A program made the translations under genes and the position numbers. From contig CAZKQQ010000008.1 in NCBI GenBank assembly GCA_964554945.1, forward strand, positions 2,827-66,826: a stretch of DNA of 64,000 bases. The letters run 5' to 3'. Every line of letters begins with the position of its first letter. The stretch's first letter is position 1. Source of the stretch: an uncultured Solibacteraceae bacterium. GTDB taxonomy: Bacteria > Acidobacteriota > Terriglobia > Bryobacterales > Bryobacteraceae. The notes under the pieces were generated by a model. The model ran no database searches. It was not told the origin of the DNA and saw only the letters and a program-made list of their open reading frames with translations. Shown one piece after another: positions 1-64,000 of the stretch.

Positions 1-1890
1 GAAGCGTCCGCGCTTGAGGGGTATTCCCATGGTGGCAAAGAACTCCGGAGTGACACCGCGCTCATTGGCATGGGGAGAAACCTCGCCCGGTTTGAGGACG
101 CGGCCCACGATCTCAAAGTTCCCAGCATTATTGCCGCCCACGAACGGAGCGGCCGATGTCAACGCAGCGTAGGTGATACCCGGAGTAGCGCGCAAGCGGT
201 CGAGCAAGCTGCGATAGAAGACTTTGCGCTCCGTGCCGCCGCGTGGATACGACTGAATGGGAAGCGAAAACGTAGCGGTCATTACGTGACTTGGATCAAA
301 ACCCGGATTTACTTCCTGAAGCCGCGTGAAGCTGCGGAGAAAGAGTCCGCTGGTGATCAACAGAACGAGCGCCAAGGCAGTCTCCGCCACGACCAAGAGT
401 GATCGGGTGCGCTGCCGTCCACTGCCGGCGGTCGTCGCACGGCCTTCGCCGCTCAGCGCGCCCTTCGTCCCAAGCCGGAAAACCTGCCATGCCGGAATCA
501 CCCCGAACAAGAATGCAGATAACACCGCTACACCAGCGCAGAACAAAAAGATTCTCAGATCAAGACGGGGTTCGAGACCGGTGATGACGTTTTCGGGCGT
601 GACGGAGAGCAGGAGCTGCATCCCGCCCAAAGCTACAGCTATACCGGCACATCCTCCCAACGCGGCCAGCAGCAAACTCTCTGCGAGCACCCCGCGCAGT
701 AGTTGCCGTGCATTGGCCCCCAGGGCTGCGCGGACAGCGAATTCACGCGCACGCGAAGAGGCACGGGCCACTAGGAGTCCCGCGATATTTGTACACGCGA
801 TCAGCAGTATCAGGCCCACCGCTGCGAGCAGCGCGAGAAGTGATGCCTTGTTGTCGCCCGCTGCTGCATCGATGAACGGAATCGCAATGATACTCCAATT
901 TGACTCATTCGCGATTTTCGCGGTCTCCGGATTCTCACGAACCCGGTTAGTGAGCACCTTCATGTACTCTGTCGCTTGTAGGACGGTGATATCGTCCCGG
1001 ATCCTCGCGTAAACTTCGGAGCTTTCGTTGAATCGCTGCTGTTCGGTAAGATCGGCCGGCGCCAGCCCCCTGGGCGACCACAGATCCACCTCCGGCACCC
1101 GGAAGCCTGGTGCCATGACACCGATCACCTCAACCCTGGTTTGATTGAGCTCAATCGAGCGCCCAAGTATGCCAGGATCACCGCCGAACCATTGCTTCCA
1201 CGCCGCGAACGAAAGCACCACTACACGATTCGTGTTTGGTTGGTCTTCTTCAACCGAGAATACGCGACCCATGTACGGTTTGGCGCCGAACACGTCGAAC
1301 CACTCCGAGGACACAGCGGCGCCTCGTAGCCTCTGTGGCGTCAATCCCCCCGTATAATTCACGTCGGCACCGCTGACAAGCGCCACACGTTCGAAGATGT
1401 GACGGCTATTGCGCATATCGGCGAAGGTCATGAAAGATCCGCCTAAGAATTCAACATTTACTTTGCGATATGCGGTCTTTACCGTGATCACTCGTTCTGG
1501 GTTCTTGATCCCTGAAGGGCGGAGCAGAACTTGGTCTACCAGACTGAAAACCGTGGTATTCACGCCGATTCCCACTGCTAGCGTGAGGATCACCACGAGG
1601 GTGAATCCGGGGTCCTTGCGCAAGCTGCGCAGCGCGTATCGGAAATCGGCAGACAGGGCGTCGAGCAAAGGTAGTCCGCGTTGATCGCGAATGCCGTCTT
1701 TAGCGGATTCCACTCCACCGAACTTCAATCTCGCCGCCCGGCGAGCTTCCGTTTCACTCATACCCAGGCGCAGATTGTCCTCGATCTGCATCTCAAGATG
1801 AGAGGAGATTTCTTCGGCCAGTTCACTCTCCGCGCTGCGACTCGACAGCGACCCCAGCAACCGTCTCCAGCCACGCCGTAGCTGTTTCAT
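1..1890 (-). CDS. ADOP-type (MacB/FtsX-like) ABC transporter permease, partial; 3' end lies outside the window
   Basis: Hand translation of the minus strand from ATG at 1890 gives MKQLRRGWRRLLGSLSSRSAESELAEEISSHLEMQIEDNLRLGMSETEARRAARLKFGG...DFRYALRSLRKDPGFTLVVILTLAVGIGVNTTVFSLVD. This is the typical N-terminus of acidobacterial duplicated-orphan permeases. The frame stays open to position 1, which explains its absence from the ORF track. Its ATG overlaps the PadR stop codon (ATGA). Confidence 0.85.
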   Translation of the reverse strand, partial: MKQLRRGWRRLLGSLSSRSAESELAEEISSHLEMQIEDNLRLGMSETEARRAARLKFGGVESAKDGIRDQRGLPLLDALSADFRYALRSLRKDPGFTLVVILTLAVGIGVNTTVFSLVDQVLLRPSGIKNPERVITVKTAYRKVNVEFLGGSFMTFADMRNSRHIFERVALVSGADVNYTGGLTPQRLRGAAVSSEWFDVFGAKPYMGRVFSVEEDQPNTNRVVVLSFAAWKQWFGGDPGILGRSIELNQTRVEVIGVMAPGFRVPEVDLWSPRGLAPADLTEQQRFNESSEVYARIRDDITVLQATEYMKVLTNRVRENPETAKIANESNWSIIAIPFIDAAAGDNKASLLALLAAVGLILLIACTNIAGLLVARASSRAREFAVRAALGANARQLLRGVLAESLLLAALGGCAGIAVALGGMQLLLSVTPENVITGLEPRLDLRIFLFCAGVAVLSAFLFGVIPAWQVFRLGTKGALSGEGRATTAGSGRQRTRSLLVVAETALALVLLITSGLFLRSFTRLQEVNPGFDPSHVMTATFSLPIQSYPRGGTERKVFYRSLLDRLRATPGITYAALTSAAPFVGGNNAGNFEIVGRVLKPGEVSPHANERGVTPEFFATMGIPLKRGRF

Positions 1891-2231
1891 GCGCCCTCCT
1901 TGGCAATGCGTGAGAAACGGGCGAGAATGTCATTGGCCTGCTGCCAGTCGCGTTCTTCTGCGGCGAGGTCCTTTTTGCCGGAGCGCGTGATGCTGTAGAA
2001 CTTCGCTTTGCGATTGTTTTCGGAGAAGCCCCATTCGGAGGCAATGGAGCCCTCTTGCTCGAGTTTGAGAAGCACGGGATAAAGCGTGCCATGATTGATC
2101 GACAGCAGGTCGCCGCTGGTCTGCTCGATTCGCCGCGCGATGCCATAACCGTGTAGTGGACCAAGCGCCTCAAGCGTCTTCAGAACCATCAGGGAGAGTG
2201 TGCCTTGCCAAACGTCGGCTTTGCGAGTCAT
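1887..2231 (-). CDS. PadR family transcriptional regulator
   Basis: MTRKADVWQGTLSLMVLKTLEALGPLHGYGIARRIEQTSGDLLSINHGTLYPVLLKLEQEGSIASEWG is a canonical PadR winged helix. Start moved to the internal ATG at 2231. Translationally coupled to the downstream permease. Confidence 0.9.
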   Translation of the reverse strand: MTRKADVWQGTLSLMVLKTLEALGPLHGYGIARRIEQTSGDLLSINHGTLYPVLLKLEQEGSIASEWGFSENNRKAKFYSITRSGKKDLAAEERDWQQANDILARFSRIAKEGA

Positions 2232-2238
2232 GTGGGTT

Positions 2239-2271
2239 CCCCACAGAGAGCTTATCATGCGTGCTGTGGGG
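2239..2271. promoter_or_regulatory. 8-bp inverted repeat CCCCACAG-N17-CTGTGGGG just upstream of the PadR start codon
   Basis: Read directly: ccccacag at 2239-2246 and ctgtgggg at 2264-2271. It sits 8 nt from the PadR ATG, so it is a candidate operator or 5' UTR hairpin. Confidence 0.35.
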
Positions 2272-2748
2272 AAACAATAGGACGCTGTATGTCGTCGGAA
2301 TCGATTCGCGGGTCTCTCCCGACGCCAGTAAGCCGAGCAGCCGGGATACCGGAAAGCGCAGGTCACGGAGGCACGGCTTCCCAGTCGCAACAGTTGGATT
2401 CACGGTGTTCGTTCGAACTGCGTCATAACGGCCCTGAAATCATCGTAACGGAGTCTTGCGGGCCGGAGACTTTTTTCAGTCACAAGCCCAATTAACTTTT
2501 CCCTTCCCAATGAAACCCCGCCACTTACCCCCAATCCCGCCCTCTTCCGCACCCCGTCCCGCCGGCACCCCGGAGAGACAATGAGGACGTGAGAAGCTCC
2601 CTGCGATCCCAAACAACCCGGCCGGACGGCCCCGCTCTCATGAGGACCGCACCAGTTCGTTTTGTACAAATCGTAGACTTCTCTCTAACGTCTTTAATCC
2701 CAACAAACCGTACCCCGAATTCCGAAACGTACGGCTCGAAAACGCGCC

Positions 2749-3360
2749 ATGGACACGCAAAAACACATCGATCTCGGTTCCTGGGTCGGCCTCCAGCAGG
2801 CCTTCGCCATCCTCGCCGGCAATTGCTCCGCCGCCCGCGCTCAATGCCTCAAACAGGTTCGCGATTCCAAGATGCTCGATGACCTCGGCTTCACCTGGGA
2901 GGAATTCTGCAAAGACTACGCCGGCATCAGCCGTCCCCACGCCGATAGCCTCATCCGCCAGCACGCCGAGTTCGGCGACGCCTACTTCCGCCTCTCCGAA
3001 ATCGCCCGCGTCTCGCCCCGCACCTACCGCCAGATTGCCGCCCACGTCGACGGCGAAACCATCGAGATCGATGGCGAGAAACTCGCCCTCACCCCCGCCA
3101 ATGCCGGCCGGATTCGCGCCGCCATTCAATCCTTGCGCGGCCGGACGCGGTCTGCGGCGCCCGCCGTCCGGCCTCCGGCCGATTTGATCGAGCTGCAACT
3201 CCGCGCCGACGCCCTCGCCGCCGACATCGCCAAATCCATTCGCGCGCTCAACCCGCTGGAAAGCCGCAATCCCCATCGCGGTCTCATCACCTACGTCACC
3301 AACAAAATGCGCACCCTCGCCCGGCAGTTCGACGCCGAACCCAATCCCGCGCCCCAATGA
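2749..3360 (+). CDS. hypothetical protein (203 aa)
   Basis: ATG-started ORF with normal amino acid composition. The antisense ORF 2638..3357 is G/A/E-rich junk typical of a shadow frame. I do not recognise a family with confidence. Confidence 0.6.
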   Translation: MDTQKHIDLGSWVGLQQAFAILAGNCSAARAQCLKQVRDSKMLDDLGFTWEEFCKDYAGISRPHADSLIRQHAEFGDAYFRLSEIARVSPRTYRQIAAHVDGETIEIDGEKLALTPANAGRIRAAIQSLRGRTRSAAPAVRPPADLIELQLRADALAADIAKSIRALNPLESRNPHRGLITYVTNKMRTLARQFDAEPNPAPQ

Positions 3361-3433
3361 TCTCGCGATTTTCCGTCTGTTTCGCCCGGGTTTCGCGATC
3401 GCGCCCGCGCGTCGTTTTCCGATTCTCCAACGC

Positions 3434-4207
3434 TTACGGACACTTCGGCGCGACGCGGCTCACCGTCGTCACGTTGATGCCGTCCGCGCCGCCGGCGCCG
3501 ATCAGCAGACCGCTCACCGCGACGCGCGAACCGGCCAGCGCATCCAGCTTGGTCACCACGAACTTCAGCGCCATCGTGCGGCTGCCGAGGGGCCGCGTCG
3601 CGTCGTCCCCGCCGGGAGTCACGCGTTCCGCGCGTTCGGGCGCGGTCGCGTTCGTCACCACCCAGTCCGCTCCGCTCCGCCCCAGACAGCCGACCACGCG
3701 GGCGAGTGCGTCGGCTGGGAGCTCCGCGCTTCCGTCCTTCGGGATAATCTGCACGCCGCTAATGGTGTTCCGCGCCAGCTCGGTGGTCCCCGCCGGAAAA
3801 CCGTTGGTTTTCAGGATGAGCGCCACCAGATCCGCATACGTGGACTCGGCGAGCGAACCGGGCGTCCCGTTCGGCATGTTGGCGCTGACGAACTCGAGCA
3901 GGTCGCCCACCGTCTTCTGCGCGAAACTCTTCCAGAATGCATCGCCCGCCAGCGGCGCCTTCCCTTGTGCCGCGAGCGCATGACAGCCTGCGCAGTTTGG
4001 CCCGTAGGCCATTTGGCCGCGGGCGGCTTGCGCCTCCGTATACACGCCGTCCCAGACCGTCCGGCGCGGCGTGCTGGTCTGAGCGGTCCCGAGCCCGGCC
4101 GTGGCCAGTGCGAGGATCAAGAGGCCGGCCCGCGACAAGACCGGCGCCGAACCATACAGTCCGCCGCCTCCGCACCGCTGCCTGGGCCTGACCGGGATGT
4201 TCCGCAT
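3434..4207 (-). CDS. exported c-type cytochrome domain protein
   Basis: Heme-binding CAGCH motif in YGPNCAGCHALAAQG. Signal-like segment LLILALATAGLGTAQ follows the internal ATG at 4207 (MRNIPVRP...). Confidence 0.75.
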   Translation of the reverse strand: MRNIPVRPRQRCGGGGLYGSAPVLSRAGLLILALATAGLGTAQTSTPRRTVWDGVYTEAQAARGQMAYGPNCAGCHALAAQGKAPLAGDAFWKSFAQKTVGDLLEFVSANMPNGTPGSLAESTYADLVALILKTNGFPAGTTELARNTISGVQIIPKDGSAELPADALARVVGCLGRSGADWVVTNATAPERAERVTPGGDDATRPLGSRTMALKFVVTKLDALAGSRVAVSGLLIGAGGADGINVTTVSRVAPKCP

Positions 4208-4295
4208 TTCGTGATCGTGCCAGCTAACCCGAGCTATGTCAAGCCGCAAAGCGGGTGATTCACGGGTGCGATAGCACGGCGAATGGCCCCTGCTA

Positions 4296-6179
4296 TCAGG
4301 CCGCAGTGACCGCCGCCAGAACGTCCAGGCGGCCGTAGCCGTACCACTGGCTGAAGCCATTCACCCACTGTCCATCGGCGTCCTTGTTTCCTGCATCAAT
4401 TTGGTACGCGGTCTGCCTGAGCTTATCCCGGAGCTGAGCCCAAGTCAGACTTGGGTTCTTGGAGAGCATCAGCGCCGCGGCGGCCGCCACAATGGGGGCC
4501 GCCGCCGAGGTGAACTGGAACGCTTGCGTGTCCCCGTTGAGGTCCAGCGACCAGGTATTTTGTCCCAGCGCGCAAACGTCGATTTCGGGGCCCCAGTTGG
4601 AGGGACCCGCCTCCCGCCAGAAGTGCTCGCCTGTTTCATCCTTCACGGCGTTCGACACTGCGATGGTTTTCGGATGGGCGGCCCAAACCCGGAAGCCCGT
4701 GATCGCAAAGCCTCTGTTTCCTGCGGAATAAACCACCAGGGCTCCCAGGCCTCCGCGCCCCTGACCGGCCAATTGATTGAGAGTTGCGTCCATCACGGAC
4801 GATAGCGCCAAACCGTCCACACCGTGAGAGCAGTTGATGATGTCGGCAGGAGGCGACGGTTGTGCCGGCCAACCCGGCAGGGGATTCGTGGATAGCCCAG
4901 CCGCCCAAAGCAACACCTCCGGGTACAGCGCCGATTGCAGATCCGGCATTCGTATCGCAATCTGATGCGTGTTCGGGGCGATTCCTGAAATGCCCTTCCG
5001 GTTGTTAGTCACGGCGGCAATGATTCCATAAACGCCCATGCCGTGGTTACTGCTGGGTTGGTAGCCCGGAGAGGTACAGGGTTGGTTGGTGACGAAGTCG
5101 TAGCTCGAGGCAATTTGGGCAGTCCCGTCGCCAAGATTTCCGCCAATGTCGGGATGGGTCGGGTCAATGCCTTGATCTACGCTGGCGACATAGACCGCGG
5201 GACTTCCCAGAGTCAGGTCTGGATGGAGATCGTTCAAATACACCCAGGTTTCCGGCACCTGGTGGACGGCCAGAGACTCTTGCTTTTTGAATTGAGGGTC
5301 GTGGGCAACGGGCGGAAAGGCGTCATTGGAAATCTCGGCTAGTAAATCCGGCTCGGCCCAGAGCACCACACCGTCGTCAATCCACTTCTCCACGATCCCG
5401 AGGTGATCGCGAAATGTGCCTTCCAGGAAGTCGATGATCCATGTCCGCGGGGCGGCGCTCGATCCTCTCACTACTGCCGCCTGAGCGGCTTTGATGGCCT
5501 CCAGCCCCCGTGATTCTTGATCCGGAGGAAACTGGATCACGAAACGGCGATCGAGGACTTTCAGCTGGCCCGGCACGAGGTCCACCGGCATCCCGACCCG
5601 CGCATCGTACGCGGACAGGAACTCCCTGATTTTGTCGAACACGGAATCCGAAGTTGGTCCCGGAGAATATCGGAGCAGCCACATTGCTCCGCGAGCCGCA
5701 AGGAACGAGGAGGGCTGCCGGGCGTTCTCGAACGTGCTCAGTCCCGGAACCGCCGCAATCAGTCTTGCGAGCAGAACAGGGATCTCCGCGTCCACAGGCC
5801 GCCGGGTTTCAAAGCACACCACAATCACATCCTCGTGCGGCTCAAATGGGATTCGATTCCCCCCGTACGGATAAAAGGGCCAATCTGCCTTACCCAGGTA
5901 CTCCGACAGATTCTTCCCCTCTTGCGGAATGTTTACGACCCGAACTGGCGCTATCAGTCCGAGGACCGGAATCGCGGCGGTCAATTCCCAGTCTCCTGGC
6001 TCGACGGCGCCCCGGTACACATTCCCCTCGCCGGTTCGATATAGGGGAGTGCAGCTGTCCCCTCGCCTCAACTGGATATCCGCAATTTCAATTGTTGGCC
6101 GCCATTCGGGGATGTTTACCGAAACAGCAACCTTAGCCAGGTACTGCCCAGGCGACGAATCATGTGAACTGGACTGCAT
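4296..6179 (-). CDS. S8 family (subtilisin-like) serine peptidase with a ~330-aa N-terminal region and no signal peptide
   Basis: Catalytic-triad contexts: VASVDQGIDPTHPDI (Asp), SSNHGMGVYGIIAAV (His), VVYSAGNRG (oxyanion Asn), FQFTSAAAPIVAAAAALML (Ser). Start chosen at ATG 6179, preceded by GGAGGAAAGG on the minus strand. The track start at 6227 is a GTG. Confidence 0.85.
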   Translation of the reverse strand: MQSSSHDSSPGQYLAKVAVSVNIPEWRPTIEIADIQLRRGDSCTPLYRTGEGNVYRGAVEPGDWELTAAIPVLGLIAPVRVVNIPQEGKNLSEYLGKADWPFYPYGGNRIPFEPHEDVIVVCFETRRPVDAEIPVLLARLIAAVPGLSTFENARQPSSFLAARGAMWLLRYSPGPTSDSVFDKIREFLSAYDARVGMPVDLVPGQLKVLDRRFVIQFPPDQESRGLEAIKAAQAAVVRGSSAAPRTWIIDFLEGTFRDHLGIVEKWIDDGVVLWAEPDLLAEISNDAFPPVAHDPQFKKQESLAVHQVPETWVYLNDLHPDLTLGSPAVYVASVDQGIDPTHPDIGGNLGDGTAQIASSYDFVTNQPCTSPGYQPSSNHGMGVYGIIAAVTNNRKGISGIAPNTHQIAIRMPDLQSALYPEVLLWAAGLSTNPLPGWPAQPSPPADIINCSHGVDGLALSSVMDATLNQLAGQGRGGLGALVVYSAGNRGFAITGFRVWAAHPKTIAVSNAVKDETGEHFWREAGPSNWGPEIDVCALGQNTWSLDLNGDTQAFQFTSAAAPIVAAAAALMLSKNPSLTWAQLRDKLRQTAYQIDAGNKDADGQWVNGFSQWYGYGRLDVLAAVTAA

Positions 6180-6223
6180 ACTCGCCTTTCCTCCAATCGG
6201 ATGCGCCTCCCCCCGGGCACGGA

Positions 6224-6670
6224 TCACGCGTCAATGACAATACCGGCCTCGTGCGTATCTCCCTCATCAAACGTACACGCACCGGCAATAGGAATTTTCT
6301 TTACTGAGATGCTCATATTCCCCGTCTTGGGCGTCGACCAGGCCTTTTTATCGAGTAGGACGTTATACTCCCGGTATCCTCCAGCGCCTGGACCCGCATC
6401 GAGATTGACGGAACAAACGGTGTTGTCGGTGGGGTCGAGGTTAACCGGTGAAAGAAAGGAATCGGAGATCGCACGTGGTGCGGTGCTGCTGTTGTCATCC
6501 TTATCACGGCGGAAACAGACACGGACCTGCGAGGTCACGAAATTGCGGATCTTGAGTTCCCGAAATGCTGCCGGCTGCGATCCGGTTGCAAAATTTGGAT
6601 TGCTGTTTCCCTCCGAGCGAAGAGCCAGCTCCGGGGCGTTATCGTGAATTTCAATCACCGCTTTATTCAT
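6224..6670 (-). CDS. hypothetical small protein (148 aa), likely co-transcribed with the S8 peptidase
   Basis: ATG at 6670 is preceded by AAGGAG at about 7 nt spacing on the minus strand. No signal peptide. Composition looks beta-rich (MNKAVIEIHDNAPELALRSEGNSNPNF...). Its stop is 44 nt upstream of the peptidase ATG. Confidence 0.6.
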   Translation of the reverse strand: MNKAVIEIHDNAPELALRSEGNSNPNFATGSQPAAFRELKIRNFVTSQVRVCFRRDKDDNSSTAPRAISDSFLSPVNLDPTDNTVCSVNLDAGPGAGGYREYNVLLDKKAWSTPKTGNMSISVKKIPIAGACTFDEGDTHEAGIVIDA

Positions 6671-6719
6671 TGTCGTTCTCCTTCTTTCCATGCTGTTTCT
6701 TGGGCCGGCCTCGCTACTT

Positions 6720-9485
6720 CTATTTGCGGGTCAATTTCTGAATCTCGGGATCCTTGAGCAACTCATCGAATCCTGGCGCCCGCTCCAAGACCTGACGCGG
6801 GTAATTGTGCTCCAGAGCCTTGCGCAGCCAGAAAACTGCCTGGTTGTGATAGCCGAGGAATTCGTATGTTTCCGCGGCGTTCACCAGCACGTCGGGATCG
6901 TCGGGCGCGAGCGCCAAGGCCGAACTTAAGAGCTTGAGCGGCTCCGAACGGTCTCCCCCATAGGCGCTGTAATTGGCAAGCTGAGAAAGAATAGTCGGGT
7001 TGCTCGGACTGGCTTTGAGGGCGCTTCCCGCGAGTGTTGCGGCCTGACGGTAAGCGTCCATCGCCTTGTCGCGTTGGCCTGGCGTACGGTAATAGCAGGC
7101 TGCCAGGTTTGCCCAAACGGTGTAGCTGCGGCGATTGAATTCAAGCGCGTGCTCATAAGCTTGCGCGGATTCCGGGAAAGAGCGCATGGCCAGCAGCACG
7201 CCTCCCAAGTTGCTCCAACCGGCCAAGGTCGGCGCGATGCTCACCGATTTCTCGAGGGCCTTCTTCGCCGCGCCCAGATCACCCATGCGCAACAGGGCCT
7301 CGCCTAAATTACTGTATCCGGCGCTGTTGAGAGGCGTAAGTTCGACCACTTTTTGGAACTGTTCCACAGCCTCCCGATACCGGCTCTGACGGTGATAGAA
7401 AGCGCCCAACCGGTTGTAGACAGCCCAGTAGCCGGGGCGGGCACGAATCGCCGTTTTATAGGTGGCTTCCGCCTGCTCCTTCAGGCCCATGCCTTCGAAG
7501 GCCCGGCCGATACCACGGTACGCTTCGGCCGGGGACGCGCCCAAGAGTCGCGCCTGTTCGAAATCCTCCACAGCTCCTTTGTAGTTACCTTGGATGTTGC
7601 GGATGGCCCCACGGCTCAGATAAGCCTCCGGAAGCCTCCTGGCTTGTAGCGCCTGGTCGACCATCGCACTCGCCTTAGCGATCCACTGGGAATCTTTTGA
7701 GACGTCGTAATGAATGCGGTAGGCGAGGCTCAGTCCAACCAGGAGCAAAGGATCGGAGCCAGCCTTCAAAGCATTCTCAAATTCAGCCGTGGCCGCTTCG
7801 AGATTGCCGGGTCTGTCGAAACGCTCGAGATAACCGGACCCGCGCAGCCAACTCCCGAGAGCCGCGCCAGGAGCTTCGGTCTGGTTGTCGGCGGCGGCAG
7901 GAAGGCCTACCATCCGAGCGGCTTCGGCGGCAACCTTAAGATACAAGGCTGGCAGGTGATCTTCGGTATCTTCCACCAGAACCGATGCGGCAGGCTGCTG
8001 CCGCAATGCGTCTACCAGGGTCAGCGACAAACGGATGTGTCCACCATCCTCCAGCATTTGCCCGGTCAGCACGCGCCGGACGGAGAAAGCCTTCGAGGCC
8101 CCCGCTACATCCGTGACCCGTTGCGCTTGAACATCCGCCGACGGCACCACCAGGAAATCGTGGTTGGCTGATTCATACCGGCTGAGGGAGTCAGTGACGG
8201 CCTGTCCCAAGCCACTCGCCAGCGCCCGTTGGGCCGGGTCGATCGCCGAGGTTTGAAATGGAACGACAGCGACATAGTTTTTGGGCCTGGATACATGCCG
8301 AAAAACATTCTGGTGGCCCGCCAGCCACGTCGCAGCCAGGGCGGCAACTGCCATCCCGGCAGCGAAGCCGGCTATTTTCAACGGAAAACGATGAGTTCTC
8401 TTCTGACCAGGCGTAGCTGTCCCGAGCCCGGGGAGTGTCAGAGTGGCCGGTTCTTGCTGCTCGATGGCGCCGGCTTCTATGCTCGCTTCGATGACCTCCA
8501 GATCGCGGATCAATTCATCCGTACTTTGATAACGGTTCTTGCTTTGTTTGGCGAGCGCTTTTTGCACCACTGCCTGGATTGGCGAAGCGATTCCGCGCAT
8601 CGGTGGAACGGGATTATTGACAATCGCGAACAACACTTTCTGTTGGTTCTCGTAGCGGAACGGCCCATACCCCATCAACATCTCGAACAAAACGACACCC
8701 AAGGCCCAGATATCAGAGCGATGGTCGGTCAGCTCCCCTGTGGCCTGCTCCGGAGACATGTAGGACATAGTCCCGATACGCATTCCGGTTTCTGTCAGAC
8801 GGGTGTCGGTCTCCACCTGGGCTACGCCGAAATCGATGATCTTCACTGCTCCCTGGGTGGTGAGAATCGCGTTGGAGGGTTTCAGATCGCGATGCACCAC
8901 GCCCGCCGCGTGCGCGGCGGCCAATCCGCGGGCGATCTGCAGTGCCAGATTGACGGCGTCGCGCACTGGCAGGGGCCCTTTGCGTATCCTCTGCCGAAGC
9001 GTTTCCCCTTCGTAGCACGGCATGACAATGAAAAGCCGGCCCGCGGTTTCTTCTATTGCGTGCACCACGGCGATGTTGGGGTGGTCCAGCGCTGAAACAG
9101 CGGTGGCTTCGCGAAAGAACCGCGCGCGTTCCATGCTCCCGGCGTTGAGGTGAGGCGGTAGTAACTTCAGTGCGACGTGGCGTTTTAGATTTTTGTCCCA
9201 GGCCCGATAGACCTTGGCCTGGCCTCCTTCACCCAGGACGCCGACGATCTCATAGTGCAGGATGCTGGTGGGATCGGGCGGTGGCGCGAAAAGAGGTTCC
9301 AGCAGGAAGCCGCCCAGACGTTCTTCCTGTTCCACGTACGTCCAAACTTCGGCCAGAAGCTTGGAGTCGCCCGAACATGCTTCTTCAAGATAGGCGCGCC
9401 GCTCGGCCGAGGGGCGCGCCAGCGCCCGCTCGACCAGCGTCATGACCCGTTCGTCATCATCGAGCTTCTGTTCTGCGTGCCCCAC
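6720..9485 (-). CDS. Ser/Thr protein kinase with transmembrane segment, periplasmic region and C-terminal TPR repeats
   Basis: Hanks kinase motifs VVHRDLKPSNAIL, IIDFGVA and SYMSPEQ. TM segment FAAGMAVAALAATWLAG. Repeated TPR-like A/Y/L patterns in the C-terminal half. An alternative start at 9443 (MTLVERAL) would remove the overlap with the upstream sigma remnant. Confidence 0.9.
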   Translation of the reverse strand: MGHAEQKLDDDERVMTLVERALARPSAERRAYLEEACSGDSKLLAEVWTYVEQEERLGGFLLEPLFAPPPDPTSILHYEIVGVLGEGGQAKVYRAWDKNLKRHVALKLLPPHLNAGSMERARFFREATAVSALDHPNIAVVHAIEETAGRLFIVMPCYEGETLRQRIRKGPLPVRDAVNLALQIARGLAAAHAAGVVHRDLKPSNAILTTQGAVKIIDFGVAQVETDTRLTETGMRIGTMSYMSPEQATGELTDHRSDIWALGVVLFEMLMGYGPFRYENQQKVLFAIVNNPVPPMRGIASPIQAVVQKALAKQSKNRYQSTDELIRDLEVIEASIEAGAIEQQEPATLTLPGLGTATPGQKRTHRFPLKIAGFAAGMAVAALAATWLAGHQNVFRHVSRPKNYVAVVPFQTSAIDPAQRALASGLGQAVTDSLSRYESANHDFLVVPSADVQAQRVTDVAGASKAFSVRRVLTGQMLEDGGHIRLSLTLVDALRQQPAASVLVEDTEDHLPALYLKVAAEAARMVGLPAAADNQTEAPGAALGSWLRGSGYLERFDRPGNLEAATAEFENALKAGSDPLLLVGLSLAYRIHYDVSKDSQWIAKASAMVDQALQARRLPEAYLSRGAIRNIQGNYKGAVEDFEQARLLGASPAEAYRGIGRAFEGMGLKEQAEATYKTAIRARPGYWAVYNRLGAFYHRQSRYREAVEQFQKVVELTPLNSAGYSNLGEALLRMGDLGAAKKALEKSVSIAPTLAGWSNLGGVLLAMRSFPESAQAYEHALEFNRRSYTVWANLAACYYRTPGQRDKAMDAYRQAATLAGSALKASPSNPTILSQLANYSAYGGDRSEPLKLLSSALALAPDDPDVLVNAAETYEFLGYHNQAVFWLRKALEHNYPRQVLERAPGFDELLKDPEIQKLTRK

Positions 9486-9855
9486 TTAATGCTTCCATCC
9501 TATTGGCTAGCCATTGTCGCGCATCGCTCCACATGCGCTGCAGAGTGTGAAGCGGCAAATTCAATACCTCGGCTGCCTGTTCATCGTTGAGTCCGAGGAA
9601 ATACTTGACCTCGACCACCTGAGCCCAATCCGGCTTCGTCTTCGCGAGTTCCTCAAGCAGTTGGTCCACGGTCACCGCCACATCGGTCTTATCGACGCGT
9701 GTGCAATCTTCGAGCCCGTCCAATCCAGGAAACTGCGGGCCGGGGTGGCCGCGGGCCTGATCGATTAGATAACGGCGCATGAGTCTACTCCCTATAGCGA
9801 ATCCATGCCGTCCCGTCCGCCATTCCCGCTGGTCCGACCAGTGCGAATGGCGCAT
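9457..9855 (-). pseudogene. 5'-truncated ECF-type sigma-70 factor remnant (region 4 and linker only)
   Basis: WRTGRHGFAIGSRLMRRYLIDQARG and VKYFLGLNDEQAAEVLNLPLHTLQRMWSDARQWL match the C-terminal two thirds of kinase-associated ECF sigmas. No region 2 is present. An in-frame TAG lies 7 codons upstream, and only 106 nt separate it from the next gene. Confidence 0.6.
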
Positions 9856-9903
9856 TCTAAATAAGTTGCGCGGCTATTCTACACCGCTTTAACTTCCTCG
9901 GCA

Positions 9904-9934
9904 ATGCCGTACCGTGTATGCCGTACCGTGTATG
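9904..9934. repeat. tandem duplication of 14 bp (ATGCCGTACCGTGT x2 plus a partial third copy)
   Basis: Read directly: atgccgtaccgtgt at 9904-9917 and again at 9918-9931, followed by atg. Confidence 0.95.
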
Positions 9935-9961
9935 TGACTTGTCTGTATTACTTCCTGGGAC

Positions 9962-11659
9962 CTACCCGATCCCCGTGTTGTGCACGATTTTTCCGTCAAC
10001 GATGGTCAGCGCGGAGCGGACCTTCTTGATTTCGGCGTCGGGCACGCTGAAGTAGTCACGATCGAGGACCAACAGATCGGCCAGTTTCCCGGTCTCAATC
10101 GTGCCGATCTTGTCCTCCATTCTCAAGAACCACGGGTTCTGGCGCGTGAACAGACGAATGGCTTCTTCGCGCGTCAGATGCTGACCCGGGTTCACTTGAT
10201 CGCCGAACGAATTGAGGCCCGTAACGGCATAATAGATGTGCAGCCACGGATTCAGTGGCGCAATGTGCACGCCGTCTCCGTGCATTCCTACCTGAATCCC
10301 ATGATCCATAATGGTGCGGAACGGCGGTCCGGCAACTACCTTGGGATCAGAGGAGGTCACCCACCGGAACGCTCCCATCTCCACGCCGCAGCCCAGGTTC
10401 TTGAGCCGCGTCAACAGATCCGCATCCACTTCCGGAACATGATGCACCACCCAGCGCAGCTTCGTAATGTCCGATTCTTTGTTGACGGCCTCCCACGATT
10501 GCACCACCTGCTTCAGCCCGGCGAGATTCTGCACTGCGTTCTCATTGCGCCAGCCCGCGCGGCCCACAATCCGCTGCGCGTCTTCCCAAACCGCGCCCGC
10601 ATTGAGGGGCGCGGCCCACTCGCCAATGGAACCCGTCTGCATCATATCGTCGCCGAAGAATTGGAACTGATTCCGCAAGCGCTCTCTCAGCTCGGGCAGG
10701 GCGGGGTCGTTCTGATTCTGCAAAAAGTTCGTCTGCAGACGAACCATGGTGCGGCCTTCCCGATGTAGTTCCAACCAGGCGTCGTACATGCGGTATTGAT
10801 CGAGATTCGACAGGATCTGGTTGGGATGTAATGGACCGGGCGTTGGAAACAGCACTTGATCCAGATGGGCAGTCAGTCCGACGGAAGCCGAGTACCGCAT
10901 GGCGTCCATGGTGCTCCGCTTCTTGTCTTCGAAGGTCTGCAACTTGCGCAGCAAAAAGAGCGCCGAGGCTGACGGACCTCCACCGGCAAAACCCGCCGCG
11001 GCAATCGCGCCCGTTGCCGAGACATTGATCTTTTTGATGTCAGGATGCGCGGGCGCCCCGGCATCCGCCGCGTCGAAGAATTTCTTGCCGAGCGAGTTGG
11101 TAACGGCCGGTCCCGTAAATCGTTCATACAACAACACAGGACGATCCGGAACCGCGGCGTCCAATTCCGCCAGTGTGGGATGGCGGTGTTCTGTCCACTG
11201 ATTCGGATGCCATCCACCCATTGAGGTGATCCACGCGCCTTCCGGCGCGTCTTTTCGCCGCGCCGCCAGCGCCTCCTGCACTTCCTTGATCGACGTCGTG
11301 TTCTCCAGAATGGTGTGATAGCCCGGCCGGTTTCCCAGGCTCACAATGTGAATATGCGGTTCGACGAGTCCAGGCAGGACGGTTCGGCCGCCAAGATTGA
11401 TCACGCGAACACCGCGCCCCGCTTTGGGCACGGCGCCGGCCACCGCAACGATGCGGTTGTGGCGAATGGCCACCGCATTCACCACGGAATTGGCCGGATC
11501 CATGGTGTGAATCTTGCCGTTGGCGAGAACCGTGGTGTTTTCGTCGATCGCCTGGAGCGGCGCCGTCTGCGTGCGTGCAGCTTTCGTGAAAGTCAACGCT
11601 CCGGCCCCGAGTGTGAGAAATCCCCGCCGCGCGACTCCGCTCGAGTGCTTTTTAGACAT
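9962..11659 (-). CDS. amidohydrolase family protein (Amidohydro_3-like) with a Tat-type signal
   Basis: Twin-arginine leader SGVARRGFLTLGAGAL. Metal-binding EPHIHIV motif. C-terminal GKLADLLVLDRDYF is typical of this family. Confidence 0.8.
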   Translation of the reverse strand: MSKKHSSGVARRGFLTLGAGALTFTKAARTQTAPLQAIDENTTVLANGKIHTMDPANSVVNAVAIRHNRIVAVAGAVPKAGRGVRVINLGGRTVLPGLVEPHIHIVSLGNRPGYHTILENTTSIKEVQEALAARRKDAPEGAWITSMGGWHPNQWTEHRHPTLAELDAAVPDRPVLLYERFTGPAVTNSLGKKFFDAADAGAPAHPDIKKINVSATGAIAAAGFAGGGPSASALFLLRKLQTFEDKKRSTMDAMRYSASVGLTAHLDQVLFPTPGPLHPNQILSNLDQYRMYDAWLELHREGRTMVRLQTNFLQNQNDPALPELRERLRNQFQFFGDDMMQTGSIGEWAAPLNAGAVWEDAQRIVGRAGWRNENAVQNLAGLKQVVQSWEAVNKESDITKLRWVVHHVPEVDADLLTRLKNLGCGVEMGAFRWVTSSDPKVVAGPPFRTIMDHGIQVGMHGDGVHIAPLNPWLHIYYAVTGLNSFGDQVNPGQHLTREEAIRLFTRQNPWFLRMEDKIGTIETGKLADLLVLDRDYFSVPDAEIKKVRSALTIVDGKIVHNTGIG

Positions 11660-11735
11660 GCTCGTTCGCTCCTTTGATCAAGATTACTCCGGGAGAGGAC
11701 GGGGAGAAAGAGAGGGTGCATGCGAGGGACAGCCG

Positions 11736-11759
11736 CGGACCCGCTTTTCAGCGGGTCCG
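11736..11759 (-). terminator. 9-bp GC-rich hairpin downstream of the Oar-like receptor gene (no clear U tract)
   Basis: cggacccgc-ttttca-gcgggtccg read directly, about 30 nt after the stop at 11787. Confidence 0.45.
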
Positions 11760-11786
11760 GCCGGCTGCAGGCGGGAGTGCCTGCGA

Positions 11787-14700
11787 TCAGAAAATGTACT
11801 TCAGGGCCAACTGGACGATGCGTGGATTTACGCTCGTGGAAGTAATCTGTCCGAAGTTGCCCGCGGCGAAATTCGGCAGGCCGTAGATAGCGCCCTGGCC
11901 GAAGTTTGGATTGGTGAACTGCGGGTGATTGAAGGCGTTAAAGAATTCGGCTCGGAACTGGATTGTCTGCCGCTCCCGAATGGTAGTGGTCTTCAAAATC
12001 GAAAGGTCGAAATTGAATTGGCCCGGTCCGGGAATGATGCCCGATCCGCTGTTGCCGTAAAGCGTGCCGCAGGTGATGCCGGGGTTCGCCGCCGCGCACT
12101 GCGCCTGGCCGGAACTGGACGGGGTGGAGTAGTAAACCGTCCCCGTGGGCGACATCGCCGGCGGGGCGACAAAGGCCGCTTTGTTGAACCAGCCGGGACC
12201 GCCGCTGGCGCCGCCTAACCGGTCCTCCACGCCGCCCGAAGTCGCGATATTGTCGTAGGTCATGCCGGGCGCGATTTGTGCCCGGCCGAAGCCAGCCTGG
12301 CTGGTCCCGCTGGTGCCGAACAGCGTGCCGGCTGTCTGGTCGGCGATCGTCATCGGCGATCCGCCCTGGACCACCGTCACGCCCGACACGTTCCAGCCGC
12401 CGACCACCTTCTGCAGGAAGCCCGAATGCGTGCGGAACGGAAGGTCGTAACTGTAATTCGCGACGAAACGCTGCGGACGGCTGAACGTGGCAGGCCCGTA
12501 CTGCTGCGCGAGATCGCCGGCGTTGTTGCTGTTGGCGACATCGTTGTATTCCACCGTCATGTCCTTGCTCCACGTGTACGCTCCCTGGAACGTGAAGCCG
12601 TGCGAGAACTGCTTGCGAACGGTCGCCTGCAGGCTGGTGTAGTTGGCATACGCGTCAAAAGCCGTTCCCCGGACACCCACCGCCTGATAGCCGAGATACG
12701 GCACGCGGAACGCGACGTTCCCCGTAGTATTGGTGGTAATTCCGTTGATTGGGTTCGCGGCGCTGGCGAGCCGTGCCGTATTGTTGTTGTGATACTGCTC
12801 CATCAGGTTAATGGAACTCGATCCGACAAAACCGGCTTCGAGGACCCATTGATGCGCGAACTCATACTGGATCCCCAGGTTGTACTGCCGCACCAGGGGC
12901 GTATGAATGACCTCGTCCAGGAACGGAACGTTCAGGTTTGAAGTACAACCGGGAAGCGTCGCGTTTGCCATGCACGAGGGCGTGAAATTGATAAAGCGGG
13001 ACGAGAACGTCCCGAGCACCGGTGTGGCCGGGAACGGACTGGCGAGAGTCAGGTTGTTGAACGAGTTGAAGTCGATTGTCGCCGAATAGGGATTACCCTG
13101 CTCGACCGAATAGACGATGCGGTCACCGCCCACCCGGTCATAGAAGATACCGGCGCCGCCGCGGACTACCAGCTTGCTATTGGCCTGGTAGGCGAATCCG
13201 AAGCGCGGGCCGAAGTTGCTAAGCGGCGCCCGTTCTCGCAATGCGGATTTGCGCGAATTGATCAGCACGCCATCCGGCGGCTGCGGGTAGTGGTCGAGAT
13301 AATTGTTCGGCACCACCCACTGGCTCACGCCCGGCCCCGAAGTGGTGGGTCCGCTCGGTGGAATCGGAACGGCCGCGATGCGGCTCACCCAGCTTTGCGT
13401 CAGATTGCCGTACTTGTCGGTAAGGGCTCCGTTGTACTCCCAACGAACGCCCAGATTCAGAGTGAGGCGCGAGTTGAGCTTGAAGTCGTCCTGGAAAAAC
13501 GCGCTTCCACCCGGAGCGCTGTAGCCATGGACGATGCCCTGGGGGGCGCTGCGCGTACAGAACAGACACTGGTTGATGTTGCCGGGCTGTCCGGTCGCGG
13601 TGTTCTGCGGACCACCGACCAGAAGGTCATTGAAGCTGCCAACCGTGAAATTTCCACGGGTTCCGGACCAAGTGATCGGCCAGTCGTTCCGTTCCCATTC
13701 GAAACCGACGCGCATCGTATGGCGCCCGCGGGAGAGCGAAACCTGGTCGGCGATCTGCTTCTGGTTGGTCACGCTGTAGGTGCCGTTATTGATGCCGCCT
13801 AGGATGGTGAAGCCGCTGGCCGAAATGTTGAAGGGAGGAGGTAACTCGACACCCGGGACATTGGGCGTAATTCCCAAGCCCGCATTGGTGACGCCGGGAG
13901 GCGCTTGAGCACCAGTCTGCGCGAGATTGCGCTGCATGGAAATGCGCGCTTCGTTCACAATCGTATTGCTCGCGACAGTCGTAAGCTTCAGGACAGCATT
14001 CACGTTGTCGAAACCCAGGTTGTTTGGAGCGCCGGGCAGCTGGCCGCCCAGAGGCGCGATCTGCGGATCGTTGGTATAGAACCAGCGGGCCGCGAGACTG
14101 TTCTTGGCGTTGATCAGGTAATCCCCGTTGATCAGTTCCTGGTTGCCGTTATAGATTGCCGGACTGGAGAACGTGACCTGCCGGTAACCGGCGACGCCCG
14201 AAGACGGAAAGTAATACTGGCCGTTGGGCAACTTGATGTTGAGAATATTCAGCGCCACAGGATTGATATTGGACCCATCGCATAAAACGTTCTGGCTCCC
14301 GCTCGGGGTGACGAAATTCCGGTCTCCCGGATGATTTTGCGGGCAACTGGCGGCTCCCAGCGCGTCGCGGAATCCGGCCGCGGAACGGTCGCCCGCCGGA
14401 ATCGGCGGCAGCAGCGCCGTAGTCACGCCCTGCGACGCCAAACCATTCTTCTGACGGGTTCCCTGGTAGCTGCCGAAGATGAAAAACTTATCTTTCTTGA
14501 TGGGACCGCCCAACACGCCGCCAAACTGGTTCTGATTGAGAATCTGTTTCGTATTGGCGCTCGCGGGATTGTTGCGATTGTAGAAGAAATCGTTGGCGTT
14601 AAAGATCGAGTCCCGCAGGAACTCGAAGGCGCTTCCATGAAATTGGTTCGAGCCGGACTTGGTCACCACGTTCACGTTTGCGCCGGGATTGCGCCCATAG

Positions 14701-15434
14701 CTGGCGTCATAAGTCGAGGTCTGCACTTTGAATTCCTGCAGCGCGTCCGGGCTAGGAATGCCGACGCCCGTGTACAGGCTCGCGTCGTTGGCGCTGCCGC
14801 TGTTGGCGAAGTTGGTGATGTTCACGCCGTCCATCTGGAAATTGTTCTGGCCGGGATCGTTGCCGTTGACGCTCATGTTCTGCGTGCCCTTGCCCAACGC
14901 CGTGGCGTTGTTGGCGCCGCTATTGGTGCCGGCCGATAGGGCGATGATCTGCGTGTAGTTGCGGCTGCTCAGGGGCAGCTGCGTCACGGTGCGCGTGCCT
15001 ACGGTGTTGCCCAGCGTGGAAGTCGCCGTTTGCAGTGCCTCCACCTGCGATTCGACCGTCACTTGTTCGCTTTGCGAGCCGACCTCAAGGGTGCCGTCCA
15101 GGACAGGAGTCTCGGTTACGTTCACGACAACAGAGGAAACCTCCGCCGTCTTGAATCCCGTGGCGCTAAACCGCACGCGATAGCTTCCTGGCGGCAGGAG
15201 CGAAAATTTATAGACGCCGTCGGCTCCGCTCATTCCGGTGCGGGTTTGATTGGTGTCCGTGCTCGTCAGCGTGACGACCGCTCCGGCAACAACGCCACCG
15301 CCTGGATCCGTTACGGTCCCGGTCAGAGCTCCGGTCCCGGCGGATTGGGCAAGTAAGTAACTGGTGAACAGCGCACATGTGACTATGCACAAACCAATCC
15401 TGGAAAGTTCACTTCGCCGATTCGATTCGTTCAT
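11787..15434 (-). CDS. TonB-dependent receptor, Oar-like, with N-terminal carboxypeptidase-regulatory-like domain
   Basis: N-terminus GTVTDPGGGVVAGAVVTLTSTDTNQTRTGMSGADGVYKFSLLPPGSYRVRFSATGFK. C-terminal barrel ends in LALKYIF. 1215 aa. Confidence 0.9.
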   Translation of the reverse strand: MNESNRRSELSRIGLCIVTCALFTSYLLAQSAGTGALTGTVTDPGGGVVAGAVVTLTSTDTNQTRTGMSGADGVYKFSLLPPGSYRVRFSATGFKTAEVSSVVVNVTETPVLDGTLEVGSQSEQVTVESQVEALQTATSTLGNTVGTRTVTQLPLSSRNYTQIIALSAGTNSGANNATALGKGTQNMSVNGNDPGQNNFQMDGVNITNFANSGSANDASLYTGVGIPSPDALQEFKVQTSTYDASYGRNPGANVNVVTKSGSNQFHGSAFEFLRDSIFNANDFFYNRNNPASANTKQILNQNQFGGVLGGPIKKDKFFIFGSYQGTRQKNGLASQGVTTALLPPIPAGDRSAAGFRDALGAASCPQNHPGDRNFVTPSGSQNVLCDGSNINPVALNILNIKLPNGQYYFPSSGVAGYRQVTFSSPAIYNGNQELINGDYLINAKNSLAARWFYTNDPQIAPLGGQLPGAPNNLGFDNVNAVLKLTTVASNTIVNEARISMQRNLAQTGAQAPPGVTNAGLGITPNVPGVELPPPFNISASGFTILGGINNGTYSVTNQKQIADQVSLSRGRHTMRVGFEWERNDWPITWSGTRGNFTVGSFNDLLVGGPQNTATGQPGNINQCLFCTRSAPQGIVHGYSAPGGSAFFQDDFKLNSRLTLNLGVRWEYNGALTDKYGNLTQSWVSRIAAVPIPPSGPTTSGPGVSQWVVPNNYLDHYPQPPDGVLINSRKSALRERAPLSNFGPRFGFAYQANSKLVVRGGAGIFYDRVGGDRIVYSVEQGNPYSATIDFNSFNNLTLASPFPATPVLGTFSSRFINFTPSCMANATLPGCTSNLNVPFLDEVIHTPLVRQYNLGIQYEFAHQWVLEAGFVGSSSINLMEQYHNNNTARLASAANPINGITTNTTGNVAFRVPYLGYQAVGVRGTAFDAYANYTSLQATVRKQFSHGFTFQGAYTWSKDMTVEYNDVANSNNAGDLAQQYGPATFSRPQRFVANYSYDLPFRTHSGFLQKVVGGWNVSGVTVVQGGSPMTIADQTAGTLFGTSGTSQAGFGRAQIAPGMTYDNIATSGGVEDRLGGASGGPGWFNKAAFVAPPAMSPTGTVYYSTPSSSGQAQCAAANPGITCGTLYGNSGSGIIPGPGQFNFDLSILKTTTIRERQTIQFRAEFFNAFNHPQFTNPNFGQGAIYGLPNFAAGNFGQITSTSVNPRIVQLALKYIF

Positions 15435-15774
15435 TTACCCCTCGCGTTAGACCGATTTTCGACCCACTGGCCCCGGGGTCCCCGATATGGCTCACGATTA
15501 TATGCGATCTTCGTTGCGAAAGGAATGGATATTTGCAGGCGGTATTCTGCGGCGGGGACGGCGGTCTCCATTAGCCTCCGCTTCCAACACAACTGTTCAC
15601 GAAGTGTTTACAACTGCGAACAGTGATCGCCTGTATTCTTGCTTCGGGGAACCAGGACAACTTAGCATCTTCGTCACGCGCGTTTGCAACGTTCTATTTG
15701 TCTCTCAGCAGAGCCTGCACGCATTGGCGCAAGATACGACATCAACGAATCTTTCACAGACGGGGAGAATAGAC

Positions 15775-16329
15775 ATGCGGAAACTCAGTATGCTGGCCAT
15801 CGGGTTGGCTTTGGTTATGGTTTCCTGGACTATCGCGACGAATAGCGCCACGGCCCAGGTGGATAGTAACGATGCCCGGATTTCGCTGGCCGATCAATGT
15901 GATCCCGCGACCTTTCCGAGCGGTCTCTGTATGGCCACGCCGCACCGCGCTGACGTGACATTTGGGGAGTTCCGTGCGCTCCTGTTCTCTCCCCTGATCG
16001 CCACGGTTGTGGGACATCCGGCCTGGCGGTTCGAGCCATCGTATCTGGACGTCCGGTCCGGACACCAGCTCCGGGTGACGAACAATGGTGGCGAAAACCA
16101 TACGTTCACGGAAGTCGCGGCTTTTGGGGGAGGATTCGTTCCGCCGTTGAATGGTGTGGGCGCAGCAGGAAAAGTGCCGTTGACGCCGGCGGCAGCGTGC
16201 GTTCCACCTCCGGGAACGACCATAGTGGGACCAGGTAGCACGGTGGAGATAAAAGGACTGTCCTCCGGCGTCCACACTTTCCAGTGCTGCATCCATCCCT
16301 GGATGCGCGCGGTGGTAACGGTGGAGTAG
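15775..16329 (+). CDS. exported cupredoxin (amicyanin/plastocyanin-like type-1 copper protein)
   Basis: Signal peptide MRKLSMLAIGLALVMVSWTIATNSATAQ. Ligand pattern ENHTFTE ... CCIHPWM (C-x2-H-x2-M, as in amicyanin CTPHPFM). Start moved to ATG 15775, after GGGGAG. Confidence 0.75.
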   Translation: MRKLSMLAIGLALVMVSWTIATNSATAQVDSNDARISLADQCDPATFPSGLCMATPHRADVTFGEFRALLFSPLIATVVGHPAWRFEPSYLDVRSGHQLRVTNNGGENHTFTEVAAFGGGFVPPLNGVGAAGKVPLTPAAACVPPPGTTIVGPGSTVEIKGLSSGVHTFQCCIHPWMRAVVTVE

Positions 16330-16611
16330 TCCGTTCCCGCGATCAAGCTTGTCCGGCGGATTCGCTGATTGCAACCGTTCGGAGCTTCGCCACCAGCGAC
16401 AAACAACCTGATTGCCCGGACCGGGCAAATAGACGTCCGCTCAAACGAAGGCAAACGCCCCTTAGTGAACCTGCCCGTCCGTACCACGGAACACACCCTC
16501 CATAAATCTCATATCTGAATCGACAAGGGGTAGCCGTAATGCCCCGCCAGTCTTGGCCTCGATACGAAAGTGACCGGTGTTTGCGGGGATTTGATTCCGG
16601 CTGGTACGATC

Positions 16612-18153
16612 ATGAGGGCCATGGGTTTTGCGCCTGGGCCGGGAGGGTGCTTGAGAACACAACCCGCTCCGATAAATCGTTCAAGCAGACAGGAAACAGG
16701 TATCGCGGGACTCGACGAAATCCTGGGTGGCGGTCTACCGTCCAATCGCCTCTATGTCGTCGAAGGCGATCCCGGCAGCGGGAAAACGACGCTGGCATTG
16801 CAGTTCCTGCTCGAGGGCGTTCGGCGGGGCCAGACGTGCTTGTATATCACGCTTTCGGAAACGGTCGAAGAGTTGCGTGATGTCGCCGCGTCGCATGGCT
16901 GGACCTTGGATGGCCTCCATCTGCTGGAGCTTGAAAGCATTGCGGAGCGGCTTGCGGAAGAAGCGAATTACACCGTTTACCACGCCTCCGATGTCGAGCT
17001 GGGCGAAACGCTAAAACGGATACGCGCTGAAGTGGAGCGGATCGACCCTACGCGCGTCGCGCTGGATTCCGTATCGGAATTGAAAATCCTTTCGCAGACA
17101 TCGGTCCGGTATCGCCGGGAGATTCTCGCGCTCAAGCAGTTTTTCGCCGGCAGGAAATGTACAGTTCTTATCCTCGACGATCTCACGACGCGCGAAGGCG
17201 AACAGCAGCTTCAAAGCATTGCGCACGGCGTGATCCGCATGGAACGTGAAGCCCGCGAATACGGCACAACCCGCCGCCAGATCCACATCGCGAAAATGCG
17301 CGCTGTCCAGTTTATCGACGGCCGTCATGATTTTATTATCAAGCCGGGCGGGATCGAACTCTATCCGCGTCTCGCACCAGGGAGTTATTTGGTGGATCAG
17401 GGCGAGTGGGCAGCCAGTGGCAGCTCTGAACTCGATGCCTTACTCGGCGGCGGTCTGGATCGTGGAGCGAGCACGCTTCTTCTTGGCCCGGCTGGCTCAG
17501 GCAAGACCACGATCTGTTCGCAATACCTGATCTCTGCGCTCCAGCGGGGCGAAAAGGTGGCGTGCTACCTCTTTGAAGAGAGCCCAGAGACGTTCCTCAA
17601 GCGCGCTGCCGGACTGGGGATGGACTTCCTACCGCATCTGAAGTCGGGGCTGTTTGACTTGGTGCAGGTGAACCTGGCGGAATTGTCGCCAGGGGAATTT
17701 TCTTCCCGCTTGAGGCGAGCGGTCGAGGACCGCAAAGCCAGTCTCATTGTGATCGACAGTCTCAACGGCTATCTCAACGGCATGCCCAGTGAGCGGTACC
17801 TGCTCATCCACATGCACGAATTGCTGGCCTATCTGGGTCGAAGGGGTGTCACTACAATTCTCACTCTGGCCCAGCATGGGCTCATGGGTGGAACAATGAA
17901 TGCGCCGCTCGATCTCAGCTTCCTTGCTGATACCGTCATGCTTCTTCGATATTTCGAGGCAGGCGGCCTGGTCCGGCAAGCTGTCTCCATCGTGAAGAGA
18001 CGCCGCGGAGGACACGAACGCTCGATTCGCGAGATGATGATCACTTCAAACGGATTGCACGTCGGAGGCGTGCTCAAGAACTTCCGAGGCGTCCTGACGG
18101 GCGTCCCGGAATATCGCGGCGAGAACGATGAGTTGTTGGACGGCAACGAGTGA
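16612..18153 (+). CDS. KaiC-like double-domain RecA-superfamily ATPase
   Basis: TGIAGLDEILGGGLPSNRLYVVEGDPGSGKTTLALQF gives the first Walker A. LLGPAGSGKTT gives the second. The start is uncertain (GTG 16570 or ATG 16612). Confidence 0.85.
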   Translation: MRAMGFAPGPGGCLRTQPAPINRSSRQETGIAGLDEILGGGLPSNRLYVVEGDPGSGKTTLALQFLLEGVRRGQTCLYITLSETVEELRDVAASHGWTLDGLHLLELESIAERLAEEANYTVYHASDVELGETLKRIRAEVERIDPTRVALDSVSELKILSQTSVRYRREILALKQFFAGRKCTVLILDDLTTREGEQQLQSIAHGVIRMEREAREYGTTRRQIHIAKMRAVQFIDGRHDFIIKPGGIELYPRLAPGSYLVDQGEWAASGSSELDALLGGGLDRGASTLLLGPAGSGKTTICSQYLISALQRGEKVACYLFEESPETFLKRAAGLGMDFLPHLKSGLFDLVQVNLAELSPGEFSSRLRRAVEDRKASLIVIDSLNGYLNGMPSERYLLIHMHELLAYLGRRGVTTILTLAQHGLMGGTMNAPLDLSFLADTVMLLRYFEAGGLVRQAVSIVKRRRGGHERSIREMMITSNGLHVGGVLKNFRGVLTGVPEYRGENDELLDGNE

Positions 18154-18160
18154 GCAGTGA

Positions 18161-19282
18161 ATGTTTCGCCGAAGCTCTAGCGAAATGCGCGTCCTCATCC
18201 TGGCTCCGGTCGGGAGAGATGCGGCCCTGCTCGCGCAAACCGTTGCAACCCTGGATGTGGAATCAACGATTGTGCCCGACGCAACCACTCTGCTGAAAGA
18301 GGTATCGCAGGGAGTCGGCGCATCAATCATTGCCGATGAAGCGATTTCTCCGCGCTGCATTCACGAGCTGACGTTGTGGCTCTCCACGGAGCCCCCTTGG
18401 TCTGACCCGCCATTTATCATCTTGATGCCGCGCGGGCAAACCACGGAGTACGGCCGTCAGCGCGCCCAGGAGTTTTCTCCGTTGGGGAACTTCACACTGG
18501 TCGAACGGCCCGTACGACCCGAAACCATACAGAGCGGCGTTCGGGCAGCCCTGCGCGGTCGCATGAAACAATACGAAATCCGCAGCCGCCAGGAGGCCTT
18601 ACTCCGCGCCAATGCGGATTTAGAGCAATTTGCTCACTCGGCGAGCCACGACCTGAAAGAGCCGCTTAGGGGTATACGCATTTTCAGTGAACTGCTGCTA
18701 AAAGAATACGGGAAGGCCATTGACCAGCGCGGCGTTGGATTTCTGGAGATGGTGGCGGCCAGTGCGCAGCGCATGGATAATCTCCTGGCCGATTTGCTGG
18801 CCTACACGCAAGCATCCGGCGTTCCAGATGAGCTGCCCGAAGCGACTCCTGCGCGGATTGCGCTGGACGCCGCGTTAGGCAATCTTGCTGCCATCATTCA
18901 GGAAACGAACGCCGAGGTTATCACAGCGGATATGCCCGCGGTGCGGATGCGGACGAGCCATCTCCAGCAGTTGTTTCAAAACCTGCTCGCCAATGCCCTG
19001 AAGTACCGACGGAAGACCTGTTCCCCGCGCATCTGCGTTACATCGAAGCGATCCGGCGAATTCTGGTTGTTCAGTATCGCGGATAATGGCATCGGGATTG
19101 CCCCAGAGGACCGCGAGAAGATCTTTGGAATGTTTCAACGGTTACACACAAACAGCCAATATAGCGGCACGGGCATGGGACTTGCGATTTGTCAGCGAAT
19201 CATCGAGCGGCATCGCGGGCGGATTTGGGTCGAGTCCGAACCAGGACGAGGCTCAAACTTCCTATTCACAATTCCGGCGTGA
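18161..19282 (+). CDS. histidine kinase with N-terminal receiver-like domain
   Basis: MRVLILAPVGRDAALLAQ is a receiver-like N-terminus. H-box FAHSASHDLKEPLRGI. HATPase region DNGIGIAPEDREKIFGMFQRL...GTGMGLAICQRI. Starts 7 nt after the KaiC-like stop. Confidence 0.85.
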   Translation: MFRRSSSEMRVLILAPVGRDAALLAQTVATLDVESTIVPDATTLLKEVSQGVGASIIADEAISPRCIHELTLWLSTEPPWSDPPFIILMPRGQTTEYGRQRAQEFSPLGNFTLVERPVRPETIQSGVRAALRGRMKQYEIRSRQEALLRANADLEQFAHSASHDLKEPLRGIRIFSELLLKEYGKAIDQRGVGFLEMVAASAQRMDNLLADLLAYTQASGVPDELPEATPARIALDAALGNLAAIIQETNAEVITADMPAVRMRTSHLQQLFQNLLANALKYRRKTCSPRICVTSKRSGEFWLFSIADNGIGIAPEDREKIFGMFQRLHTNSQYSGTGMGLAICQRIIERHRGRIWVESEPGRGSNFLFTIPA

Positions 19283-19447
19283 TCGAATCACCGATCCGGA
19301 CCGGCCGAGAAAAGCACATCCTTCGAGATGGACCTTTACGAAAGCGTCCGAGCCACCTTTGATGCGAGCCCGAAGAACACCGGGCCTCTTACCCTGCCGT
19401 TGGCGCAGATGAGGAAAAAGCGGGAGATCTTACTCTCGATTCGGGGC

Positions 19448-20662
19448 TTACCAGAAATACGTTGCGACGATTTTGGGAGACGAGGGAGATCCGGAAATCA
19501 CTTTCACATGCAAGACGAGCTCGAGGTTCTTCGTCTGCCAGCCGGCGGGGGCGGTACGGAGAGCTTCGGCCATCAATTCCGGTTGGGTGATGAGGTCGGC
19601 GGCCGCTTCCGTCCCGTATTGCGTGATGCCGGCGACTTCCACCAGCATGGCATGAGTGTCCGGATGAAACACGCGCGCCACGATGGCATAATCTTCGTCG
19701 GTATGACGGTCCGCCGGAAGATTGGGGAGCGACCATTGAGTGGTCGCCCCGTTATCGGTGATGCCGATGGGATGACGCGTGGTGTCAATGAAGTAACGCA
19801 TTTCCCGGCTGATCTCGCGCCATCGCGTATAGGAGTAACCGATCAGGATGGCAGGGCCGGTGCGCAGGTCCTCGAAGGTAGCGGCATTACCTACTTTTAG
19901 CCGGTAAGGATGACCCTGGCGAGTCAGAGAGGCGGTCAATTTAGAGACGGCAATGAGGTCTCCGCCGCCGACAAATTGATCGTTGAGCTGAACGAAATCC
20001 TTCGGCTGGGGCGTCTGGTTGGTGTCGGGGTCGACACGGTACACGGGCACGTAGGCGGCGGACAACAGCACGGGGAAATTCCCCGTGAGGACAGGGGCCC
20101 AGAACTGATCGAGCGGGGTGTTGGCAGGGCGCGTGCGCAGCCAGACGATGCCGCCGGCGACGAGGCAAAGAAGCGCGGCCAAGGCGAGAAGGCGCGGGCC
20201 GATGTGGACCGTTACGCGGCGCGGCGGGGGCAACGGCATCACCGGCATCTCGGGCGCGGGTGACGGCTCGGGCGGGGCCGGCGCGATTTCCGCCTGGCGA
20301 AACTCCGGGACATAGGAACCGAGCGGCAGCTCGATGCGAACGCGGTCGTGGGCGCCCTGGTCGGAGTAATACAGGCTGAGGCGTTTGCGAACTTCGCTCG
20401 CTTTCACGCGGACCGTGGCGTCTTCGCTCGGATCGTAATCCGTGGTGCGGCCGAAAACTTCGATTCCGATGGTTCGTTCCTTCAAGAACTCGGCCTGGCC
20501 GTTCAAGGTGTGCTCGACGATGTAACGGAGGAAGTCCTGGCTGCGCTTGCTGGTGCGGAACTCGTGGCTGGCCAGGACGCGGATGAGCGCCTCTCGAACC
20601 GCCTCTTCGGACCACGGCGGCCCGTGTGCGGGGGAGACTCCTGGAGAATGCCCCTGGGCCAT
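19448..20662 (-). CDS. membrane-anchored protein with cytoplasmic winged-helix-like N-terminus, one TM segment and a periplasmic domain (ToxR-like topology)
   Basis: LASHEFRTSKRSQDFLRYIVEHTLNGQAEFLKERTIGIEVFGRTTDYDPSEDATVRVKASEVRKRLSLYY is a recurrent N-terminal module. TM segment LLALAALLCLVAGGIVWL, followed by about 230 aa of unknown domain. Confidence 0.65.
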   Translation of the reverse strand: MAQGHSPGVSPAHGPPWSEEAVREALIRVLASHEFRTSKRSQDFLRYIVEHTLNGQAEFLKERTIGIEVFGRTTDYDPSEDATVRVKASEVRKRLSLYYSDQGAHDRVRIELPLGSYVPEFRQAEIAPAPPEPSPAPEMPVMPLPPPRRVTVHIGPRLLALAALLCLVAGGIVWLRTRPANTPLDQFWAPVLTGNFPVLLSAAYVPVYRVDPDTNQTPQPKDFVQLNDQFVGGGDLIAVSKLTASLTRQGHPYRLKVGNAATFEDLRTGPAILIGYSYTRWREISREMRYFIDTTRHPIGITDNGATTQWSLPNLPADRHTDEDYAIVARVFHPDTHAMLVEVAGITQYGTEAAADLITQPELMAEALRTAPAGWQTKNLELVLHVKVISGSPSSPKIVATYFW

Positions 20663-20702
20663 TGTGACCTATTCTAACGCGGAACACACTGAAAACATAT
20701 TG

Positions 20703-20757
20703 CGTTCGATGGAGTAATGAACGGGCTCTTAACAGGCGTAACGGTTTGGAACTGGAC
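20703..20757 (+). promoter_or_regulatory. copy A of a block-conserved element of about 56 nt (CGTTCGATG..GTAAyGAAC-N7-TAACrG..AACsGTTkkGAACTrGAC)
   Basis: Hand alignment with copies B and C. The element ends 41 nt before the ROK-like ATG at 20799. Confidence 0.7.
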
Positions 20758-20798
20758 AGGGCGCTGGGAAAGATCCGACGATGAGGGCAGGGAGAACC

Positions 20799-22223
20799 AT
20801 GCGCCCATTTTTAGTCGTGTCTCCGAAGTTCCGGCCGGTATTGGATCCGGAATTCGTTCCAGCGTCGCTGTGGAACCGCGCCTACCGGGCCGCGGTTCGG
20901 ACGAGCGGCGGGACGAACCTGGCGCTCGCGTTGGAACGCAGCGAGGGGTCCGTATCGGTATACCGCACTGCGATACTGCCCGATACGGATGACCACGCGG
21001 CCGTGAACGAGCGGTATGTCGAACGGTTAATGAAATTCCTGCTGTGGCAGAAGGGCGCGTGGCGGGTGAACGTGGGCGGAGATTCGCGGATCGCGAATTT
21101 CCTGAGCACGGTGTACGGACTCGGAGGCGCGCGGGCCTTCGATCGGCGGTTCATGGGCGAGCGGATATACGGACGTCCTTTTGAGGTCCGAAACACGACG
21201 TTCGAAGCTGCGCCTGTGGAAAAAGAAACGATGGCGCGGCTCGGGCGGCACTTGGACGGGTATCGGATTGGTTTCGATCTGGGGGCGAGCGACCGCAAGT
21301 GCGCCGCGGTTGTGGACGGACAGGTGATCTTTAGCGATGAGGTGCCGTGGAATCCGAGCGCGCAATCGGACCCGCAATATCACTTCGACGGAATCCACGA
21401 CTCTCTGAAGCGGGCCGCGGCCAGACTGCCGCGAGTGGATGCGATCGGCGGAAGCGCCGCGGGAGTCTACGTCGGCAACGAGGTTCGAGTAGGTTCCTTG
21501 TACCGCTCGGTGCCGCCGGCATTGTTCGACGGCCGCATCCGCCGGCTCTTTTTCGAGTTGCAGAAAGCGTGGAGCGGCGTGCCCTTTCAAGTTGTGAACG
21601 ATGGCGAGGTCACGGCCCTGGCGGGTTCCATGGCGCTGCATGATAACGCGGTGCTGGGTATCGCGATGGGTAGCAGCCTGGCGGCAGGTTACGTCACCCC
21701 CGAAGGCAGCATTACGAACTGGCTGAATGAACTGGCATTCGTTCCGTTAGATTATCGCGAGAACGCGCCAATCGATGAGTGGTCGGGCGATGCGGGCGTG
21801 GGGGTACAATATCTGTCTCAGCAGGCGGTGGGACGGCTGCTGGAGCCGGCCGGAATCCATCTGGCGAAAGATCTGGGGCTTCCCGCGAAACTCGAAGAAG
21901 TGCAGAAACTCATGGCCGCGGGCGATGTGCGCGCACGAAGGATTTACGAAACGATCGGTGTTTACTTCGGATACGCCATCGCGACGTATGTGGATTTTTA
22001 TGAAGTCCGCAACCTTTTGGTGCTGGGACGGGTGTTGAGCGGCGAGGGCGGCGACGTGATCTTGTCGGTGGCGCGTAAAGTTCTGCAGGAAGAGTTCCCT
22101 GAAGTGGCTGAGCGGATCCGCGTTCACGTTCCGGATGAAAAGGAAAAGCGCCACGGGCAGGCCATCGCGGCCGCGAGTCTGCCGCCGATTCACGTTGAGG
22201 AGAAGGTTCATGCGTTTTCATAA
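20799..22223 (+). CDS. ROK-like/ASKHA sugar kinase family protein with an N-terminal extension of about 150 aa
   Basis: GFDLGASDRKCAAVVDG (phosphate-1-like), VVNDGEVTALAG and GIAMGSSLAAGY. Start set at ATG 20799, after GGGAGAA. Confidence 0.7.
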   Translation: MRPFLVVSPKFRPVLDPEFVPASLWNRAYRAAVRTSGGTNLALALERSEGSVSVYRTAILPDTDDHAAVNERYVERLMKFLLWQKGAWRVNVGGDSRIANFLSTVYGLGGARAFDRRFMGERIYGRPFEVRNTTFEAAPVEKETMARLGRHLDGYRIGFDLGASDRKCAAVVDGQVIFSDEVPWNPSAQSDPQYHFDGIHDSLKRAAARLPRVDAIGGSAAGVYVGNEVRVGSLYRSVPPALFDGRIRRLFFELQKAWSGVPFQVVNDGEVTALAGSMALHDNAVLGIAMGSSLAAGYVTPEGSITNWLNELAFVPLDYRENAPIDEWSGDAGVGVQYLSQQAVGRLLEPAGIHLAKDLGLPAKLEEVQKLMAAGDVRARRIYETIGVYFGYAIATYVDFYEVRNLLVLGRVLSGEGGDVILSVARKVLQEEFPEVAERIRVHVPDEKEKRHGQAIAAASLPPIHVEEKVHAFS

Positions 22224-23064
22224 CCCGGGGGCGGATCTATTTGTTCCCGATGGCGTGGAGCCCCCGGGGGCGCTGGCGCGCACCACGCACCTGTGCATTG
22301 CCGCTCATCAGGACGATGTCGAAATCATGGCGTACCACGGTATCGCAGAGAGTTTCGGCAAGGCGGACAAGTGGTTTTCGGCAGTGGTAGTGACGAACGG
22401 AGCGGGCAGCCCCCGCAATGGGATTTACGCCGGCTACAGCGATGACGAGATGCAGAAGGTGCGATTGCGGGAGCAGCGCAAGGCGGCGTATGTCGGCGAG
22501 TATGGGTGCCAGGTGCAGCTCGGGTTCTCGAGCGCGCAGGTGAAAAATGCCGGCGAGCGCGCGCCGGTCGAAGATCTGAAGCAGATCTTGATGGCGGCGC
22601 GGCCGGAGGTCGTGTACCTGCACAATCTGGCCGATAAGCACGATACGCATGTCGCGGTGGCGCTGCGCTCGATTGCGGCGCTGCGGGCGGTACGGGATCA
22701 AGTCCGGCCGAAGAAGGTTTATGGGTGCGAAGTCTGGCGCGACCTGGACTGGCTGCCGGACGAGGATAAGCAGGCGTTGCCGGTTTCGGCGCGGTCGAAT
22801 CTGGCTGCGGCACTGGTGGGTGTGTTTGATTCCCAGGTGAGCGGCGGCAAACGGTACGATCTGGCGACTGCCGGGCGGCGGCTGGCGCACGCCACTTACT
22901 TTGCTTCGCACGGGACTGATGAAGAGAGCGGGTTGAGCTTCGCGATGGATCTGACTCCTCTGATCGAAAGGCCCGACTTGCCGGTAAGCGAATACGTGTT
23001 AGGGTTCGTCGATCGGTTTCGCGCAGATGTGGAGAAGCGGCTGAATCTGGCTTCGAACATTTGA
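22210..23064 (+). CDS. PIG-L/LmbE family deacetylase
   Basis: LCIAAHQDDVEIMAYHG matches the AHPDDE metal-binding motif. ATG 22210 follows GAGGAG and overlaps the upstream gene by 14 nt. Confidence 0.8.
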   Translation: MRFHNPGADLFVPDGVEPPGALARTTHLCIAAHQDDVEIMAYHGIAESFGKADKWFSAVVVTNGAGSPRNGIYAGYSDDEMQKVRLREQRKAAYVGEYGCQVQLGFSSAQVKNAGERAPVEDLKQILMAARPEVVYLHNLADKHDTHVAVALRSIAALRAVRDQVRPKKVYGCEVWRDLDWLPDEDKQALPVSARSNLAAALVGVFDSQVSGGKRYDLATAGRRLAHATYFASHGTDEESGLSFAMDLTPLIERPDLPVSEYVLGFVDRFRADVEKRLNLASNI

Positions 23065-23109
23065 CCGCTCCCTGACGGTCGCGATTCGGAAACTCCTGAA
23101 AAAACAGCA

Positions 23110-23165
23110 CGTTCGATGGGTAATGAACCCGCGCATAACGGCTCCGCAACCGTTGTGAACTAGAC
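23110..23165 (+). promoter_or_regulatory. copy B of the conserved element of about 56 nt
   Basis: By hand alignment, 44 of 57 columns are identical to copy C. Ends 39 nt before the SSS transporter ATG. Confidence 0.7.
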
Positions 23166-23204
23166 GCAGCCCGGCCTGCCGCCTCACTATGGCCTCGTGA
23201 GCAC

Positions 23205-24968
23205 ATGCAACTGAACTGGCTGGACTGGTGCTGGGTCGGCCTCTATTTCGCAGGCAACCTGGCCATCGGCCTGTTTTATCGGGCGCGCGCCGGTAAGAGC
23301 GTCAGCGAGTTTTTTCTATCGGGCCGGAACGTGCCGTGGTGGCTGGCGGGCACCTCCATGGTGGCGACGACGTTCGCGGCGGACACACCCCTGGCGGTAA
23401 CGGGGATGGTGGCCCGGGGAGGAATCGCCGGCAACTGGTTGTGGTGGAGCTTCGTTGCCAGCGGCATGCTCACCGTGTTTTTCTATGCGCGGCTGTGGCG
23501 CCGGTGCGGCGTGATGACCGACATCGAGTTCGCCGAAGTCCGGTACGCGGGCAAGCCGGCCGCCTTTCTGCGCGGATTTCGGGCGCTGTATCTCGGGATC
23601 CCGATCAATTGCATCATCCTCGGCTGGGTCAACCTGGCGATGGTCAAGATTCTGATGATGGCGCTCGGCCTCACGCGGCTAGAGGCTCTGCTGGTGGTGC
23701 TGGGGATGATCGCGCTTACTTCGATGATCTCCACGCTTTCCGGTTTATGGGGAGTGCTGGTGACCGATCTGTTTCAGTTCGTCATCAAGATGACCATGGT
23801 CATCGTGCTCGCGGTAGTCGCGGTGCAGGCGGCGGGCGGCATGAAGGCGATGAAGTTGAAGCTCATGCTGCTGGATCAGGGCAAGAGCGGGTCGGTGCTG
23901 AACTTCATTCCGGATTTCAATTCGGCGTGGATGCCGATGACTACGTTCCTGGTGTATATCTCGCTGAACTGGTGGGCGACCTGGTATCCGGGAGCCGAGC
24001 CGGGCGGCGGCGGGTATATCGCGCAGAGGATGTTTTCAGCCAAGGACGAGAAACACTCGCTACTGGCAACGCTATGGTTCAACATTGCGCACTACGCCAT
24101 CCGGCCGTGGCCATGGGTGCTGGTGGCGCTGGCTTCGCTGGTGCTCTTTCCCGGCCTGAAGGATCCGGAAACCGGATACGTACGGGTGATGATCGCGTAT
24201 TTGCCGGCTTCGCTGCGCGGCATCATGCTGGCTGCTTTCGCGGCCGCTTACATGTCGACCATTGCTACGCAGTTGAACTGGGGAGCCAGCTACATAGTGA
24301 ACGATTTTTACCGGCGGTTTCTGCGTCCAGCCGCGCCCGAACCACATTACGTGGCCGTATCGCGATGGTCCACCGTGCTGCTGACCGTGATCTCGGCGGT
24401 GGTCACGTTCTACCTGGATTCGATAGCCGGGGCCTGGAAGCTGCTGATCGTGACGGGAGCGGGAACCGGGCTGGTGCTTCTATTGCGGTGGTTCTGGTGG
24501 CGGATCAATGCGTGGAGCGAAGTATCGGCGATGGCTTCGGCATTCGTCACGTCGGTAGCGCTCCAGACTGCCGGCGGAATGGACAGCGACCGGCCCGCGG
24601 ACTTCGCCCGGATCATGATGATCACGGTGGGGGTGACCACGGCCGTCTGGCTCGGGGTGACGTTTCTGACCAAGCCTGAATCCGATCAAACGCTGATCAA
24701 GTTTTATTCCCGTGCGCGGCCGGGAGTCACCGGATGGGGGCCGATCGCGCGCCTGGTTCCGGAAATCCGCGGCTCCAACAACGGCTGGTATAGCGCGCTC
24801 GATTGGGTGAGCGGGTGCGTGCTCATCTATGGAGTGTTGTTCGGCACCGGCAAAATATTGCTGGACGAATGGGCCGCCGGACTGTCGTTACTGGGCATGG
24901 GATTGGCAGGAGGCGCGGTGGTGTGGTGGGACCTTTCGCGGCGCGGGTGGAGTTCGGTGGTGCAGTAG
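23205..24968 (+). CDS. sodium:solute symporter (SSS) family transporter
   Basis: FFLSGRNVPWWLAGTSMVATTFAADTPLAVTG and multiple TM segments over 587 aa. Confidence 0.85.
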   Translation: MQLNWLDWCWVGLYFAGNLAIGLFYRARAGKSVSEFFLSGRNVPWWLAGTSMVATTFAADTPLAVTGMVARGGIAGNWLWWSFVASGMLTVFFYARLWRRCGVMTDIEFAEVRYAGKPAAFLRGFRALYLGIPINCIILGWVNLAMVKILMMALGLTRLEALLVVLGMIALTSMISTLSGLWGVLVTDLFQFVIKMTMVIVLAVVAVQAAGGMKAMKLKLMLLDQGKSGSVLNFIPDFNSAWMPMTTFLVYISLNWWATWYPGAEPGGGGYIAQRMFSAKDEKHSLLATLWFNIAHYAIRPWPWVLVALASLVLFPGLKDPETGYVRVMIAYLPASLRGIMLAAFAAAYMSTIATQLNWGASYIVNDFYRRFLRPAAPEPHYVAVSRWSTVLLTVISAVVTFYLDSIAGAWKLLIVTGAGTGLVLLLRWFWWRINAWSEVSAMASAFVTSVALQTAGGMDSDRPADFARIMMITVGVTTAVWLGVTFLTKPESDQTLIKFYSRARPGVTGWGPIARLVPEIRGSNNGWYSALDWVSGCVLIYGVLFGTGKILLDEWAAGLSLLGMGLAGGAVVWWDLSRRGWSSVVQ

Positions 24969-24977
24969 CAAACTGAT

Positions 24978-27131
24978 ATGCTTCGTTACCTTTTGATTAC
25001 GGCGTTTCTCAGCGGGGCTTCGGCCGCGACGCTGCCGTTGATGCCCGCGCCGGCGAAGCTCGTGGCGACCGGTGGAAAGCTGGCAATCGATTCGAGTTTT
25101 CGGGTTGCGAGCGAAGGTTATTCCGATGCCCGGTTGCAAGCAGCGATAGGCCGGCTCGTCGCGCGGGTGGAGCGGCAGACGGGAATTCCCCTCCAGGCGA
25201 ACAATCGAGTTACCCTGCGGGTGATCTGTCAGGGGCGCAGTAATGAGTATCCGGTTTTAAGGGAGGACGAAGCGTACCATCTTCGGGTATCGTCCGGAGA
25301 CGCGCTCCTCCAAGCAAACACGGTGACCGGCGTTCTCCGGGGCCTGGAAACGTTCGCTCAATTGATCGTTGCGGGGCCGGACGGTTTCGAGGTTCCCGCC
25401 GTCCAAATCGAAGATCATCCGAGGTTTCCATGGCGCGGGCTCATGTTCGACGTGGCGCGGCACTGGATGCCGGCGCCCGTGGTGGAACGCAACCTAGATG
25501 CAATGGCTGCGGTGAAGCTTAACGTTTTTCACTGGCACTTATCCGACGATCAGGGCTTCCGAATCGAGAGCAAGCGCTACCCGCGCCTGCAGGAAGGCGG
25601 CAGCGATGGCCGGTTCTACACGCAAGCCGAGGTGCGGGAGGTAGTGGCGTATGCGCGCGACCGCGGCATCCGGGTAATTCCGGAATTCGATATGCCGGGC
25701 CACACGTCGGCGTGGTTTGCCGGATATCCGGAACTGGCGAGCGCACCGGGGCCGTATGCAATCGAGCGCAAGTGGGGCATCTTCCAACCGGTGATGGATC
25801 CCACGCGCGAAGAGATTTACACGTTTCTGGACGGACTGATTGGTGAGATGGCCGCGCTGTTTCCCGATCCGTATTTTCATATCGGCGGCGATGAAGTAGA
25901 GGAGACGCAATGGAAGAATTCACCTTCCATTCAGGCGTTTGCGCGAGCGCACCAATTGGCGACGAGCCGCGATCTGGCCGCGTATTTCACAGGCCGCGTG
26001 CAGAAGTTGCTGAAGAAGCATGGCAAGACGCTGGTCGGCTGGGATGAGGTCCTACAGCCTGGGCTCGCCGAAGACGCCGTCATTCAGTCCTGGCGCGGAC
26101 AGGCATCGCTGGCGGAAGCGGCGCACAAAGGACATCGCTCGCTGCTTTCGTTCGGGTACTACCTCGATTACCTGAAGCCCGCGAGTTCGCATTACGCGGT
26201 GGATCCGTTGGACGGCGCCGCGCGGGATCTCACGCCGGAGCAGACGGCTCGGATTCTCGGCGGCGAGGCCTGTATGTGGTCCGAATACGTGAGCGCCGAG
26301 ACGGTGGATTCGCGGCTTTGGCCGCGGCTGGCGGCGATCGCAGAGCGCTTCTGGTCTCCTCGCGACGTGACCGATGTGGAGTCGATGTATCAAAGGATGG
26401 AAGCGGTCAGCCGGTCGCTCGAGTGGGTCGGATTGAAGCATCGGTCGAGCGGCGGCCTTTTGCTCGACCGGCTCGCCCGGGCAGGCTCCTCCGAACCGTT
26501 GCGGGTGTTGGCCAACGCCTCCGAAGCACTCGGCATCGAAGGGCGTCGCGGCACTCGGACATATACGAGTCTCGTGCCTTTGAACCGGTTTGTCGATGCC
26601 GTTCCGCCGGAAAGCGAATCCGTGCGGCGCCTGGAGCGCGATGTGGCCCGGATGGATAGCGAACCAACGGCCGTGGCGGATTTACGAAGCATTCTGGCTC
26701 AATGGGCGGAATCCGAGGCGCAGGTCCGAGCGCTAGCCGAAAACAATGGGCTTCTGAGCGAGATTGTGCCGCTCGCCCGGAACCTGTCTTCCGCGGCCCG
26801 GATCGGGCTGCGAGCGCTCGACCTTCTTGAAAAACATCAGGCCGCGCCCGAAGGCTGGGCAGCACGTGAGAATCAGGAACTCGCCCAACTGGACCAGCCG
26901 ATCGCGGAAGTCAAACTGGCAGCGGTGCGGCCGGTGCGTTTGCTGCTGGGGGCGGTGGCGCGCCGGGCCGCTCAAATCAAACTGCAAACTCTTGAAACAG
27001 CGAGCGTTCGATGCGGTAACGAACCTCTCTGTAACGGAACCACAACGGTTGTGAACTGGACATTCGGAAGTATCCGGTCCAACATCACGCTGGAAAACAA
27101 TGCTTTGGGTGGCCAGAGCGGACTTCGTTGA
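24978..27131 (+). CDS. GH20 beta-N-acetylhexosaminidase with a helical C-terminal extension
   Basis: NVFHWHLSDDQGFR and FHIGGDEV catalytic motifs. Signal-like N-terminus MLRYLLITAFLSGASAA. Confidence 0.9.
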   Translation: MLRYLLITAFLSGASAATLPLMPAPAKLVATGGKLAIDSSFRVASEGYSDARLQAAIGRLVARVERQTGIPLQANNRVTLRVICQGRSNEYPVLREDEAYHLRVSSGDALLQANTVTGVLRGLETFAQLIVAGPDGFEVPAVQIEDHPRFPWRGLMFDVARHWMPAPVVERNLDAMAAVKLNVFHWHLSDDQGFRIESKRYPRLQEGGSDGRFYTQAEVREVVAYARDRGIRVIPEFDMPGHTSAWFAGYPELASAPGPYAIERKWGIFQPVMDPTREEIYTFLDGLIGEMAALFPDPYFHIGGDEVEETQWKNSPSIQAFARAHQLATSRDLAAYFTGRVQKLLKKHGKTLVGWDEVLQPGLAEDAVIQSWRGQASLAEAAHKGHRSLLSFGYYLDYLKPASSHYAVDPLDGAARDLTPEQTARILGGEACMWSEYVSAETVDSRLWPRLAAIAERFWSPRDVTDVESMYQRMEAVSRSLEWVGLKHRSSGGLLLDRLARAGSSEPLRVLANASEALGIEGRRGTRTYTSLVPLNRFVDAVPPESESVRRLERDVARMDSEPTAVADLRSILAQWAESEAQVRALAENNGLLSEIVPLARNLSSAARIGLRALDLLEKHQAAPEGWAARENQELAQLDQPIAEVKLAAVRPVRLLLGAVARRAAQIKLQTLETASVRCGNEPLCNGTTTVVNWTFGSIRSNITLENNALGGQSGLR
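27005..27061 (+). promoter_or_regulatory. copy C of the conserved element of about 56 nt, embedded in the 3' tail of the GH20 ORF
   Basis: Hand alignment. Ends 100 nt before the receptor ATG at 27162. Confidence 0.7.
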
Positions 27132-27161
27132 AAGGAAAAAGGGAGGAGAAGTGAGGTCATT

Positions 27162-30100
27162 ATGAGAAGGAACGATTCTCAGCAAAACAGCCGGATGGGG
27201 CGCCTGCTAATTGTCTCGCTGGTACTGGCACTGCTCGCGGCCCTGATACCAATTGCAGCGGCACAGGAAGTGACCGCCGGGATCACCGGCAAAGTCACGG
27301 ATCCATCCGGAGCCGCCATCGTGGGAGCGTCAGTGGTAGCCAAGGACGTAGATCGTGGCACCGAATGGAAAACTCAAACCAATGAGGAAGGAATTTACAA
27401 CCTGCCTCGCGTGCCAACCGGAAAATACGAACTGCGGGTAGAGGCGAGCGGGTTTCAAACAGCCGTCCAGCCGCCGTTTGATCTGGTGCTGAACCAGACG
27501 GCGCGGATTGAGTTCGCGATGGTGCTCGGCCAGGTCTCTCAGACCCTGGAAGTGACCAGTGCGGTCCCCTTGCTGCAGACCGAAAATACACAAGTCGGCT
27601 CGGTGATGCAGGCCAGCACGATTGCCAATCTGCCGCTGCAGACGCGCAATTATAACCAGTTGACTCTGCTGGTACCGGGCGCGGTGACGATCAGCCCGGC
27701 GTCGTTCAATACGGGCCAGAAGACATTCAACTCCGCGCGGCCGAACATCAACGGCAACCGCGAGCAGGCGAACTATTACATACTCGACGGCCTGGATAAC
27801 AATGAGTTCGTCGATAACGCGGTGGCCTTCGTGCCGAACGTAGACGCGATCGAAGAGTTCAACGTCATTACGAACAATCCGAGCGCGGAGTTTGGCCATT
27901 TCCTCGGCGGAGTCATCAACGTCAGCCTGAAATCCGGCACGAATCAATTCCATGGCAATGCGTTCGAGTATCTGCGCAACGACTTTTTCAATGCCAATGA
28001 ATGGTCGAACAATTTCAATGGCCTGCCGACGCCGCGGCAGCGCTGGAATGAATACGGGGGAACCCTCGGCGGACCGATCAAGAAGAACAAGCTCTTCTTT
28101 TTTGCGGACTATCAGGGATCACGGTTCGATCTTCCCGCCACTCCGAATCCGAAGACTACGTTCACCGCGCCGAATATCACCGGCAACCTGACCGATATTG
28201 GCGCGTCGCTGCACTATCCGGGGACCACGGTGGCGATGCCGGCGGATTTAAGGCAAGCGGCTATCTGCGGAGCGGGACAAAAGATGGGCGTCAATCCTTG
28301 CATCACGGGGTTGAGTCCGGTGGCGCTGAAGATCGCGAATGCTCTGCCGAAGCCGAATCTTCCCGGCACGCCGGGCAGCCAAGGGACGCTCGCCAACCTG
28401 GCGAACACGACCCAGACCTACACGCACGGTAACCAAGGCGACATAAAAGTGGACTGGGCGCCGACAGACTTCGACCGCTTTTTCGCCCGTTACTCCCAGC
28501 AGCACGTGACGCGGCCGATCGTGAATAGCGAAGCGTTCCAGTATAGCGGCGATGGCAGCGGCGTCTTTCCGATTCAGCAGGCGGTGCTCAATTACACGAG
28601 GACGTTCAGCCCGCGCCTGCTGAATGATTTTCGTTTGGGAATGAGCTATTATCCGGCCGAAGACAAATCCGAAGCGCTGACCACAAATGCAGGCGCCAAC
28701 CTGATACCCGGACAGCCGATGCCATTCCTTCCCGGGTTGTATTTTGCCAATGCGCCGATCGGGGGTCAGCAGAACGGCCCGTTCGCGTTCGGCACCACGT
28801 TCGCGCCGGAAGTGTTCCACCAGACGACCATTCAGGTTTCCGACACCGCGATCTTCACGAAGAACGCACATACATTGAAGTTTGGATTCCAACTGATCCG
28901 ATACCGGAACAACTACATACCTGCCACGAGCAATGATGGCGCGGCGGGGCAGATCGGCTTCACAGGAACCTACACCGGGAACTCCGAAGCGGATTTCTTC
29001 CTTGGTCTGCCCGCTTATATGGGCTATGGACTCGGATTTGCCGGAACCGTAGGCCAGCGAAACAATGCGATCGGAGCATTCGTGCAAGACGACTGGCGAA
29101 TCAGCCGGCACCTGACGATGAACATCGGGGTGCGTTGGCAGCTCTTCACGCCGATTTATGAAGTGCACGACCGCATGACGAACTTCGGGATGTATAGCGG
29201 TCAAATCCAGCTGGCGGGGCAGAACGGCAACAGCCGGGCCCTTTACAACCAGTACAACGGGATCGCGAACTTCTTGCCGCGTCTCGGGCTGGCTTACACT
29301 CCCGATGAGAAGACGGTGATTCGCGCGGCCTTCTCGCGCTCGAGTTTCTGGGAAGGCACCGGCGAGTACAACCGGCTGGCAACGAATTCGCCGTGGAATA
29401 CCGATCTGGTCGGCACGTGGGGCGGGGTCGGGTCGAATGGCGCAATCCCCTCAAACCAGATCACTCTCGATCAAGGCTTCGCAGGGCTCGGAGCCGCGGG
29501 CGCGCCCTGCACGACAGCCAATGTCACTTCGGCGTCAGCCACGTGCTTCGCCGGCGTCCGGCTGCACGCGACCGATCCGAATTATCGCCCGGCGGTATCC
29601 AATCAATGGAACTTGAGCATCCAACGACAGGTGGGGAAATCGTTCACGGCGCAAGCGGCGTACGTCGGGCAACATACCGATCACATCGCGGCCATATACA
29701 ATATGGGGCAGAATTTCCTGTTGCCGAACGGCACCGCGATTCCGGGTCCGTATCTGTCGGGGAATCCGGCTCTGAAGAATGCCGGCACCGGACAGCAGCG
29801 GCTGAACACATCGACCGCGATCCAGAACTATGAAGCTTTGCAAATGATGGGTCAGCAGCGGCTGACGAAAGGGCTGGCGATCCAGGTAAACTACACCTGG
29901 TCCAAGTGCCTGACGGACAACCAGGGTTACTACGGCCGGTATGGGAACGCGGCCGCGGCGCAGACGCCGGCAGACGTTTCCTTCCAATCGTATGTTTACA
30001 ACGTGCGCGGTCTCGACTATGGCCTTTGCGACGCCGACGTCACGCACAATTTTAACGGCTATCTGAATTACGACCTGCCGTTCGGCAAAGACCGGATGTT

Positions 30101-30650
30101 CGGCAAGAACGCCGGCAAAGCGGTGAATGCGATTCTCGGCGACTGGCACTACGACACTATCTTCACGGTGCATGGCGGCCTGCCGGTTTCGATGATTCAG
30201 TTCGGCTCCGATCCGACCGGCGCTTACTTCCAGCCGCGTCCCGATTGCATCGAGCCCTCGAAAGCAACACCTTATAAGAATTTCGCCGGCGGCGGTTATA
30301 TCTGGTTCGACCCGACGACGATGCGGATACCGGGCCCCGGCAAACTCGGCAACTGCAGTATTTCCTCGCAGCGCAGCCCGGGCTACCGGCAGATCGACAT
30401 GAGCCTGGCGAAGACCTTCCGAATCACGGAGCGGCAGAACCTGCAATTCCGCTTCGACGCCATCAACACCTTCAACACGCCGATCTTCACGATGGGCGGC
30501 TACTCGGCGGATGTCCTCCCGGGCAACTGGAACGATAATGTGAGCCGCTACGGAACCGACATCAACTACACGAAGAGCGTTCCGACGGGCGTGGTGAATA
30601 CGTCGCTCGGCGCGCGCAATCTGCAGTTTGCCTTGAAGTACACGTTCTGA
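27162..30650 (+). CDS. TonB-dependent receptor, Oar-like, with carboxypeptidase-regulatory-like N-terminal domain
   Basis: GKVTDPSGAAIVGASVVAKDVDRGTEWKTQTNEEGIYNLPRVPTGKYELRVEASGFQ. C-terminus LQFALKYTF. Paralogue of 11787..15434. Confidence 0.9.
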   Translation: MRRNDSQQNSRMGRLLIVSLVLALLAALIPIAAAQEVTAGITGKVTDPSGAAIVGASVVAKDVDRGTEWKTQTNEEGIYNLPRVPTGKYELRVEASGFQTAVQPPFDLVLNQTARIEFAMVLGQVSQTLEVTSAVPLLQTENTQVGSVMQASTIANLPLQTRNYNQLTLLVPGAVTISPASFNTGQKTFNSARPNINGNREQANYYILDGLDNNEFVDNAVAFVPNVDAIEEFNVITNNPSAEFGHFLGGVINVSLKSGTNQFHGNAFEYLRNDFFNANEWSNNFNGLPTPRQRWNEYGGTLGGPIKKNKLFFFADYQGSRFDLPATPNPKTTFTAPNITGNLTDIGASLHYPGTTVAMPADLRQAAICGAGQKMGVNPCITGLSPVALKIANALPKPNLPGTPGSQGTLANLANTTQTYTHGNQGDIKVDWAPTDFDRFFARYSQQHVTRPIVNSEAFQYSGDGSGVFPIQQAVLNYTRTFSPRLLNDFRLGMSYYPAEDKSEALTTNAGANLIPGQPMPFLPGLYFANAPIGGQQNGPFAFGTTFAPEVFHQTTIQVSDTAIFTKNAHTLKFGFQLIRYRNNYIPATSNDGAAGQIGFTGTYTGNSEADFFLGLPAYMGYGLGFAGTVGQRNNAIGAFVQDDWRISRHLTMNIGVRWQLFTPIYEVHDRMTNFGMYSGQIQLAGQNGNSRALYNQYNGIANFLPRLGLAYTPDEKTVIRAAFSRSSFWEGTGEYNRLATNSPWNTDLVGTWGGVGSNGAIPSNQITLDQGFAGLGAAGAPCTTANVTSASATCFAGVRLHATDPNYRPAVSNQWNLSIQRQVGKSFTAQAAYVGQHTDHIAAIYNMGQNFLLPNGTAIPGPYLSGNPALKNAGTGQQRLNTSTAIQNYEALQMMGQQRLTKGLAIQVNYTWSKCLTDNQGYYGRYGNAAAAQTPADVSFQSYVYNVRGLDYGLCDADVTHNFNGYLNYDLPFGKDRMFGKNAGKAVNAILGDWHYDTIFTVHGGLPVSMIQFGSDPTGAYFQPRPDCIEPSKATPYKNFAGGGYIWFDPTTMRIPGPGKLGNCSISSQRSPGYRQIDMSLAKTFRITERQNLQFRFDAINTFNTPIFTMGGYSADVLPGNWNDNVSRYGTDINYTKSVPTGVVNTSLGARNLQFALKYTF

Positions 30651-30665
30651 ATCTTTCCTTCCACG

Positions 30666-30700
30666 GCGGGCCGGCGGCACAAGCCGGCCCGCTTTTTTTT
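30666..30700 (+). terminator. intrinsic terminator
   Basis: Perfect 10-bp stem GCGGGCCGGC/GCCGGCCCGC with loop GGCACAA, followed by T8, 16 nt after the stop codon. Confidence 0.9.
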
Positions 30701-30753
30701 GTCCCCCGTAATGCGAGCCACATTGGGTCTCATTTTGCAAAGATGAGATTCAG

Positions 30754-31221
30754 ATGCGTCCGGCTTCTGTTTTAGTTGCTATCACAATGATCGGGTTCGT
30801 TTATGGGCAGGCGCCGGCAACGGACCCGCATGAAGACCCGAAAGCGAACGGCGGGAACCGGACCGGCGATTCAAAGCAGGCGCCGCCCGATCCGCAGGCG
30901 GCGCCGGATCCGGTACCAGTGCGTGCTCCGAACCCGGATACGGCGGCGCCGGACCAGCCTGGGGCCGGCACGAAACCAGCCAGCGATACCGAGCTGATAA
31001 GCGCGATTCGCGCTGCGCTCGCGGCTGATCGCGAAACGCGGCAGGCTGCTGGAAGAATAAAAGTGATCGCGCATGCCGGCACGGTCACGCTGCAGGGGAC
31101 GGTGACAACCGCAGAGTTCCGGAGGTCGGTGGAACAGAAGGCCACCGCGATTGCGGGTAAGGGCAAAATAACGGACGAGATCAAGGTGAAAGCGAGCGTC
31201 CGGGGTTCGCGTTCCGAGTAA
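30754..31221 (+). CDS. BON domain protein with a Pro/Ala/Asp-rich linker
   Basis: LISAIRAALAADRETRQAAGRIKVIAHAGTVTLQGTVTTAEFRRSVEQKATAIAG is a BON-like pattern. N-terminal signal MRPASVLVAITMIGFVYG. Confidence 0.75.
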   Translation: MRPASVLVAITMIGFVYGQAPATDPHEDPKANGGNRTGDSKQAPPDPQAAPDPVPVRAPNPDTAAPDQPGAGTKPASDTELISAIRAALAADRETRQAAGRIKVIAHAGTVTLQGTVTTAEFRRSVEQKATAIAGKGKITDEIKVKASVRGSRSE

Positions 31222-31257
31222 TCGAGCCAGACGAACGAGGACATACGGGCGCATACC

Positions 31258-32046
31258 GTGCCCCCCCGCCCCCCGCCCCCCCGTTTGACACCGGTTTCCG
31301 GCACATGTACGATCAACGGCGTGAACAACTCGACAGGGGCTGCCCTCGTTGTCGCCCTCCTCACGATTTCCGCGTCCGGTCAAACGTACCGGGCCCCTCG
31401 CACTGCGGACGGAAAACCGAACATAAACGGCATCTGGCAGGCCGTGAACTCGGCCGACTGGGACCTGCTGGGACATGCGGCTGGACAGGGTCCTGTGTTG
31501 TCGCTGGGAGCGGTGTTTTCGCGGCCCCCGGGGTTAAGCGTGGTGGAAGGCGATGAGATCCCGTATCTGCCCGCCGCTCTTGCCAAAAAGAAGGCCAACC
31601 AGGCCGACTGGGTCAAGCTCGACCCCGAGGTGAAGTGCTACCTGCCGGGCGTGCCCCGCGCGACCTATCTGCCTTATCCGTTTCAGATCATACAGTCATC
31701 GAAGAACATTATGGTGGCATACGAGTATGCGGGAGCGGTCCGTGTCATTAATATGGAAGCTCCCACGAAGGCACCGGCCGACAGCTGGATGGGGTGGTCG
31801 AACGGGAAATGGGAAGGCGAATCGCTGGTGGTCGATGTGACGAGCCAGAACGATGAGACCTGGTTCGATCATGCGGGCGATTATCATAGCGATGCCCTGC
31901 ACGTGGTGGAGCGATACACGCCGCGCAGCGCCGACACTCTGAATTACGAAGCCACCATCGAGGATGCCAAAGTTTTTTCGCGGCCGTGGAAGATCAGCAT
32001 GCCGCTGTACCGGCACGTCGAGAAGGACGCGAAGCTTCTCGAATAA
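31258..32046 (+). CDS. secreted protein of unknown function, paralogue 1 (divergent member); start uncertain
   Basis: Shares YRAPRTADGKPNINGIW, WEGESLVVDVTSQ and LHVVERYTPRSADTLNYEATIEDAKVFSRPW with the next two genes. Candidate starts are GTG 31258, TTG 31285 and GTG 31321. Confidence 0.7.
   Translation: MPPRPPPPRLTPVSGTCTINGVNNSTGAALVVALLTISASGQTYRAPRTADGKPNINGIWQAVNSADWDLLGHAAGQGPVLSLGAVFSRPPGLSVVEGDEIPYLPAALAKKKANQADWVKLDPEVKCYLPGVPRATYLPYPFQIIQSSKNIMVAYEYAGAVRVINMEAPTKAPADSWMGWSNGKWEGESLVVDVTSQNDETWFDHAGDYHSDALHVVERYTPRSADTLNYEATIEDAKVFSRPWKISMPLYRHVEKDAKLLE
31261..31282. repeat. C7-G-C6-G-C7 homopolymer cluster
   Basis: Read directly: cccccccgccccccgccccccc. Confidence 0.95.
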
Positions 32047-32124
32047 AAATGCGTTGAATTCAGTGAAGAGGTATTATACTGACCTCTCCGCAAGAAGCCA
32101 ATCAACCCTTAGAAGGAGGCTCCC

Positions 32125-33102
32125 ATGATGCGTCGGCTGCTCGCATTGGCGGCTGCTTGGGCGGCACTGTCGCTCGCGCAGACTCCCGCGGCGAAGTCCT
32201 GGAAAGCGCCGCGGACGCCGGATGGCGCGCCGGACATTCAGGGCATCTGGAGCAACTCCACGCTGACTCCTTTGGAGCGGCCGAAAGGACTCGGAGCGAA
32301 AGAGTTCTACACGGAACAGGAATTCGCCGAACTGGCGAAGCGCGTGCGCGAGGGCAAAGTCGGCGATGAAGCCGATATCGGGGCCGCCGCCGAACAGACG
32401 CTCCGGTACGACCTTAGCTTGTATGGATTTGACATCACCAAGGCGACGTTCGCATCAAACCGGCGCACGTCGCTGATCGTAGGACCGGAGGGCGTGGTGC
32501 CTCCGATGCTGCCGCAGGCGAGGAAAAGAAATGCCGAGCGCGCCGCGAAGAACAAAGGACACGAGTTTGACAGCTACGAGAACCGACCGCTGCAGGAGCG
32601 CTGCATTCTGCTGGGGCAGGAAAGAATCCCGATGCTGAGCGGGCCCAACGACAATAACGAACTGCAGATCGTGCAGGGACCGGGCTGGGTGGTGTTACTG
32701 CATGAGATTAACCACGACACCCGCGTGATTCCCACGGACGGGCGTCCGCACCTGCCGCAAAGCATTCGTCAATACCAGGGAGATTCGGTCGGGCATTGGG
32801 ATGGAAACACGCTAGTTGTCGATACGACGAATTTCATGGACCTGGCAAATTTTCGAGGATCCGGCGAGAAACTGCATCTGATCGAGCGCTTCACGCGCAC
32901 GGCGGAGGACACAGTGCTTTACCAATTCACCGTCGAGGATCCGGAGACATGGTCGAAACCGTGGACCGCGGAAGTTCCGATGGTCAGGACAGAAGGACCG
33001 GTATACGAGTGGGCCTGCCACGAAGGCAATACGATGATATCCACCATCTTGAATGGGGCGCGTGTTGCGGAGGCAGAGGCCGCCAAGAAAGCCGGAAAGT
33101 AA
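32125..33102 (+). CDS. secreted protein of unknown function, paralogue 2
   Basis: Signal MMRRLLALAAAWAALSLAQ. Motifs WKAPRTPDGAPDIQGIW, GDSVGHWDGNTLVVDTTNF and YEWACHEGN. RBS AGGAGG. Confidence 0.8.
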   Translation: MMRRLLALAAAWAALSLAQTPAAKSWKAPRTPDGAPDIQGIWSNSTLTPLERPKGLGAKEFYTEQEFAELAKRVREGKVGDEADIGAAAEQTLRYDLSLYGFDITKATFASNRRTSLIVGPEGVVPPMLPQARKRNAERAAKNKGHEFDSYENRPLQERCILLGQERIPMLSGPNDNNELQIVQGPGWVVLLHEINHDTRVIPTDGRPHLPQSIRQYQGDSVGHWDGNTLVVDTTNFMDLANFRGSGEKLHLIERFTRTAEDTVLYQFTVEDPETWSKPWTAEVPMVRTEGPVYEWACHEGNTMISTILNGARVAEAEAAKKAGK

Positions 33103-33117
33103 CAAATGGGAGGAATC

Positions 33118-34143
33118 ATGAAAGCGCCATTGGCCGCGTTGGCGGCCCTTACGATGATCGTTACGCTGGCGCCGGCGCCGGCCGCCGGACAGACGTTGTC
33201 GCCTGCCGCGAAAGCGGTCAAGGCCGGCAAGCCTTGGACGCCGCCGCGCACCGCCGACGGCCATCCGGACCTGGAAGGGGTCTGGACGAATAACACGGTT
33301 ACCCCCCTGCAGCGGCCGAAGGCAGTCGCCGGCAAGGAGTTTTACACGGAAGCCGAACTAGAGGCGCTGACAAAAAAGGAAAACGACCGGCTCGCCAAGA
33401 ACGAGGAAGAGGGCCTTCCCACCGAGCCGGGAACCGCCGCGGACGTGCATTATGACTTTAGCGAGTATGCTCTCGACCGCGGTCAGGCCAAGATGGTCTG
33501 GAACCGCCGGACTTCGATTATTACGGGTGCGGACGGCACCATTCCGCCGCTGACTGCCGAGGCGCGCCAACGAATTGCCGAGCGCCGCGCCAAGGCCAAG
33601 GGCCATGAATTCGATGGTCCCGAGAACCGGCCAATCGGCGCCCGCTGCCTGGCGCGGGAAAATGTAGGCCCGCCCCTGCTGCCCACTGCCTACAACAGCA
33701 ATCTGCAAATCGTGCAAGGCGCCGGGTATGTGGTAATCGAAACCGAGATGATTCACGATGCGCGCGTCATTCCGACCGACGGCCGCAGCCACATTTCGAA
33801 GAACATCCGCCAATGGTATGGCGATTCCGTCGGCCACTGGGATGGCAATACGCTGGTGGTGGACACGACGAACTTCACGAACCTGAGCCCGTTCGAGGGG
33901 GCCGAGAATCTGCACGTAGTCGAACGCCTCACGCGGGTCGACAACGATACGATCCTGTACCAGTTCACGGTAGAAGATCCGGGTATGTGGACCAAGCCGT
34001 GGTCCGGGGAACTACCCATCACGAAGGTTCAAGGGCGGATCTACGAATACGCTTGTAACGAAGCGAATTACGGGTTGGCGAATACGCTGCGCGGCGCCCG
34101 GGTGGCCGAGGAAGAAGCCGCCAAGAAAGCAGCAGGCAAGTAG
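33118..34143 (+). CDS. secreted protein of unknown function, paralogue 3
   Basis: Signal MKAPLAALAALTMIVTLAPAPAAGQ. Motifs WTPPRTADGHPDLEGVW, GDSVGHWDGNTLVVDTTNF and YEYACNEAN. ATG 33118 follows GGGAGGA. Confidence 0.8.
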   Translation: MKAPLAALAALTMIVTLAPAPAAGQTLSPAAKAVKAGKPWTPPRTADGHPDLEGVWTNNTVTPLQRPKAVAGKEFYTEAELEALTKKENDRLAKNEEEGLPTEPGTAADVHYDFSEYALDRGQAKMVWNRRTSIITGADGTIPPLTAEARQRIAERRAKAKGHEFDGPENRPIGARCLARENVGPPLLPTAYNSNLQIVQGAGYVVIETEMIHDARVIPTDGRSHISKNIRQWYGDSVGHWDGNTLVVDTTNFTNLSPFEGAENLHVVERLTRVDNDTILYQFTVEDPGMWTKPWSGELPITKVQGRIYEYACNEANYGLANTLRGARVAEEEAAKKAAGK

Positions 34144-34174
34144 GGTAAACTCAATCTCTGACAGGGAGTGACCG

Positions 34175-34588
34175 ATGAGAACGAAAGTACTCGCAGCGAT
34201 TATTGGCGCCGGCCTGCTGCTGGCAGCCGTGCCTGTGTGGGGGCATCACGCGTTTGCAGCGGAATTCGATCAGAACAAACCGCTGAAATTGAAAGGAACC
34301 GTGATCAAGTGGGAGGTGAGTAATCCCCACTCCTGGATCCACATGGAAGTCAAAGGCGACGATGGCAAGGCAGTGACCTGGATGGTGGAAGGCGGGAGTC
34401 CGAACAACCTGTACCGGCTGGGATTCACGAAGGATTCTCTTCCGGCAGGAGCGGAGATCGTGGTGGACGGCTATCAGGCCAAGGACGGCTCGACGCGCGC
34501 GGTCGGAAAGAACGTAACCTTCGCCGACGGCCGACGGCTGTTCCTCGGACTTTCGGCGCTGGAGAGCGATCCTTCGAGTAAGAAGTAA
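34175..34588 (+). CDS. small exported protein whose predicted mature N-terminus is His-His (resembles the DUF6152 family, from memory)
   Basis: MRTKVLAAIIGAGLLLAAVPVWG followed by HHAFAAEFDQNKPLKLKGTVIKWEVSNPHSWIHMEV. RBS AGGGAG. Confidence 0.75.
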   Translation: MRTKVLAAIIGAGLLLAAVPVWGHHAFAAEFDQNKPLKLKGTVIKWEVSNPHSWIHMEVKGDDGKAVTWMVEGGSPNNLYRLGFTKDSLPAGAEIVVDGYQAKDGSTRAVGKNVTFADGRRLFLGLSALESDPSSKK

Positions 34589-34614
34589 GACCAACTCCTT
34601 CCGATTTACGCCTC

Positions 34615-34641
34615 GCGGGATGGAGCCATGCTCCGTCCCGC
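34615..34641 (+). terminator. 11-bp hairpin (one G-T wobble) after the four-gene cluster; no strong T tract
   Basis: gcgggatggag-ccatg-ctccgtcccgc read directly, 27 nt after the stop. Confidence 0.45.
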
Positions 34642-34793
34642 CGAAGCGGCTTTCCTTCTCCCATTTACTCTAAGAATAAGTCGATTTGGGCAGGGCTCCC
34701 TTACCGCCGCGGTTCTGTGTCCGTTGAGGGATGCGCGCGCGCCCGCGCGGGCCGGGCGCGGGCGTAGTATGTAAGCGTGAGGCGATTGAGAAG

Positions 34794-36125
34794 ATGAACA
34801 GCCGTTGGGTGCTGGTGGCCGGGTTCGGCGGTCTGCTGCTGCTGATGACCTTCGCCGGCGCCGACATGCTCGGAACCCTCGGGGGCATTCAGAGTTCAAA
34901 CGATAATATCCGGGAAGACTTTCTGCTGCGGACGCACGTGTTGGAACGGATTCGCACGGATCTTTACGTTTCCGGCACATATGTTCGCGATTACCTGCTC
35001 GAGCCGGAAAGCGGAAAGGCGGAAGGGCATCGCTATAGCCTTGTCGAGACCAAGAAGGACATGGATACGGCGCTGGACGAATACCGGCGCCTACTGACGG
35101 TCCAGGAATCGCGAACGTTCCAACGTCTGACACAGGAACTGGGGAACTATTGGAACGTCCTGGATCCTGTTTTTCATTGGAGCGCGGAAAAACGGATGCG
35201 GGACGGCTTTCCGTTTTTGCGCGACGAGGTGTTCCCGCGGCGTATGGTGATGCTGGGAATCGCCGACCAGATCCGTGACATTGATGAATCCCAACTGAAT
35301 GCCGCGAAGCTGCTGGGACAGCGAACTTATTCGCAATTCCGCCAGCGTCTGACCGTCACTCTGGGCCTGACTATCGGTGTTGGCGCGCTGCTGGCTGTTT
35401 TCTGCATGCGCAAGATCCTGCAGCTGGAGCATGCGACGTCGAAGCACTTTCAGGAAATCGAGAATGCGCGCGCGGAATTGCAGCAACTCTCGGCGCGGCT
35501 TCTGGCGGCCCAGGAGGAAGAGCGGCGCTCGATCTCTCGCGAATTGCACGACGAAGTAGGCCAGGCCTTGACAGGCGTGCTGGTCGAGATGGCCAACCTG
35601 TCTACTTTGATTCGCGCGCGCGATCTCGAGGGAGTTGACGCGAAAGCCGGCGAGATTAAACGCGAGGTGGAAGGCTCGATCAGCGTCGTTCGCAATATGG
35701 CTCTCCTGCTCCGTCCGTCGATGCTCGATGATCTGGGCCTGTTGCCCGCGCTGGAATGGCAGGCGCGCGAGGTCGGCAAGCGCAATGGCTTATGGATCAA
35801 GGTGGATGCCGAAGAAGTCTCCGAACAACTGCCGGAAGAACACAAGACTTGCGTCTATCGCATCGTGCAGGAGGCTCTGCACAATATCGTCCAACACGCC
35901 GGAGCGCGCAGCGTCAGCGTCACCGTGCGCCAGCATCCGGGCAGTCTGGCGGTCACGGTTCGCGACGACGGCAAAGGCTTCGATCCGCGCCGCCAACGCG
36001 GCATGGGCCTGCTCGGTATCGAAGAGAGAGTCGGCCACCTCGGCGGCACCCTCACGGTGGAATCGCAGCCGGGACAAGGAACTACCCTGCATGTGAAGCT
36101 GCCGCTGATGAAGGTTGCGGCATGA
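34794..36125 (+). CDS. sensor histidine kinase (NarL-partner type, HisKA_3) with four-helix-bundle-like periplasmic sensor
   Basis: H-box RRSISRELHDEVGQALTG. ATPase region DDGKGFDPRRQRGMGLLGIEERV. Two TM segments flank a region of about 170 aa. Confidence 0.85.
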   Translation: MNSRWVLVAGFGGLLLLMTFAGADMLGTLGGIQSSNDNIREDFLLRTHVLERIRTDLYVSGTYVRDYLLEPESGKAEGHRYSLVETKKDMDTALDEYRRLLTVQESRTFQRLTQELGNYWNVLDPVFHWSAEKRMRDGFPFLRDEVFPRRMVMLGIADQIRDIDESQLNAAKLLGQRTYSQFRQRLTVTLGLTIGVGALLAVFCMRKILQLEHATSKHFQEIENARAELQQLSARLLAAQEEERRSISRELHDEVGQALTGVLVEMANLSTLIRARDLEGVDAKAGEIKREVEGSISVVRNMALLLRPSMLDDLGLLPALEWQAREVGKRNGLWIKVDAEEVSEQLPEEHKTCVYRIVQEALHNIVQHAGARSVSVTVRQHPGSLAVTVRDDGKGFDPRRQRGMGLLGIEERVGHLGGTLTVESQPGQGTTLHVKLPLMKVAA

Positions 36126-36772
36126 CGACGGTCCAAATCGTTCTCGCCGACGACCACACCGTGGTGCGGAAGGGCCTGCGCCTCCTGCTGGAGAGCGTGC
36201 CGCAGTTTCAGGTGGTGGCCGATGCGGCGGACGGACGGCGGGCGGTAGCCTTGGTTGACGAGCACCGGCCGGATGTCGTCGTCATGGATATCGCGATGCC
36301 GATCCTGAACGGCATTGAGGCGGCGCGCCAGATCTCCATCAAGGCGCCGCAGACTGCCATCGTTTTTCTAAGCATGCATTCCGACGAAGCCTACGTGATC
36401 AAGGCCCTGAAAGCCGGAGCGCGCGCGTATCTGCTGAAGGATTCCGCCGAGAATGACCTGATCAACGCGGTTAAGGCGGTGAGTGAAGGTAAATCTTTTT
36501 TCAGCCCCGCCGTAAGCAAGATGCTCGCCGAGGATTATATGCGCCAGATGCGGGAACATGGCGTGGATGACAGTTTTGATCTGCTGACGACAAGAGAGCG
36601 CGAAATCCTGCAGTTGCTCGCCGAAGGCAAGAGTAATAAGGAGGTCGCCTCCATGCTGAACCTGAGTCTCTACACGATCGAGACCCACCGCAGCAATATC
36701 TTTCAGAAATTGAATCTGCACAGCACGGCGGATCTGATTCTGTATGCGGTGCGCAAGGGCGTGATTGCCTGA
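36122..36772 (+). CDS. NarL/LuxR family response regulator
   Basis: MTTVQIVLADDHTVVRKGLRLLLE receiver domain. LTTREREILQLLAEGKSNKEVASMLNLSLYTIETHRSNIFQKL HTH. ATGA overlap with the kinase stop. Confidence 0.9.
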   Translation: MTTVQIVLADDHTVVRKGLRLLLESVPQFQVVADAADGRRAVALVDEHRPDVVVMDIAMPILNGIEAARQISIKAPQTAIVFLSMHSDEAYVIKALKAGARAYLLKDSAENDLINAVKAVSEGKSFFSPAVSKMLAEDYMRQMREHGVDDSFDLLTTREREILQLLAEGKSNKEVASMLNLSLYTIETHRSNIFQKLNLHSTADLILYAVRKGVIA

Positions 36773-36930
36773 CGAGCACGGGAGGGCACGGCCGCAATCC
36801 AGCATGGTGGTGGTTTTCAGCCACCCCGCGGGATTGCTGCGCCACGATAACTTCTCTGCAGACAACAGATTTGGTTTTGGCGAGGAACGTGCCCTTTGCC
36901 TTTGTGCCCGACGCCAGTAGGAGGTTGTCA

Positions 36931-38634
36931 ATGAACGGTCCCAGCTTCCGAAAAGCGCCTTACCAGGTCTTGAGCATTCTCTGCGTCATGGTTTTGGTGC
37001 TCTTGCCGATGGGCGCGCTGCTCGCTCAGGACCCGGGGCAGCAAGCTGCGCCCGGGGCGCTGCTTCCACCCGAGCAACTCGACAACCTGGTGGCTCCGAT
37101 CGCCTTGTACCCCGATTCTCTGCTCAGCCAGGTATTCGTGGCGGCCACCTATCCGCTGGAGGTTGTGGAAGCCGGCCAATGGCTGCAGCAGAATCGGAAT
37201 TTGCAAGGCTTGGCGCTGGTGAATGCCGCCCAGCAGCAGAACTGGGATCCGAGCATCCAGGCTTTGGTGGTATTTCCGGATGTCCTGAATCTGTTGACCT
37301 CCAATGTGCGTTGGACTACCGATCTGGGCAATGCGTTTCTCGCACAACAAGCCGATGTGATGAACGCCGTTCAGCGGATGCGTGCGCAGGCGCAGGCATC
37401 CGGCCGGTTGAGTTCGAACAGCCAGGAGACGGTCACCACGGAAACGCAGAACGGCCAGCCGGTGATCGTGATCGCGCCCGCCAATCCACAGGTGGTCTAC
37501 GTGCCCGCGTACGATCCGGCGTATATTTGGGGACCTCCCGCGTGGGGCTATTACCCACCGCTCTATTACCCGGAGTTTGGATATGGATTCGGCTCGGGCA
37601 TCTTCATCGGAAGCTACTTCGGCGGCTTGGGTTGGGGCGGTTGGGGCTGGGGTCCGAACTGGTACAACTGCACAATTGTGCAGAATGGTTTCTTCTTCAA
37701 CCGTTATGGCTTTCGGGGATTTCACGGTGGCTTTGACCGGGGTTATCGCGGCGGTTTCAACGGCGGCGTGTGGGCGCACAATCCGGACCACCGGCTGGGA
37801 ATTCCTTATCCGAATGGCGGCGTAGCGAACCGTTTCGGCGGTGCGCGATTTGCCGGCGCCCGCCAAAGCTTCGGAAGCACACGCGGAAACTTTTCCAATT
37901 TCGGCGACCGCGGTTCAGGCGCTGTCGCGAGCCGCGGTCCGGGTTCAGTCGCCACTCCTGGCGCGCAGCAGGGCGGCTGGCGTCGTTTTGGCGAGTCCGG
38001 GATGCCCGGCGGGCGCAGCTTACAATCGGGCGTTTTAGGTAACGCGGAAAACAGATATTCCGCGCCTTCGGTAAATCGTGGTGGTTCGGGGAGCCGATTC
38101 GGAAACCCGGGATCCCAACAGGCCTACCGATCCGGTCCCGCATTCAGCGGCAACACAGCGCGCGCGTACAGCCCGAACGTGGGCGGAGGCAACGCCTACC
38201 GCTCGGCGCCTTCGTATGGCGGCGGAAGCGCGTACCGCTCGGCGCCTTGGTACGGCGGTGGAAGCGTGTACCGCTCGGCGCCTTCGTACGGCGGTGGAAG
38301 CGCGTACCGTTCCGCGCCTTCGTATGGCGGCGGCGGATACCGGTCCGCTCCCGCCTTCGGCGGCAGCGGAGTCCGCGGCAGCGGCGGCGGCAGCTTCCGC
38401 TCCGCTCCGTCGTTCGGCGGCGGTGGCGGCTTCCGCTCCGCTCCGTCATTCGGTGGAGGTGGTGGCGTCCGCGCGGCTCCGTCATTCGGCGGCGGCGGTG
38501 GCCGTTCCGCTCCATCATTCGGCGGCGGGGGCGGCGGCGGTTTTCGCGGCGGCGGCGGGGGCGGCGGCTTCCGTGGTGGCGGCGGTGGCGGGGGATCCCA
38601 CGGTGGCGGTGGTGGCGGCGGACATCGCCGCTAA
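36931..38634 (+). CDS. DUF3300-like exported protein with a long Gly-rich repeat tail
   Basis: LVAPIALYPDSLLSQVFVAATYPLEVVEAGQWLQQN is the characteristic N-terminal block. ATG 36931 follows AGGAGG. The tail consists of YRSAPSYGGGSA-type and FRSAPSFGGGGG-type repeats followed by FRGGGGGGG. Confidence 0.8.
   Translation: MNGPSFRKAPYQVLSILCVMVLVLLPMGALLAQDPGQQAAPGALLPPEQLDNLVAPIALYPDSLLSQVFVAATYPLEVVEAGQWLQQNRNLQGLALVNAAQQQNWDPSIQALVVFPDVLNLLTSNVRWTTDLGNAFLAQQADVMNAVQRMRAQAQASGRLSSNSQETVTTETQNGQPVIVIAPANPQVVYVPAYDPAYIWGPPAWGYYPPLYYPEFGYGFGSGIFIGSYFGGLGWGGWGWGPNWYNCTIVQNGFFFNRYGFRGFHGGFDRGYRGGFNGGVWAHNPDHRLGIPYPNGGVANRFGGARFAGARQSFGSTRGNFSNFGDRGSGAVASRGPGSVATPGAQQGGWRRFGESGMPGGRSLQSGVLGNAENRYSAPSVNRGGSGSRFGNPGSQQAYRSGPAFSGNTARAYSPNVGGGNAYRSAPSYGGGSAYRSAPWYGGGSVYRSAPSYGGGSAYRSAPSYGGGGYRSAPAFGGSGVRGSGGGSFRSAPSFGGGGGFRSAPSFGGGGGVRAAPSFGGGGGRSAPSFGGGGGGGFRGGGGGGGFRGGGGGGGSHGGGGGGGHRR
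38194..38631 (+). repeat. in-frame tandem repeats (units of about 36 nt encoding YRSAPSYGGGSA, degenerating to FRSAPSFGGGGG and poly-Gly)
   Basis: Near-identical units taccgctcggcgccttcgtaYggcggYggaagcgYg are repeated consecutively. Confidence 0.9.
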
Positions 38635-38873
38635 ACGGCTGTCCCGGAGTGCGCTCCTCTAGGGGAGATGGCCGCGGTCATTGTGAAAGGGACAGGCTGC
38701 AGCCGCGTAGCCGCATTAATCATTCTTGTACCCGACCTCACAGACAACGCGACAGTTTGTGTGGCAAAAAGGGATTAGAGGATGACAGCTAAAGACAGAT
38801 TCGAATCGGATCGAATCTGAGGTATTTGCTCGCTGCCAACTCGAAGTGGAGGAGGGAATGCCTCCTGACCAGC

Positions 38874-38905
38874 AAAGGGCCGCCCGGTATACTGGGCGGC
38901 CCTTT
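38874..38905 (+). terminator. strong 12-bp hairpin AAAGGGCCGCCC/GGGCGGCCCTTT, flanked by A and T runs
   Basis: Read directly. 8-nt loop ggtatact. Followed by tacatttg. Lies 25 nt upstream of the ligase ATG and 240 nt downstream of the DUF3300-like stop. Confidence 0.5.
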
Positions 38906-38930
38906 ACATTTGTGGCTTGCGGCGAGTGAA

Positions 38931-39911
38931 ATGACGCAAAAGGCAGTGGATCTGTCAAAGGTTCGCAAGGCGGCGCAACCCGCTTTTATCGAGCCGATGC
39001 TGGCCACGCTGACCGACGAGCGATTTTCCCGGAGAGGATGGCTTTTCGAGCCGAAGTTCGATGGCGTGCGGTGCGTGGTGATCCGCCGCGAAAGGAAGAT
39101 CGAGCTGTATTCGCGCAATCGAAAATTGCTGAATGCGAAATATCCGGAGTTAGTCGAGGCCTTCCAAAAACAACAGGCAGGTCCGTTCATAATCGATGGC
39201 GAGATCGTGGCGTTCGACGGCGAGGTCACCAGTTTCACCAGACTTCAGCAGCGAATGCAGGTTCAAAACCCTTCGGCCGAGTTGCGCCGGAAGTTTCCAG
39301 TGTCTTTTTATGCCTTTGACCTTCCGTACGCGCAGAGTTACGATCTTCGGCCGCTGCCCCTGCGCGACCGGAAAGAGCTGCTGAAGACGACGGTCAAATT
39401 TGAAAAGCCGCTGCATTTTACTCCTCACCGCGAAACCGAGGGCGAGGCCTACTACCGCGAGGCGTGCGAGCGCCATTGGGAGGGCATCATTGCCAAGAAC
39501 GCCGATAGCCCGTACGTCTCAGGCCGATCACGCGATTGGCTGAAGTTCAAATGCATAAACGAACAGGAATTTGTTCTCGGCGGGTACACTGATCCGCAAG
39601 GCCAGCGAACAGGTTTCGGTGCTCTGCTGGTCGGCTATTATGACCGCAAGAAGCTGAAGTACGCCGGAAAGGTGGGCACTGGCTATGACAATCTCACGCT
39701 ACAGCGATTGGGAGCACGGCTTGCCGGAATGCGAACGTCCTCCAGTCCGTTTGAGGAGAACGGCGCGCCGCGTTCCGCCCACTGGGTCAAACCAAAGCTG
39801 GTGGCGCAGATCGGCTTTACCGAGTGGACCAAAGACGGAAAATTGCGGCACCCGCGCTTTTTAGGTCTGCGCGACGACAAAAAGCCAGAGGAGGTCACGC
39901 GCGAGAAATGA
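38931..39911 (+). CDS. ATP-dependent DNA ligase (LigD ligase-domain type)
   Basis: FIEPMLATL and the adenylation motif EPKFDGVRCVV. WEGIIAKNADSPY and DWLKFK motifs. Confidence 0.9.
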   Translation: MTQKAVDLSKVRKAAQPAFIEPMLATLTDERFSRRGWLFEPKFDGVRCVVIRRERKIELYSRNRKLLNAKYPELVEAFQKQQAGPFIIDGEIVAFDGEVTSFTRLQQRMQVQNPSAELRRKFPVSFYAFDLPYAQSYDLRPLPLRDRKELLKTTVKFEKPLHFTPHRETEGEAYYREACERHWEGIIAKNADSPYVSGRSRDWLKFKCINEQEFVLGGYTDPQGQRTGFGALLVGYYDRKKLKYAGKVGTGYDNLTLQRLGARLAGMRTSSSPFEENGAPRSAHWVKPKLVAQIGFTEWTKDGKLRHPRFLGLRDDKKPEEVTREK

Positions 39912-40825
39912 GAGCCGAGCAAGCTGAGACCATCCGCATCGACGGCCGCGACGTGAAGATCACCCGTCCCGAGAAACTTCTATTTCCTGAAGACGGAATC
40001 ACGAAAGGGGATTTGATTCGGTACTATCAGCAGATCGGCCCGCGGATGTTGCCTTACCTGAAGGGCCGGCCGCTGGCCCTACAGCGCTATCCGGACGGAA
40101 TCGCGGGTCCGAGTTTCTTCCAGAAGGCGGCCGCACCCTATTACCCGGAATGGATTAAAACAGCGACAGTCAAAAAAGTTGGCGGCACGGTCAAGCATGT
40201 TGTGTGCAATGACGTTGCGACGCTGGTCTATCTTGCCAATCAGGCCTGTATTACGCTTCATCCCTGGCTTAGCCGCGCGGATAGGCCCGATTATCCCGAT
40301 CAAATGATCTTCGATCTGGATCCGTCCTCGGATGATTTCCGGTCAGTCATCGATGCAGCGCAGGTGCTCAAGGAAATTCTCGATGACCTGAAATTGCCCG
40401 CGTATCTCAAGACTACCGGCTCACGCGGATTGCATATTGCGGTGCCTCTAGATGGCAAACAGAATTTCGAATCGGTCCGGACATTTGCCAGGAAAGTGGC
40501 GGAGGTGGTGGTGGCCCGCGATCCCGCGCGGTACACGTTGGAGCAGTACAAGAATAAGCGCGACGGGCGTATTTTTGTGGATGTGAATCGCAACGCCTAT
40601 GCGCAAACCGCCGTCGCGGTGTATTCGGTTCGCGCCCGCAACGGCGCGCCCGTTTCCACTCCCCTCGGCTGGGCCGAACTCCGCAAAAGAAATCTTCGTC
40701 CCGACGCTATCACCATCAAAAATGTGTTTGAGCGTCTCGACCAAATTCAGGATCCCTGGAGCAATTTCTGGAAGCACCGGGCTTCGCTCGATGAGGCCGC
40801 GAAGAAGCTTGGTTCAAATGCGTAA
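39908..40825 (+). CDS. LigD-type primase-polymerase domain protein (NHEJ polymerase)
   Basis: ITRPEKLLFPEDGITKGDLIRYYQQIGPRMLPYLKGRPLALQRYPDGI, MIFDLDP and KTTGSRGLHIAVPL. ATGA overlap with the ligase stop. Confidence 0.9.
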   Translation: MRAEQAETIRIDGRDVKITRPEKLLFPEDGITKGDLIRYYQQIGPRMLPYLKGRPLALQRYPDGIAGPSFFQKAAAPYYPEWIKTATVKKVGGTVKHVVCNDVATLVYLANQACITLHPWLSRADRPDYPDQMIFDLDPSSDDFRSVIDAAQVLKEILDDLKLPAYLKTTGSRGLHIAVPLDGKQNFESVRTFARKVAEVVVARDPARYTLEQYKNKRDGRIFVDVNRNAYAQTAVAVYSVRARNGAPVSTPLGWAELRKRNLRPDAITIKNVFERLDQIQDPWSNFWKHRASLDEAAKKLGSNA

Positions 40826-41782
40826 CAGCAGCTTCCCGGTGGTCTTGCGAGCTTCCATGTCGCGGTGAGATTGCGCCGCCTCCGCCAGCGGATACTCGCG
40901 ATCGATGCGCAGGGTGAGCTTGCCTTCGCCGATCCACCGAAACAAATCGGCCGCGCGCCAGGCCAGTTCTTTTGGATCCGCCACATGGCTGGCGAGAGTC
41001 GGACGCGCCAGAAACACGGAGCCGCTGGCGGTCAGGGTGCGCGTATCAAACGGGTCGATAGGCCCGCTCGCCACGCCGAAGTGAACCATCATGCCTCGGG
41101 GTTTGAGGCACTCGAATCCTTTCAGAAACGTGGCCTTGCCCACGGAATCATAGACCACGTCGACACCCGCGCCTCCGGTGAGCCGTTTCACTTCGACGAC
41201 CCAATCCTGCTGGTCATAGAGAATCGCGTCACTTGCGCCTGCCTGCCGCGCCAGATCGGCTTTCGCCTGCGTCCCCACTGTCGCGATCACGCGCGCGCCG
41301 AGCATTACCGCGATTTGCACAACTAAGCGTCCTGTGCCGCCTGCCGCCGCATGAACCAGCGCGGTTTGGCCCTTCTGCAGCGGGAACGTCGAATGGGTCA
41401 GGTAATGGGCGGTCATGCCTTGTAACATAGTTGCCGCCGCCGTTTGAAGGTCGACGCCGGCCGGCACCGGCACAAGCATTTTCGCAGGCACAGCCGCATA
41501 CTCGGCATAGGAGCCGCGCGTCATGCTATACGCCACGCGGTCGCCGGGCTTGAACCCGGTGACGCCCTCTCCGACTCGCTGCACGGTTCCCGCTCCTTCC
41601 GAGCCCAGCACCGCCGGCAAGGGAATCCTGTTTATCCCGCTGCGCGCGTTGAGATCGGTAAAGTTTACGCCGGAGAATGCCAGTTTGATGAGCGCTTCGC
41701 CCTTCGCGGGTTCCGGTACCGGGCGGTCGCCGAAGCGCAGCACTTCGGGACCGCCGGTCTGTTCGATGTAGACAGTCTTCAT
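40814..41782 (-). CDS. NADPH:quinone oxidoreductase (zinc-independent MDR family)
   Basis: MKTVYIEQTGGPEVLRFGDRPVPEP, GSEGAGTV and HAAAGGTGRLVVQIA. Start at the internal ATG 41782. Confidence 0.85.
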   Translation of the reverse strand: MKTVYIEQTGGPEVLRFGDRPVPEPAKGEALIKLAFSGVNFTDLNARSGINRIPLPAVLGSEGAGTVQRVGEGVTGFKPGDRVAYSMTRGSYAEYAAVPAKMLVPVPAGVDLQTAAATMLQGMTAHYLTHSTFPLQKGQTALVHAAAGGTGRLVVQIAVMLGARVIATVGTQAKADLARQAGASDAILYDQQDWVVEVKRLTGGAGVDVVYDSVGKATFLKGFECLKPRGMMVHFGVASGPIDPFDTRTLTASGSVFLARPTLASHVADPKELAWRAADLFRWIGEGKLTLRIDREYPLAEAAQSHRDMEARKTTGKLLLRI

Positions 41783-41837
41783 AAGGTTGGTTTCGCGTTG
41801 GCTATTATAATAGGTTCGTTCGCCTGGAGACCCGGTC

Positions 41838-42869
41838 ATGATAATCGATGTTCACGCCCACGTTTGCGCCTCGCCCGAGTTGTATCAATGGAAGTCGGTT
41901 CAGATGTCCGCGCGGGGCGCGCATGGTTTCGCCCCCAAGAGATTCAGTGACGACTACGTTCGCGATCACGCGGACACCAAGCGCAATCTGAAGATTATGG
42001 ACTCGGTGGGCACCGATATTCAATTTCTCTCGCCGCGTCCATTCCAGTTGATGCACGCGGAAAAGCCCTTGAAGATGGTCGAGTCGTGGGCGGTGGCCAA
42101 TCATGACTACATCGCGCAACAGGTGAAGGCGTACCCGAAGCGTTTTCGCGGAGTTTGCGCGCCGCCGCAAGCGCCCGGTGAGCCGGTCACGCTCGGCTTT
42201 CGCGAGTTGGAACGATGCGTAAAAGAGCTCGGTTTTATCGGTCTTCTGATCGACACCGATCCGGGCGAAGGCGACAACAGCACGCCCACGCTCGCCGACG
42301 AATACTGGTATCCGTTGTGGGAAAAGATGGTCGAGCTGGATGTGCTGGGGCTCATTCACTCCAGCGGCTGCAAGCATGGCCGCGAGAGCTACAGCCAGCA
42401 CTTCATCACCGAAGAGAGTCTGGCTGTGCTGTCGCTGATCAACTCGCGCGTATACGACGATTTTCCGAAGCTGAAGATCATCGTCGCGCATGGCGGCGGC
42501 TCAGTGCCTTATCAAATTGGCCGCTGGCAGGCCGACTACGTCATGAAGCAGGGCGGAGCGGTCGAGGAATTCAACCGGCGCTTGCGGCTGCTCTACTTCG
42601 ATACTTGCCTTCATGCCAGGAAGTCGATCGAGATGCTGGTCGGTCTCGCCGGCAGCACCAACGTGCTGTTCGGAACGGAAAACCCGGGATCGGGATCGGC
42701 GTTGAATCCGGCGACGGGTAAAAGCTTCGACGACATCAAACCGTTGATCGATTCGATCGATTCCCTCTCCGATCAGGACCGCCGGAACATCTTCGAAGAG
42801 AACGCGCGCCGATTGTTCGCGCGCGCCCGTATTCCGGCGTCGCAAGAGACGGCAACCACCGCGAGGTAG
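41838..42869 (+). CDS. amidohydrolase_2 family protein resembling LigJ (4-oxalomesaconate hydratase)
   Basis: MIIDVHAHV, GTDIQFLSPRPFQLMH, YWYPLWEKMVELD, DDFPKLKIIVAHGGGSVPYQIGRW, LYFDT. The LigJ resemblance is from memory of the Sphingobium sequence. Confidence 0.75.
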   Translation: MIIDVHAHVCASPELYQWKSVQMSARGAHGFAPKRFSDDYVRDHADTKRNLKIMDSVGTDIQFLSPRPFQLMHAEKPLKMVESWAVANHDYIAQQVKAYPKRFRGVCAPPQAPGEPVTLGFRELERCVKELGFIGLLIDTDPGEGDNSTPTLADEYWYPLWEKMVELDVLGLIHSSGCKHGRESYSQHFITEESLAVLSLINSRVYDDFPKLKIIVAHGGGSVPYQIGRWQADYVMKQGGAVEEFNRRLRLLYFDTCLHARKSIEMLVGLAGSTNVLFGTENPGSGSALNPATGKSFDDIKPLIDSIDSLSDQDRRNIFEENARRLFARARIPASQETATTAR

Positions 42870-42872
42870 CAC

Positions 42873-43886
42873 GTGGCGCGCATCACTTTTGGTTTGGGAA
42901 CTTCTCACGGCCCCATGCTGTCGATTCCATGGGAATACTGGTTCGACCGCGTCTCCGCGGACAAGGCGAACCCGCAGCATTTTTTCAAGGGCCAGACGTA
43001 CACTTTCGACGAACTGGTGGAGTTACAGCGCCCGGAAGGGCTGGCCGCGCAGATCGCGCCCGAAATCTGCGGCGAGCGGCACACCCGGTGCCAGAATGCG
43101 ATTCGGGAACTGGCCGACTTCTTCGAGCAAAACCGCCCCGATGTAGCAGTCGTTGTGGGCAACGACCAGATGGAGGTTTTCACCAGCGACCATGTCCCGG
43201 CTTTTGCCGTGTTCTGGGGTGAGTATATGGAAGGCCATCCGCGGACGCCGGAGTTCCTGGCGAAGCTCAACCGCGGCGTGGCGCGCGCCGAGGCTGACCG
43301 GACTCCGCCCGTCTACACGCAGTATCCCTGTTCACCCGATCTCGGCCGCCACATCATCCAGCACATGATCGCCGGCGGATTCGACGTCGCCCAACTGAAG
43401 AAGTTGTCTGTGGGCGAAATCGGCGTCAACTCGGCGCCGCACGCCTACGGGTTCGTCTATCGCCGCCTGATGCGCGACAAGGTGGTGCCGCATGTGCCCG
43501 TATTCGTGAATACCTTCTACCCGCCCAACCAGCCCCCGGCCGGGCGGTGCTTCGATTTCGGCCGGGGCTTGGCCCGAGCCGTTGCATCCTGGCCGCAGGA
43601 TTGGAAAGTCGCCGTGATCGCGTCCGGCGGGCTGACTCACTTTGTAGTGGATGAGGCATTCGACCGTTGCGTGCTCGATGCCTTGCAGAAGGGCGATGCC
43701 GCGAAGCTGTCGAGTCTGCCTGAATCGATGTTCCAATCCGGCACCTCCGAGATCAAGAACTGGATTGCGGTGGCCGGCGCGATGGCCGAAGCCGGCCTCG
43801 GTATGAATTTGATCGATTACGTCCCGTGCTACCGTTCCGAAGCCGGCACTGGCAGCGCGATGGGTTTCGCGAAATGGGTAGCATAA
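42873..43886 (+). CDS. class III (LigB-type) extradiol ring-cleavage dioxygenase
   Basis: GTG start. MARITFGLGTSHGPMLS is a LigB-like N-terminus. VIASGGLTHFVVDE. Confidence 0.7.
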   Translation: MARITFGLGTSHGPMLSIPWEYWFDRVSADKANPQHFFKGQTYTFDELVELQRPEGLAAQIAPEICGERHTRCQNAIRELADFFEQNRPDVAVVVGNDQMEVFTSDHVPAFAVFWGEYMEGHPRTPEFLAKLNRGVARAEADRTPPVYTQYPCSPDLGRHIIQHMIAGGFDVAQLKKLSVGEIGVNSAPHAYGFVYRRLMRDKVVPHVPVFVNTFYPPNQPPAGRCFDFGRGLARAVASWPQDWKVAVIASGGLTHFVVDEAFDRCVLDALQKGDAAKLSSLPESMFQSGTSEIKNWIAVAGAMAEAGLGMNLIDYVPCYRSEAGTGSAMGFAKWVA

Positions 43887-43940
43887 AGCTTGTGCCGGTG
43901 CGGGCGCAAGCCAGAGGCTTGCGCTACCGATAGGAGCCGT

Positions 43941-44975
43941 ATGCGTCGAATCGTATTCCTCGGAGCTATCGCTTTGGCGTTCTCCACCGCCTGGCCGCAG
44001 GCTTCGCTTCAGAAGATCACTATCAACTATCCCACGCGCACCGGCCAGGTCTGGCCGCTCTATCTCGCCAAAGAGGGGGGCTACTACCAGAAGTACGGTT
44101 TCGACGCCAATCTCGTATTCGGCGTCCACCCCGCCGGTATTGCGATGGTGGTAAGCGGCGAAGCCGTCATGACGGCCTACACGCTCGAGCAATTCATGAT
44201 CGCCGCTTCCAAAGACGGCTCTCTGGTTGCGATCGGCAGCCCGTTCAAGAAGAGTCTTTTCGCTTTAATGGCGCAAAAGAATATTGCCAGCGTTCGAGAT
44301 CTCAAAGCCAAGCGCGTTGGTGTCAGCCAGATCGGCGACGCGCCCTATAATTACACCAACGGTCTGATCGCGAAAGTGGGATTGAGCCCGCGCGATGTGC
44401 AGTGGGTCCCTCTCGGCGGCGATGTGAGCGTCCGCGCGGCCGCCCTGGTCAGCAATCGCGTCGATGCGGTAATGATTACTGCGCCGGTCTATTTCAAACT
44501 GGAATCGGAAGGCTTCAAGAATCTCGGAAACATCAGCGACTACGACGACATCTATGCGCCGTCCTTATACGTTTTCAAGAAATCAACCGTCATGGCCAAT
44601 CCCAAAATGGCCGAGCAATTGATCAAGGCTCACGCCGAAGCCATCAAACGTTTCTACGATGACAAAGCTTTCGCGTTGAAAGCGTACCTCACCTGGGACA
44701 AGCAGGACCCCGCCGAGCAGGCGCGCGTCTACGATCATTACGCCATGGTCAGCACCTACGAGCGGGTGCCCTATATTCCCGCCGCCGCCGTGCAATACAT
44801 CCTGGATCACCCCGCTGACCAGCGCGTAGAGGCCCAGATGAAGTCATTCGACTTCCGCCGCGTGATCGACAACAGCTTCGTCGGCCGTCTCGTGAAGGAA
44901 GGTTTCTTCGAGCAACTCTTCGGGCCCGGCATCAAGGCCGAAGAGGAGCGCAAGTCAAAGTTAGCGTACCGCTAG
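43941..44975 (+). CDS. NMT1/THI5-like periplasmic substrate-binding protein (nitrate/sulfonate/bicarbonate-type ABC SBP)
   Basis: Signal MRRIVFLGAIALAFSTAWPQ follows AGGAG. LKAKRVGVSQIGDAPY and VDAVMITAPV patterns. Confidence 0.65.
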   Translation: MRRIVFLGAIALAFSTAWPQASLQKITINYPTRTGQVWPLYLAKEGGYYQKYGFDANLVFGVHPAGIAMVVSGEAVMTAYTLEQFMIAASKDGSLVAIGSPFKKSLFALMAQKNIASVRDLKAKRVGVSQIGDAPYNYTNGLIAKVGLSPRDVQWVPLGGDVSVRAAALVSNRVDAVMITAPVYFKLESEGFKNLGNISDYDDIYAPSLYVFKKSTVMANPKMAEQLIKAHAEAIKRFYDDKAFALKAYLTWDKQDPAEQARVYDHYAMVSTYERVPYIPAAAVQYILDHPADQRVEAQMKSFDFRRVIDNSFVGRLVKEGFFEQLFGPGIKAEEERKSKLAYR

Positions 44976-44993
44976 TCCGGTCGCTGGTCATTA

Positions 44994-45737
44994 TCAAGCG
45001 GCCGTCAACAGGATCGGGGCGCCCTTGGTGATCACGAGCGTGTGCTCGTAATGCGCCGAGAGGCTTCCATCGGCCGTGCGGATGGTCCACCGGTCGCGCT
45101 GCAAAATGCCCCGACTCGTGCCGGCCGCGAGGATGGGCTCGATTGTAATGACCAGCCCTTCTGTGAGCCGGGTATGGGAACGCGGATCAAAAAAATTGGG
45201 AATGTTGGGCGGCTCGTGAATCGTGCGGCCCACGCCGTGACCACACAACTCGCGCATCACGTGAAAACCGCACCGGCCGGCTTCCTGCTCGACTGCCCGG
45301 CCGATTTCGGAAACACGGCTCCCGGCTCGCGCCACGCGTGACGCCCGGTGAAACGCGCTCTCGGCACAGCGTGCCAGGCCTCGCGCCGTTTCCCCGGATT
45401 CTCCCGCGTGGACGGTTACTGCCGCATCCGCGTAGAAGCCGTCTTTCTCCGCGACCAGGTCCAGCTTGACCAAGTCGCCGGCCTGAATTACGCGCTCGCC
45501 CGGAATCCCGTGGATGGCTTCGTCATTGACGCTGATACATAGCGCTCCCGGGAAGCCGTATATTTTCGGAGGGGCCGACTCCGCCCTTGCATCAGCCAGC
45601 ACCCGCGCGCCGATCTCATTCAGTTCGCGCGTCGTAATGCCCGGACGCACGGCCGCCGCCGCAGCGTCCAGCGCCTGCCGGACGATTTTTCCAATCGCCC
45701 GCAACTTTTCAAATTCAAGGCGAGACCGAATCGACAT
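44994..45737 (-). CDS. map: type I methionine aminopeptidase
   Basis: NDEAIHGIP, DLVKLDL, CGHGVGRTIHEPPNIPNF, VITIEPIL and EHTLVIT metal-ligand contexts. Confidence 0.92.
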   Translation of the reverse strand: MSIRSRLEFEKLRAIGKIVRQALDAAAAAVRPGITTRELNEIGARVLADARAESAPPKIYGFPGALCISVNDEAIHGIPGERVIQAGDLVKLDLVAEKDGFYADAAVTVHAGESGETARGLARCAESAFHRASRVARAGSRVSEIGRAVEQEAGRCGFHVMRELCGHGVGRTIHEPPNIPNFFDPRSHTRLTEGLVITIEPILAAGTSRGILQRDRWTIRTADGSLSAHYEHTLVITKGAPILLTAA

Positions 45738-45783
45738 GATTGCGCACGGGGCCCCTCAATTATACTGAGGTGCGGGCAGGCAC

Positions 45784-47166
45784 ATGGCCGGGCGGACCAC
45801 TATCGACGTCTCCAAAATCATCGAGGAGCAGAAACTCGGCCGTTTTCTCATCGGCCTGGTGTTAATCTCCTGGATCATCACCTTCTTCGATGGACTCGAT
45901 TCCAACCTGATCAGCTTCGCCTCACCCTACTTCGCAGCCGAGTTCCATCTGAGCAGAGTGCAGACCGGCAACATCTTCAGCATGGGACTGTTGGGCACGT
46001 TGATTGGCGGCTTCATCCTCGGGTACGCCGGTGACCGCATCGGCCGCCGTCCGACTGTGATCCTCGCAACCGCGGCCTTCGGCATTCTTACGATCTGCTT
46101 TTATCTGGCCAACAGCTATGAGGCGCTGTTCGCCCTGCGGCTGACCAATGGTATTCCGCTGGGCGGCATGCTTCCACTGGCTTGGGCGCTCAATATCGAA
46201 TACGCGCCGAAGCGCTACCGCGCCACCATCGTCACCGTAATCATGATGGGATATTCGCTGGGAACAGCACTGGGCGGACCAGTCGCCATCTGGCTCATCC
46301 CCAAATTCGGGTGGCGCGCAGTCTTCCTCTTCGGCGGCATCGCCGCCATTGTCAGCGCCGCGATCCTGTATGCCGTGCTGCCCGAATCGATCCGCTTCCT
46401 CGCCAGCAAGGGGCAAGAGCCCCGACGTATCGCCGCCATCATCCGCCGGTTCGCGCCGGACCGCGATATTCCGGTTAACGCCGAGTTCATCGTCGGCGAT
46501 GAGGCAGGACAGGCCCGGAATTTTAACCCCGCGCTGCTTTTCCGTGGTGAGCTGCGCTGGATCACTCCTATGATCTGGGTCGCCTATATCTTCAGCTCCA
46601 TGGCGGTATTCTTCATCGTGAACTGGACGCCGCTCGTATTCGAGGCACTCAAATTCAGTCGAACCGAAGCGGCCGCGGCCGCTTCGATGAATTCCCTCAT
46701 GGGCGCGCTCGGCGGTCTCGCGCTGATGCGCTTCACCGACAGGCGGGGCGCTATCGCGATCACCATCATGCCGGTGCTGACTGCGATTCTTCTGCTGTTC
46801 GCCGGATTTGTCGCCATTGGACACAATGCCTTCCTGGTGTTGAGCGCGCTCATCGGCGGCTTTCTGATCGGCGGCCACTTTGGCATGCACAGCATCTGTG
46901 GAATTTTTTATCCGAGTACCTATCGTGGCAATGGCGCAGGGTGGGCGACGTCGGTGGCCAAGATCGGCTCGGTGGCCGGCCCGATTCTCGGCGGCATGAT
47001 CCTGTCCACCAGCCTGCCTGTGCGCAACATCTATGCAGTTCTTGCCATATGCCCTGTGGTATTCGCGTTCTGCATTTACATTGTGGGCCGCAGGCACACG
47101 CGCATTCTCGGCCGAGAGATGTTGGCGGCGGATCCGGTGCTTATCCCTGAACAAAAACCCGCCTAG
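45784..47166 (+). CDS. MFS transporter (aromatic acid:H+ symporter-like)
   Basis: Twelve predicted TM segments. GYAGDRIGRRPT is the MFS loop 2-3 motif. Confidence 0.8.
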   Translation: MAGRTTIDVSKIIEEQKLGRFLIGLVLISWIITFFDGLDSNLISFASPYFAAEFHLSRVQTGNIFSMGLLGTLIGGFILGYAGDRIGRRPTVILATAAFGILTICFYLANSYEALFALRLTNGIPLGGMLPLAWALNIEYAPKRYRATIVTVIMMGYSLGTALGGPVAIWLIPKFGWRAVFLFGGIAAIVSAAILYAVLPESIRFLASKGQEPRRIAAIIRRFAPDRDIPVNAEFIVGDEAGQARNFNPALLFRGELRWITPMIWVAYIFSSMAVFFIVNWTPLVFEALKFSRTEAAAAASMNSLMGALGGLALMRFTDRRGAIAITIMPVLTAILLLFAGFVAIGHNAFLVLSALIGGFLIGGHFGMHSICGIFYPSTYRGNGAGWATSVAKIGSVAGPILGGMILSTSLPVRNIYAVLAICPVVFAFCIYIVGRRHTRILGREMLAADPVLIPEQKPA

Positions 47167-47228
47167 CGGCTCATTTGTTTCACGTAAGTAGCTGTTTATA
47201 CGGCATTTAGCATATCTCGGCCGGTCGC

Positions 47229-47258
47229 TCGACAGGCTGGCCCTGAATTTGCTACAAT
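47229..47258 (+). promoter_or_regulatory. sigma-70-like promoter candidate (TCGACA-N18-TACAAT)
   Basis: Read directly. About 98 nt upstream of the ATG at 47357, in an otherwise gene-free 190-nt gap. Confidence 0.4.
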
Positions 47259-47356
47259 ACAATCTGATTTTTAGTGTGGTACATTCTGATCCCCCTACTT
47301 CCTCCCTGCACCCGCCAATTCCCGCACTGTTCCTGAGGAGATAACGCTAAAACCAT

Positions 47357-47584
47357 ATGGCTTCCAACACATTCTCGCAAGGCGCCCAAGTGGAGCATCT
47401 GAAGTTCGGTCTGGGCACCGTTCTATCCAGCAGCGAAGAGCGCATTGTGATCAAATTCGACGATCATGGCGAAAAGAAATTTGTGACCAACCTGGTAATG
47501 GGCAGTTTAAAAAAGAGCGATCGGCAGCCGCCCGCCGAAAAGAAGGGTACGCGCCGCAAGAAGTCTACGCCAGTAAGCGCGTAG
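47357..47584 (+). CDS. small protein (75 aa), Tudor/SH3-like with a basic tail
   Basis: GAQVEHLKFGLGTVLSSSEERIVIKFDDHGEKKF resembles DUF3553/UvrD C-terminal-type small domains (from memory). C-terminus KKGTRRKKS. Confidence 0.55.
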   Translation: MASNTFSQGAQVEHLKFGLGTVLSSSEERIVIKFDDHGEKKFVTNLVMGSLKKSDRQPPAEKKGTRRKKSTPVSA

Positions 47585-47615
47585 CAGCAGCTCAGGATTC
47601 GAGAGGTTTTTTCGT

Positions 47616-48035
47616 TTGAACGCACGCCAAAAACGGTTATTTGAGGAGGCCCGGAAACGCAATCCGAACCTCCAGATTCCCACCGACACGCAAGCCACTG
47701 CAGACTGGACTGAAGCCGATTTGGCTTTGATCAAGCAAGGTGTCGGCGATAAGACCAGCCGTCCGCAAGGAGCCGCGGAAGCGGCCGATGCCAGCGGGGA
47801 AGCGCCCACAGGCGAACAGGCGGGGAGCGTGGTCACGTATTTCGAAGCCAAGGGCTTCGGGTTTTTGCGCCCGGACGACGGCGGCAGAGACATCTTCTTT
47901 CACGTGTCGCGGCTAGCCGAAGGCCTAGCCACGGATTTACGGCCGGGTACGCGGGTTCTTTATGAGCTCGGCATGGACCGCACAGGGAAGATGGCGGCCA
48001 GCAGCATCCGCATTGCTCCTCCTCCCCCGGCTTAA
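47616..48035 (+). CDS. cold-shock domain protein with an N-terminal extension of about 70 aa
   Basis: VVTYFEAKGFGFLRPDDGGRDIFFHVSRL is a CSD RNP1/RNP2 pattern located at the C-terminal end. The TTG start is uncertain. Confidence 0.7.
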   Translation: MNARQKRLFEEARKRNPNLQIPTDTQATADWTEADLALIKQGVGDKTSRPQGAAEAADASGEAPTGEQAGSVVTYFEAKGFGFLRPDDGGRDIFFHVSRLAEGLATDLRPGTRVLYELGMDRTGKMAASSIRIAPPPPA

Positions 48036-48102
48036 CCGGGTATAATAAGAACACCGCCGACGCGTCTCCGCAACGCTATCCGTGCGGGGGTGCACAGCTC
48101 TC

Positions 48103-49467
48103 ATGTTCGACAATCTATCGGAAAAACTGCAGCGCGTTTTTAAAAACCTGCGCGGCGAAGGCAAACTCTCAGCCGAGAACATGGAGAGCGCTCTGCGCGA
48201 AATCCGCATGGCGCTGCTCGAAGCCGACGTCAATTTCCGGGTTGTCAAACAGCTGATCGAGAACATCAAGCAGAAAGCGATGGGCGAAGAAGTGCTCACC
48301 GCGCTCTCGCCGTCGCAGCAAGTCATCAAGATCGTTCACGAAGAGCTGATTAAGATTCTGGGCAGCCACGAGGCAAAGCTGCGGTTTGCCAATGATCCAC
48401 CCAGCGTATTTCTGATCGTCGGGCTGCAGGGTTCGGGTAAGACTACTTCATCGGGCAAGCTGGCGCGCTGGCTGTCGAAGAACGGACACCGTCCTCAGTT
48501 GGTGTCGGTCGACGTATACCGCCCGGCCGCGCGCGAGCAATTGAGAATTGTCGCCCGCGATGTCGGCCAGCCCATTTACGAAGGGGCTCCCGGCGAGTCT
48601 CAGCCGCTTGACCTGGCGAAGTCGGCGCGTCGCGAATGCGTGCAGGCGGGCCGCGATGTGCTGATTGTCGACACCGCCGGACGGTTGCATATCGACGATC
48701 AGCTCATGATCGAACTGCAGCAGCTTAAAGAGCAGCTCAATCCCGTCGAGATCCTGTTCGTGGCCGACGCCATGACCGGGCAGGACGCCGTCAAATCGGC
48801 CGATGAGTTTCACAAGCGCCTCGGAATAACCGGCGTGATCCTGACCAAGATGGACGGCGATGCCCGCGGCGGCGCTGCGCTCTCGATCCGCAACGTCACG
48901 GGCCAGCCCCTCAAGTTTGTCGGTATCGGTGAAAAGCTGGACGCGCTGGAGCCCTTTCATCCCGATCGTGCGGCCAACCGCATTCTCGGCATGGGAGATA
49001 TCCTCTCCTTCATCGAGAAGGCGGAGGAGGCGATCGATAAGAAAAAAGCCGTCGAAATGCAGCGGAAGCTCATCGAAAATGAGTTCACGCTGGAAGACTT
49101 TCGCGACCAGCTTCGCCAGATCCGCAAGCTGGGCCCCCTCGGTTCTTTGCTTGATATGATGCCTAAGGTTGGCATGCTCAAAGATTTGAAAGACGTCAAG
49201 ATCGAGGAGAAAGAAATTAATCGGGTGGTTGCGATCATCGATTCGATGACGCCGCACGAGCGCGATAATCACATGATCATCAACGGCAGCCGCCGCCGGC
49301 GCATCGCCAAAGGCAGCGGCACGTCGGTGCAGGATGTGAACCAGTTATTGAAGCAGTATGCTCAGGCCAAGAAGATGATGAAAAGCTTGTCCGGCGGCCT
49401 GATGGGTAAGAAATTTGGGAAGATGAAACTGCCGGCCGGATTCCCTTTCGGCCAAATGGGTGGTTAA
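48103..49467 (+). CDS. ffh: signal recognition particle protein Ffh
   Basis: MFDNLSEKLQRVFKNLRG, GLQGSGKTTSSGKLA, DTAGRL, TKMDGDARGG and a Met-rich M domain. Confidence 0.97.
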   Translation: MFDNLSEKLQRVFKNLRGEGKLSAENMESALREIRMALLEADVNFRVVKQLIENIKQKAMGEEVLTALSPSQQVIKIVHEELIKILGSHEAKLRFANDPPSVFLIVGLQGSGKTTSSGKLARWLSKNGHRPQLVSVDVYRPAAREQLRIVARDVGQPIYEGAPGESQPLDLAKSARRECVQAGRDVLIVDTAGRLHIDDQLMIELQQLKEQLNPVEILFVADAMTGQDAVKSADEFHKRLGITGVILTKMDGDARGGAALSIRNVTGQPLKFVGIGEKLDALEPFHPDRAANRILGMGDILSFIEKAEEAIDKKKAVEMQRKLIENEFTLEDFRDQLRQIRKLGPLGSLLDMMPKVGMLKDLKDVKIEEKEINRVVAIIDSMTPHERDNHMIINGSRRRRIAKGSGTSVQDVNQLLKQYAQAKKMMKSLSGGLMGKKFGKMKLPAGFPFGQMGG

Positions 49468-49482
49468 TCGTTTGGAGATCAG

Positions 49483-49740
49483 ATGCTTATGATTCGTCTG
49501 GCGCGGTTTGGCGCCAAAAAGAAGCCGTTTTATCGCGTGGTGGTCATCGAAAAGGAGCGCGCCCGCAACGGCCGCAACCTCGAAGTGCTGGGACAATACA
49601 ATCCGGTTACGAGTCCCGCCCAAGTCAACCTGAAACACGATCGCCTGGAGTATTGGACCAACCATGGCGCCCAGATGTCGGACACCGTAAAGCGCCTGGT
49701 TCAGGCCCATCCCTCTACAAGCACACCACCGGCCGCGTAA
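49483..49740 (+). CDS. rpsP: 30S ribosomal protein S16
   Basis: [19 protein letters not shown]. Confidence 0.95.
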
Positions 49741-49804
49741 GTGTAACAAAGCGGACGATTACTGCCCCGTTTGCCGCGTTAACATGGTTCTGGAGGCGGG
49801 GTGC

Positions 49805-50035
49805 ATGAAACAGCTGATCGAAGACATCGCGAAAGCCCTGGTTGATATCCCCGATGATGTTTCGGTTCGTATGGTGGAGGGCGAGCAGGTCACAGTTCTG
49901 GAACTGAAAGTGGCGCCCAGTGATTTGGGAAAAGTTATCGGCAAGCAGGGCCGCACGGCCCGTTCCATCCGCACCATCCTGGGCGCGGCCGGAATGAAGC
50001 TCAATCGCCGCTTCACGCTGGAAATTCTCGAGTGA
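49805..50035 (+). CDS. KH domain RNA-binding protein (YlqC/UPF0109-like)
   Basis: [19 protein letters not shown] contains the GxxG KH motif. Conserved position between rpsP and rimM. Confidence 0.85.
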
Positions 50036-50550
50036 CAGAGCCGGAACCCGGATGGGTGACGGTTGCGTTACTGGGAAAAACGCGCGGGAACCGCGGCGAA
50101 ATCACGGCTCTCCCACTGAGCAGCAAGCCCGAACGGTACCAGGATCTCCGTACCGTTTACCTGTTTGGCTCCGGTCAACGGCACGAGGTGGAATCAGCAT
50201 GGTTTCACGACGCCACGCTGATTCTAAAGTTTCGAGGGATCGATAGCATCTCGGATGCCGAGAAGCTGTCGGGCGCCGAGGTGCGGATTCCCGGGAGCGA
50301 ACGAACGCCCCTGGAGGCCGGGGAGTTTTTCCAAACCGATCTTGTGGGATGCGAGGTGATCGAGCGCCCGACCGGCGCGTGCCTTGGCCGTGTTACAGAC
50401 TGGCAGGACTCGGGCGGTTCCGGGCTGCTGGTGGTGGAAGGCAGTCTGTTGATTCCTTTCGCCCGCTCAATTTGCGTTGAAATCGATCCTGCCGCGCGGC
50501 GAATTGTCGTGGTATTGCCGGAAGGATTAAAGGACCTCAATCGATCGTGA
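50032..50550 (+). CDS. rimM: 16S rRNA processing protein RimM
   Basis: [33 protein letters not shown] and [21 protein letters not shown]. Conserved operon position. Confidence 0.9.
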
Positions 50551-51266
50551 CCTTTCATGTGCTGACGATCTTTCCCGAGTTCTTCGAAGGACCGTTCGCG
50601 CACGGTGTGGTCAAGCGAGGCAGGGATGCGGGCTTGCTGGATATCCGCATTCACAACCTGCGCGACTGGACCTTCGACGCGCATCGTACCGTCGATGACC
50701 GCCCGTTCGGGGGCGGCGAGGGTATGGTGTTGAAGCCGGAGCCGATTTTTCTGGCTGTGGAATCTATCTGGCCGCAAAGGAACCCCGGGCGTCGCGTGGT
50801 GCTCCTGTCCGCACAAGGGCGTCCCTTCGACCAGACGATGGCCAATCGTCTGAGCCGGGAATCCGAGCTGTTGTTGATTTGCGGCCGCTACGAAGGTGTG
50901 GATGAGCGCGTCGCCGAGCATCTGGCGGATGACGAAATCTCGATCGGAAATTACGTGCTGAGCGGCGGCGAACTGGCGGCGGCGGTCGTCATCGACGCGG
51001 TAGCGCGGCTGGTTCCGGGGGTTCTGGGCAATGAAAGCTCAACCGCCTTCGAGTCATTCCAGGACACCGGCCATGGCGCCGGGCTGCTCGATTGTCCGCA
51101 TTGGACGCGGCCGGCGGTGTTTCGCGGCTGGAATGCGCCCGAAGTGCTGCTGAACGGCAACCACGAGGAAATCCGCCGGTTCCGGCGCCGGGCCGCGCTG
51201 TCTAAAACCGAGCGTCTTCGACCCGATCTGATTCAGGGCGCAAGCTACGGTAAGATAGAGGATTAA
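50547..51266 (+). CDS. trmD: tRNA (guanine37-N1)-methyltransferase TrmD
   Basis: [38 protein letters not shown] and [14 protein letters not shown]. Confidence 0.95.
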
Positions 51267-51276
51267 GGAAATTGTC

Positions 51277-51627
51277 ATGCAGAACGCCTTGTTGACCAAA
51301 TATATACAGAAGAATAAGCGCGCCGCCGACCTCCCGCAGTTTCGGCCCGGAGACACCATCAGGGTCCACGTCAAAATCAAGGAAGGCGATAAGGAACGTC
51401 TGCAGGCGTTCGAAGGCACGGTAATCGCTCGCAACAATACCGGGCTGGGAGAGAGCATCACGGTTCGGAAAGTGAGCTTCGGCCAAGGGGTAGAACGAAT
51501 TTTCCCGGTTCACGCAAAAGTCATCGATCATATCGATGTGGTCCGTACCGGCCGGGTGCGCCGCGCCAAGCTATATTACCTGCGTGATCTCAAGGGCAAG
51601 GCCGCCCGTCTCCGCGAGCGCGAATAG
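51277..51627 (+). CDS. rplS: 50S ribosomal protein L19
   Basis: [33 protein letters not shown] and [16 protein letters not shown]. Confidence 0.95.
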
Positions 51628-51643
51628 CGGCCGGAGGGTTTTC

Positions 51644-52330
51644 ATGCGACCCGAGGCGGCGGGGAGCAAATTCCGTTGCGAATCCAGCTGGGAACGCGAG
51701 TTGCAAGCCCGTGGTTTCCATGCCGTGGCTGGTGTGGATGAAGTCGGCCGCGGCGCGCTGTTCGGCCCGGTTGTAGCCGCGGCTGTCATTCTTTCGCCGG
51801 ACCGTCCGGTCCGCGGACTGAACGACAGCAAACTGCTGGAGGCCGACCGCCGCGAAGTGCTTGCAGGCCGCATCCGCGAACGCGCGGTCGCCTGGGCAAT
51901 CGGGGCGGTGGATGCCGCCACCATCGATTCCGTTAACATTTATCAAGCGTCACGAATGGCCATGCGGCTGGCCATCGGCCGTCTTCATTGCGTGCCGGAT
52001 TTTGTTCTTACCGACGCCGTCCCTCTGGAAATTCCATTTCCGCAAAGAGCCTTGATCAAGGGCGATGCCCGCTGCCATGCGATCGCCGCGGCCTCGATTG
52101 TCGCCAAAGTCTACCGCGATGCCTGCATGCGCGCCTGGGACGCGGTGTTTCCGCAATACGGGCTGGCGGAACATAAAGGCTATGCCACTCCCGAGCACCG
52201 CCGGGCGATTCGCGAGTATGGTCTAACGCCGCTGCACCGGTTGAGCTACGAGCCGGTTCGCGCGCATTCGTTATTTCCGCTGGAATTTGATTCCCAAATG
52301 CAGCTGTTTGAAACGGCGGCCGGCTCATGA
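51644..52330 (+). CDS. rnhB: ribonuclease HII
   Basis: VAGVDEVGRGALFGPVVAAAV, DSKLL and SIVAKVYRD. Start at the internal ATG 51644. Confidence 0.92.
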   Translation: MRPEAAGSKFRCESSWERELQARGFHAVAGVDEVGRGALFGPVVAAAVILSPDRPVRGLNDSKLLEADRREVLAGRIRERAVAWAIGAVDAATIDSVNIYQASRMAMRLAIGRLHCVPDFVLTDAVPLEIPFPQRALIKGDARCHAIAAASIVAKVYRDACMRAWDAVFPQYGLAEHKGYATPEHRRAIREYGLTPLHRLSYEPVRAHSLFPLEFDSQMQLFETAAGS

Positions 52331-52662
52331 TGCCGAATAAGCCCGGATCCGAAGAGGTGTCGGCGGGTTCCGCCGAGCGCGTCGCGACCCCGGTGATCGT
52401 GCAGCAGCCCGTCTATCACTGGTATCAGAAGATGTGGGCTGTGCTGCTGGTGACATTCTGTCTCGAGATCGGATTTTTCCTGGTGATTTTTCCGTGGACG
52501 TCTTACTGGGAAACGAACTACTTCTCTCAAATCGTGCCTGGTTGGCACCTGTACTGGTACAACAGCTATGTTCGGGGAGCGGTGAGCGGGCTCGGCGCGC
52601 TCGACCTGTACATTGCCTTTATCGAAGTCCTTCGCTTGCGCCGTTTTGCCAGACGGCGCTAA
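52327..52662 (+). CDS. small membrane protein of unknown function
   Basis: ATGA overlap with the rnhB stop. TM segments MWAVLLVTFCLEIGFFLVIFPW and GAVSGLGALDLYIAFIEVL. Confidence 0.6.
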   Translation: MMPNKPGSEEVSAGSAERVATPVIVQQPVYHWYQKMWAVLLVTFCLEIGFFLVIFPWTSYWETNYFSQIVPGWHLYWYNSYVRGAVSGLGALDLYIAFIEVLRLRRFARRR

Positions 52663-52956
52663 CCCGAGACGCAAAAAAAGAAGCGGCCGGTCTTGTTAGG
52701 AGGGATGTTGCACCGAGGATAAGGCACCGACCGCTTTAAAGTCGGCGTGTTCTCACGCACGCCGGACGACCGTTCACCATCCTAATCGAAAGCCAGTTCG
52801 CCGCGGAACTATCTTTTGGATATGGCTTTGCGCGAAACTCGCGTGTGCAATCCATGCTCTGTGGTTGCCTGCGTCCTGCGGATGGTTTCTCTGCGCACTA
52901 TGGAATTCTCGATGCAATGTATGCCGGACCTCTGACTGTTGCAGAGAGAGGCGCCC

Positions 52957-54585
52957 ATGCGCACATTAGTACGAAAGATGTTTGCCGGCGTGCTGGAATT
53001 CGCACTCGCCACGGCTTTTACCGGAGGAGCGAATGCCCAGATGCTCACGCTCACTCACTTCCCAAGTCCCGCCGATTTTCCAGTGTTAAGCGCGCTCGGC
53101 TACGATGCCGCCGTGATTACTTTCAATCCGAATCGGCCCACCAGCTGGCAACCCGTGCTGGACGCGGCGGCCGCCGCCGGCATCAAGCTGATTGCGGGCG
53201 GCTACCCTGCTCCCTACCAGTTGAATAACGGAAACTGGACAATCACTAGTTCGGGAATTGCGATGTTGAATCTTCTTCAATCGCGACCGGATGTGGTGAT
53301 CGCGCTTTACGTATTCAATGAGCCCTACTACACCAATCCGTATACCTCGCAAGTCAGCCCGTGTGGATATTTCTCCGCCGACGATCTACGAGCGCTCCGG
53401 AATGCCATTCAGGGAGTATGGCCGGGCGCCAAGATTTATCATGACCTGGGCAATCCCGCGGCATGGGCTCCGAGTGGAAGCTATGCCGCGATAACCCCCT
53501 GCGTGGGCAACAAATACGCCGACCAGACCGGCATAGCCGATTACGTTGGGATCTGGGAATATCCTTTCACGCCGGCGGGCGCCAATACGGCCCGGGCATT
53601 AAGCGTCTTGTCGGCCGGCGTCACCTTCGTTCTCAATTCCATGCAGCCGGCTTTGCCGATCAGTCTCAATCAGGTGTTCGCCTGCCCTGGTTGTGCACCG
53701 AACCTCGTCTTTCCATCGCGCCAGCAGATGCTCAGTTGGAACTGTGCCACACGCGCGCTGCCAGTTGCGGGAGTCGATTGGTATGCGTGGCGCGCGTTCA
53801 TACCAACCTACTCGGAAGGGCTAAGCGATCATAAGCCCTATTGGCCCTTGACTACAGCCGACGCGTGCAAACCAGGTATGGGTCCCGATCTGATTGGAGT
53901 CTCCTCGGCGAACAGTCTCCCGTTTGTCGCTCCGGATTCCATAGTCTCCGTCTATGGCGCGAATTTAGCATCGACCACAGCAATTGCCGAGTCTCCTCTT
54001 CCCACATCGCTTCAAGGCATGACCTTGCAGATCCGGGATCGGAAAGGGGCTGCGACGAATGCTCCTCTCGCTTTCGTCTCGGCAAGCCAGATTAACTTCG
54101 TGATGCCCGCGGGTCTCAGCGTGGGGCAAGCGGCGTTGAGCTGGATGGGTGCGCACGGGCCTGTGGCGCTTGGGACCGTCCTGGTTCGGAGTGTGGCGCC
54201 CGCCCTGTTTTCCGCGGATGGATCAGGCGCCGGCGCGGCGGCGGGAACGGTCGTACGCGTCGGGGGCAATAACCAGCAATCGATTACTCCCATATTTCAG
54301 TGCACAACCTTGGCCTGCAACTCTGTGCCGATCGATTTAAGCGCCGGTGGCTCAGTTTTTCTGACGTTGTACGGAACCGGCATTCGTAATTATGCCAGTG
54401 GAGTTACTTGTTCCATCAATGGTGTCAGCGTTCCGGTAGCGGCGGTGGGCCCCCAGGGTTTCTACCAGGGTTTGGACCAGGTGAACATCGGACCGGTAGC
54501 CGGGCTGGGCGGGAGCGGTGAAGTCGACCTGGTGCTGACAGTCGATGGCATTCAATCCAACGCCGTGCGTGTGAGTTTCCAATAA
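52957..54585 (+). CDS. exported protein: clan GH-A-like TIM-barrel N-terminal region plus a Solibacter-type (TIGR03437-like) C-terminal domain
   Basis: Signal MRTLVRKMFAGVLEFALATAFTGGANAQ. LYVFNEPYY is an NEP-type motif. The C-terminal SIVSVYGANLAS...SLQGMTLQIRD...ASQINFVMPAG...APALFSADGSGAGAAAG...QVNIGP pattern is recalled from Solibacter proteins. Confidence 0.7.
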   Translation: MRTLVRKMFAGVLEFALATAFTGGANAQMLTLTHFPSPADFPVLSALGYDAAVITFNPNRPTSWQPVLDAAAAAGIKLIAGGYPAPYQLNNGNWTITSSGIAMLNLLQSRPDVVIALYVFNEPYYTNPYTSQVSPCGYFSADDLRALRNAIQGVWPGAKIYHDLGNPAAWAPSGSYAAITPCVGNKYADQTGIADYVGIWEYPFTPAGANTARALSVLSAGVTFVLNSMQPALPISLNQVFACPGCAPNLVFPSRQQMLSWNCATRALPVAGVDWYAWRAFIPTYSEGLSDHKPYWPLTTADACKPGMGPDLIGVSSANSLPFVAPDSIVSVYGANLASTTAIAESPLPTSLQGMTLQIRDRKGAATNAPLAFVSASQINFVMPAGLSVGQAALSWMGAHGPVALGTVLVRSVAPALFSADGSGAGAAAGTVVRVGGNNQQSITPIFQCTTLACNSVPIDLSAGGSVFLTLYGTGIRNYASGVTCSINGVSVPVAAVGPQGFYQGLDQVNIGPVAGLGGSGEVDLVLTVDGIQSNAVRVSFQ

Positions 54586-54724
54586 ACTCCTTTGCCTCGT
54601 ATGAAGGCTCACCGAGAACGGCTTCGTGGGCCTTCCCCTAGACGAGCCAGTGTGGTACTTGGAAAGAAGGCGGCTTCTACCGAAGCGTGCCACCGAACGT
54701 GAATACTTCGGATTGGGAGATTGC

Positions 54725-54973
54725 ATGCAGATCAGGCAAGCCACAGCGGATTTATCAGTATTCACCTCAGGTCTGAAAAAGCGAATCATTCCTGCGAAAG
54801 CCATTCTGCACGATTTCCGAATCGGCCCTGGGCACGAAGGTTTGGCCCCCCACAATCCTGACGTCGTTTCGTTCCACTACGAGGGAGAAATTTACTTCAA
54901 CGTAAAGCACGAGATTGTGGAACGAACGGTTATCGTCGGCGCCGGCTCCAGTCCGATCCTCGATCTCGGCTAA
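54725..54973 (+). CDS. possible small hypothetical protein (82 aa)
   Basis: ATG preceded by GGGAG at 6 nt. Lower-GC region with no recognisable motif. Confidence 0.3.
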   Translation: MQIRQATADLSVFTSGLKKRIIPAKAILHDFRIGPGHEGLAPHNPDVVSFHYEGEIYFNVKHEIVERTVIVGAGSSPILDLG

Positions 54974-55166
54974 TCCTGCTCCACAAAAAGATACCGTACG
55001 TTCTTTTCCGGTCCCGGCGAAGCGCGTCCGTAGATCCCCCGACGGAAATGAAGCCGGGCGGCGTCTCTTCTTTATCGGTCAGATATTTATTGGATTTACT
55101 TGAGTGAACGCCTTCCTCACAATCAAAACAGGCTTTTATTCAAAATACCTCCGGAGGGACTCACCT

Positions 55167-55862
55167 ATGGCCGTTTCAATTGCTGTTCCGCAACAAAACC
55201 CCTTGGAAGATTTATTGGCGAACCTTCCAAAGGCCAACGCGGTGGAGTACCGCAGAGGCCAGTTGATTTATAATGCTGCGCAATCATCGGATCGCGTTTA
55301 CCTTGTCACCGATGGCAAAGTGATGGTTTCGCGTATCGTGAACACGGAAAAACAAGTGGTGGTGGATGTCTGCCAGCCGCCTGAACTTTTCGGAGAAGCG
55401 GCGCTGGTGAATTGCTTCTCTCGAGGTGAACAGGCTCTGGCTCTGGAAAACTGCAAGGTCATGAGCTGGCCCGCGGCGGATATCCTGGATCGAGTGACCC
55501 GCCAGAGCCATCTGGGAATCGTGTTCCTGCAGGTGCTCGCCCAGCGGGAAGCGGAGTTGACCTGGCGCATGGAGAGTCTGGCCGTCGATACCATTCACGT
55601 CAGGGTCGCCCGCTCGCTGATCCGCTTGTCCGGCCGCATCGGAACGCGGCAGGAGGATGGCTCGGCGAAAATGGCCCCTCTGACGCACAAGATGCTTTCC
55701 CAGTACATCGGCAGCACGCGAGAAATCGTAACCCACCACATGACGGAGTTCCGCAAGTTGGGTTATTTGAATTACTCGCGAAACGGAATCGTCATCTACC
55801 GCGACGCTCTCATCGAGTGGCTGCAGCGGAATTCGCACGGCCGGTTCACGGCTTGGAGTTGA
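55167..55862 (+). CDS. Crp/Fnr family transcriptional regulator
   Basis: A cNMP-binding-like fold (YRRGQLIYNAAQSSDRVYLVTDGKV...FGEAAL) and C-terminal HTH LTHKMLSQYIGSTREIVTHHMTEFRKLGYL. Confidence 0.85.
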   Translation: MAVSIAVPQQNPLEDLLANLPKANAVEYRRGQLIYNAAQSSDRVYLVTDGKVMVSRIVNTEKQVVVDVCQPPELFGEAALVNCFSRGEQALALENCKVMSWPAADILDRVTRQSHLGIVFLQVLAQREAELTWRMESLAVDTIHVRVARSLIRLSGRIGTRQEDGSAKMAPLTHKMLSQYIGSTREIVTHHMTEFRKLGYLNYSRNGIVIYRDALIEWLQRNSHGRFTAWS

Positions 55863-55970
55863 TTCCCGGCCGCTTTTGCCACGTTCGGCGCTGCGCAATC
55901 GTCGCAATTGGCCTCGCGCTTGCAGTGTAGGTCAGCCTGAGTCATTGCAAGTCCCCGAAGGAGAGATTCG

Positions 55971-56924
55971 ATGAGTGCTACTCCACAGATGCGCCACCGC
56001 CATCTGGGCCAGACTGGCGAAACTGTGTCGATGTTAGGGCTGGGGGGTTCGCATTTCGGCGAGTCCGCTCTATCCGACGCCGAGGCGGTGCGCATCATTC
56101 GCTCGGCAATCGACGGCGGCCTGACATTCATGGACAATTCTTGGGACTATCACGACGGCCGGAGCGAGATACGGCTTGGCAAAGCGCTCAAGGATGGTTA
56201 CCGTGCGAAGGCTTTTGTCATGACCAAAGTAGATGGCCGCACGAAGAAGGAGGCCTCCCGGCAATTGGATGAGTCGCTGAAACGCCTGCAAACCGACCAC
56301 GTGGATCTCCTGCAACATCACGAGATCATTCGCTTCGACGACGCGGACCGTATTTTCGACCGGGGCGGGGCCATGGAAGCTTTCCTGGAGGCGCGGCAGG
56401 CGGGGAAGATCCGCTACATCGGCTTCACCGGCCACAAAGACCCGCACGTGCACCTTTATATGCTGGACAAGGCCAAGGAGCACGGGTTCCATTTCGATAC
56501 CGTCCAGATGCCTCTCAATGTCATGGACTGGCACTTCCGTAGTTTTGAGAAGAATGTCCTGCCGCGACTCGTGGCGGAAGGCATCGGCGTCCTGGGCATG
56601 AAGAGCATGGGAAGCGGCCCCATTCTCAAGAGCGGCGCGGTCACGCCCGTCGAATGCTTACAATACGCTCTGAGCTTGCCGACATCGGTGGTAATTACCG
56701 GCATCGATAGCGCGAAGATTCTGGACCAGGCTTTCGAAATAGCGGGCAACTTCCAGCAGTTGACCGAAGCCCAGATGAACGCTCTGCGAAACAAAGCGAG
56801 CGCCGCCGCCCGCGATGGCCAATACGAATTGTTCAAGACCAGCTCGCATTTCGATGCAACGGCGGAGCATCCCGAATGGCTCGGCGACGAATCCGAGCGA
56901 GTCAAAGAACTCGTCCAGGTGTGA
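55971..56924 (+). CDS. aldo/keto reductase
   Basis: LGLGGSHFG, GLTFMDNSWDYHDGRSE, DHVDLLQHH and IRYIGFTGH. Confidence 0.85.
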   Translation: MSATPQMRHRHLGQTGETVSMLGLGGSHFGESALSDAEAVRIIRSAIDGGLTFMDNSWDYHDGRSEIRLGKALKDGYRAKAFVMTKVDGRTKKEASRQLDESLKRLQTDHVDLLQHHEIIRFDDADRIFDRGGAMEAFLEARQAGKIRYIGFTGHKDPHVHLYMLDKAKEHGFHFDTVQMPLNVMDWHFRSFEKNVLPRLVAEGIGVLGMKSMGSGPILKSGAVTPVECLQYALSLPTSVVITGIDSAKILDQAFEIAGNFQQLTEAQMNALRNKASAAARDGQYELFKTSSHFDATAEHPEWLGDESERVKELVQV

Positions 56925-56928
56925 GTCC

Positions 56929-58233
56929 ATGCCCTCCAGCTGCGACGTCGCGGTAGTGGGAGCGGGCGTCGCCGGCCTTACGGCTTTGGGAATGCTGGAG
57001 CAGGCCGGCGCTGAGGTTCAATGCTTCGAAGCCCGGGATCGCGCGGGTGGCCGCATCCTCACGCTTCATGATCCCGCGGCTGCGGTGCCTGTCGAATTGG
57101 GCGCCGAGTTTGTGCATGGGCGCCCTCCGGAAATCTGCGACCTGGCGGCCCAGGCGTCTCTCGCGGTGGCGGAGCGCAGCCGGCGGGCCGTTTATCTCGA
57201 GGAAGGTCGAATTCGGGACAGCCGGATTGGTGACGAGGTTCAACAGCTCCTCTCCGATCTTCAGGCCAGGGAGCAACCCGATAACGATGAGAGCTTCGCT
57301 GATTTTCTGGCCCGATCTCCCTATGCCGACGAAGTCAAACGATGGGCCTCCGCTTACGTGGAAGGTTTTAATGCAGCGCGCAAGGAAATCATCAGCGCCG
57401 CCGCGCTGGCGCAAGATGCCCGGGCAGCGGAACAGATCGACGGGGAGCGTTTGTTCTCCTTCGTCAATGGATATGACTCGCTAATCAACCTCCTGAGTCA
57501 ACCCATCCGGAAGGGAACCCTGTGGCTCGGCACCATCGTCGAAGCCGTCGAGTGGGAGCCGGCGAAGGTGACACTGCACATCCGTGCCGGCGCGTCCGGT
57601 CAGCGCGAGACACTGCGTTGTCGCCGGGTAATCTTCACGATTCCACTCGGCGTGTTGCAGGCCAAGCCAGGCGCAATCGGAGCAGTCCAATTTAATCCGC
57701 CGCCCGGCCGGATTCTGGAGGCGGCCGCTTCGCTCGAATCGGGTCACGTGTGGCGCGTCACATTGAGATTTGAGAGCCCGTTTTGGGAGAAGAAGCAGGA
57801 ATTCTCAGCTGCAAAATTCTTCTATAGCCAGGATGCGGTGTTTCCGACCTGGTGGAATGCGGGACCCCCTGGAGTTCCCATCATCACCGGTTGGAGCGCG
57901 GGGCCGGCGGCTGATGGGATCGCGGGTTTGACCGCGACAGAAATCCCCGCGCGAGCAACGGCAAGTCTGGAGCACATCCTCCGGATTCGCGCGTCGCCGC
58001 TACGAGCGGCCTACTTTCACGACTGGCAGAGCGATCCGTTTTCCCGCGGCGCTTACAGCTATAGTCCAGTCGGGGCGCTCGCCGCCCGTGACATACTGGC
58101 GCAACCCGTGTGCGACACTCTCTATTTCGCCGGCGAAGCGACTGAGAACGCCGGCCATAGCGCCACCGTCCACGGAGCGATAGCGTCAGGACGCCGGGCG
58201 GCCCGCCAGATACTTTCGGCCAGCCCGGCCTAG
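56929..58233 (+). CDS. flavin-containing amine oxidase family protein
   Basis: Dinucleotide fold CDVAVVGAGVAGLTALGMLEQAGAEVQCFEARDRAGGRI. C-terminal LYFAGEATENAGHSATVHGAIASG. Confidence 0.85.
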   Translation: MPSSCDVAVVGAGVAGLTALGMLEQAGAEVQCFEARDRAGGRILTLHDPAAAVPVELGAEFVHGRPPEICDLAAQASLAVAERSRRAVYLEEGRIRDSRIGDEVQQLLSDLQAREQPDNDESFADFLARSPYADEVKRWASAYVEGFNAARKEIISAAALAQDARAAEQIDGERLFSFVNGYDSLINLLSQPIRKGTLWLGTIVEAVEWEPAKVTLHIRAGASGQRETLRCRRVIFTIPLGVLQAKPGAIGAVQFNPPPGRILEAAASLESGHVWRVTLRFESPFWEKKQEFSAAKFFYSQDAVFPTWWNAGPPGVPIITGWSAGPAADGIAGLTATEIPARATASLEHILRIRASPLRAAYFHDWQSDPFSRGAYSYSPVGALAARDILAQPVCDTLYFAGEATENAGHSATVHGAIASGRRAARQILSASPA

Positions 58234-58245
58234 TTCTGGACCAGT

Positions 58246-59877
58246 TTACGGGTTGGCGCCGATACGAGTGCCGATGACTTCTCCCGAGACGATCAATTCG
58301 ACGCGCCGGTTCTGCTGGCGGCCCGCCGCCGTATTATTTGGCGCAATCGGGCGCGTATCGCCGAAGCCCGACGAGGAGAGGCTGTCGGGAGGCACCCCTT
58401 GGCCACTCAAGTAATCGACCACCGCCCCGGCGCGCTTCACCGAAAGCTTCTGGTTGAACTCCACAGTTCCGGTGCTGTCCGTGTGCCCCTCAGCCGCCAA
58501 TTTCAATCCGGGATGAGCGAGCACGATACCCGAGAGCTTCGCCAGCTTCTCGCGCGCTACCGGCCGCAGTGTAAATTGCCCGCTGTCGAATAGAACATCC
58601 GCCATCGTGACCACCAGGCCGCGATCGGTGTCCTTGGTTTCCAGAACCGCGTTGAGCTGCTGCAGAAGCTGTGCGCGAAGCTGCTGCTTTTCCAGTTCCG
58701 CCTGCTGGCGGAGACGCTCGGATTCCGCCGCCTCACGCTGAGCTTTCTCGGCGGCCGCCGCGGCCTGCGCCTGCGCGGCTTCTGCCTTTGCCCGCTCCGC
58801 CGCTTCCTTGGCTGCAGCCAGTTCGGCAACCAGGCGTTTCTGGTCGGCTGCCGCCTTCTCGGCTTCCGCGGTCACACGCGCGGCCTCAGCGGTCGCTTTG
58901 GCGGCTTCCGCCTGCGCCCTGCGCACCTCTTCGGCCTTGCGTTCCGCTTCCGCCTGTTCGCGCTGCCGCAACTCCTCCCCGGCCTGCCGCTTCGCCTCGG
59001 CTTCACGCGCCGCGGCCGCTTCCCGTTCCTTCTGCAAAGCCTCGTCTTCCTGTCTCTTCACCGCGATCACGCGGGCATCTTCGGCGGTTTGCACCGTCTC
59101 GCGCGCGATCATGATGGCCGGCTTGCGCTGCTTCTGTTGCAGATATTTCTCGGATTGTTGAATCGTGGCCAGCGCTTTTTGGAACGCGTCGCTCGCGTAT
59201 TTATCCGCGCCCGAAGCCTGTGCGATCTGCACCGCATTGCGCGCTTCGTAGATTTCCACGGGAATCGACGGGTCGGGTTTCAATTGCAGCACATTAGTAA
59301 GCTTCTGGTATTGCCCGCGTTGTAGCAGCTCATATTGCGCATCGATGACCTCGAACTTCCCCAGGGTGTCCTGCCTCACCTCATTCTCCATGACAATCAG
59401 ATCACTGGGCTGCGTCACCGAGAAGTAGGGCTCGGCCGTAACGATCAGCCCGAAGACTTGCAGGTCGGTGGTCACATTGAGATGGCTCTTGCCGCCATCG
59501 AGCAGGATCTCCCCGAGATTCTTGGGGCGGCCTTCGGGGGATACGGCCCACAGCACATACGTAAGGTATTCGACTCCGAACTGAGTCGCCGCGCCCACAT
59601 CGCGGAAGTTCGCGTCGATGCTGATTGCGCCTTGCCGGCTATCGACTCTCGCGTGCCCCTTGGCACCAGGCATGATCGCGGTGCCGGCGAAATCTATTTC
59701 GGTGGATCCGCTGCGATGCCGGTAGTTGATAGCCTTCGTCGATTTGGCCACTGCGTTCGCCTTGAACACAGCGATCGGAGCGTCAGTCGCCGGTTCTTGC
59801 GCCGTCAGCAGCGATGCACTCGTGAAGCCCAGAACGCTCAGCACCAGGCAGGAGGTCTTGCTTAAAGTTTTTTTCAT
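58246..59877 (-). CDS. OmpA-family protein with N-terminal exported domain and a long Ala/Glu/Lys/Gln-rich coiled coil
   Basis: Signal MKKTLSKTSCLVLSVLGFTSASLLTAQ. OmpA_C context LAAEGHTDSTGTVEFNQKLSVKRAGAVVDYL...NRRVELIV. Confidence 0.85.
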   Translation of the reverse strand: MKKTLSKTSCLVLSVLGFTSASLLTAQEPATDAPIAVFKANAVAKSTKAINYRHRSGSTEIDFAGTAIMPGAKGHARVDSRQGAISIDANFRDVGAATQFGVEYLTYVLWAVSPEGRPKNLGEILLDGGKSHLNVTTDLQVFGLIVTAEPYFSVTQPSDLIVMENEVRQDTLGKFEVIDAQYELLQRGQYQKLTNVLQLKPDPSIPVEIYEARNAVQIAQASGADKYASDAFQKALATIQQSEKYLQQKQRKPAIMIARETVQTAEDARVIAVKRQEDEALQKEREAAAAREAEAKRQAGEELRQREQAEAERKAEEVRRAQAEAAKATAEAARVTAEAEKAAADQKRLVAELAAAKEAAERAKAEAAQAQAAAAAEKAQREAAESERLRQQAELEKQQLRAQLLQQLNAVLETKDTDRGLVVTMADVLFDSGQFTLRPVAREKLAKLSGIVLAHPGLKLAAEGHTDSTGTVEFNQKLSVKRAGAVVDYLSGQGVPPDSLSSSGFGDTRPIAPNNTAAGRQQNRRVELIVSGEVIGTRIGANP

Positions 59878-60154
59878 ACGCTCAGTGTGAAGTTTAGCCG
59901 CGAATTGTTCTCCCGAGCACATATGCATTCGAACGGCCAGCTGTGCCGGCAAACCCGTGCCTTTGATTACAGTCGTTTAGGGCTGGATCAAAATGGCCGA
60001 AGCGTAAAAAATTCCTCTGAATCTCCGGAGGGAAGTAGACTCTATTAACCGACGTAAGCCCATTTGCGCCGCTTTCTGATATCATCAGCGGCTACAAGAG
60101 GCCTATGCCGAAGTTTCTGATCGAAGCTTCTACAGCCGAGTCCGCGAACCTCTG

Positions 60155-61270
60155 ATGAATAAGGACCTGTTTGAGATTCTGGAGCAAACGCTCCGGTCGC
60201 AGGGCGCCGATGCCGGATTCGAACTGCTGATTGACCGCCTGCGCGAGCAGAAGAAGTATCCGCTGATCTTCGAAGCCCGGTTGATGCGGAAACGTCTGGC
60301 GTTGGGGCAGCCCATGCTGCAATCCGCCGGGATCCTGGATCTGCCTCCGGAACATCAGGCTGCCTACGAAGCGGCTCTGATGGAAGCTGCCCGCGAGACC
60401 GGCGATCTGTTTCTCGCCGATGGTGAGATTGCCCGCGCGTGGCCGTATTTTCGGGCCATTGGCGACTCCGCGCCGGTGGTGGAGGCCATCGAGCGCCTGC
60501 CAGCCGGCGGCGGCACCGAACCGGTCATTCAAATCGCGCTGAACGAAGGTGTTCATCCGCGCAAGGGATTCGAGCTGCTGCTCGAACATCATGGCATCTG
60601 CACCGCCATGAGCGTCGCCGCGCGGCATCCGGACCGCGCCGCTCGTATGGAGTTTCTCCAACTCCTAGCGCGCGCGATTACTCGCGAACTCGCAGCCAAT
60701 TTGAAGGAAGCGATTGCCGCCGCGGAAGGATGCGTGCCAGAGACCAATCGCGTATCCGAGCTGATCGCAGGGCGGGAATGGCTATTCGAAGAGGCGCGGC
60801 TTTACACGGAGAATTCGCACCTCTCCTCGATGGTCCAGGCAGGGCCGGAATTGCAGGATGACGAGAGCTTGCGGCTGGTGTGGGAACTCGCGCAATATGG
60901 CCGCCGACTGGATCCTATGTACCGGTTTCCCAGCGAGCCGCCGTTCAGCGATCCCTACGTGGATTATGGCGCGTATCTGGGCGCCATTCTCGATCAAGAC
61001 CGGGAAGCCGCTATAAAACATTTCCGAAAGAAAATCGACGACTTGGTAATTGGCTCGGCGGAAGTTCTGGTTGCTCTGCTCACCCGGATCGGCCGCCACC
61101 GCGAAGCTCTCGAGATCTCGATTCAATATCTCGGCGGCGATGCCGGCAGGACCTGTCCCTCGGCGCTCCAGCTATGCCAGATGGCTGGTGATTACGAGCG
61201 CCTACGCCAGCTCGCGCGCGAAGAAGGCGACCTGCTGGCGTTCGCAGCCGGCGTTCTCCAAGGCTCCTAG
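60155..61270 (+). CDS. hypothetical all-helical cytoplasmic protein (371 aa)
   Basis: ATG-started ORF with normal composition. No motif that I recognise. Confidence 0.6.
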   Translation: MNKDLFEILEQTLRSQGADAGFELLIDRLREQKKYPLIFEARLMRKRLALGQPMLQSAGILDLPPEHQAAYEAALMEAARETGDLFLADGEIARAWPYFRAIGDSAPVVEAIERLPAGGGTEPVIQIALNEGVHPRKGFELLLEHHGICTAMSVAARHPDRAARMEFLQLLARAITRELAANLKEAIAAAEGCVPETNRVSELIAGREWLFEEARLYTENSHLSSMVQAGPELQDDESLRLVWELAQYGRRLDPMYRFPSEPPFSDPYVDYGAYLGAILDQDREAAIKHFRKKIDDLVIGSAEVLVALLTRIGRHREALEISIQYLGGDAGRTCPSALQLCQMAGDYERLRQLAREEGDLLAFAAGVLQGS

Positions 61271-61346
61271 TCTGGCGTTCATGTCCGCTCCCCTGCGGGT
61301 CGCAGTTCCGTGTCGGGCACTGAGCGGCCGGTAAGGAGCGAAGCTA

Positions 61347-62147
61347 CTACTCGGGTTTGACCGGCAAGGTGCGCTTGGTCGCATTGGCGTACCGCAGCGA
61401 GCCGGCCCGATAGAGCCATCGCGGAAGCCAACTCACCACCAGAACCAGAGTTTTATAAATTCCTCCGGGCACGACGAATATCTTTCGCCCGGCGAGCCCG
61501 GCGAGCGACGCGTTCACCACGTCCTCCGCCTTCATCCACAACCGGTCCGGAATGAGCTTCCGGTCGACATGCGCCACATCATGGAATTCGGAGATGGTAA
61601 AGCCCGGGCAGAGTGCCTGAACCTTTACCGCTGAGCCGGCGCTCTTCAAATCCATCGCCAACCCTTCGGTGAAACTGTTCATCCACGTCTTGGTTGCCCC
61701 ATAGCTGACAGTGCCCGGTGTGGGAGCAAAAGCGGCCACGGACGATACATTGATCACCGCACCTTTATTTCGCGCCACCATCCCGCGCAGGGCTGCGTGC
61801 GTGAGCCGCATCGTGGCCAGGACGTGAAGGCGGTGCATTTGATCCTGAGCGTCCACCGGGACCTCAAAGAACCGCCCGATCACGCCAAATCCCGCATTGT
61901 TCACCAGCAATTCCAGCCTCGGCTCGGCCGTAATCCGGTCCTCCACGCGCGCGAGGTCCGCGTCATCGGTCAGATCCGCGGCGATGGTCTCCGCGCCCCC
62001 GACTTCGTGCGCCAGTCTTTCCAGCCGGTCGCGCCGACGCGCTACCAAAATCAAATCGTACCCATCGCGCGACAGCCTTCGCGCGAACGTAGAGCCGATG
62101 CCGGCGGACGCGCCGGTCACCAGAGCCTTTGGTTTGCTTTCCGCCAT
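61347..62147 (-). CDS. short-chain dehydrogenase/reductase (SDR)
   Basis: ALVTGASAGIGSTFARRL, NNAG and SYGATKTWMNSF (YxxxK). Confidence 0.9.
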   Translation of the reverse strand: MAESKPKALVTGASAGIGSTFARRLSRDGYDLILVARRRDRLERLAHEVGGAETIAADLTDDADLARVEDRITAEPRLELLVNNAGFGVIGRFFEVPVDAQDQMHRLHVLATMRLTHAALRGMVARNKGAVINVSSVAAFAPTPGTVSYGATKTWMNSFTEGLAMDLKSAGSAVKVQALCPGFTISEFHDVAHVDRKLIPDRLWMKAEDVVNASLAGLAGRKIFVVPGGIYKTLVLVVSWLPRWLYRAGSLRYANATKRTLPVKPE

Positions 62148-62156
62148 AGAGGACTC

Positions 62157-62930
62157 TCAGTGTACTGCGGTCTCGAGCAAAATGCTGGAGCAAGTCAAGC
62201 CCGCCTCCGCCTTCATTAGCTCGGAAATGTCCAGCTGCCGCACCTTCCATCCCAGGCGTTCGAGCAATCGCGCCGTGCGCGGGTATGCCGCGGGGACCAG
62301 CGCCGTATCGCCGATGGTGAGAACATTTGCCGCGCCGGGTTCTTCAGGCGGGACGTCCACAATGTCGAAGCTTCCGAAGGCGGCGGTATCGATCCATTGG
62401 CGGTTCGCCAGAATCCGCTGGTCGCCCAGCGCGCAGCATCCCGATTTCAAGTGCAGGCACCCGCGAACTGAGACGCCACGCACCGAATATCCAAGCGGAC
62501 CGAGTATTTCCGTTAACTGATCGATACCTGCCTGGTTCGTACGCGCCGACAGCCCGACAAACAAGGTCGCGCCCACGCGCAGCACATCGCCGCCCTCCAG
62601 CGTGGCTGGAGGCCGCAGCCATTTGAGGGGCCGGAATCGTGCCAATGCGGCCGCGAGGCTCTCCGCCTCCTTGCGTCGCGATTCGGCGCCCATGCGCGTC
62701 ATTACCGCCAGTTCGTTGACTACGACCGCCGGGTCTTCCACGAACATGCAATCGGGCAAGCCCGGCTCGGCAGGGAGCGAGATCACCGCCGCGCCCAGTT
62801 CGCGCAGGCAGTCCTCATATTTCCGGTGCTGCTCCATAGCCTGCGCCACGTCAATTTCCTGCCGCGGCAAATATCCGAGTTCACAATGATTGATTTCCGG
62901 GCTGACGGCGCGCGTAATGGCGGTGAGCAT
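62157..62930 (-). CDS. dimethylarginine dimethylaminohydrolase (DDAH)/amidinotransferase family protein
   Basis: PDCMFVEDPAVVV, GAESRRKE, LEGGDVLRVG, ARTN, CLHLKSG and the C-terminal GLTCSSILL (catalytic Cys context). Start at the internal ATG 62930. Confidence 0.85.
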   Translation of the reverse strand: MLTAITRAVSPEINHCELGYLPRQEIDVAQAMEQHRKYEDCLRELGAAVISLPAEPGLPDCMFVEDPAVVVNELAVMTRMGAESRRKEAESLAAALARFRPLKWLRPPATLEGGDVLRVGATLFVGLSARTNQAGIDQLTEILGPLGYSVRGVSVRGCLHLKSGCCALGDQRILANRQWIDTAAFGSFDIVDVPPEEPGAANVLTIGDTALVPAAYPRTARLLERLGWKVRQLDISELMKAEAGLTCSSILLETAVH

Positions 62931-62985
62931 CTCTGCATTGTAATTGTGAATCGGATCGGCTACCGCTACGATCAAATATATATCG

Positions 62986-64000
62986 ATGGCGTCTACAAAC
63001 ACTCTGTTCCGTCCCTTTCGCATTCATAATCTAACGCTCGCCAATCGCATCGTGATGGCACCGATGACGCGCAATTTTTCGCCCCACGGTGTCCCGGGCC
63101 CCGATGTGGTTGCCTATTACCGGCGGCGCGCGGAGAACGGCGTCGGCCTGATTCTGACGGAAGGCACCGCCATCGCGCATCCTGCCGCCGTCTCAAGTCC
63201 CAAGGTGCCCCGCTTCCACGGCGCGGACGCGCTGTCGGGCTGGGCTGAGGTTCTGACAGGCGTACATGCGGCCGGCGGACGGATTATGCCCCAGTTATGG
63301 CACGTCGGGATGATGCGCAAGCCTGGTGACGAGCCCAATCCGGAAGCCCCGCCGATTGGCCCTTCGGGAATCGCGGTGCCGGCGGGCAAATTGACCGAGC
63401 CATTAACTGAGCGGGAAATCGAGGCGCTCATCGCTGCCTACGCGCAAGGCGCGGCCGACGCACAGCGACTCGGCTTTGATGGCGTGGAACTGCATGGTGC
63501 CCATGGCTACCTGATCGATCAATTCTTCTGGGAAGCGACCAACCATCGCACCGATCAATACGGGGGCGACGTGGCGGCGCGAACGCGTTTCGCGGCCGAG
63601 GCGGTCCGGGCGTGCCGCCGTGCCGTAGGGCCGGATTTCCCCATCCTGCTGCGCTTCTCTCAATGGAAGATCGCCGACTATAACGCTCGGCTCGCCGCCA
63701 CGCCTGATGTACTCGAACAGTTTCTGGCGCCATTGGTTCAGGCGGGGGTGGACATCTTTCATTGCTCGACACGGCGTTTCTGGGAGGCGGAATTTCCAGG
63801 TTCTGACCTCAACCTCGCGGGTTGGACCAAGAAACTCACGGGCAAGCCGACCATCACTGTGGGCTCAGTTGGCCTTGACAGCGATTTCATGACGTCGTTC
63901 CGCGAGGGCAAAGGTGCTGCGATCACGGCCCTCGATCGGATCGCTGACATGATTGCGCGGGATGAAGTCGATCTGGTCGCCGTCGGTCGAGCGTTGCTTG
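62986..64000 (+). CDS. NADH:flavin oxidoreductase (Old Yellow Enzyme family), partial; 3' end outside the window
   Basis: Hand translation gives MASTNTLFRPFRIHNLTLANRIVMAPMTRN...GFDGVELHGAHGYLIDQFFW...TDQYGG. The frame is open to the window end. Confidence 0.85.
   Translation, partial: MASTNTLFRPFRIHNLTLANRIVMAPMTRNFSPHGVPGPDVVAYYRRRAENGVGLILTEGTAIAHPAAVSSPKVPRFHGADALSGWAEVLTGVHAAGGRIMPQLWHVGMMRKPGDEPNPEAPPIGPSGIAVPAGKLTEPLTEREIEALIAAYAQGAADAQRLGFDGVELHGAHGYLIDQFFWEATNHRTDQYGGDVAARTRFAAEAVRACRRAVGPDFPILLRFSQWKIADYNARLAATPDVLEQFLAPLVQAGVDIFHCSTRRFWEAEFPGSDLNLAGWTKKLTGKPTITVGSVGLDSDFMTSFREGKGAAITALDRIADMIARDEVDLVAVGRALL

Follow-up and report, generated by a model that had tools for sequence, protein, structure and literature searches.

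A predicted promoter module with an upstream box array stands before every unit of a chitin/amino-sugar uptake locus in Bryobacterales

Acidobacteriota are a dominant, hard-to-culture soil phylum, and a full-text literature search retrieved no amino-sugar regulon motif or promoter architecture described in it. The question of such a motif is raised by a stretch of 64,000 nucleotides (the window) from an uncultured Solibacteraceae bacterium, in which a block-conserved element of about 56 nt had been predicted to stand before each transcription unit of an amino-sugar locus. What is this element for? We argue that it is probably the upstream part of a promoter module that soil bacteria of the Bryobacterales carry before each unit of a locus for chitin/amino-sugar uptake, and a docking site for an unannotated membrane-anchored regulator encoded nearby. 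The probability that each copy makes up the upstream two-thirds of a DNA-level promoter module of ~100 bp with a predicted array of protein-binding boxes is put at about three in four.

The three copies are found on the plus strand at 20703-20757, 23110-23165 and 27005-27061, exactly where they had been placed. The pattern CGTTCGATG-N1-3-GTAAYGAAC matched three times in the window as compared with 0.00 in 100 shuffles, and AACSGTTKKGAACTRGAC, with up to three mismatches allowed, picked out the same three sites alone (0.16 expected). Pairwise identity among copies A, B and C amounts to 43-46 of 57-58 columns, in agreement with the 44 of 57 counted earlier for B and C, and the distances of 41, 39 and 100 nt to the start codons are correct, given ATG 20799 as the start of the first gene. 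The blocks hold up outside the window: GTTC, GTA, GAAC, TAAC, AAC-GTT and AACT-GA are invariant across 75-84 instances taken from other genomes, joined by linkers of variable sequence whose length shifts by ±1 nt. The conserved unit is larger than first described: it is of ~100 bp and extends to both sides, by ~20 nt at the 5′ end (A at -20 and TTGAAA at -14 to -9 relative to the G of GTTC) and by ~25 nt, including a -10 hexamer, at the 3′ end. These extensions, as well as a divergent gene for a 404-aa protein (reg404) that is the candidate regulator, were overlooked in the original prediction. The modules and their neighbours are arranged as follows.

19448..20662, minus strand: reg404, 404 aa, candidate cognate regulator
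20671..20676, minus strand: putative -10 TAGAAT of reg404's own promoter, read from sequence, 8 nt before the reg404 ATG
20683..20782, plus strand: module A, predicted promoter of the ROK-like kinase / PIG-L unit
20683-20695, plus strand: module A distal part, AA plus TGAAAA
20703-20708, 20714-20722 and 20730-20733, plus strand: module A boxes CGTTCG, GTAATGAAC and TAAC
20740-20746 and 20749-20752, plus strand: module A boxes AACGGTT and GAAC
20753-20758 and 20777-20782, plus strand: module A core, -35 TGGACA and -10 GACGAT, 18-nt spacer
near 20789, plus strand: module A predicted transcription start
20799-22223, plus strand: ASKHA/ROK-like 474-aa protein without Pfam match
22135-23064, plus strand: PIG-L deacetylase
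23090..23190, plus strand: module B, predicted promoter of the SSS / GH20 unit
23091 and 23097-23102, plus strand: module B distal part, A and TGAAAA
23110-23115, 23120-23128 and 23136-23139, plus strand: module B boxes CGTTCG, GTAATGAAC and TAAC
23148-23154 and 23157-23160, plus strand: module B boxes AACCGTT and GAAC
23161-23166 and 23185-23190, plus strand: module B core, -35 TAGACG and -10 CACTAT, 18-nt spacer
near 23197, plus strand: module B predicted transcription start, ATG at 23205
23205-24968, plus strand: SSS sodium:solute symporter
24978-27131, plus strand: GH20 beta-N-acetylhexosaminidase, the last ~47 codons of its ORF overlapping module C
26986..27085, plus strand: module C, predicted promoter of the Oar-like TonB-dependent receptor
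26986 and 26992-26997, plus strand: module C distal part, A and TTGAAA
27005-27010, 27016-27024 and 27032-27035, plus strand: module C boxes CGTTCG, GTAACGAAC and TAAC
27044-27050 and 27053-27056, plus strand: module C boxes AACGGTT and GAAC
27057-27062 and 27080-27085, plus strand: module C core, -35 TGGACA and -10 CAACAT, 17-nt spacer
near 27092, plus strand: module C predicted transcription start, giving a leader of ~70 nt
27162..30650, plus strand: Oar-like outer-membrane receptor (CarboxypepD_reg plus OMP_b-brl_4)

The -35 zone of this putative reg404 promoter coincides in part with copy A's distal TGAAAA box, and the distance from its -10 to the ATG suggests a leaderless reg404 transcript. 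ATTCTA or ATTTTA is present at the same offset as this -10 in loci L001, L003, L025, L058, L066, L068 and L069.

An exact-pattern scan over 185,579 species genomes returned 69 stretches in about 58 of them, with 1-3 matches per listed contig; all belong to Bryobacterales, Solibacteraceae or Terriglobia MAGs except one labelled Limnocylindrales. Almost all matches precede amino-sugar genes. The gene most commonly found 3′ of the element is an Oar-like TonB-dependent receptor (TBDR, 46 of 84 instances), followed by SIS (12), kinase (6), SSS (6), PIG-L (5), GH20 (3) and DegT (1-2) genes plus an AmpG-like permease, counts that overstate the independent support because the instances are phylogenetically related. 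Orthologous loci, with SSS proteins 78-93% identical, carry the element at the same positions, which bears out the proposal that a common cis-regulatory module heads the individual units. With three copies inside 6.4 kb, a generic dispersed repeat (REP/MITE-like) might also be suspected, a reading that can practically be dismissed given that a 5.6-Mb chromosome holds one match and an 8.7-Mb contig two, and that the orientation is always that of the downstream amino-sugar gene, at a fixed distance.

The core promoter within the module looks sigma-70-like, TGGACA-N17/18-(C/G)AnnAT. The last five bases of the element and the A that follows form the -35 hexamer TGGACA, in most instances a 5/6 match to TTGACA with its T, G, A and C invariant or nearly so, and an xAnnAT hexamer, (C/G)AnnAT, is located 17-18 bp further on in 82 of the 84 instances and in all gene contexts (17-bp spacer at 60 sites, 18-bp at 22). 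This -10 opens with C or G in place of T and has A as its second and T as its sixth base; the information peaks 3′ of the element, numbered from the C of GAC, fall at +15/+16 (GG), +19 (C), +20 (A), +23 (A) and +24 (T). These promoters are missed by a generic sigma-70 scan that asks for 9 or more matches out of 12. The homology-anchored starts of SSS, PIG-L, SIS and GH20 genes lie 6-24 nt past the -10 hexamer, an interval too short to house a further promoter and consistent with mRNAs that are leaderless or have a short leader. For several of the SSS, PIG-L and SIS genes the start codon comes only 6-8 nt past the -10 (8 nt for SSS in three loci, 6-8 nt for PIG-L in three loci), so that transcription would begin just downstream of the element; from the -35 at the element's end and the -10 after 17-18 bp we infer a start ~31-33 nt past it.

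This geometry bears on the structured leader that had been among the mechanisms offered. A transcribed 5′ leader or riboswitch-like RNA would be made from an upstream promoter using TTGAAA as its -35; the TTGAAA box does lie 17-19 nt before GTAAYG, and GTTCG and YGAAC can pair as a 5-bp stem with G-C to G-U variation. However, the would-be -10 (GTAAYG or TAAYGA) never ends in T, the element is upstream of the inferred transcription start, and the conserved -10 17-18 bp past TGGACA with start codons 6-8 nt later would be left unexplained. The two hairpins proposed earlier proved to be invariant or unpaired, with no covariation or compensatory change, and scored 0.044 as against 0.047 in shuffles. 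Pairing between the linkers on either side of TAAC is no stronger than with permuted partners (-2.09 vs -2.12 ± 0.16 kcal/mol), the RNAalifold covariation term is -0.13, and Rfam gave no match in the window at gathering threshold, two chance snoRNA matches at E ~0.5 lying elsewhere. The lack of covariation and of an Rfam match, together with a location 5′ of the predicted start, speaks against an RNA element, and such a leader is considered very improbable.

The part of the module upstream of the core promoter is an ordered array, comprising the blocks CGTTCG, GTAAYGAAC, TAAC, AACSGTT and GAAC and the distal A/TTGAAA box, and spanning roughly -37 to -106. It includes four xAAC boxes on the same helix face, at intervals of 10-11 bp, the last adjoining the -35, in the order GAAC-N6/7-TAAC-N6-8 (mostly 8)-AAC(S)GTT-NN-GAAC with linkers of ±1 nt, and the middle base of AACSGTT switches from C to G and back among instances, like the midpoint of a palindrome. 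Shorter natural variants are without one helical turn (the TAAC unit) or more, and the minimal one retains just AAAC-N8-CAACCGTTGTGAACTGGACA plus a -10. The LexA box of Acidobacteria and Alphaproteobacteria, GTTC-N7-GTTC, was considered and rejected, the element having GAAC-N6/7-TAAC with an invariant T in the second box and sugar genes, not SOS genes, downstream.

GAAC-type -35 motifs are typical of ECF sigmas, and the invariant AACSGTT-NN-GAACTGGAC could accordingly be an extended -35 read by a dedicated alternative (ECF-like) sigma instead of an activator; the proximal module is invariant and the sole part kept in the minimal variant, and a paralogous locus carries the same AACCGTTNNGAAC beside its -35. 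We regard this as improbable, since the downstream hexamer has the sigma-70 signature (A2, A5, T6) and stands 17-18 bp beyond one that resembles TTGACA, the loci share no conserved gene for a sigma or anti-sigma, and the conserved boxes reach ~70 bp upstream, far past any sigma contact. Among the three mechanisms originally envisaged, the operator array, joined to a promoter, fits, the alternative-sigma promoter is unneeded and the structured leader unsupported.

For the box array with its core promoter we propose that a dedicated transcription factor would bind the array and activate a promoter that appears intrinsically weak because its -10 is without the usual T at the first position, and that this activation would co-induce the 2-3 units concerned with taking up and breaking down amino sugars or chitooligosaccharides. 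That the control is positive and not negative is less certain than the promoter-plus-array reading itself. A 5/6-match -35 is unusual for an activator-dependent promoter and counts against activation; the invariance of this -35 may reflect contacts with the factor rather than with sigma. The array might, within the same DNA-level promoter module, be the operator of a repressor, either reg404 or an unlinked NagC-, NagR- or LacI-type protein, released by an amino-sugar effector: with a near-consensus -35 and an optimal spacer the promoter might work unaided, the proximal boxes touch the -35 or overlap it, and classical GlcNAc regulons are mostly repressor-controlled. The array, however, is situated for the most part 5′ of the core promoter (-37 to -106) with nothing conserved over the -10 or start site, and the -10 is systematically without the first-position T, whereas reg404's own putative promoter has TAGAAT. 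No GntR, ROK-HTH or LacI regulator was found by Pfam in the locus and no dre-like site is present, the 16-bp palindromic DasR/NagR dre operator ACTGGTCTAGACCACT having no match in the window with up to three mismatches. Repression is thus held to be unlikely, although less so than the sigma or leader readings.

The activator would most likely be the divergent 404-aa protein, built in a ToxR/CadC/ChiS-like manner from a periplasmic sensor, a TM helix and a cytoplasmic N-terminal DNA-binding domain. ToxR, TcpP and CadC are membrane-bound one-component regulators with a cytoplasmic N-terminal domain, one TM and a periplasmic domain, and ChiS, the Vibrio chitin sensor, couples periplasmic chitin-sugar sensing directly to a promoter, as reg404 is proposed to do. 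The AF2 topology of reg404 comprises a cytoplasmic N-terminal domain (~17-125), a Pro-rich linker, one TM helix (~156-177), with which the hydrophobic stretch LLALAALLCLVAGGIVWL is consistent, and a periplasmic C-terminal part; the N-terminal domain is confidently modelled as three helices and a C-terminal beta-hairpin, and the part after TM helix 156-177 as an alpha/beta domain. This predicted N-in, single-TM topology agrees with that of ToxR/CadC-like membrane one-component regulators. No Pfam, NCBIfam or PDB sequence match was obtained for reg404, no Pfam match for the N-terminal domains of 24 family members even at E ≤ 10, Trans_reg_C included, and nothing by Foldseek of the N-terminal domain against PDB (best E 1.1). 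Comparison with four DNA-binding domains (OmpR/PhoB/CadC/ToxR) by hhalign gave weak alignments (E 0.048-0.095) that pair VFGR...VRVKAxEVRKRL...GSY with VWG...VDVHIxRLRKAL...GYxF. The periplasmic domain has a weak BcsB-like fold match, and a UniRef record names one paralogue 'TolB amino-terminal domain-containing'.

In every element-bearing locus that contains it, reg404 is divergent from and adjacent to the element. Such a gene lies less than 450 nt away at first-operon sites before kinase (6/6), PIG-L (3/3), GH20 (2/2) and SIS (4/9) genes, and, with the regulator as the point of departure, a divergent element lies no more than 400 nt from 63 of 73 metagenomic orthologues; one shortened variant raises the linked regulator-anchored metagenome loci to 64 of 73. 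L004 and L005 have no reg404 homologue within 10 kb of the element. Gene linkage alone would be expected of a non-regulatory partner of the receptor as well. We give the 404-aa protein slightly better than even odds of being the binder of the array.

Paralogues of reg404 adjoin other Oar-like TBDR genes, one of them with AACCGTTACGAAC abutting its -35, and the N-terminal domain, which is without a Pfam model, matches 18,801 clusters at 50% identity. As a tentative generalization, which we would not call probable, the family might be a very large, unannotated one and consist of ToxR-like membrane-anchored one-component regulators serving as the main locus-specific switches of Acidobacteriota Oar-type TonB-receptor and glycan-utilisation loci, each reading a helically phased xAAC/AACNGTT array that abuts the -35. 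In that case a putative recognition helix that is nearly invariant (D..VRV.A.EVRKRL) would account for the box vocabulary in common with the paralogous locus L077.

The module supplies a concrete promoter architecture (-35 and -10 hexamers, putative leaderless starts and three predicted start sites) and a sequence handle to locate the amino-sugar/chitin regulon in Bryobacterales MAGs, with reg404 as a specific candidate for the sensing of chitin-derived sugars in these bacteria. Were the 404-aa protein the binder, a function would be provided for a large family of 'hypothetical' membrane proteins accompanying TonB-receptor loci.

Among known systems, the OmpR/PhoB arrays (pho boxes, OmpR F1-F3 sites) share with the module short boxes one turn (10-11 bp) apart that abut the -35, an imperfect core promoter and natural variants differing by whole turns, but the boxes xAAC, AACSGTT and CGTTCG match no described box, some are inverted (GTTCG...CGAAC, AAC-S-GTT), and neither a response regulator nor a Trans_reg_C domain turned up in the locus. 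With ToxR, TcpP, CadC and ChiS, reg404 shares a predicted cytoplasmic N-domain, one TM, a periplasmic domain and a gene beside its presumed target, whereas it differs from them in having no Pfam Trans_reg_C or Foldseek match (hhalign E ~0.05-0.1) and an unrelated periplasmic domain. The GlcNAc/chitin regulons (NagC/Mlc, NagR/DasR dre, NagQ) likewise place one motif before several transcription units and include genes for GlcNAc uptake, hexosaminidase, kinase, deacetylase and deaminase-like proteins; their motif is a 16-23-bp palindrome, in contrast to the multi-box element of ~70 bp, which has no dre match and no ROK-HTH or GntR gene by Pfam in its locus. Bacteroidota PUL regulation (SusR, hybrid two-component systems, ECF sigma/anti-sigma with SusC-like receptors) employs different protein families, and here the receptor belongs to the Oar-like type (CarboxypepD_reg N-terminus), and neither a SusD partner nor a sigma/anti-sigma pair was seen, yet both arrangements place a locus-specific inner-membrane sensor-regulator, here a predicted one, beside a TonB-dependent receptor and glycoside hydrolases, with paralogues beside other receptor loci.

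The conserved element found three times in the amino-sugar locus is probably a regulon-specific promoter-operator. All three copies were found exactly at the positions and on the plus strand of the original prediction, and across the 64 kb the block patterns matched no other site (0.00-0.16 expected from shuffles). Pairwise, 43-46 of 57-58 columns are identical, and a flank-inclusive alignment extends the conservation upstream into a CTGAAA/TTGAAA box. The plus-strand order is ASKHA/ROK-like gene, PIG-L, copy B, SSS, GH20, copy C and Oar-like receptor.

Features of the amino-sugar locus
19448-20662, minus strand: reg404, the candidate regulator gene (404 aa), upstream of the plus-strand genes, without Pfam match
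20703-20757, plus strand: element copy A (window sequence)
20799-22223, plus strand: ASKHA/ROK-like protein, 474/480 aa, without Pfam match
between the ROK-like gene and copy B, plus strand: PIG-L deacetylase
23110-23165, plus strand: element copy B (window sequence)
after copy B, plus strand: SSS symporter
24978-27131, plus strand: GH20 hexosaminidase, before the receptor of copy C
27005-27061, plus strand: element copy C (window sequence)
after copy C, plus strand: Oar-like outer-membrane receptor (CarboxypepD_reg and OMP_b-brl_4)

The nearest homologues come from Bryobacteraceae MAGs; an exact look-up of the window's SSS protein found no record. The ROK-like protein, with zero Pfam or NCBIfam matches, displays ASKHA-type motifs by eye (DLGASD and VVNDGEV). 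The GH20 frame reads through module C, the promoter unit containing copy C, its last ~47 codons (26990-27131; …SVRCGNEPLCNGTTTVVNWTF…) translating the promoter boxes, and it likewise crosses the element in L001 and L003 (L-numbers denote loci from other genomes or metagenomes); in L004 and L006 the GH20 protein ends ahead of the element and the protein homology stops at …AAVRPVRLLL. Four genes follow the receptor in the window (30754-34143); one encodes a BON-domain protein of 155 aa, and the products of the other three (262, 325 and 345 aa) are without Pfam match. Four also follow it in L001/L002 (305, 269, 329 and 340 aa, without Pfam match, BON domain not recorded), and a similar run is absent downstream of the receptor in L003, L004 and L006.

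The original prediction took the element for a cis-regulatory module rather than a generic REP/MITE-like repeat, and its distribution bears this out. Orthologous loci whose SSS proteins are 78-93% identical carry two to three copies each in equivalent positions. When 185,579 species genomes were scanned with GTAAYGAAC-N6-7-TAAC-N6-8-AACSGTT-NN-KAAC, 69 stretches matched, all from Bryobacterales, Bryobacteraceae, Solibacteraceae or Terriglobia MAGs with one exception, labelled Limnocylindrales. The matches number one to three per contig (two in an 8.7-Mb contig, one in a complete 5.6-Mb chromosome), and on this ground a dispersed repeat is excluded. With a looser regular expression, 84 distinct instances were obtained, which lie upstream of genes for Oar-like receptors (46), SIS-domain proteins (12), ROK-like kinases (6), SSS (6), PIG-L (5), GH20 (3) and a DegT-like aminotransferase (1-2). 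The element thus marks an amino-sugar regulon.

Anchoring the 84 instances on GAC revealed a second conserved island at a fixed distance downstream, with GG at +15/+16 and CAnnAT over +19 to +24. When TGGACA, made up of the element's five final bases and the A after them, is taken as the -35, the xAnnAT hexamer follows after a 17-bp spacer in 60 of these instances and an 18-bp spacer in 22.

Predicted -10 hexamers of the three modules
20777-20782, plus strand: module A, GACGAT
23185-23190, plus strand: module B, CACTAT
27080-27085, plus strand: module C, CAACAT

The homology-placed start codons of the SSS, PIG-L, SIS and GH20 genes lie only 6-24 nt past the hexamer (8 nt for SSS in three loci; 6, 7 and 8 nt for PIG-L), so these genes would be leaderless or nearly so, and the predicted positions leave no room for another promoter in between. 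This also accounts for the gaps of 41 and 39 nt originally noted between element and gene. The receptor gene in the window has a longer predicted leader of ~70 nt. In this leader (27086-27161) close relatives (the window with L001, L003, L009 and L057) share the stretch directly past the -10, CACGCTGGA…AATGCTTTGGGTGGCCAGAGCGGA. A 7-bp hairpin, GCUUUGG/CCAGAGC, lies within it, and the fold z-score is only -1.8; other receptor lineages have a GAGAA motif in common soon past the -10.

The first base of the -10 is almost never T in the modules, compared with TAGAAT in the reg404 promoter, which suggests that the module promoters are intrinsically weak and factor-dependent. A generic consensus promoter scan called no promoter in 20600-27250 and so missed the modules. 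A less likely rival explanation is that a dedicated sigma factor reads the module; the hexamers and their spacing are, in our reading, those of a sigma-70-type promoter. Several other assignments were rejected. An upstream promoter with TTGAAA as its -35 would have a sole candidate -10 (GTAAYG/TAAYGA) that never ends in T; by eye, the sigma-54 pattern GG-N10-GC fits one instance only, and the spacings of an ECF-type GAAC-N16/17-CGT misfit in both halves of the element. The Bacteroidota -33/-7 promoter, the CRP TGTGA half-site, a LacI-type even palindrome, the dre site and the LexA direct repeat all misfit its invariant positions.

Upstream of this core the blocks occupy about -37 to -106 relative to the predicted transcription start. 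The TTGAAA box stands at a fixed distance upstream of CGTTCG, with a near-invariant A six bases beyond (78/83). The linkers vary independently by +/-1 nt within a GTTC-to-GAC span of 54-56 nt, and the AAC triplets in CGAAC, GTAAC, GCAAC and TGAAC are spaced 10-11 bp apart, which places them on one helix face. Natural variants recovered by profile search differ by whole helical turns. Those without the TAAC unit precede PIG-L-GH20 or SIS-GH20.

Array variants without the TAAC unit (profile search)
L007:6777-6843
L008:3860-3932
L032:4886-4957
L055:400-471
L065:2871-2944

A still shorter variant stands directly upstream of the reg404 gene in L091 (gene match from 2501). In the shorter variants, which lack one or two turns, GTACCGAAC or GTTACGAAC replaces GTAAYGAAC. 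The minimal variant, AAAC-N8-CAACCGTTGTGAACTGGACA-N17-TAGTCT, precedes genes for an AmpG-like MFS permease and a phosphohexomutase-like protein, and lies in opposite orientation ~130 nt upstream of a receptor-type copy, pointing away from the receptor promoter (L022, L029, L033, L035, L045, L046, L064, L072 and L075; for example L033:4593-4626, plus strand). Extra AACSGTTNNGAAC matches in L022, L046 and L060 were discarded as they fall inside coding sequence. From these shortened forms the promoter-proximal module appears indispensable and the distal boxes look auxiliary.

A structured RNA leader, another of the original proposals, is poorly supported. The two hairpins originally put forward are rejected, their positions being invariant or unpaired: by pair counting their covariation score is 0.044, where shuffles reach 0.047, and the sole variable pair of the second hairpin is unpaired in 43/72 sequences. 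RNAalifold on 75 instances recovered just two stems, an invariant one of 5 bp (GTTCG/YGAAC) and one of 3 bp (total -3.9 kcal/mol, covariation term -0.13), and Rfam searches returned nothing matching the element. A further hairpin around TAAC, complementary by eye in some instances, was dismissed since permuted partners pair as well (mean energy of the flanking linkers -2.09 kcal/mol vs -2.12 +/- 0.16). At the centre of the 7-bp palindrome AACSGTT, 72 instances have C and 11 have G, a flip that would be expected for double-stranded recognition.

The sole conserved gene of the locus encoding neither an enzyme nor a transporter is reg404. Among element-anchored loci it is divergent from and adjacent to first-operon sites of the kinase (6/6), PIG-L (3/3), GH20 (2/2) and SIS (4/9) types; the apparent exceptions L007 and L032 bear the short element variant. 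The reciprocal test took 73 reg404 orthologues in metagenome contigs, each preceded by 150 nt of sequence or more. A divergent element lies no further than 400 nt away in 63 of them and a shortened variant accompanies another, the remaining nine loci being rearranged. In L004/L005 the element is present and a reg404 homologue is absent within 10 kb; the 400-aa gene upstream there was discounted as regulator, its product being a secreted protein, as was the ROK-like kinase, which is found in some loci only and in which no HTH was detected.

The AF2 model gives reg404 a predicted cytoplasmic N-terminal domain, modelled with confidence (helices 19-30, 39-53, 62-68 and 83-105, beta-hairpin 108-123); a Pro-rich linker, a single TM helix and a periplasmic domain come after it. 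Sequence searches with reg404 in Pfam, NCBIfam and the PDB were without match, as was Foldseek with the N-terminal model; the full model gave weak BcsB, GH115 and GH67 domain matches, to the periplasmic part only. In profile-profile comparison with the DNA-binding domains of OmpR, PhoB, CadC and ToxR the putative recognition helix and wing align, at only E 0.048-0.095, and we therefore infer DNA binding by reg404 from architecture and linkage. In the putative reg404 promoter (20663-20676, minus strand) TAGAAT stands 8 nt ahead of the ATG, implying a leaderless transcript, and a -10 of this type recurs with unchanged offset in L001, L003, L025, L058, L066, L068 and L069. Since the -35 zone of this promoter and the distal TGAAAA box of copy A overlap, reg404 may regulate itself.

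The N-terminal domain (~110 residues, window 20270-20662) belongs to a family of 18,801 clusters at 50% identity (E <= 0.001) with no Pfam model, whose longer members fuse it to TPR, PD40 or TIG domains. Two of the four paralogues examined stand in divergent orientation to other Oar-like receptor genes and a third lies near one; such TonB-receptor genes adjoin the paralogues in L076, L077 and L078. In L076 (Bryocella elongata), one of the two divergent cases, an alpha-L-fucosidase gene comes after the receptor gene, and TAACGGTTCGTAACGTTGTGA lies ahead of a TAGGGT -10. The L077 receptor promoter, AACCGTTACGAAC-C-TTGACG-N17-TAGACT, has the same proximal module as the element.

We propose that each module is a promoter of sigma-70 type whose -10 is suboptimal; a factor, most likely membrane-anchored reg404, would activate it from the phased boxes, which begin near -37 and extend upstream. 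A less likely rival version has a repressor occupying the same module. Under activation by reg404, its periplasmic domain would respond to chitin-derived sugars, and the receptor, hexosaminidase, transporter and cytoplasmic catabolic genes would be co-induced.

Comparison with the operator and RNA families tested gave no match, and the element is not known to correspond to any other. Literature searches on Acidobacteria GlcNAc regulons and on chitin, TonB, regulator and promoter topics brought up no description of such a motif, and one on the TolB amino-terminal domain found nothing related; the greater novelty lies in the reg404 protein family. The element is proposed to work like the OmpR/PhoB/ToxR-type site arrays, which likewise abut the -35. 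Pfam and Foldseek detected no Trans_reg_C domain in reg404, and any membership of it in the OmpR/ToxR family would be tentative. The amino-sugar system resembles ToxR, CadC and ChiS in layout and the PUL regulators of Bacteroidota in role.

Follow-up and report, generated by a model that had tools for sequence, protein, structure and literature searches.

Conserved exported-protein module as a candidate periplasmic metal-binding system

What is the role of four closely spaced genes for exported proteins in an uncultured Solibacteraceae bacterium? The genes lie in a 64,000-nucleotide stretch of contig CAZKQQ010000008.1, which is referred to as the window. A sequence-only reading had described them as three paralogues followed by a small protein with a predicted His-His mature N-terminus, and all four open reading frames were found on the + strand. 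The paralogues are referred to as L and the fourth protein as D. P1, of the short L subtype, occupies 31258-32046 as an ORF from GTG 31258 to a premature TAA. P2 and P3 belong to the long subtype; P2 (32125-33102) has 325 aa with the leader MMRRLLALAAAWAALSLAQ, and P3 (33106-34143) has 345 aa if it starts at ATG 33106 and 341 aa if it starts at ATG 33118. D (34175-34588) is a DUF6152 protein of 137 aa. All four have Sec-type leaders as judged by eye. The reported spacings of 78 nt (32046 to 32125) and 31 nt (34143 to 34175) are correct; that of 15 nt between P2 and P3 holds with ATG 33118 and becomes 3 nt with ATG 33106. The P3 orthologue in relatives is called as 341 aa, matching ATG 33118. 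The motifs PRTxDGxPxxxGxW, GxWxGxxLVVDxT, and LHxxERxT...TxED...PW are all present in the paralogues, as are VWG followed by HHAFAAEFD, and NPHSWIH, in D.

The surroundings agree by domain matches with the earlier description. An Oar-like TonB-dependent receptor (CarboxypepD_reg and OMP_b-brl_4 domains; 27162-30650, +) is followed by a strong terminator at 30665-30693, and an exported BON-domain protein (30754-31221, +) lies directly upstream of the module. Downstream, at 34731-36772 on the + strand, a 4HB_MCP/HisKA_3 kinase forms a two-component system with a NarL-type regulator (Response_reg and GerE). Both the BON gene and the kinase/regulator pair are kept beside the module only in near-identical contigs.

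P1 had been regarded as a shorter, divergent member. It does belong to a short divergent subfamily, but part of its shortness comes from truncation. In 120/120 homologues and in two 97-98% identical contigs, the protein continues into the C-terminus E-YKCVEF(A/S)EEVLYGPLRKKPxNP. In the window, TAA takes the place of TAC at 32044-32046 and, in frame within the remaining tail, TGA takes the place of GGA at 32080-32082, so two nonsense substitutions fall within the last 23 codons; in the relatives L170 and L171 these codons read TAC and GGA. The tail can still be read in frame at 32047-32112 (+) as KCVEFSEEVLY-stop-PLRKKPINP-stop, and the second conserved Cys of P1 is lost with it. As the tail is intact in relatives, the 78-nt gap between P1 and P2 is, by this sequence comparison, a gene relic, and the ancestral spacing is 12 nt. 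The 5′ end of P1 also differs from the ORF call. GTG 31258 is not conserved because of a variable poly-C tract around it. The likely start is GTG 31321, which gives MNNSTGAALVVALLTISASGQ followed by TYRAPRT. A promoter-like site, TTGACA-17-TACGAT, was found on the + strand at 31285-31313 by a consensus scan only (10/12 match), and is conserved in the two 97-98% identical contigs. Only 7 nt separate it from GTG 31321, and the P1 transcript may therefore be leaderless.

The three L proteins are paralogues. P2 and P3 share 50% identity (E 6e-111), in line with the closeness noted earlier, and P1 and P2 share 27% (E 5e-21). The family comprises ~23,000 clusters at 50% identity with no named member, and the 8,000 homologues of P1 are all without a name. 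Neither Pfam nor NCBIfam gave any match for the three paralogues, and PDB matches were at chance level only (E at least 0.37). Pfam likewise gave no match for 105 diverse L members, 9 proteobacterial members, or one further short-type homologue (P0245). The conserved core of P2 includes Cys160 and Cys298, and the conserved Cys pair of L proteins probably forms a disulfide. Six charged residues, namely Glu194, Arg200, Glu254, Arg255, Asp272, and Glu295, are near-invariant. AF2 modelled P2 with low confidence (pLDDT 52.5), although the stretch of strands at 179-288 reaches 70-81. The top Foldseek matches of this model are FABP, CRABP, streptavidin, and NanoLuc, all weak (E at least 2.8e-3), and the TM-score on target reaches 0.58. 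The calycin superfamily is characterised by antiparallel barrels of eight to ten strands, and the model suggests a β-rich L core that is probably a barrel of this kind. Some L proteins are fused to lipocalin-type domains, Lipocalin_5 in P0484 and DUF3471 in L002; both are extra domains, and neither was accepted as the identity of the L core. Paralogy within genomes is high: as many as seven L genes stand in tandem, and a single genome can have several loci.

L and D genes occur together far beyond the window. Among loci and genomes from 79 GTDB species, an L gene lies directly upstream of 57 of the 62 D genes, and 14 of these 57 pairs overlap by 4 nt. A D-centred metagenome sample gave the same arrangement in 66 of 70 assessable loci. 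The pairing is retained at ~30% identity in Sphingomonadales and on Sinorhizobium plasmids. The co-conservation is thus strong, and the four genes are one copy of a real, widely conserved, and unstudied exported-protein module.

D matches Pfam DUF6152 (PF19649) with an E of 1.7e-31 and 108.6 bits against a gathering cut-off of 27; its residues 15-108 cover profile positions 3-95 of 98. Proteobacterial D proteins all score above the gathering score. The Pfam entry carries no function, and the literature searched contains no mention of DUF6152, PF19649, or DUF6644. No other Pfam family matches D, even at E up to 10. The signal peptide is predicted to span residues 1-23 (34175-34243), leaving His24-His25 (34244-34249) as the predicted mature N-terminus. 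His-His directly follows an AxA-type signal-peptidase site, predicted by eye, in 120/120 close homologues and in all 78 distinct sequences, which come from Acidobacteriota and from Alpha- and Betaproteobacteria (Sphingomonadales, Sinorhizobium, Azospirillum, Cupriavidus). The predicted His N-terminus thus recurs across phyla. The only residues invariant in the 78 sequences are His24, His25, Pro51, and His52. Asn50-Pro51-His52 is encoded at 34322-34330. Of the NPHSWIH segment, which had been taken as a second His cluster, His52 is invariant but His56 is variable, with Tyr, Arg, Asn, and Glu also seen.

The AF2 model of D has a pLDDT of 73, with the core at 80-92 and the N-terminal segment at ~59. 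Residues 31-49 (two strands), 54-61, 66-72, 94-102, and 108-116 form a five-stranded closed barrel, and the helix 76-81 lies between strands 3 and 4, as defines the OB-fold. All 23 PDB matches of Foldseek at E of 1e-3 or below are anticodon-binding OB domains of LysRS. Small OB proteins align with TM-scores of 0.58-0.64, and OBody and Rim1 SSB are further OB matches. The predicted structure of the D core is an OB-fold. Searches by HMM and by structure (AF2 and Foldseek) placed none of the families on a characterised enzyme. The earlier statement that no function can be assigned stands, with a DUF for the fourth gene and no Pfam or NCBIfam match for the paralogues.

That His24, His25, and His52 never vary is a strong indication of a metal site in which the N-terminus of D takes part. 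The NPH turn would lie at the same barrel end as the N-terminus, as judged from OB-fold topology, and the low pLDDT of the N-terminal segment makes the geometry of the proposed site only putative. As D carries a Sec rather than a Tat leader, it would pick up any cofactor only once in the periplasm. For comparison, LPMO AA9-17, pMMO/pAMO, X325, CopC, and PmoF1 were taken as the histidine-brace set with YcnI as a mono-His variant; a brace has His as mature residue 1, with its amine and imidazole able to chelate Cu. A second His gives the third nitrogen of a T-shaped site (PMC10952591), for which the invariant His25 and His52 are candidates in D. The suggested histidine brace is plausible but putative, and D is an OB-fold protein with no sequence relation to LPMO, CopC, or PmoB. 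Its sole Pfam match is DUF6152 and its Foldseek matches are OB-folds, so D was rejected as a member of the known β-sandwich families.

We propose, as the likeliest single reading though at less than even odds, that the module is a non-catalytic periplasmic system for metal capture and hand-over with copper as the first candidate. D would bind a metal ion, Cu(II) or Cu(I) in the first place, with His24 contributing its imidazole and the free N-terminal amine, and with His25, His52 in the NPH turn, or both as further ligands. It would act in fixed stoichiometry with L proteins in the periplasm, possibly as a complex. Metal would be supplied via an outer-membrane TonB-dependent receptor, captured, and handed over by a logic like that of CopC-CopD or YcnI-YcnJ, with delivery to an inner-membrane DUF6644 pair where one is present. 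This proposal draws on the invariant residues of D and its AxA-His-His junction, its OB-fold and Sec leader, the L-D and D-DUF6644 linkages, the receptors, and precedent. Bacterial copper proteins with an N-terminal His, such as CopC, PmoF1, and YcnI, mostly serve copper transport and are encoded beside transport genes (PMC10952591). Taken together, the D and L module is a strong and easily tested candidate, from its conserved sequence features, for periplasmic metal binding of a new kind.

We then compared the module with known systems. Like CopC and YcnI, D is small and Sec-exported, and its conserved feature is a predicted processed N-terminal His. In Proteobacteria it also resembles CopC-CopD and YcnI-YcnJ in adjoining a small polytopic membrane protein, DUF6644, in seven of eight loci examined. 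DUF6644 proteins appear by eye to have about four hydrophobic segments, with a strictly conserved His in the first, and often occur as a tandem pair. They give weak repeated matches to DUF2214 (E ~1e-3, below cut-off) and one to UPF0093/HemJ (E 0.096). A relation of DUF6644 to CopD is putative, from these sub-threshold matches and from Pfam clans. Unlike CopC and YcnI, D is an OB-fold rather than a β-sandwich protein, has two consecutive N-terminal His, and does not match the CopC, DUF1775, or PCuAC families of Pfam. Moreover, the module has an extra and much larger partner family, L, and no copper-homeostasis genes or regulators nearby. A CopC-CopD type system was not found in the window: an HMM search over its ORFs detected neither a DUF6644 nor a CopD homologue, and DUF6644 elsewhere resembles DUF2214 and UPF0093 only below threshold. 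The periplasmic chaperone CusF/SilF, which binds Cu(I) and Ag(I), is like D a small OB-fold protein. Its site is formed by His, two Met, and Trp inside the barrel, whereas D has no conserved Met and its proposed site is N-terminal. D was rejected as a CusF-type metallochaperone, as it has no CusF_Ec Pfam match and no Met at any position conserved in 85% or more of sequences. CusF is not among the best 50 Foldseek matches of D, and CusCBA genes are absent near the module. There may also be a likeness to YceI, a calycin-type periplasmic protein that binds isoprenoids, and its cytochrome b561 YceJ, in that the probably calycin-like periplasmic L is linked in Proteobacteria to a small His-bearing membrane protein of about four hydrophobic segments. 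L, however, has no YceI Pfam match, the module has D as a third component, and each DUF6644 chain carries a single invariant His, against four in cytochrome b561.

Several observations speak against metal handling. Across ~170 loci, no classical gene for the homeostasis of copper or another metal (CopA, multicopper oxidase, Cus) recurs. The annotated neighbours include MarR, TetR, and NarL types of regulators and none of the metal-sensing CueR/CsoR/ArsR type. DUF6644 is missing nearby in most acidobacterial loci as well as in the window, and the low-confidence L model adds to the doubt. High paralogy within genomes is uncommon among metal-uptake systems and more often goes with a diversity of substrates. 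The commonest neighbours are redox proteins, and these suit a catalytic or electron-transfer role no less than metal handling. PQQ dehydrogenases, some with a cytochrome c domain, lie within 6 kb in 21 of 82 loci, di-haem cytochromes c of ~400 aa (2 x CXXCH) occur in 12, mostly adjoining D and co-directional in five, and luciferase-like monooxygenases occur in four. Genes for two LLM monooxygenases, an FAD oxidoreductase with a ferredoxin, and a peroxiredoxin precede the module on Sphingobium pTomTYG65a. L and D could form a periplasmic metalloenzyme, which we consider rather unlikely: the N-terminal His of D would hold redox-active copper for LPMO-like oxidase or oxygenase chemistry, the L barrel would bind substrate, and electrons would come from c-type cytochromes, PQQ quinohaemoproteins or, in Proteobacteria, a haem-binding DUF6644 pair. 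Tandem L paralogy would then mean substrate diversity, the near-invariant charged residues of L could form an active site, and translational coupling of L and D fits enzyme subunits. D shares with LPMO and PmoB a predicted His at mature residue 1 and a further invariant His, and c-type cytochromes and PQQ dehydrogenases are analogous to known LPMO electron donors. But the fold differs, carbohydrate-binding modules are absent, and the module is periplasmic rather than secreted. The cytochrome and PQQ genes vary in position and are often encoded on the other strand, and their counts are inflated by the shared synteny of many related Bryobacterales loci. D-DUF6644 pairs also occur without a nearby L gene, in Cupriavidus and Azospirillum, and for bacterial histidine-brace proteins outside LPMO and pMMO no convincing demonstration of catalysis is reported (PMC10952591). 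A more specific version, in which DUF6152 is a new class of OB-fold histidine-brace copper centre and forms, with the uncatalogued L barrel proteins, a periplasmic oxidative enzyme system massively expanded in soil Acidobacteria, fed with electrons by di-haem cytochromes c, PQQ quinohaemoproteins, or a haem-binding DUF6644 pair and with substrates by Oar-type TonB-dependent receptors, appears decidedly unlikely.

The receptors also fit a role independent of metal. An Oar-type TonB-dependent receptor lies within 6 kb of the module in 12 of 82 loci, and TonB-dependent receptors adjoin it in the window, 11 other acidobacterial loci, and two sphingomonad plasmids. L proteins might be periplasmic carriers of hydrophobic or organosulfur compounds received from these receptors, with D as an OB-fold adaptor whose histidines recognise ligand or partner. 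Lipid and retinoid carriers of the calycin type (FABP, CRABP) head the Foldseek matches of L, lipocalin-type domains are fused to it, receptors with TetR or MarR regulators are typical of small-molecule catabolic loci, and the Sphingobium locus is embedded among sulfonate-scavenging genes (SsuD, TauD, SsuA-like binding proteins). We regard this as unlikely, since the fold match is weakened by the low-confidence model, acidobacterial loci show no recurrent inner-membrane importer, of ABC or other type, alongside the module, and an invariant processed His-His with a third His is hard to explain without metal or cofactor. A periplasmic structural, chaperone, or stress role in the cell envelope, in which L and D are abundant but have no specific ligand and their histidines act as a pH or redox switch or an interface, is very improbable. 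The BON protein directly upstream in the window and close relatives, and the very high copy number per genome, would suit such a role, and periplasmic BOF-type OB-fold proteins are stress-associated. However, the BON neighbour is not kept beyond near-identical contigs, D has no BOF match in Pfam, and the invariance of three His and one Pro in an otherwise variable protein is a pattern that binding sites, more than interfaces, typically show.

The module brings into view an L family of ~23,000 clusters that has no counterpart in Pfam, NCBIfam, PDB, or literature, and that belongs to the exported families which have expanded in soil Acidobacteria, above all in Bryobacterales. The signature of D, a predicted processed His-His plus one more invariant His, is simple and testable, and tractable hosts carrying D or the module are at hand in Azospirillum brasilense Sp7, Novosphingobium, Sphingobium, and Cupriavidus. 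To date, no N-terminal histidine site is known on an OB-fold scaffold. If D binds metal, it would represent a new structural class among the few copper proteins with an N-terminal His, and would give the first functional handle on L, DUF6152, and DUF6644. If the site is not a metal site, the strict coupling of L and D would all the same define a new periplasmic two-component module.

Four consecutive open reading frames on the + strand make up the cluster, the first three encoding exported paralogues (P1, P2 and P3, of family L) and the last a small exported protein (P4, of family D). P1 (31258-32046) has 262 aa counted from GTG, P2 (32125-33102) has 325 aa, P3 (33106-34143) has 345 aa, or 341 aa with ATG 33118 as its start, and P4 (34175-34588) has 137 aa. 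The spacings and all motifs quoted in the sequence-only reading are found in these frames as claimed, and its view of the first three genes as paralogous is borne out by the alignments of P2 with P3 (identity 50%, E 6e-111) and of P1 with P2 (identity 27%, E 5e-21). Domain annotation also recovered the surroundings it had described. On the upstream side, an Oar-like TonB-dependent receptor (27162-30650; CarboxypepD_reg and OMP_b-brl_4) is followed by a hairpin resembling a strong terminator (30665-30693) and then by a BON-domain protein (30754-31221). The NarL-type two-component system lies downstream and pairs a kinase of 4HB_MCP/HisKA_3 type with a regulator of Response_reg+GerE type. We rejected both the BON protein and the two-component system as members of the unit: the former neighbours the cluster only in contigs of 97-98% identity and does not recur elsewhere, and the latter is conserved only in such contigs and likewise does not recur. 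The GC content is even, 0.57-0.63 throughout the window, and so a foreign island is unsupported. Searches of the whole window (1-64000) turned up neither tRNA genes nor any Rfam match at the gathering threshold. Past the two-component system sits a DUF3300 protein (ORF 36871-38634) with a Gly-rich tail; within this ORF, at 38182-38622, tandem repeats of 36 nt (12 aa) form two arrays, of the GGGSAYRSAPSY and GGGGFRSAPSFG types.

The L and D genes, grouped together from this window at the outset, are co-conserved elsewhere. L comes in a short, P1-like subtype of about 235-300 aa, occurring in Acidobacteriota and Proteobacteria, and a long, P2/P3-like subtype of about 320-350 aa, in which the N-terminal PRTxDGxPDLxGxW motif is followed by some 90 additional residues. 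An L-centred scan in which each GTDB species was represented by a single genome yielded at least 597 loci, and the best 79 were fetched; nearly all of these are from Acidobacteriota (Bryobacterales, Terriglobia, Vicinamibacterales, Acidiferrales), with one alphaproteobacterial MAG. These best 79 loci contain 62 D genes, 60 of which adjoin an L gene on the same strand and 57 of which have L directly upstream. Among the 57 upstream L genes, 14 overlap D by 4 nt and most others are at most 40 nt away. The commonest runs in the 79 loci are short-long-D (16), L-D (14) and the window's own order, short-long-long-D (11); about 20 of the loci have a solitary L gene. Because this sample was centred on L, we added a D-centred scan of metagenome contigs, where L lies directly upstream of D in 66 of the 70 loci with sufficient upstream sequence, one of the four exceptions being an L-D-D arrangement. 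A D-centred tblastn search of PLSDB plasmids returned 14 records; wherever a record has an L match (8/8; Novosphingobium, Sphingobium and Croceibacterium), L adjoins D, at about 27-34% identity, and an L gene adjoining D on a Sinorhizobium plasmid was found by the L HMM. Hence, two exported families stand in tight, often translationally coupled linkage across phyla. Pairing across phyla at such low identity is strong evidence that L and D form a functional unit.

P4 belongs to Pfam DUF6152 (PF19649; E 1.7e-31) and has at least 7,945 relatives. The core of its AlphaFold model is confident (pLDDT 80-92 over residues 31-120), and the elements follow the order strand-strand-strand-helix-strand-strand, as in an OB-fold. 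Foldseek matched the model to lysyl-tRNA synthetase OB domains (E from 2.3e-4), and also to the engineered OBody and the single-stranded DNA-binding protein Rim1, with TM of 0.58-0.64 on the target. As modelled, D is an OB-fold protein, which is a fold other than those of LPMO, CopC, YcnI and PmoB. With E up to 10, the Pfam search of P4 gave no match to CusF, BOF, CopC, DUF1775 or PCuAC.

The predicted His-His mature N-terminus (His24-His25 in P4), which was noticed in the single sequence, is strengthened by the homologues. An AxA-type site followed by His-His ends the leader in all 120 close D homologues; divergent acidobacterial members also have His-His after the leader (HHGTAASYD, HHSSVMFE), and so do 11 of 12 proteobacterial members as displayed, such as that of Cupriavidus (AIA/HHGWSTYD, with the slash marking the site). 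The twelfth member, in comparison locus L087, comes from an over-long ORF and was displayed from an HH nearer the start of that ORF; its sequence nonetheless shows the real site, ISADA/HHSFAMFD. The leader of D is Sec-type, without a twin arginine. The only columns conserved in all 78 distinct mature D sequences are His24, His25, Pro51 and His52. Thus the second His cluster once proposed, NPHSWIH, holds for the invariant His52 and fails for His56, which is variable. The NPH turn links strands 2 and 3, and OB-fold topology would place it at the same barrel end as the start of strand 1, presumably near the N-terminus, a segment with pLDDT of about 59 in the model.

Family L is uncatalogued. Pfam and NCBIfam gave zero matches for P1, P2 and P3, and Pfam gave zero for 105 diverse members and for nine proteobacterial members plus the short-type homologue P0245; of 22 divergent members, 21 had no Pfam match and the remaining match is a fused extra domain. 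Searches of the PDB with single sequences and with a profile of the 105 diverse members returned nothing meaningful (best E 0.37). The family is very large. When 1.84 billion representatives at 50% identity were searched with a profile, 23,318 proteins matched with E <= 1e-3, and 11,246 matches had E <= 1e-10; each word-indexed search gave at least 8,000 candidates. Among the L matches listed, the source name is 'hypothetical protein' wherever one is given, and the nearest named relatives, again among matches listed, are from Bryobacteraceae MAGs. Residues kept in at least 85% of 186 members include, in P2 numbering, C160, P169, E194, R200, G219, W225, G227, L230, E254, R255, D272, E295 and C298. 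Cys160 and Cys298 are both conserved and the protein is exported, which suggests that they are disulfide-bonded. The AlphaFold model of P2, from an alignment of 46 sequences, has a mean pLDDT of 52.5, with only the strand-rich residues 179-288 at 70-81. Its best Foldseek matches in the PDB are calycin-type barrels (FABP, CRABP, streptavidin and NanoLuc; E >= 2.8e-3), which at this mean pLDDT are a hint only, and the L core may tentatively be regarded as a calycin-like barrel. DUF3471 was considered as a bridge from L to a known fold and rejected: in the L protein encoded at 14636-15670 of comparison locus L002 it spans residues 256-332, outside the L-homologous region 9-240, and is a fused extra domain C-terminal to the L core. 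Two other homologues carry fusions, P0484 with Lipocalin_5 C-terminal to the core and P0504 with SQHop_cyclase_C, a squalene-hopene-cyclase-type repeat, N-terminal to it; all three fused domains lie outside the L core.

P1 of the window deviates from its homologues at both ends. In all 120 homologues, KLLE is followed by YKCVEF(A/S)EEVLYGPLRKKPxNP, which includes the second conserved Cys; the in-frame reading in the window is KLLE-stop-KCVEFSEEVLY-stop-PLRKKPINP-stop. Two in-frame nonsense substitutions therefore fall within the last 23 codons (32044-32112), and the second conserved Cys is lost through them. TAA at 32044-32046 is TAC (C-to-A), and TGA at 32080-32082 is GGA (G-to-T), in both L170 and L171, contigs from other samples that are 97-98% identical to the window region. 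These stops may reflect either recent decay of the gene tail or sequence errors. At the other end, GTG 31258 lies in a poly-C tract with indels that differ among close relatives, in which the codon there is CTG. The true start is probably GTG 31321, the first codon of the leader MNNSTGAALVVALLTISASGQ. A conserved promoter-like site, TTGACA-17-TACGAT, ends 7 nt ahead of GTG 31321, suggesting a leaderless transcript that begins at this codon.

Membrane proteins of the DUF6644 family adjoin D as one or two genes in seven of eight proteobacterial loci, spanning 5343-6318 in L083, 9647-10707 in L084, 13119-14151 in L085, 8307-8819 in L086, 6788-7791 in L087, 8327-8833 in L088 and 9373-10417 in L089. 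The Sinorhizobium order is D-L-DUF6644-DUF6644, and in Cupriavidus campinensis and Azospirillum brasilense Sp7 D is followed by DUF6644 alone, without L. Next to L/D modules, such pairs of DUF6644 genes also occur in about six acidobacterial loci (including L043, L071, L072, L076 and L079); the window has no DUF6644 gene. These proteins have about 155-170 aa and, judged by eye, about four hydrophobic segments, and are often encoded as tandem pairs. Their signature opens with P..E..H in the first segment, its His being invariant; DLRLLG and a Glu that follows the second segment come next, and GR.I closes it at the C-terminus. Sub-threshold matches are to DUF2214 (E ~1e-3 in three of ten proteins) and, once, to UPF0093/HemJ (E 0.096), both of which we take to be in the same Pfam clan as CopD.

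Other neighbours were counted within about 6 kb in 82 acidobacterial loci, many of them from related genomes, and the counts are hence not independent events. PQQ-dependent dehydrogenases, of which some also carry a cytochrome c domain, are near the module in 21 loci, Oar-like receptors in 12 (window counted), NHL propellers in seven and luciferase-like monooxygenases in four. Twelve loci encode a protein of about 400 aa, in most cases right next to D (L002 10510-11736, L080 7454-8659, L025 7615-8811 and nine further loci). Its N-terminal part is a di-haem cytochrome c domain of the reaction-centre type, with two CXXCH motifs, and its unclassified C-terminal domain, of about 270 aa, has faint similarity to DUF6544 only. 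A Pfam-negative protein of about 455 aa lies at most three genes from L/D modules in five to six acidobacterial loci (L012 4435-5802 and five further loci). Among the module neighbours, classical genes for the homeostasis of copper or other metals do not recur, and no metal-sensing regulator is seen among the annotated ones. Among the plasmids, that of Croceibacterium has the order D-D-L-TonB-dependent receptor-MarR. On the Sphingobium sp. TomTYG65 plasmid pTomTYG65a (L084; 292554-308880), the gene order opens with a pair of LLM monooxygenases, then an FAD oxidoreductase with ferredoxin and a peroxiredoxin; L-D-L-D comes next, and after it two DUF6644 genes and a TonB-dependent receptor, one of two at this locus. 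The module lies among genes for an SsuA-like binding protein, TauD and SsuD, in what looks like a sulfur-scavenging locus.

In a histidine brace, Cu is held by three nitrogens, two of them from an N-terminal His (its amine and its imidazole) and the third from the imidazole of another His (PMC10952591). The brace idea raised by the sequence-only reading fits D in its predicted N-terminal His, and a second His could fit as well, but D proved a member of none of the known families covered by the review of this motif (LPMOs, pMMO/pAMO, X325, CopC, PmoF1 and YcnI; PMC10952591), nor of CusF. Bacterial brace proteins other than LPMOs serve mostly in copper transport and are encoded beside other transport genes (PMC10952591). 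From the conservation pattern, we infer that the three invariant His and the free amine of D would form a metal site.

What the module does can be read in several ways. Our best reading, which we hold tentatively and at rather less than even chances, is a non-catalytic periplasmic module for metal capture and hand-over. D would be the subunit that binds the metal (copper is the first candidate), and L its stoichiometric partner; a TonB-dependent receptor would act upstream in the pathway and the DUF6644 pair, where present, downstream, by the same logic as in CopC-CopD and YcnI-YcnJ. In the main rival reading, cytochromes and PQQ dehydrogenases encoded nearby would serve a copper centre that is catalytic or transfers electrons. 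It accounts better for the redox neighbours and for the heavy paralogy, and we nonetheless consider it unlikely. Uptake of a non-metal ligand by the module seems to us improbable, and a structural or stress role very improbable. In the literature searched, no paper mentions DUF6152, DUF6644, PF19649 or PF20349, 'histidine brace' and 'OB-fold' are never combined, and nothing useful was found on DUF2214. There is a modest chance that the L/D system is categorically new. If D does bind a metal in this way, the novelty would lie in the new scaffold on which an N-terminal-histidine metal site is built, and in the new proteins it is partnered with.
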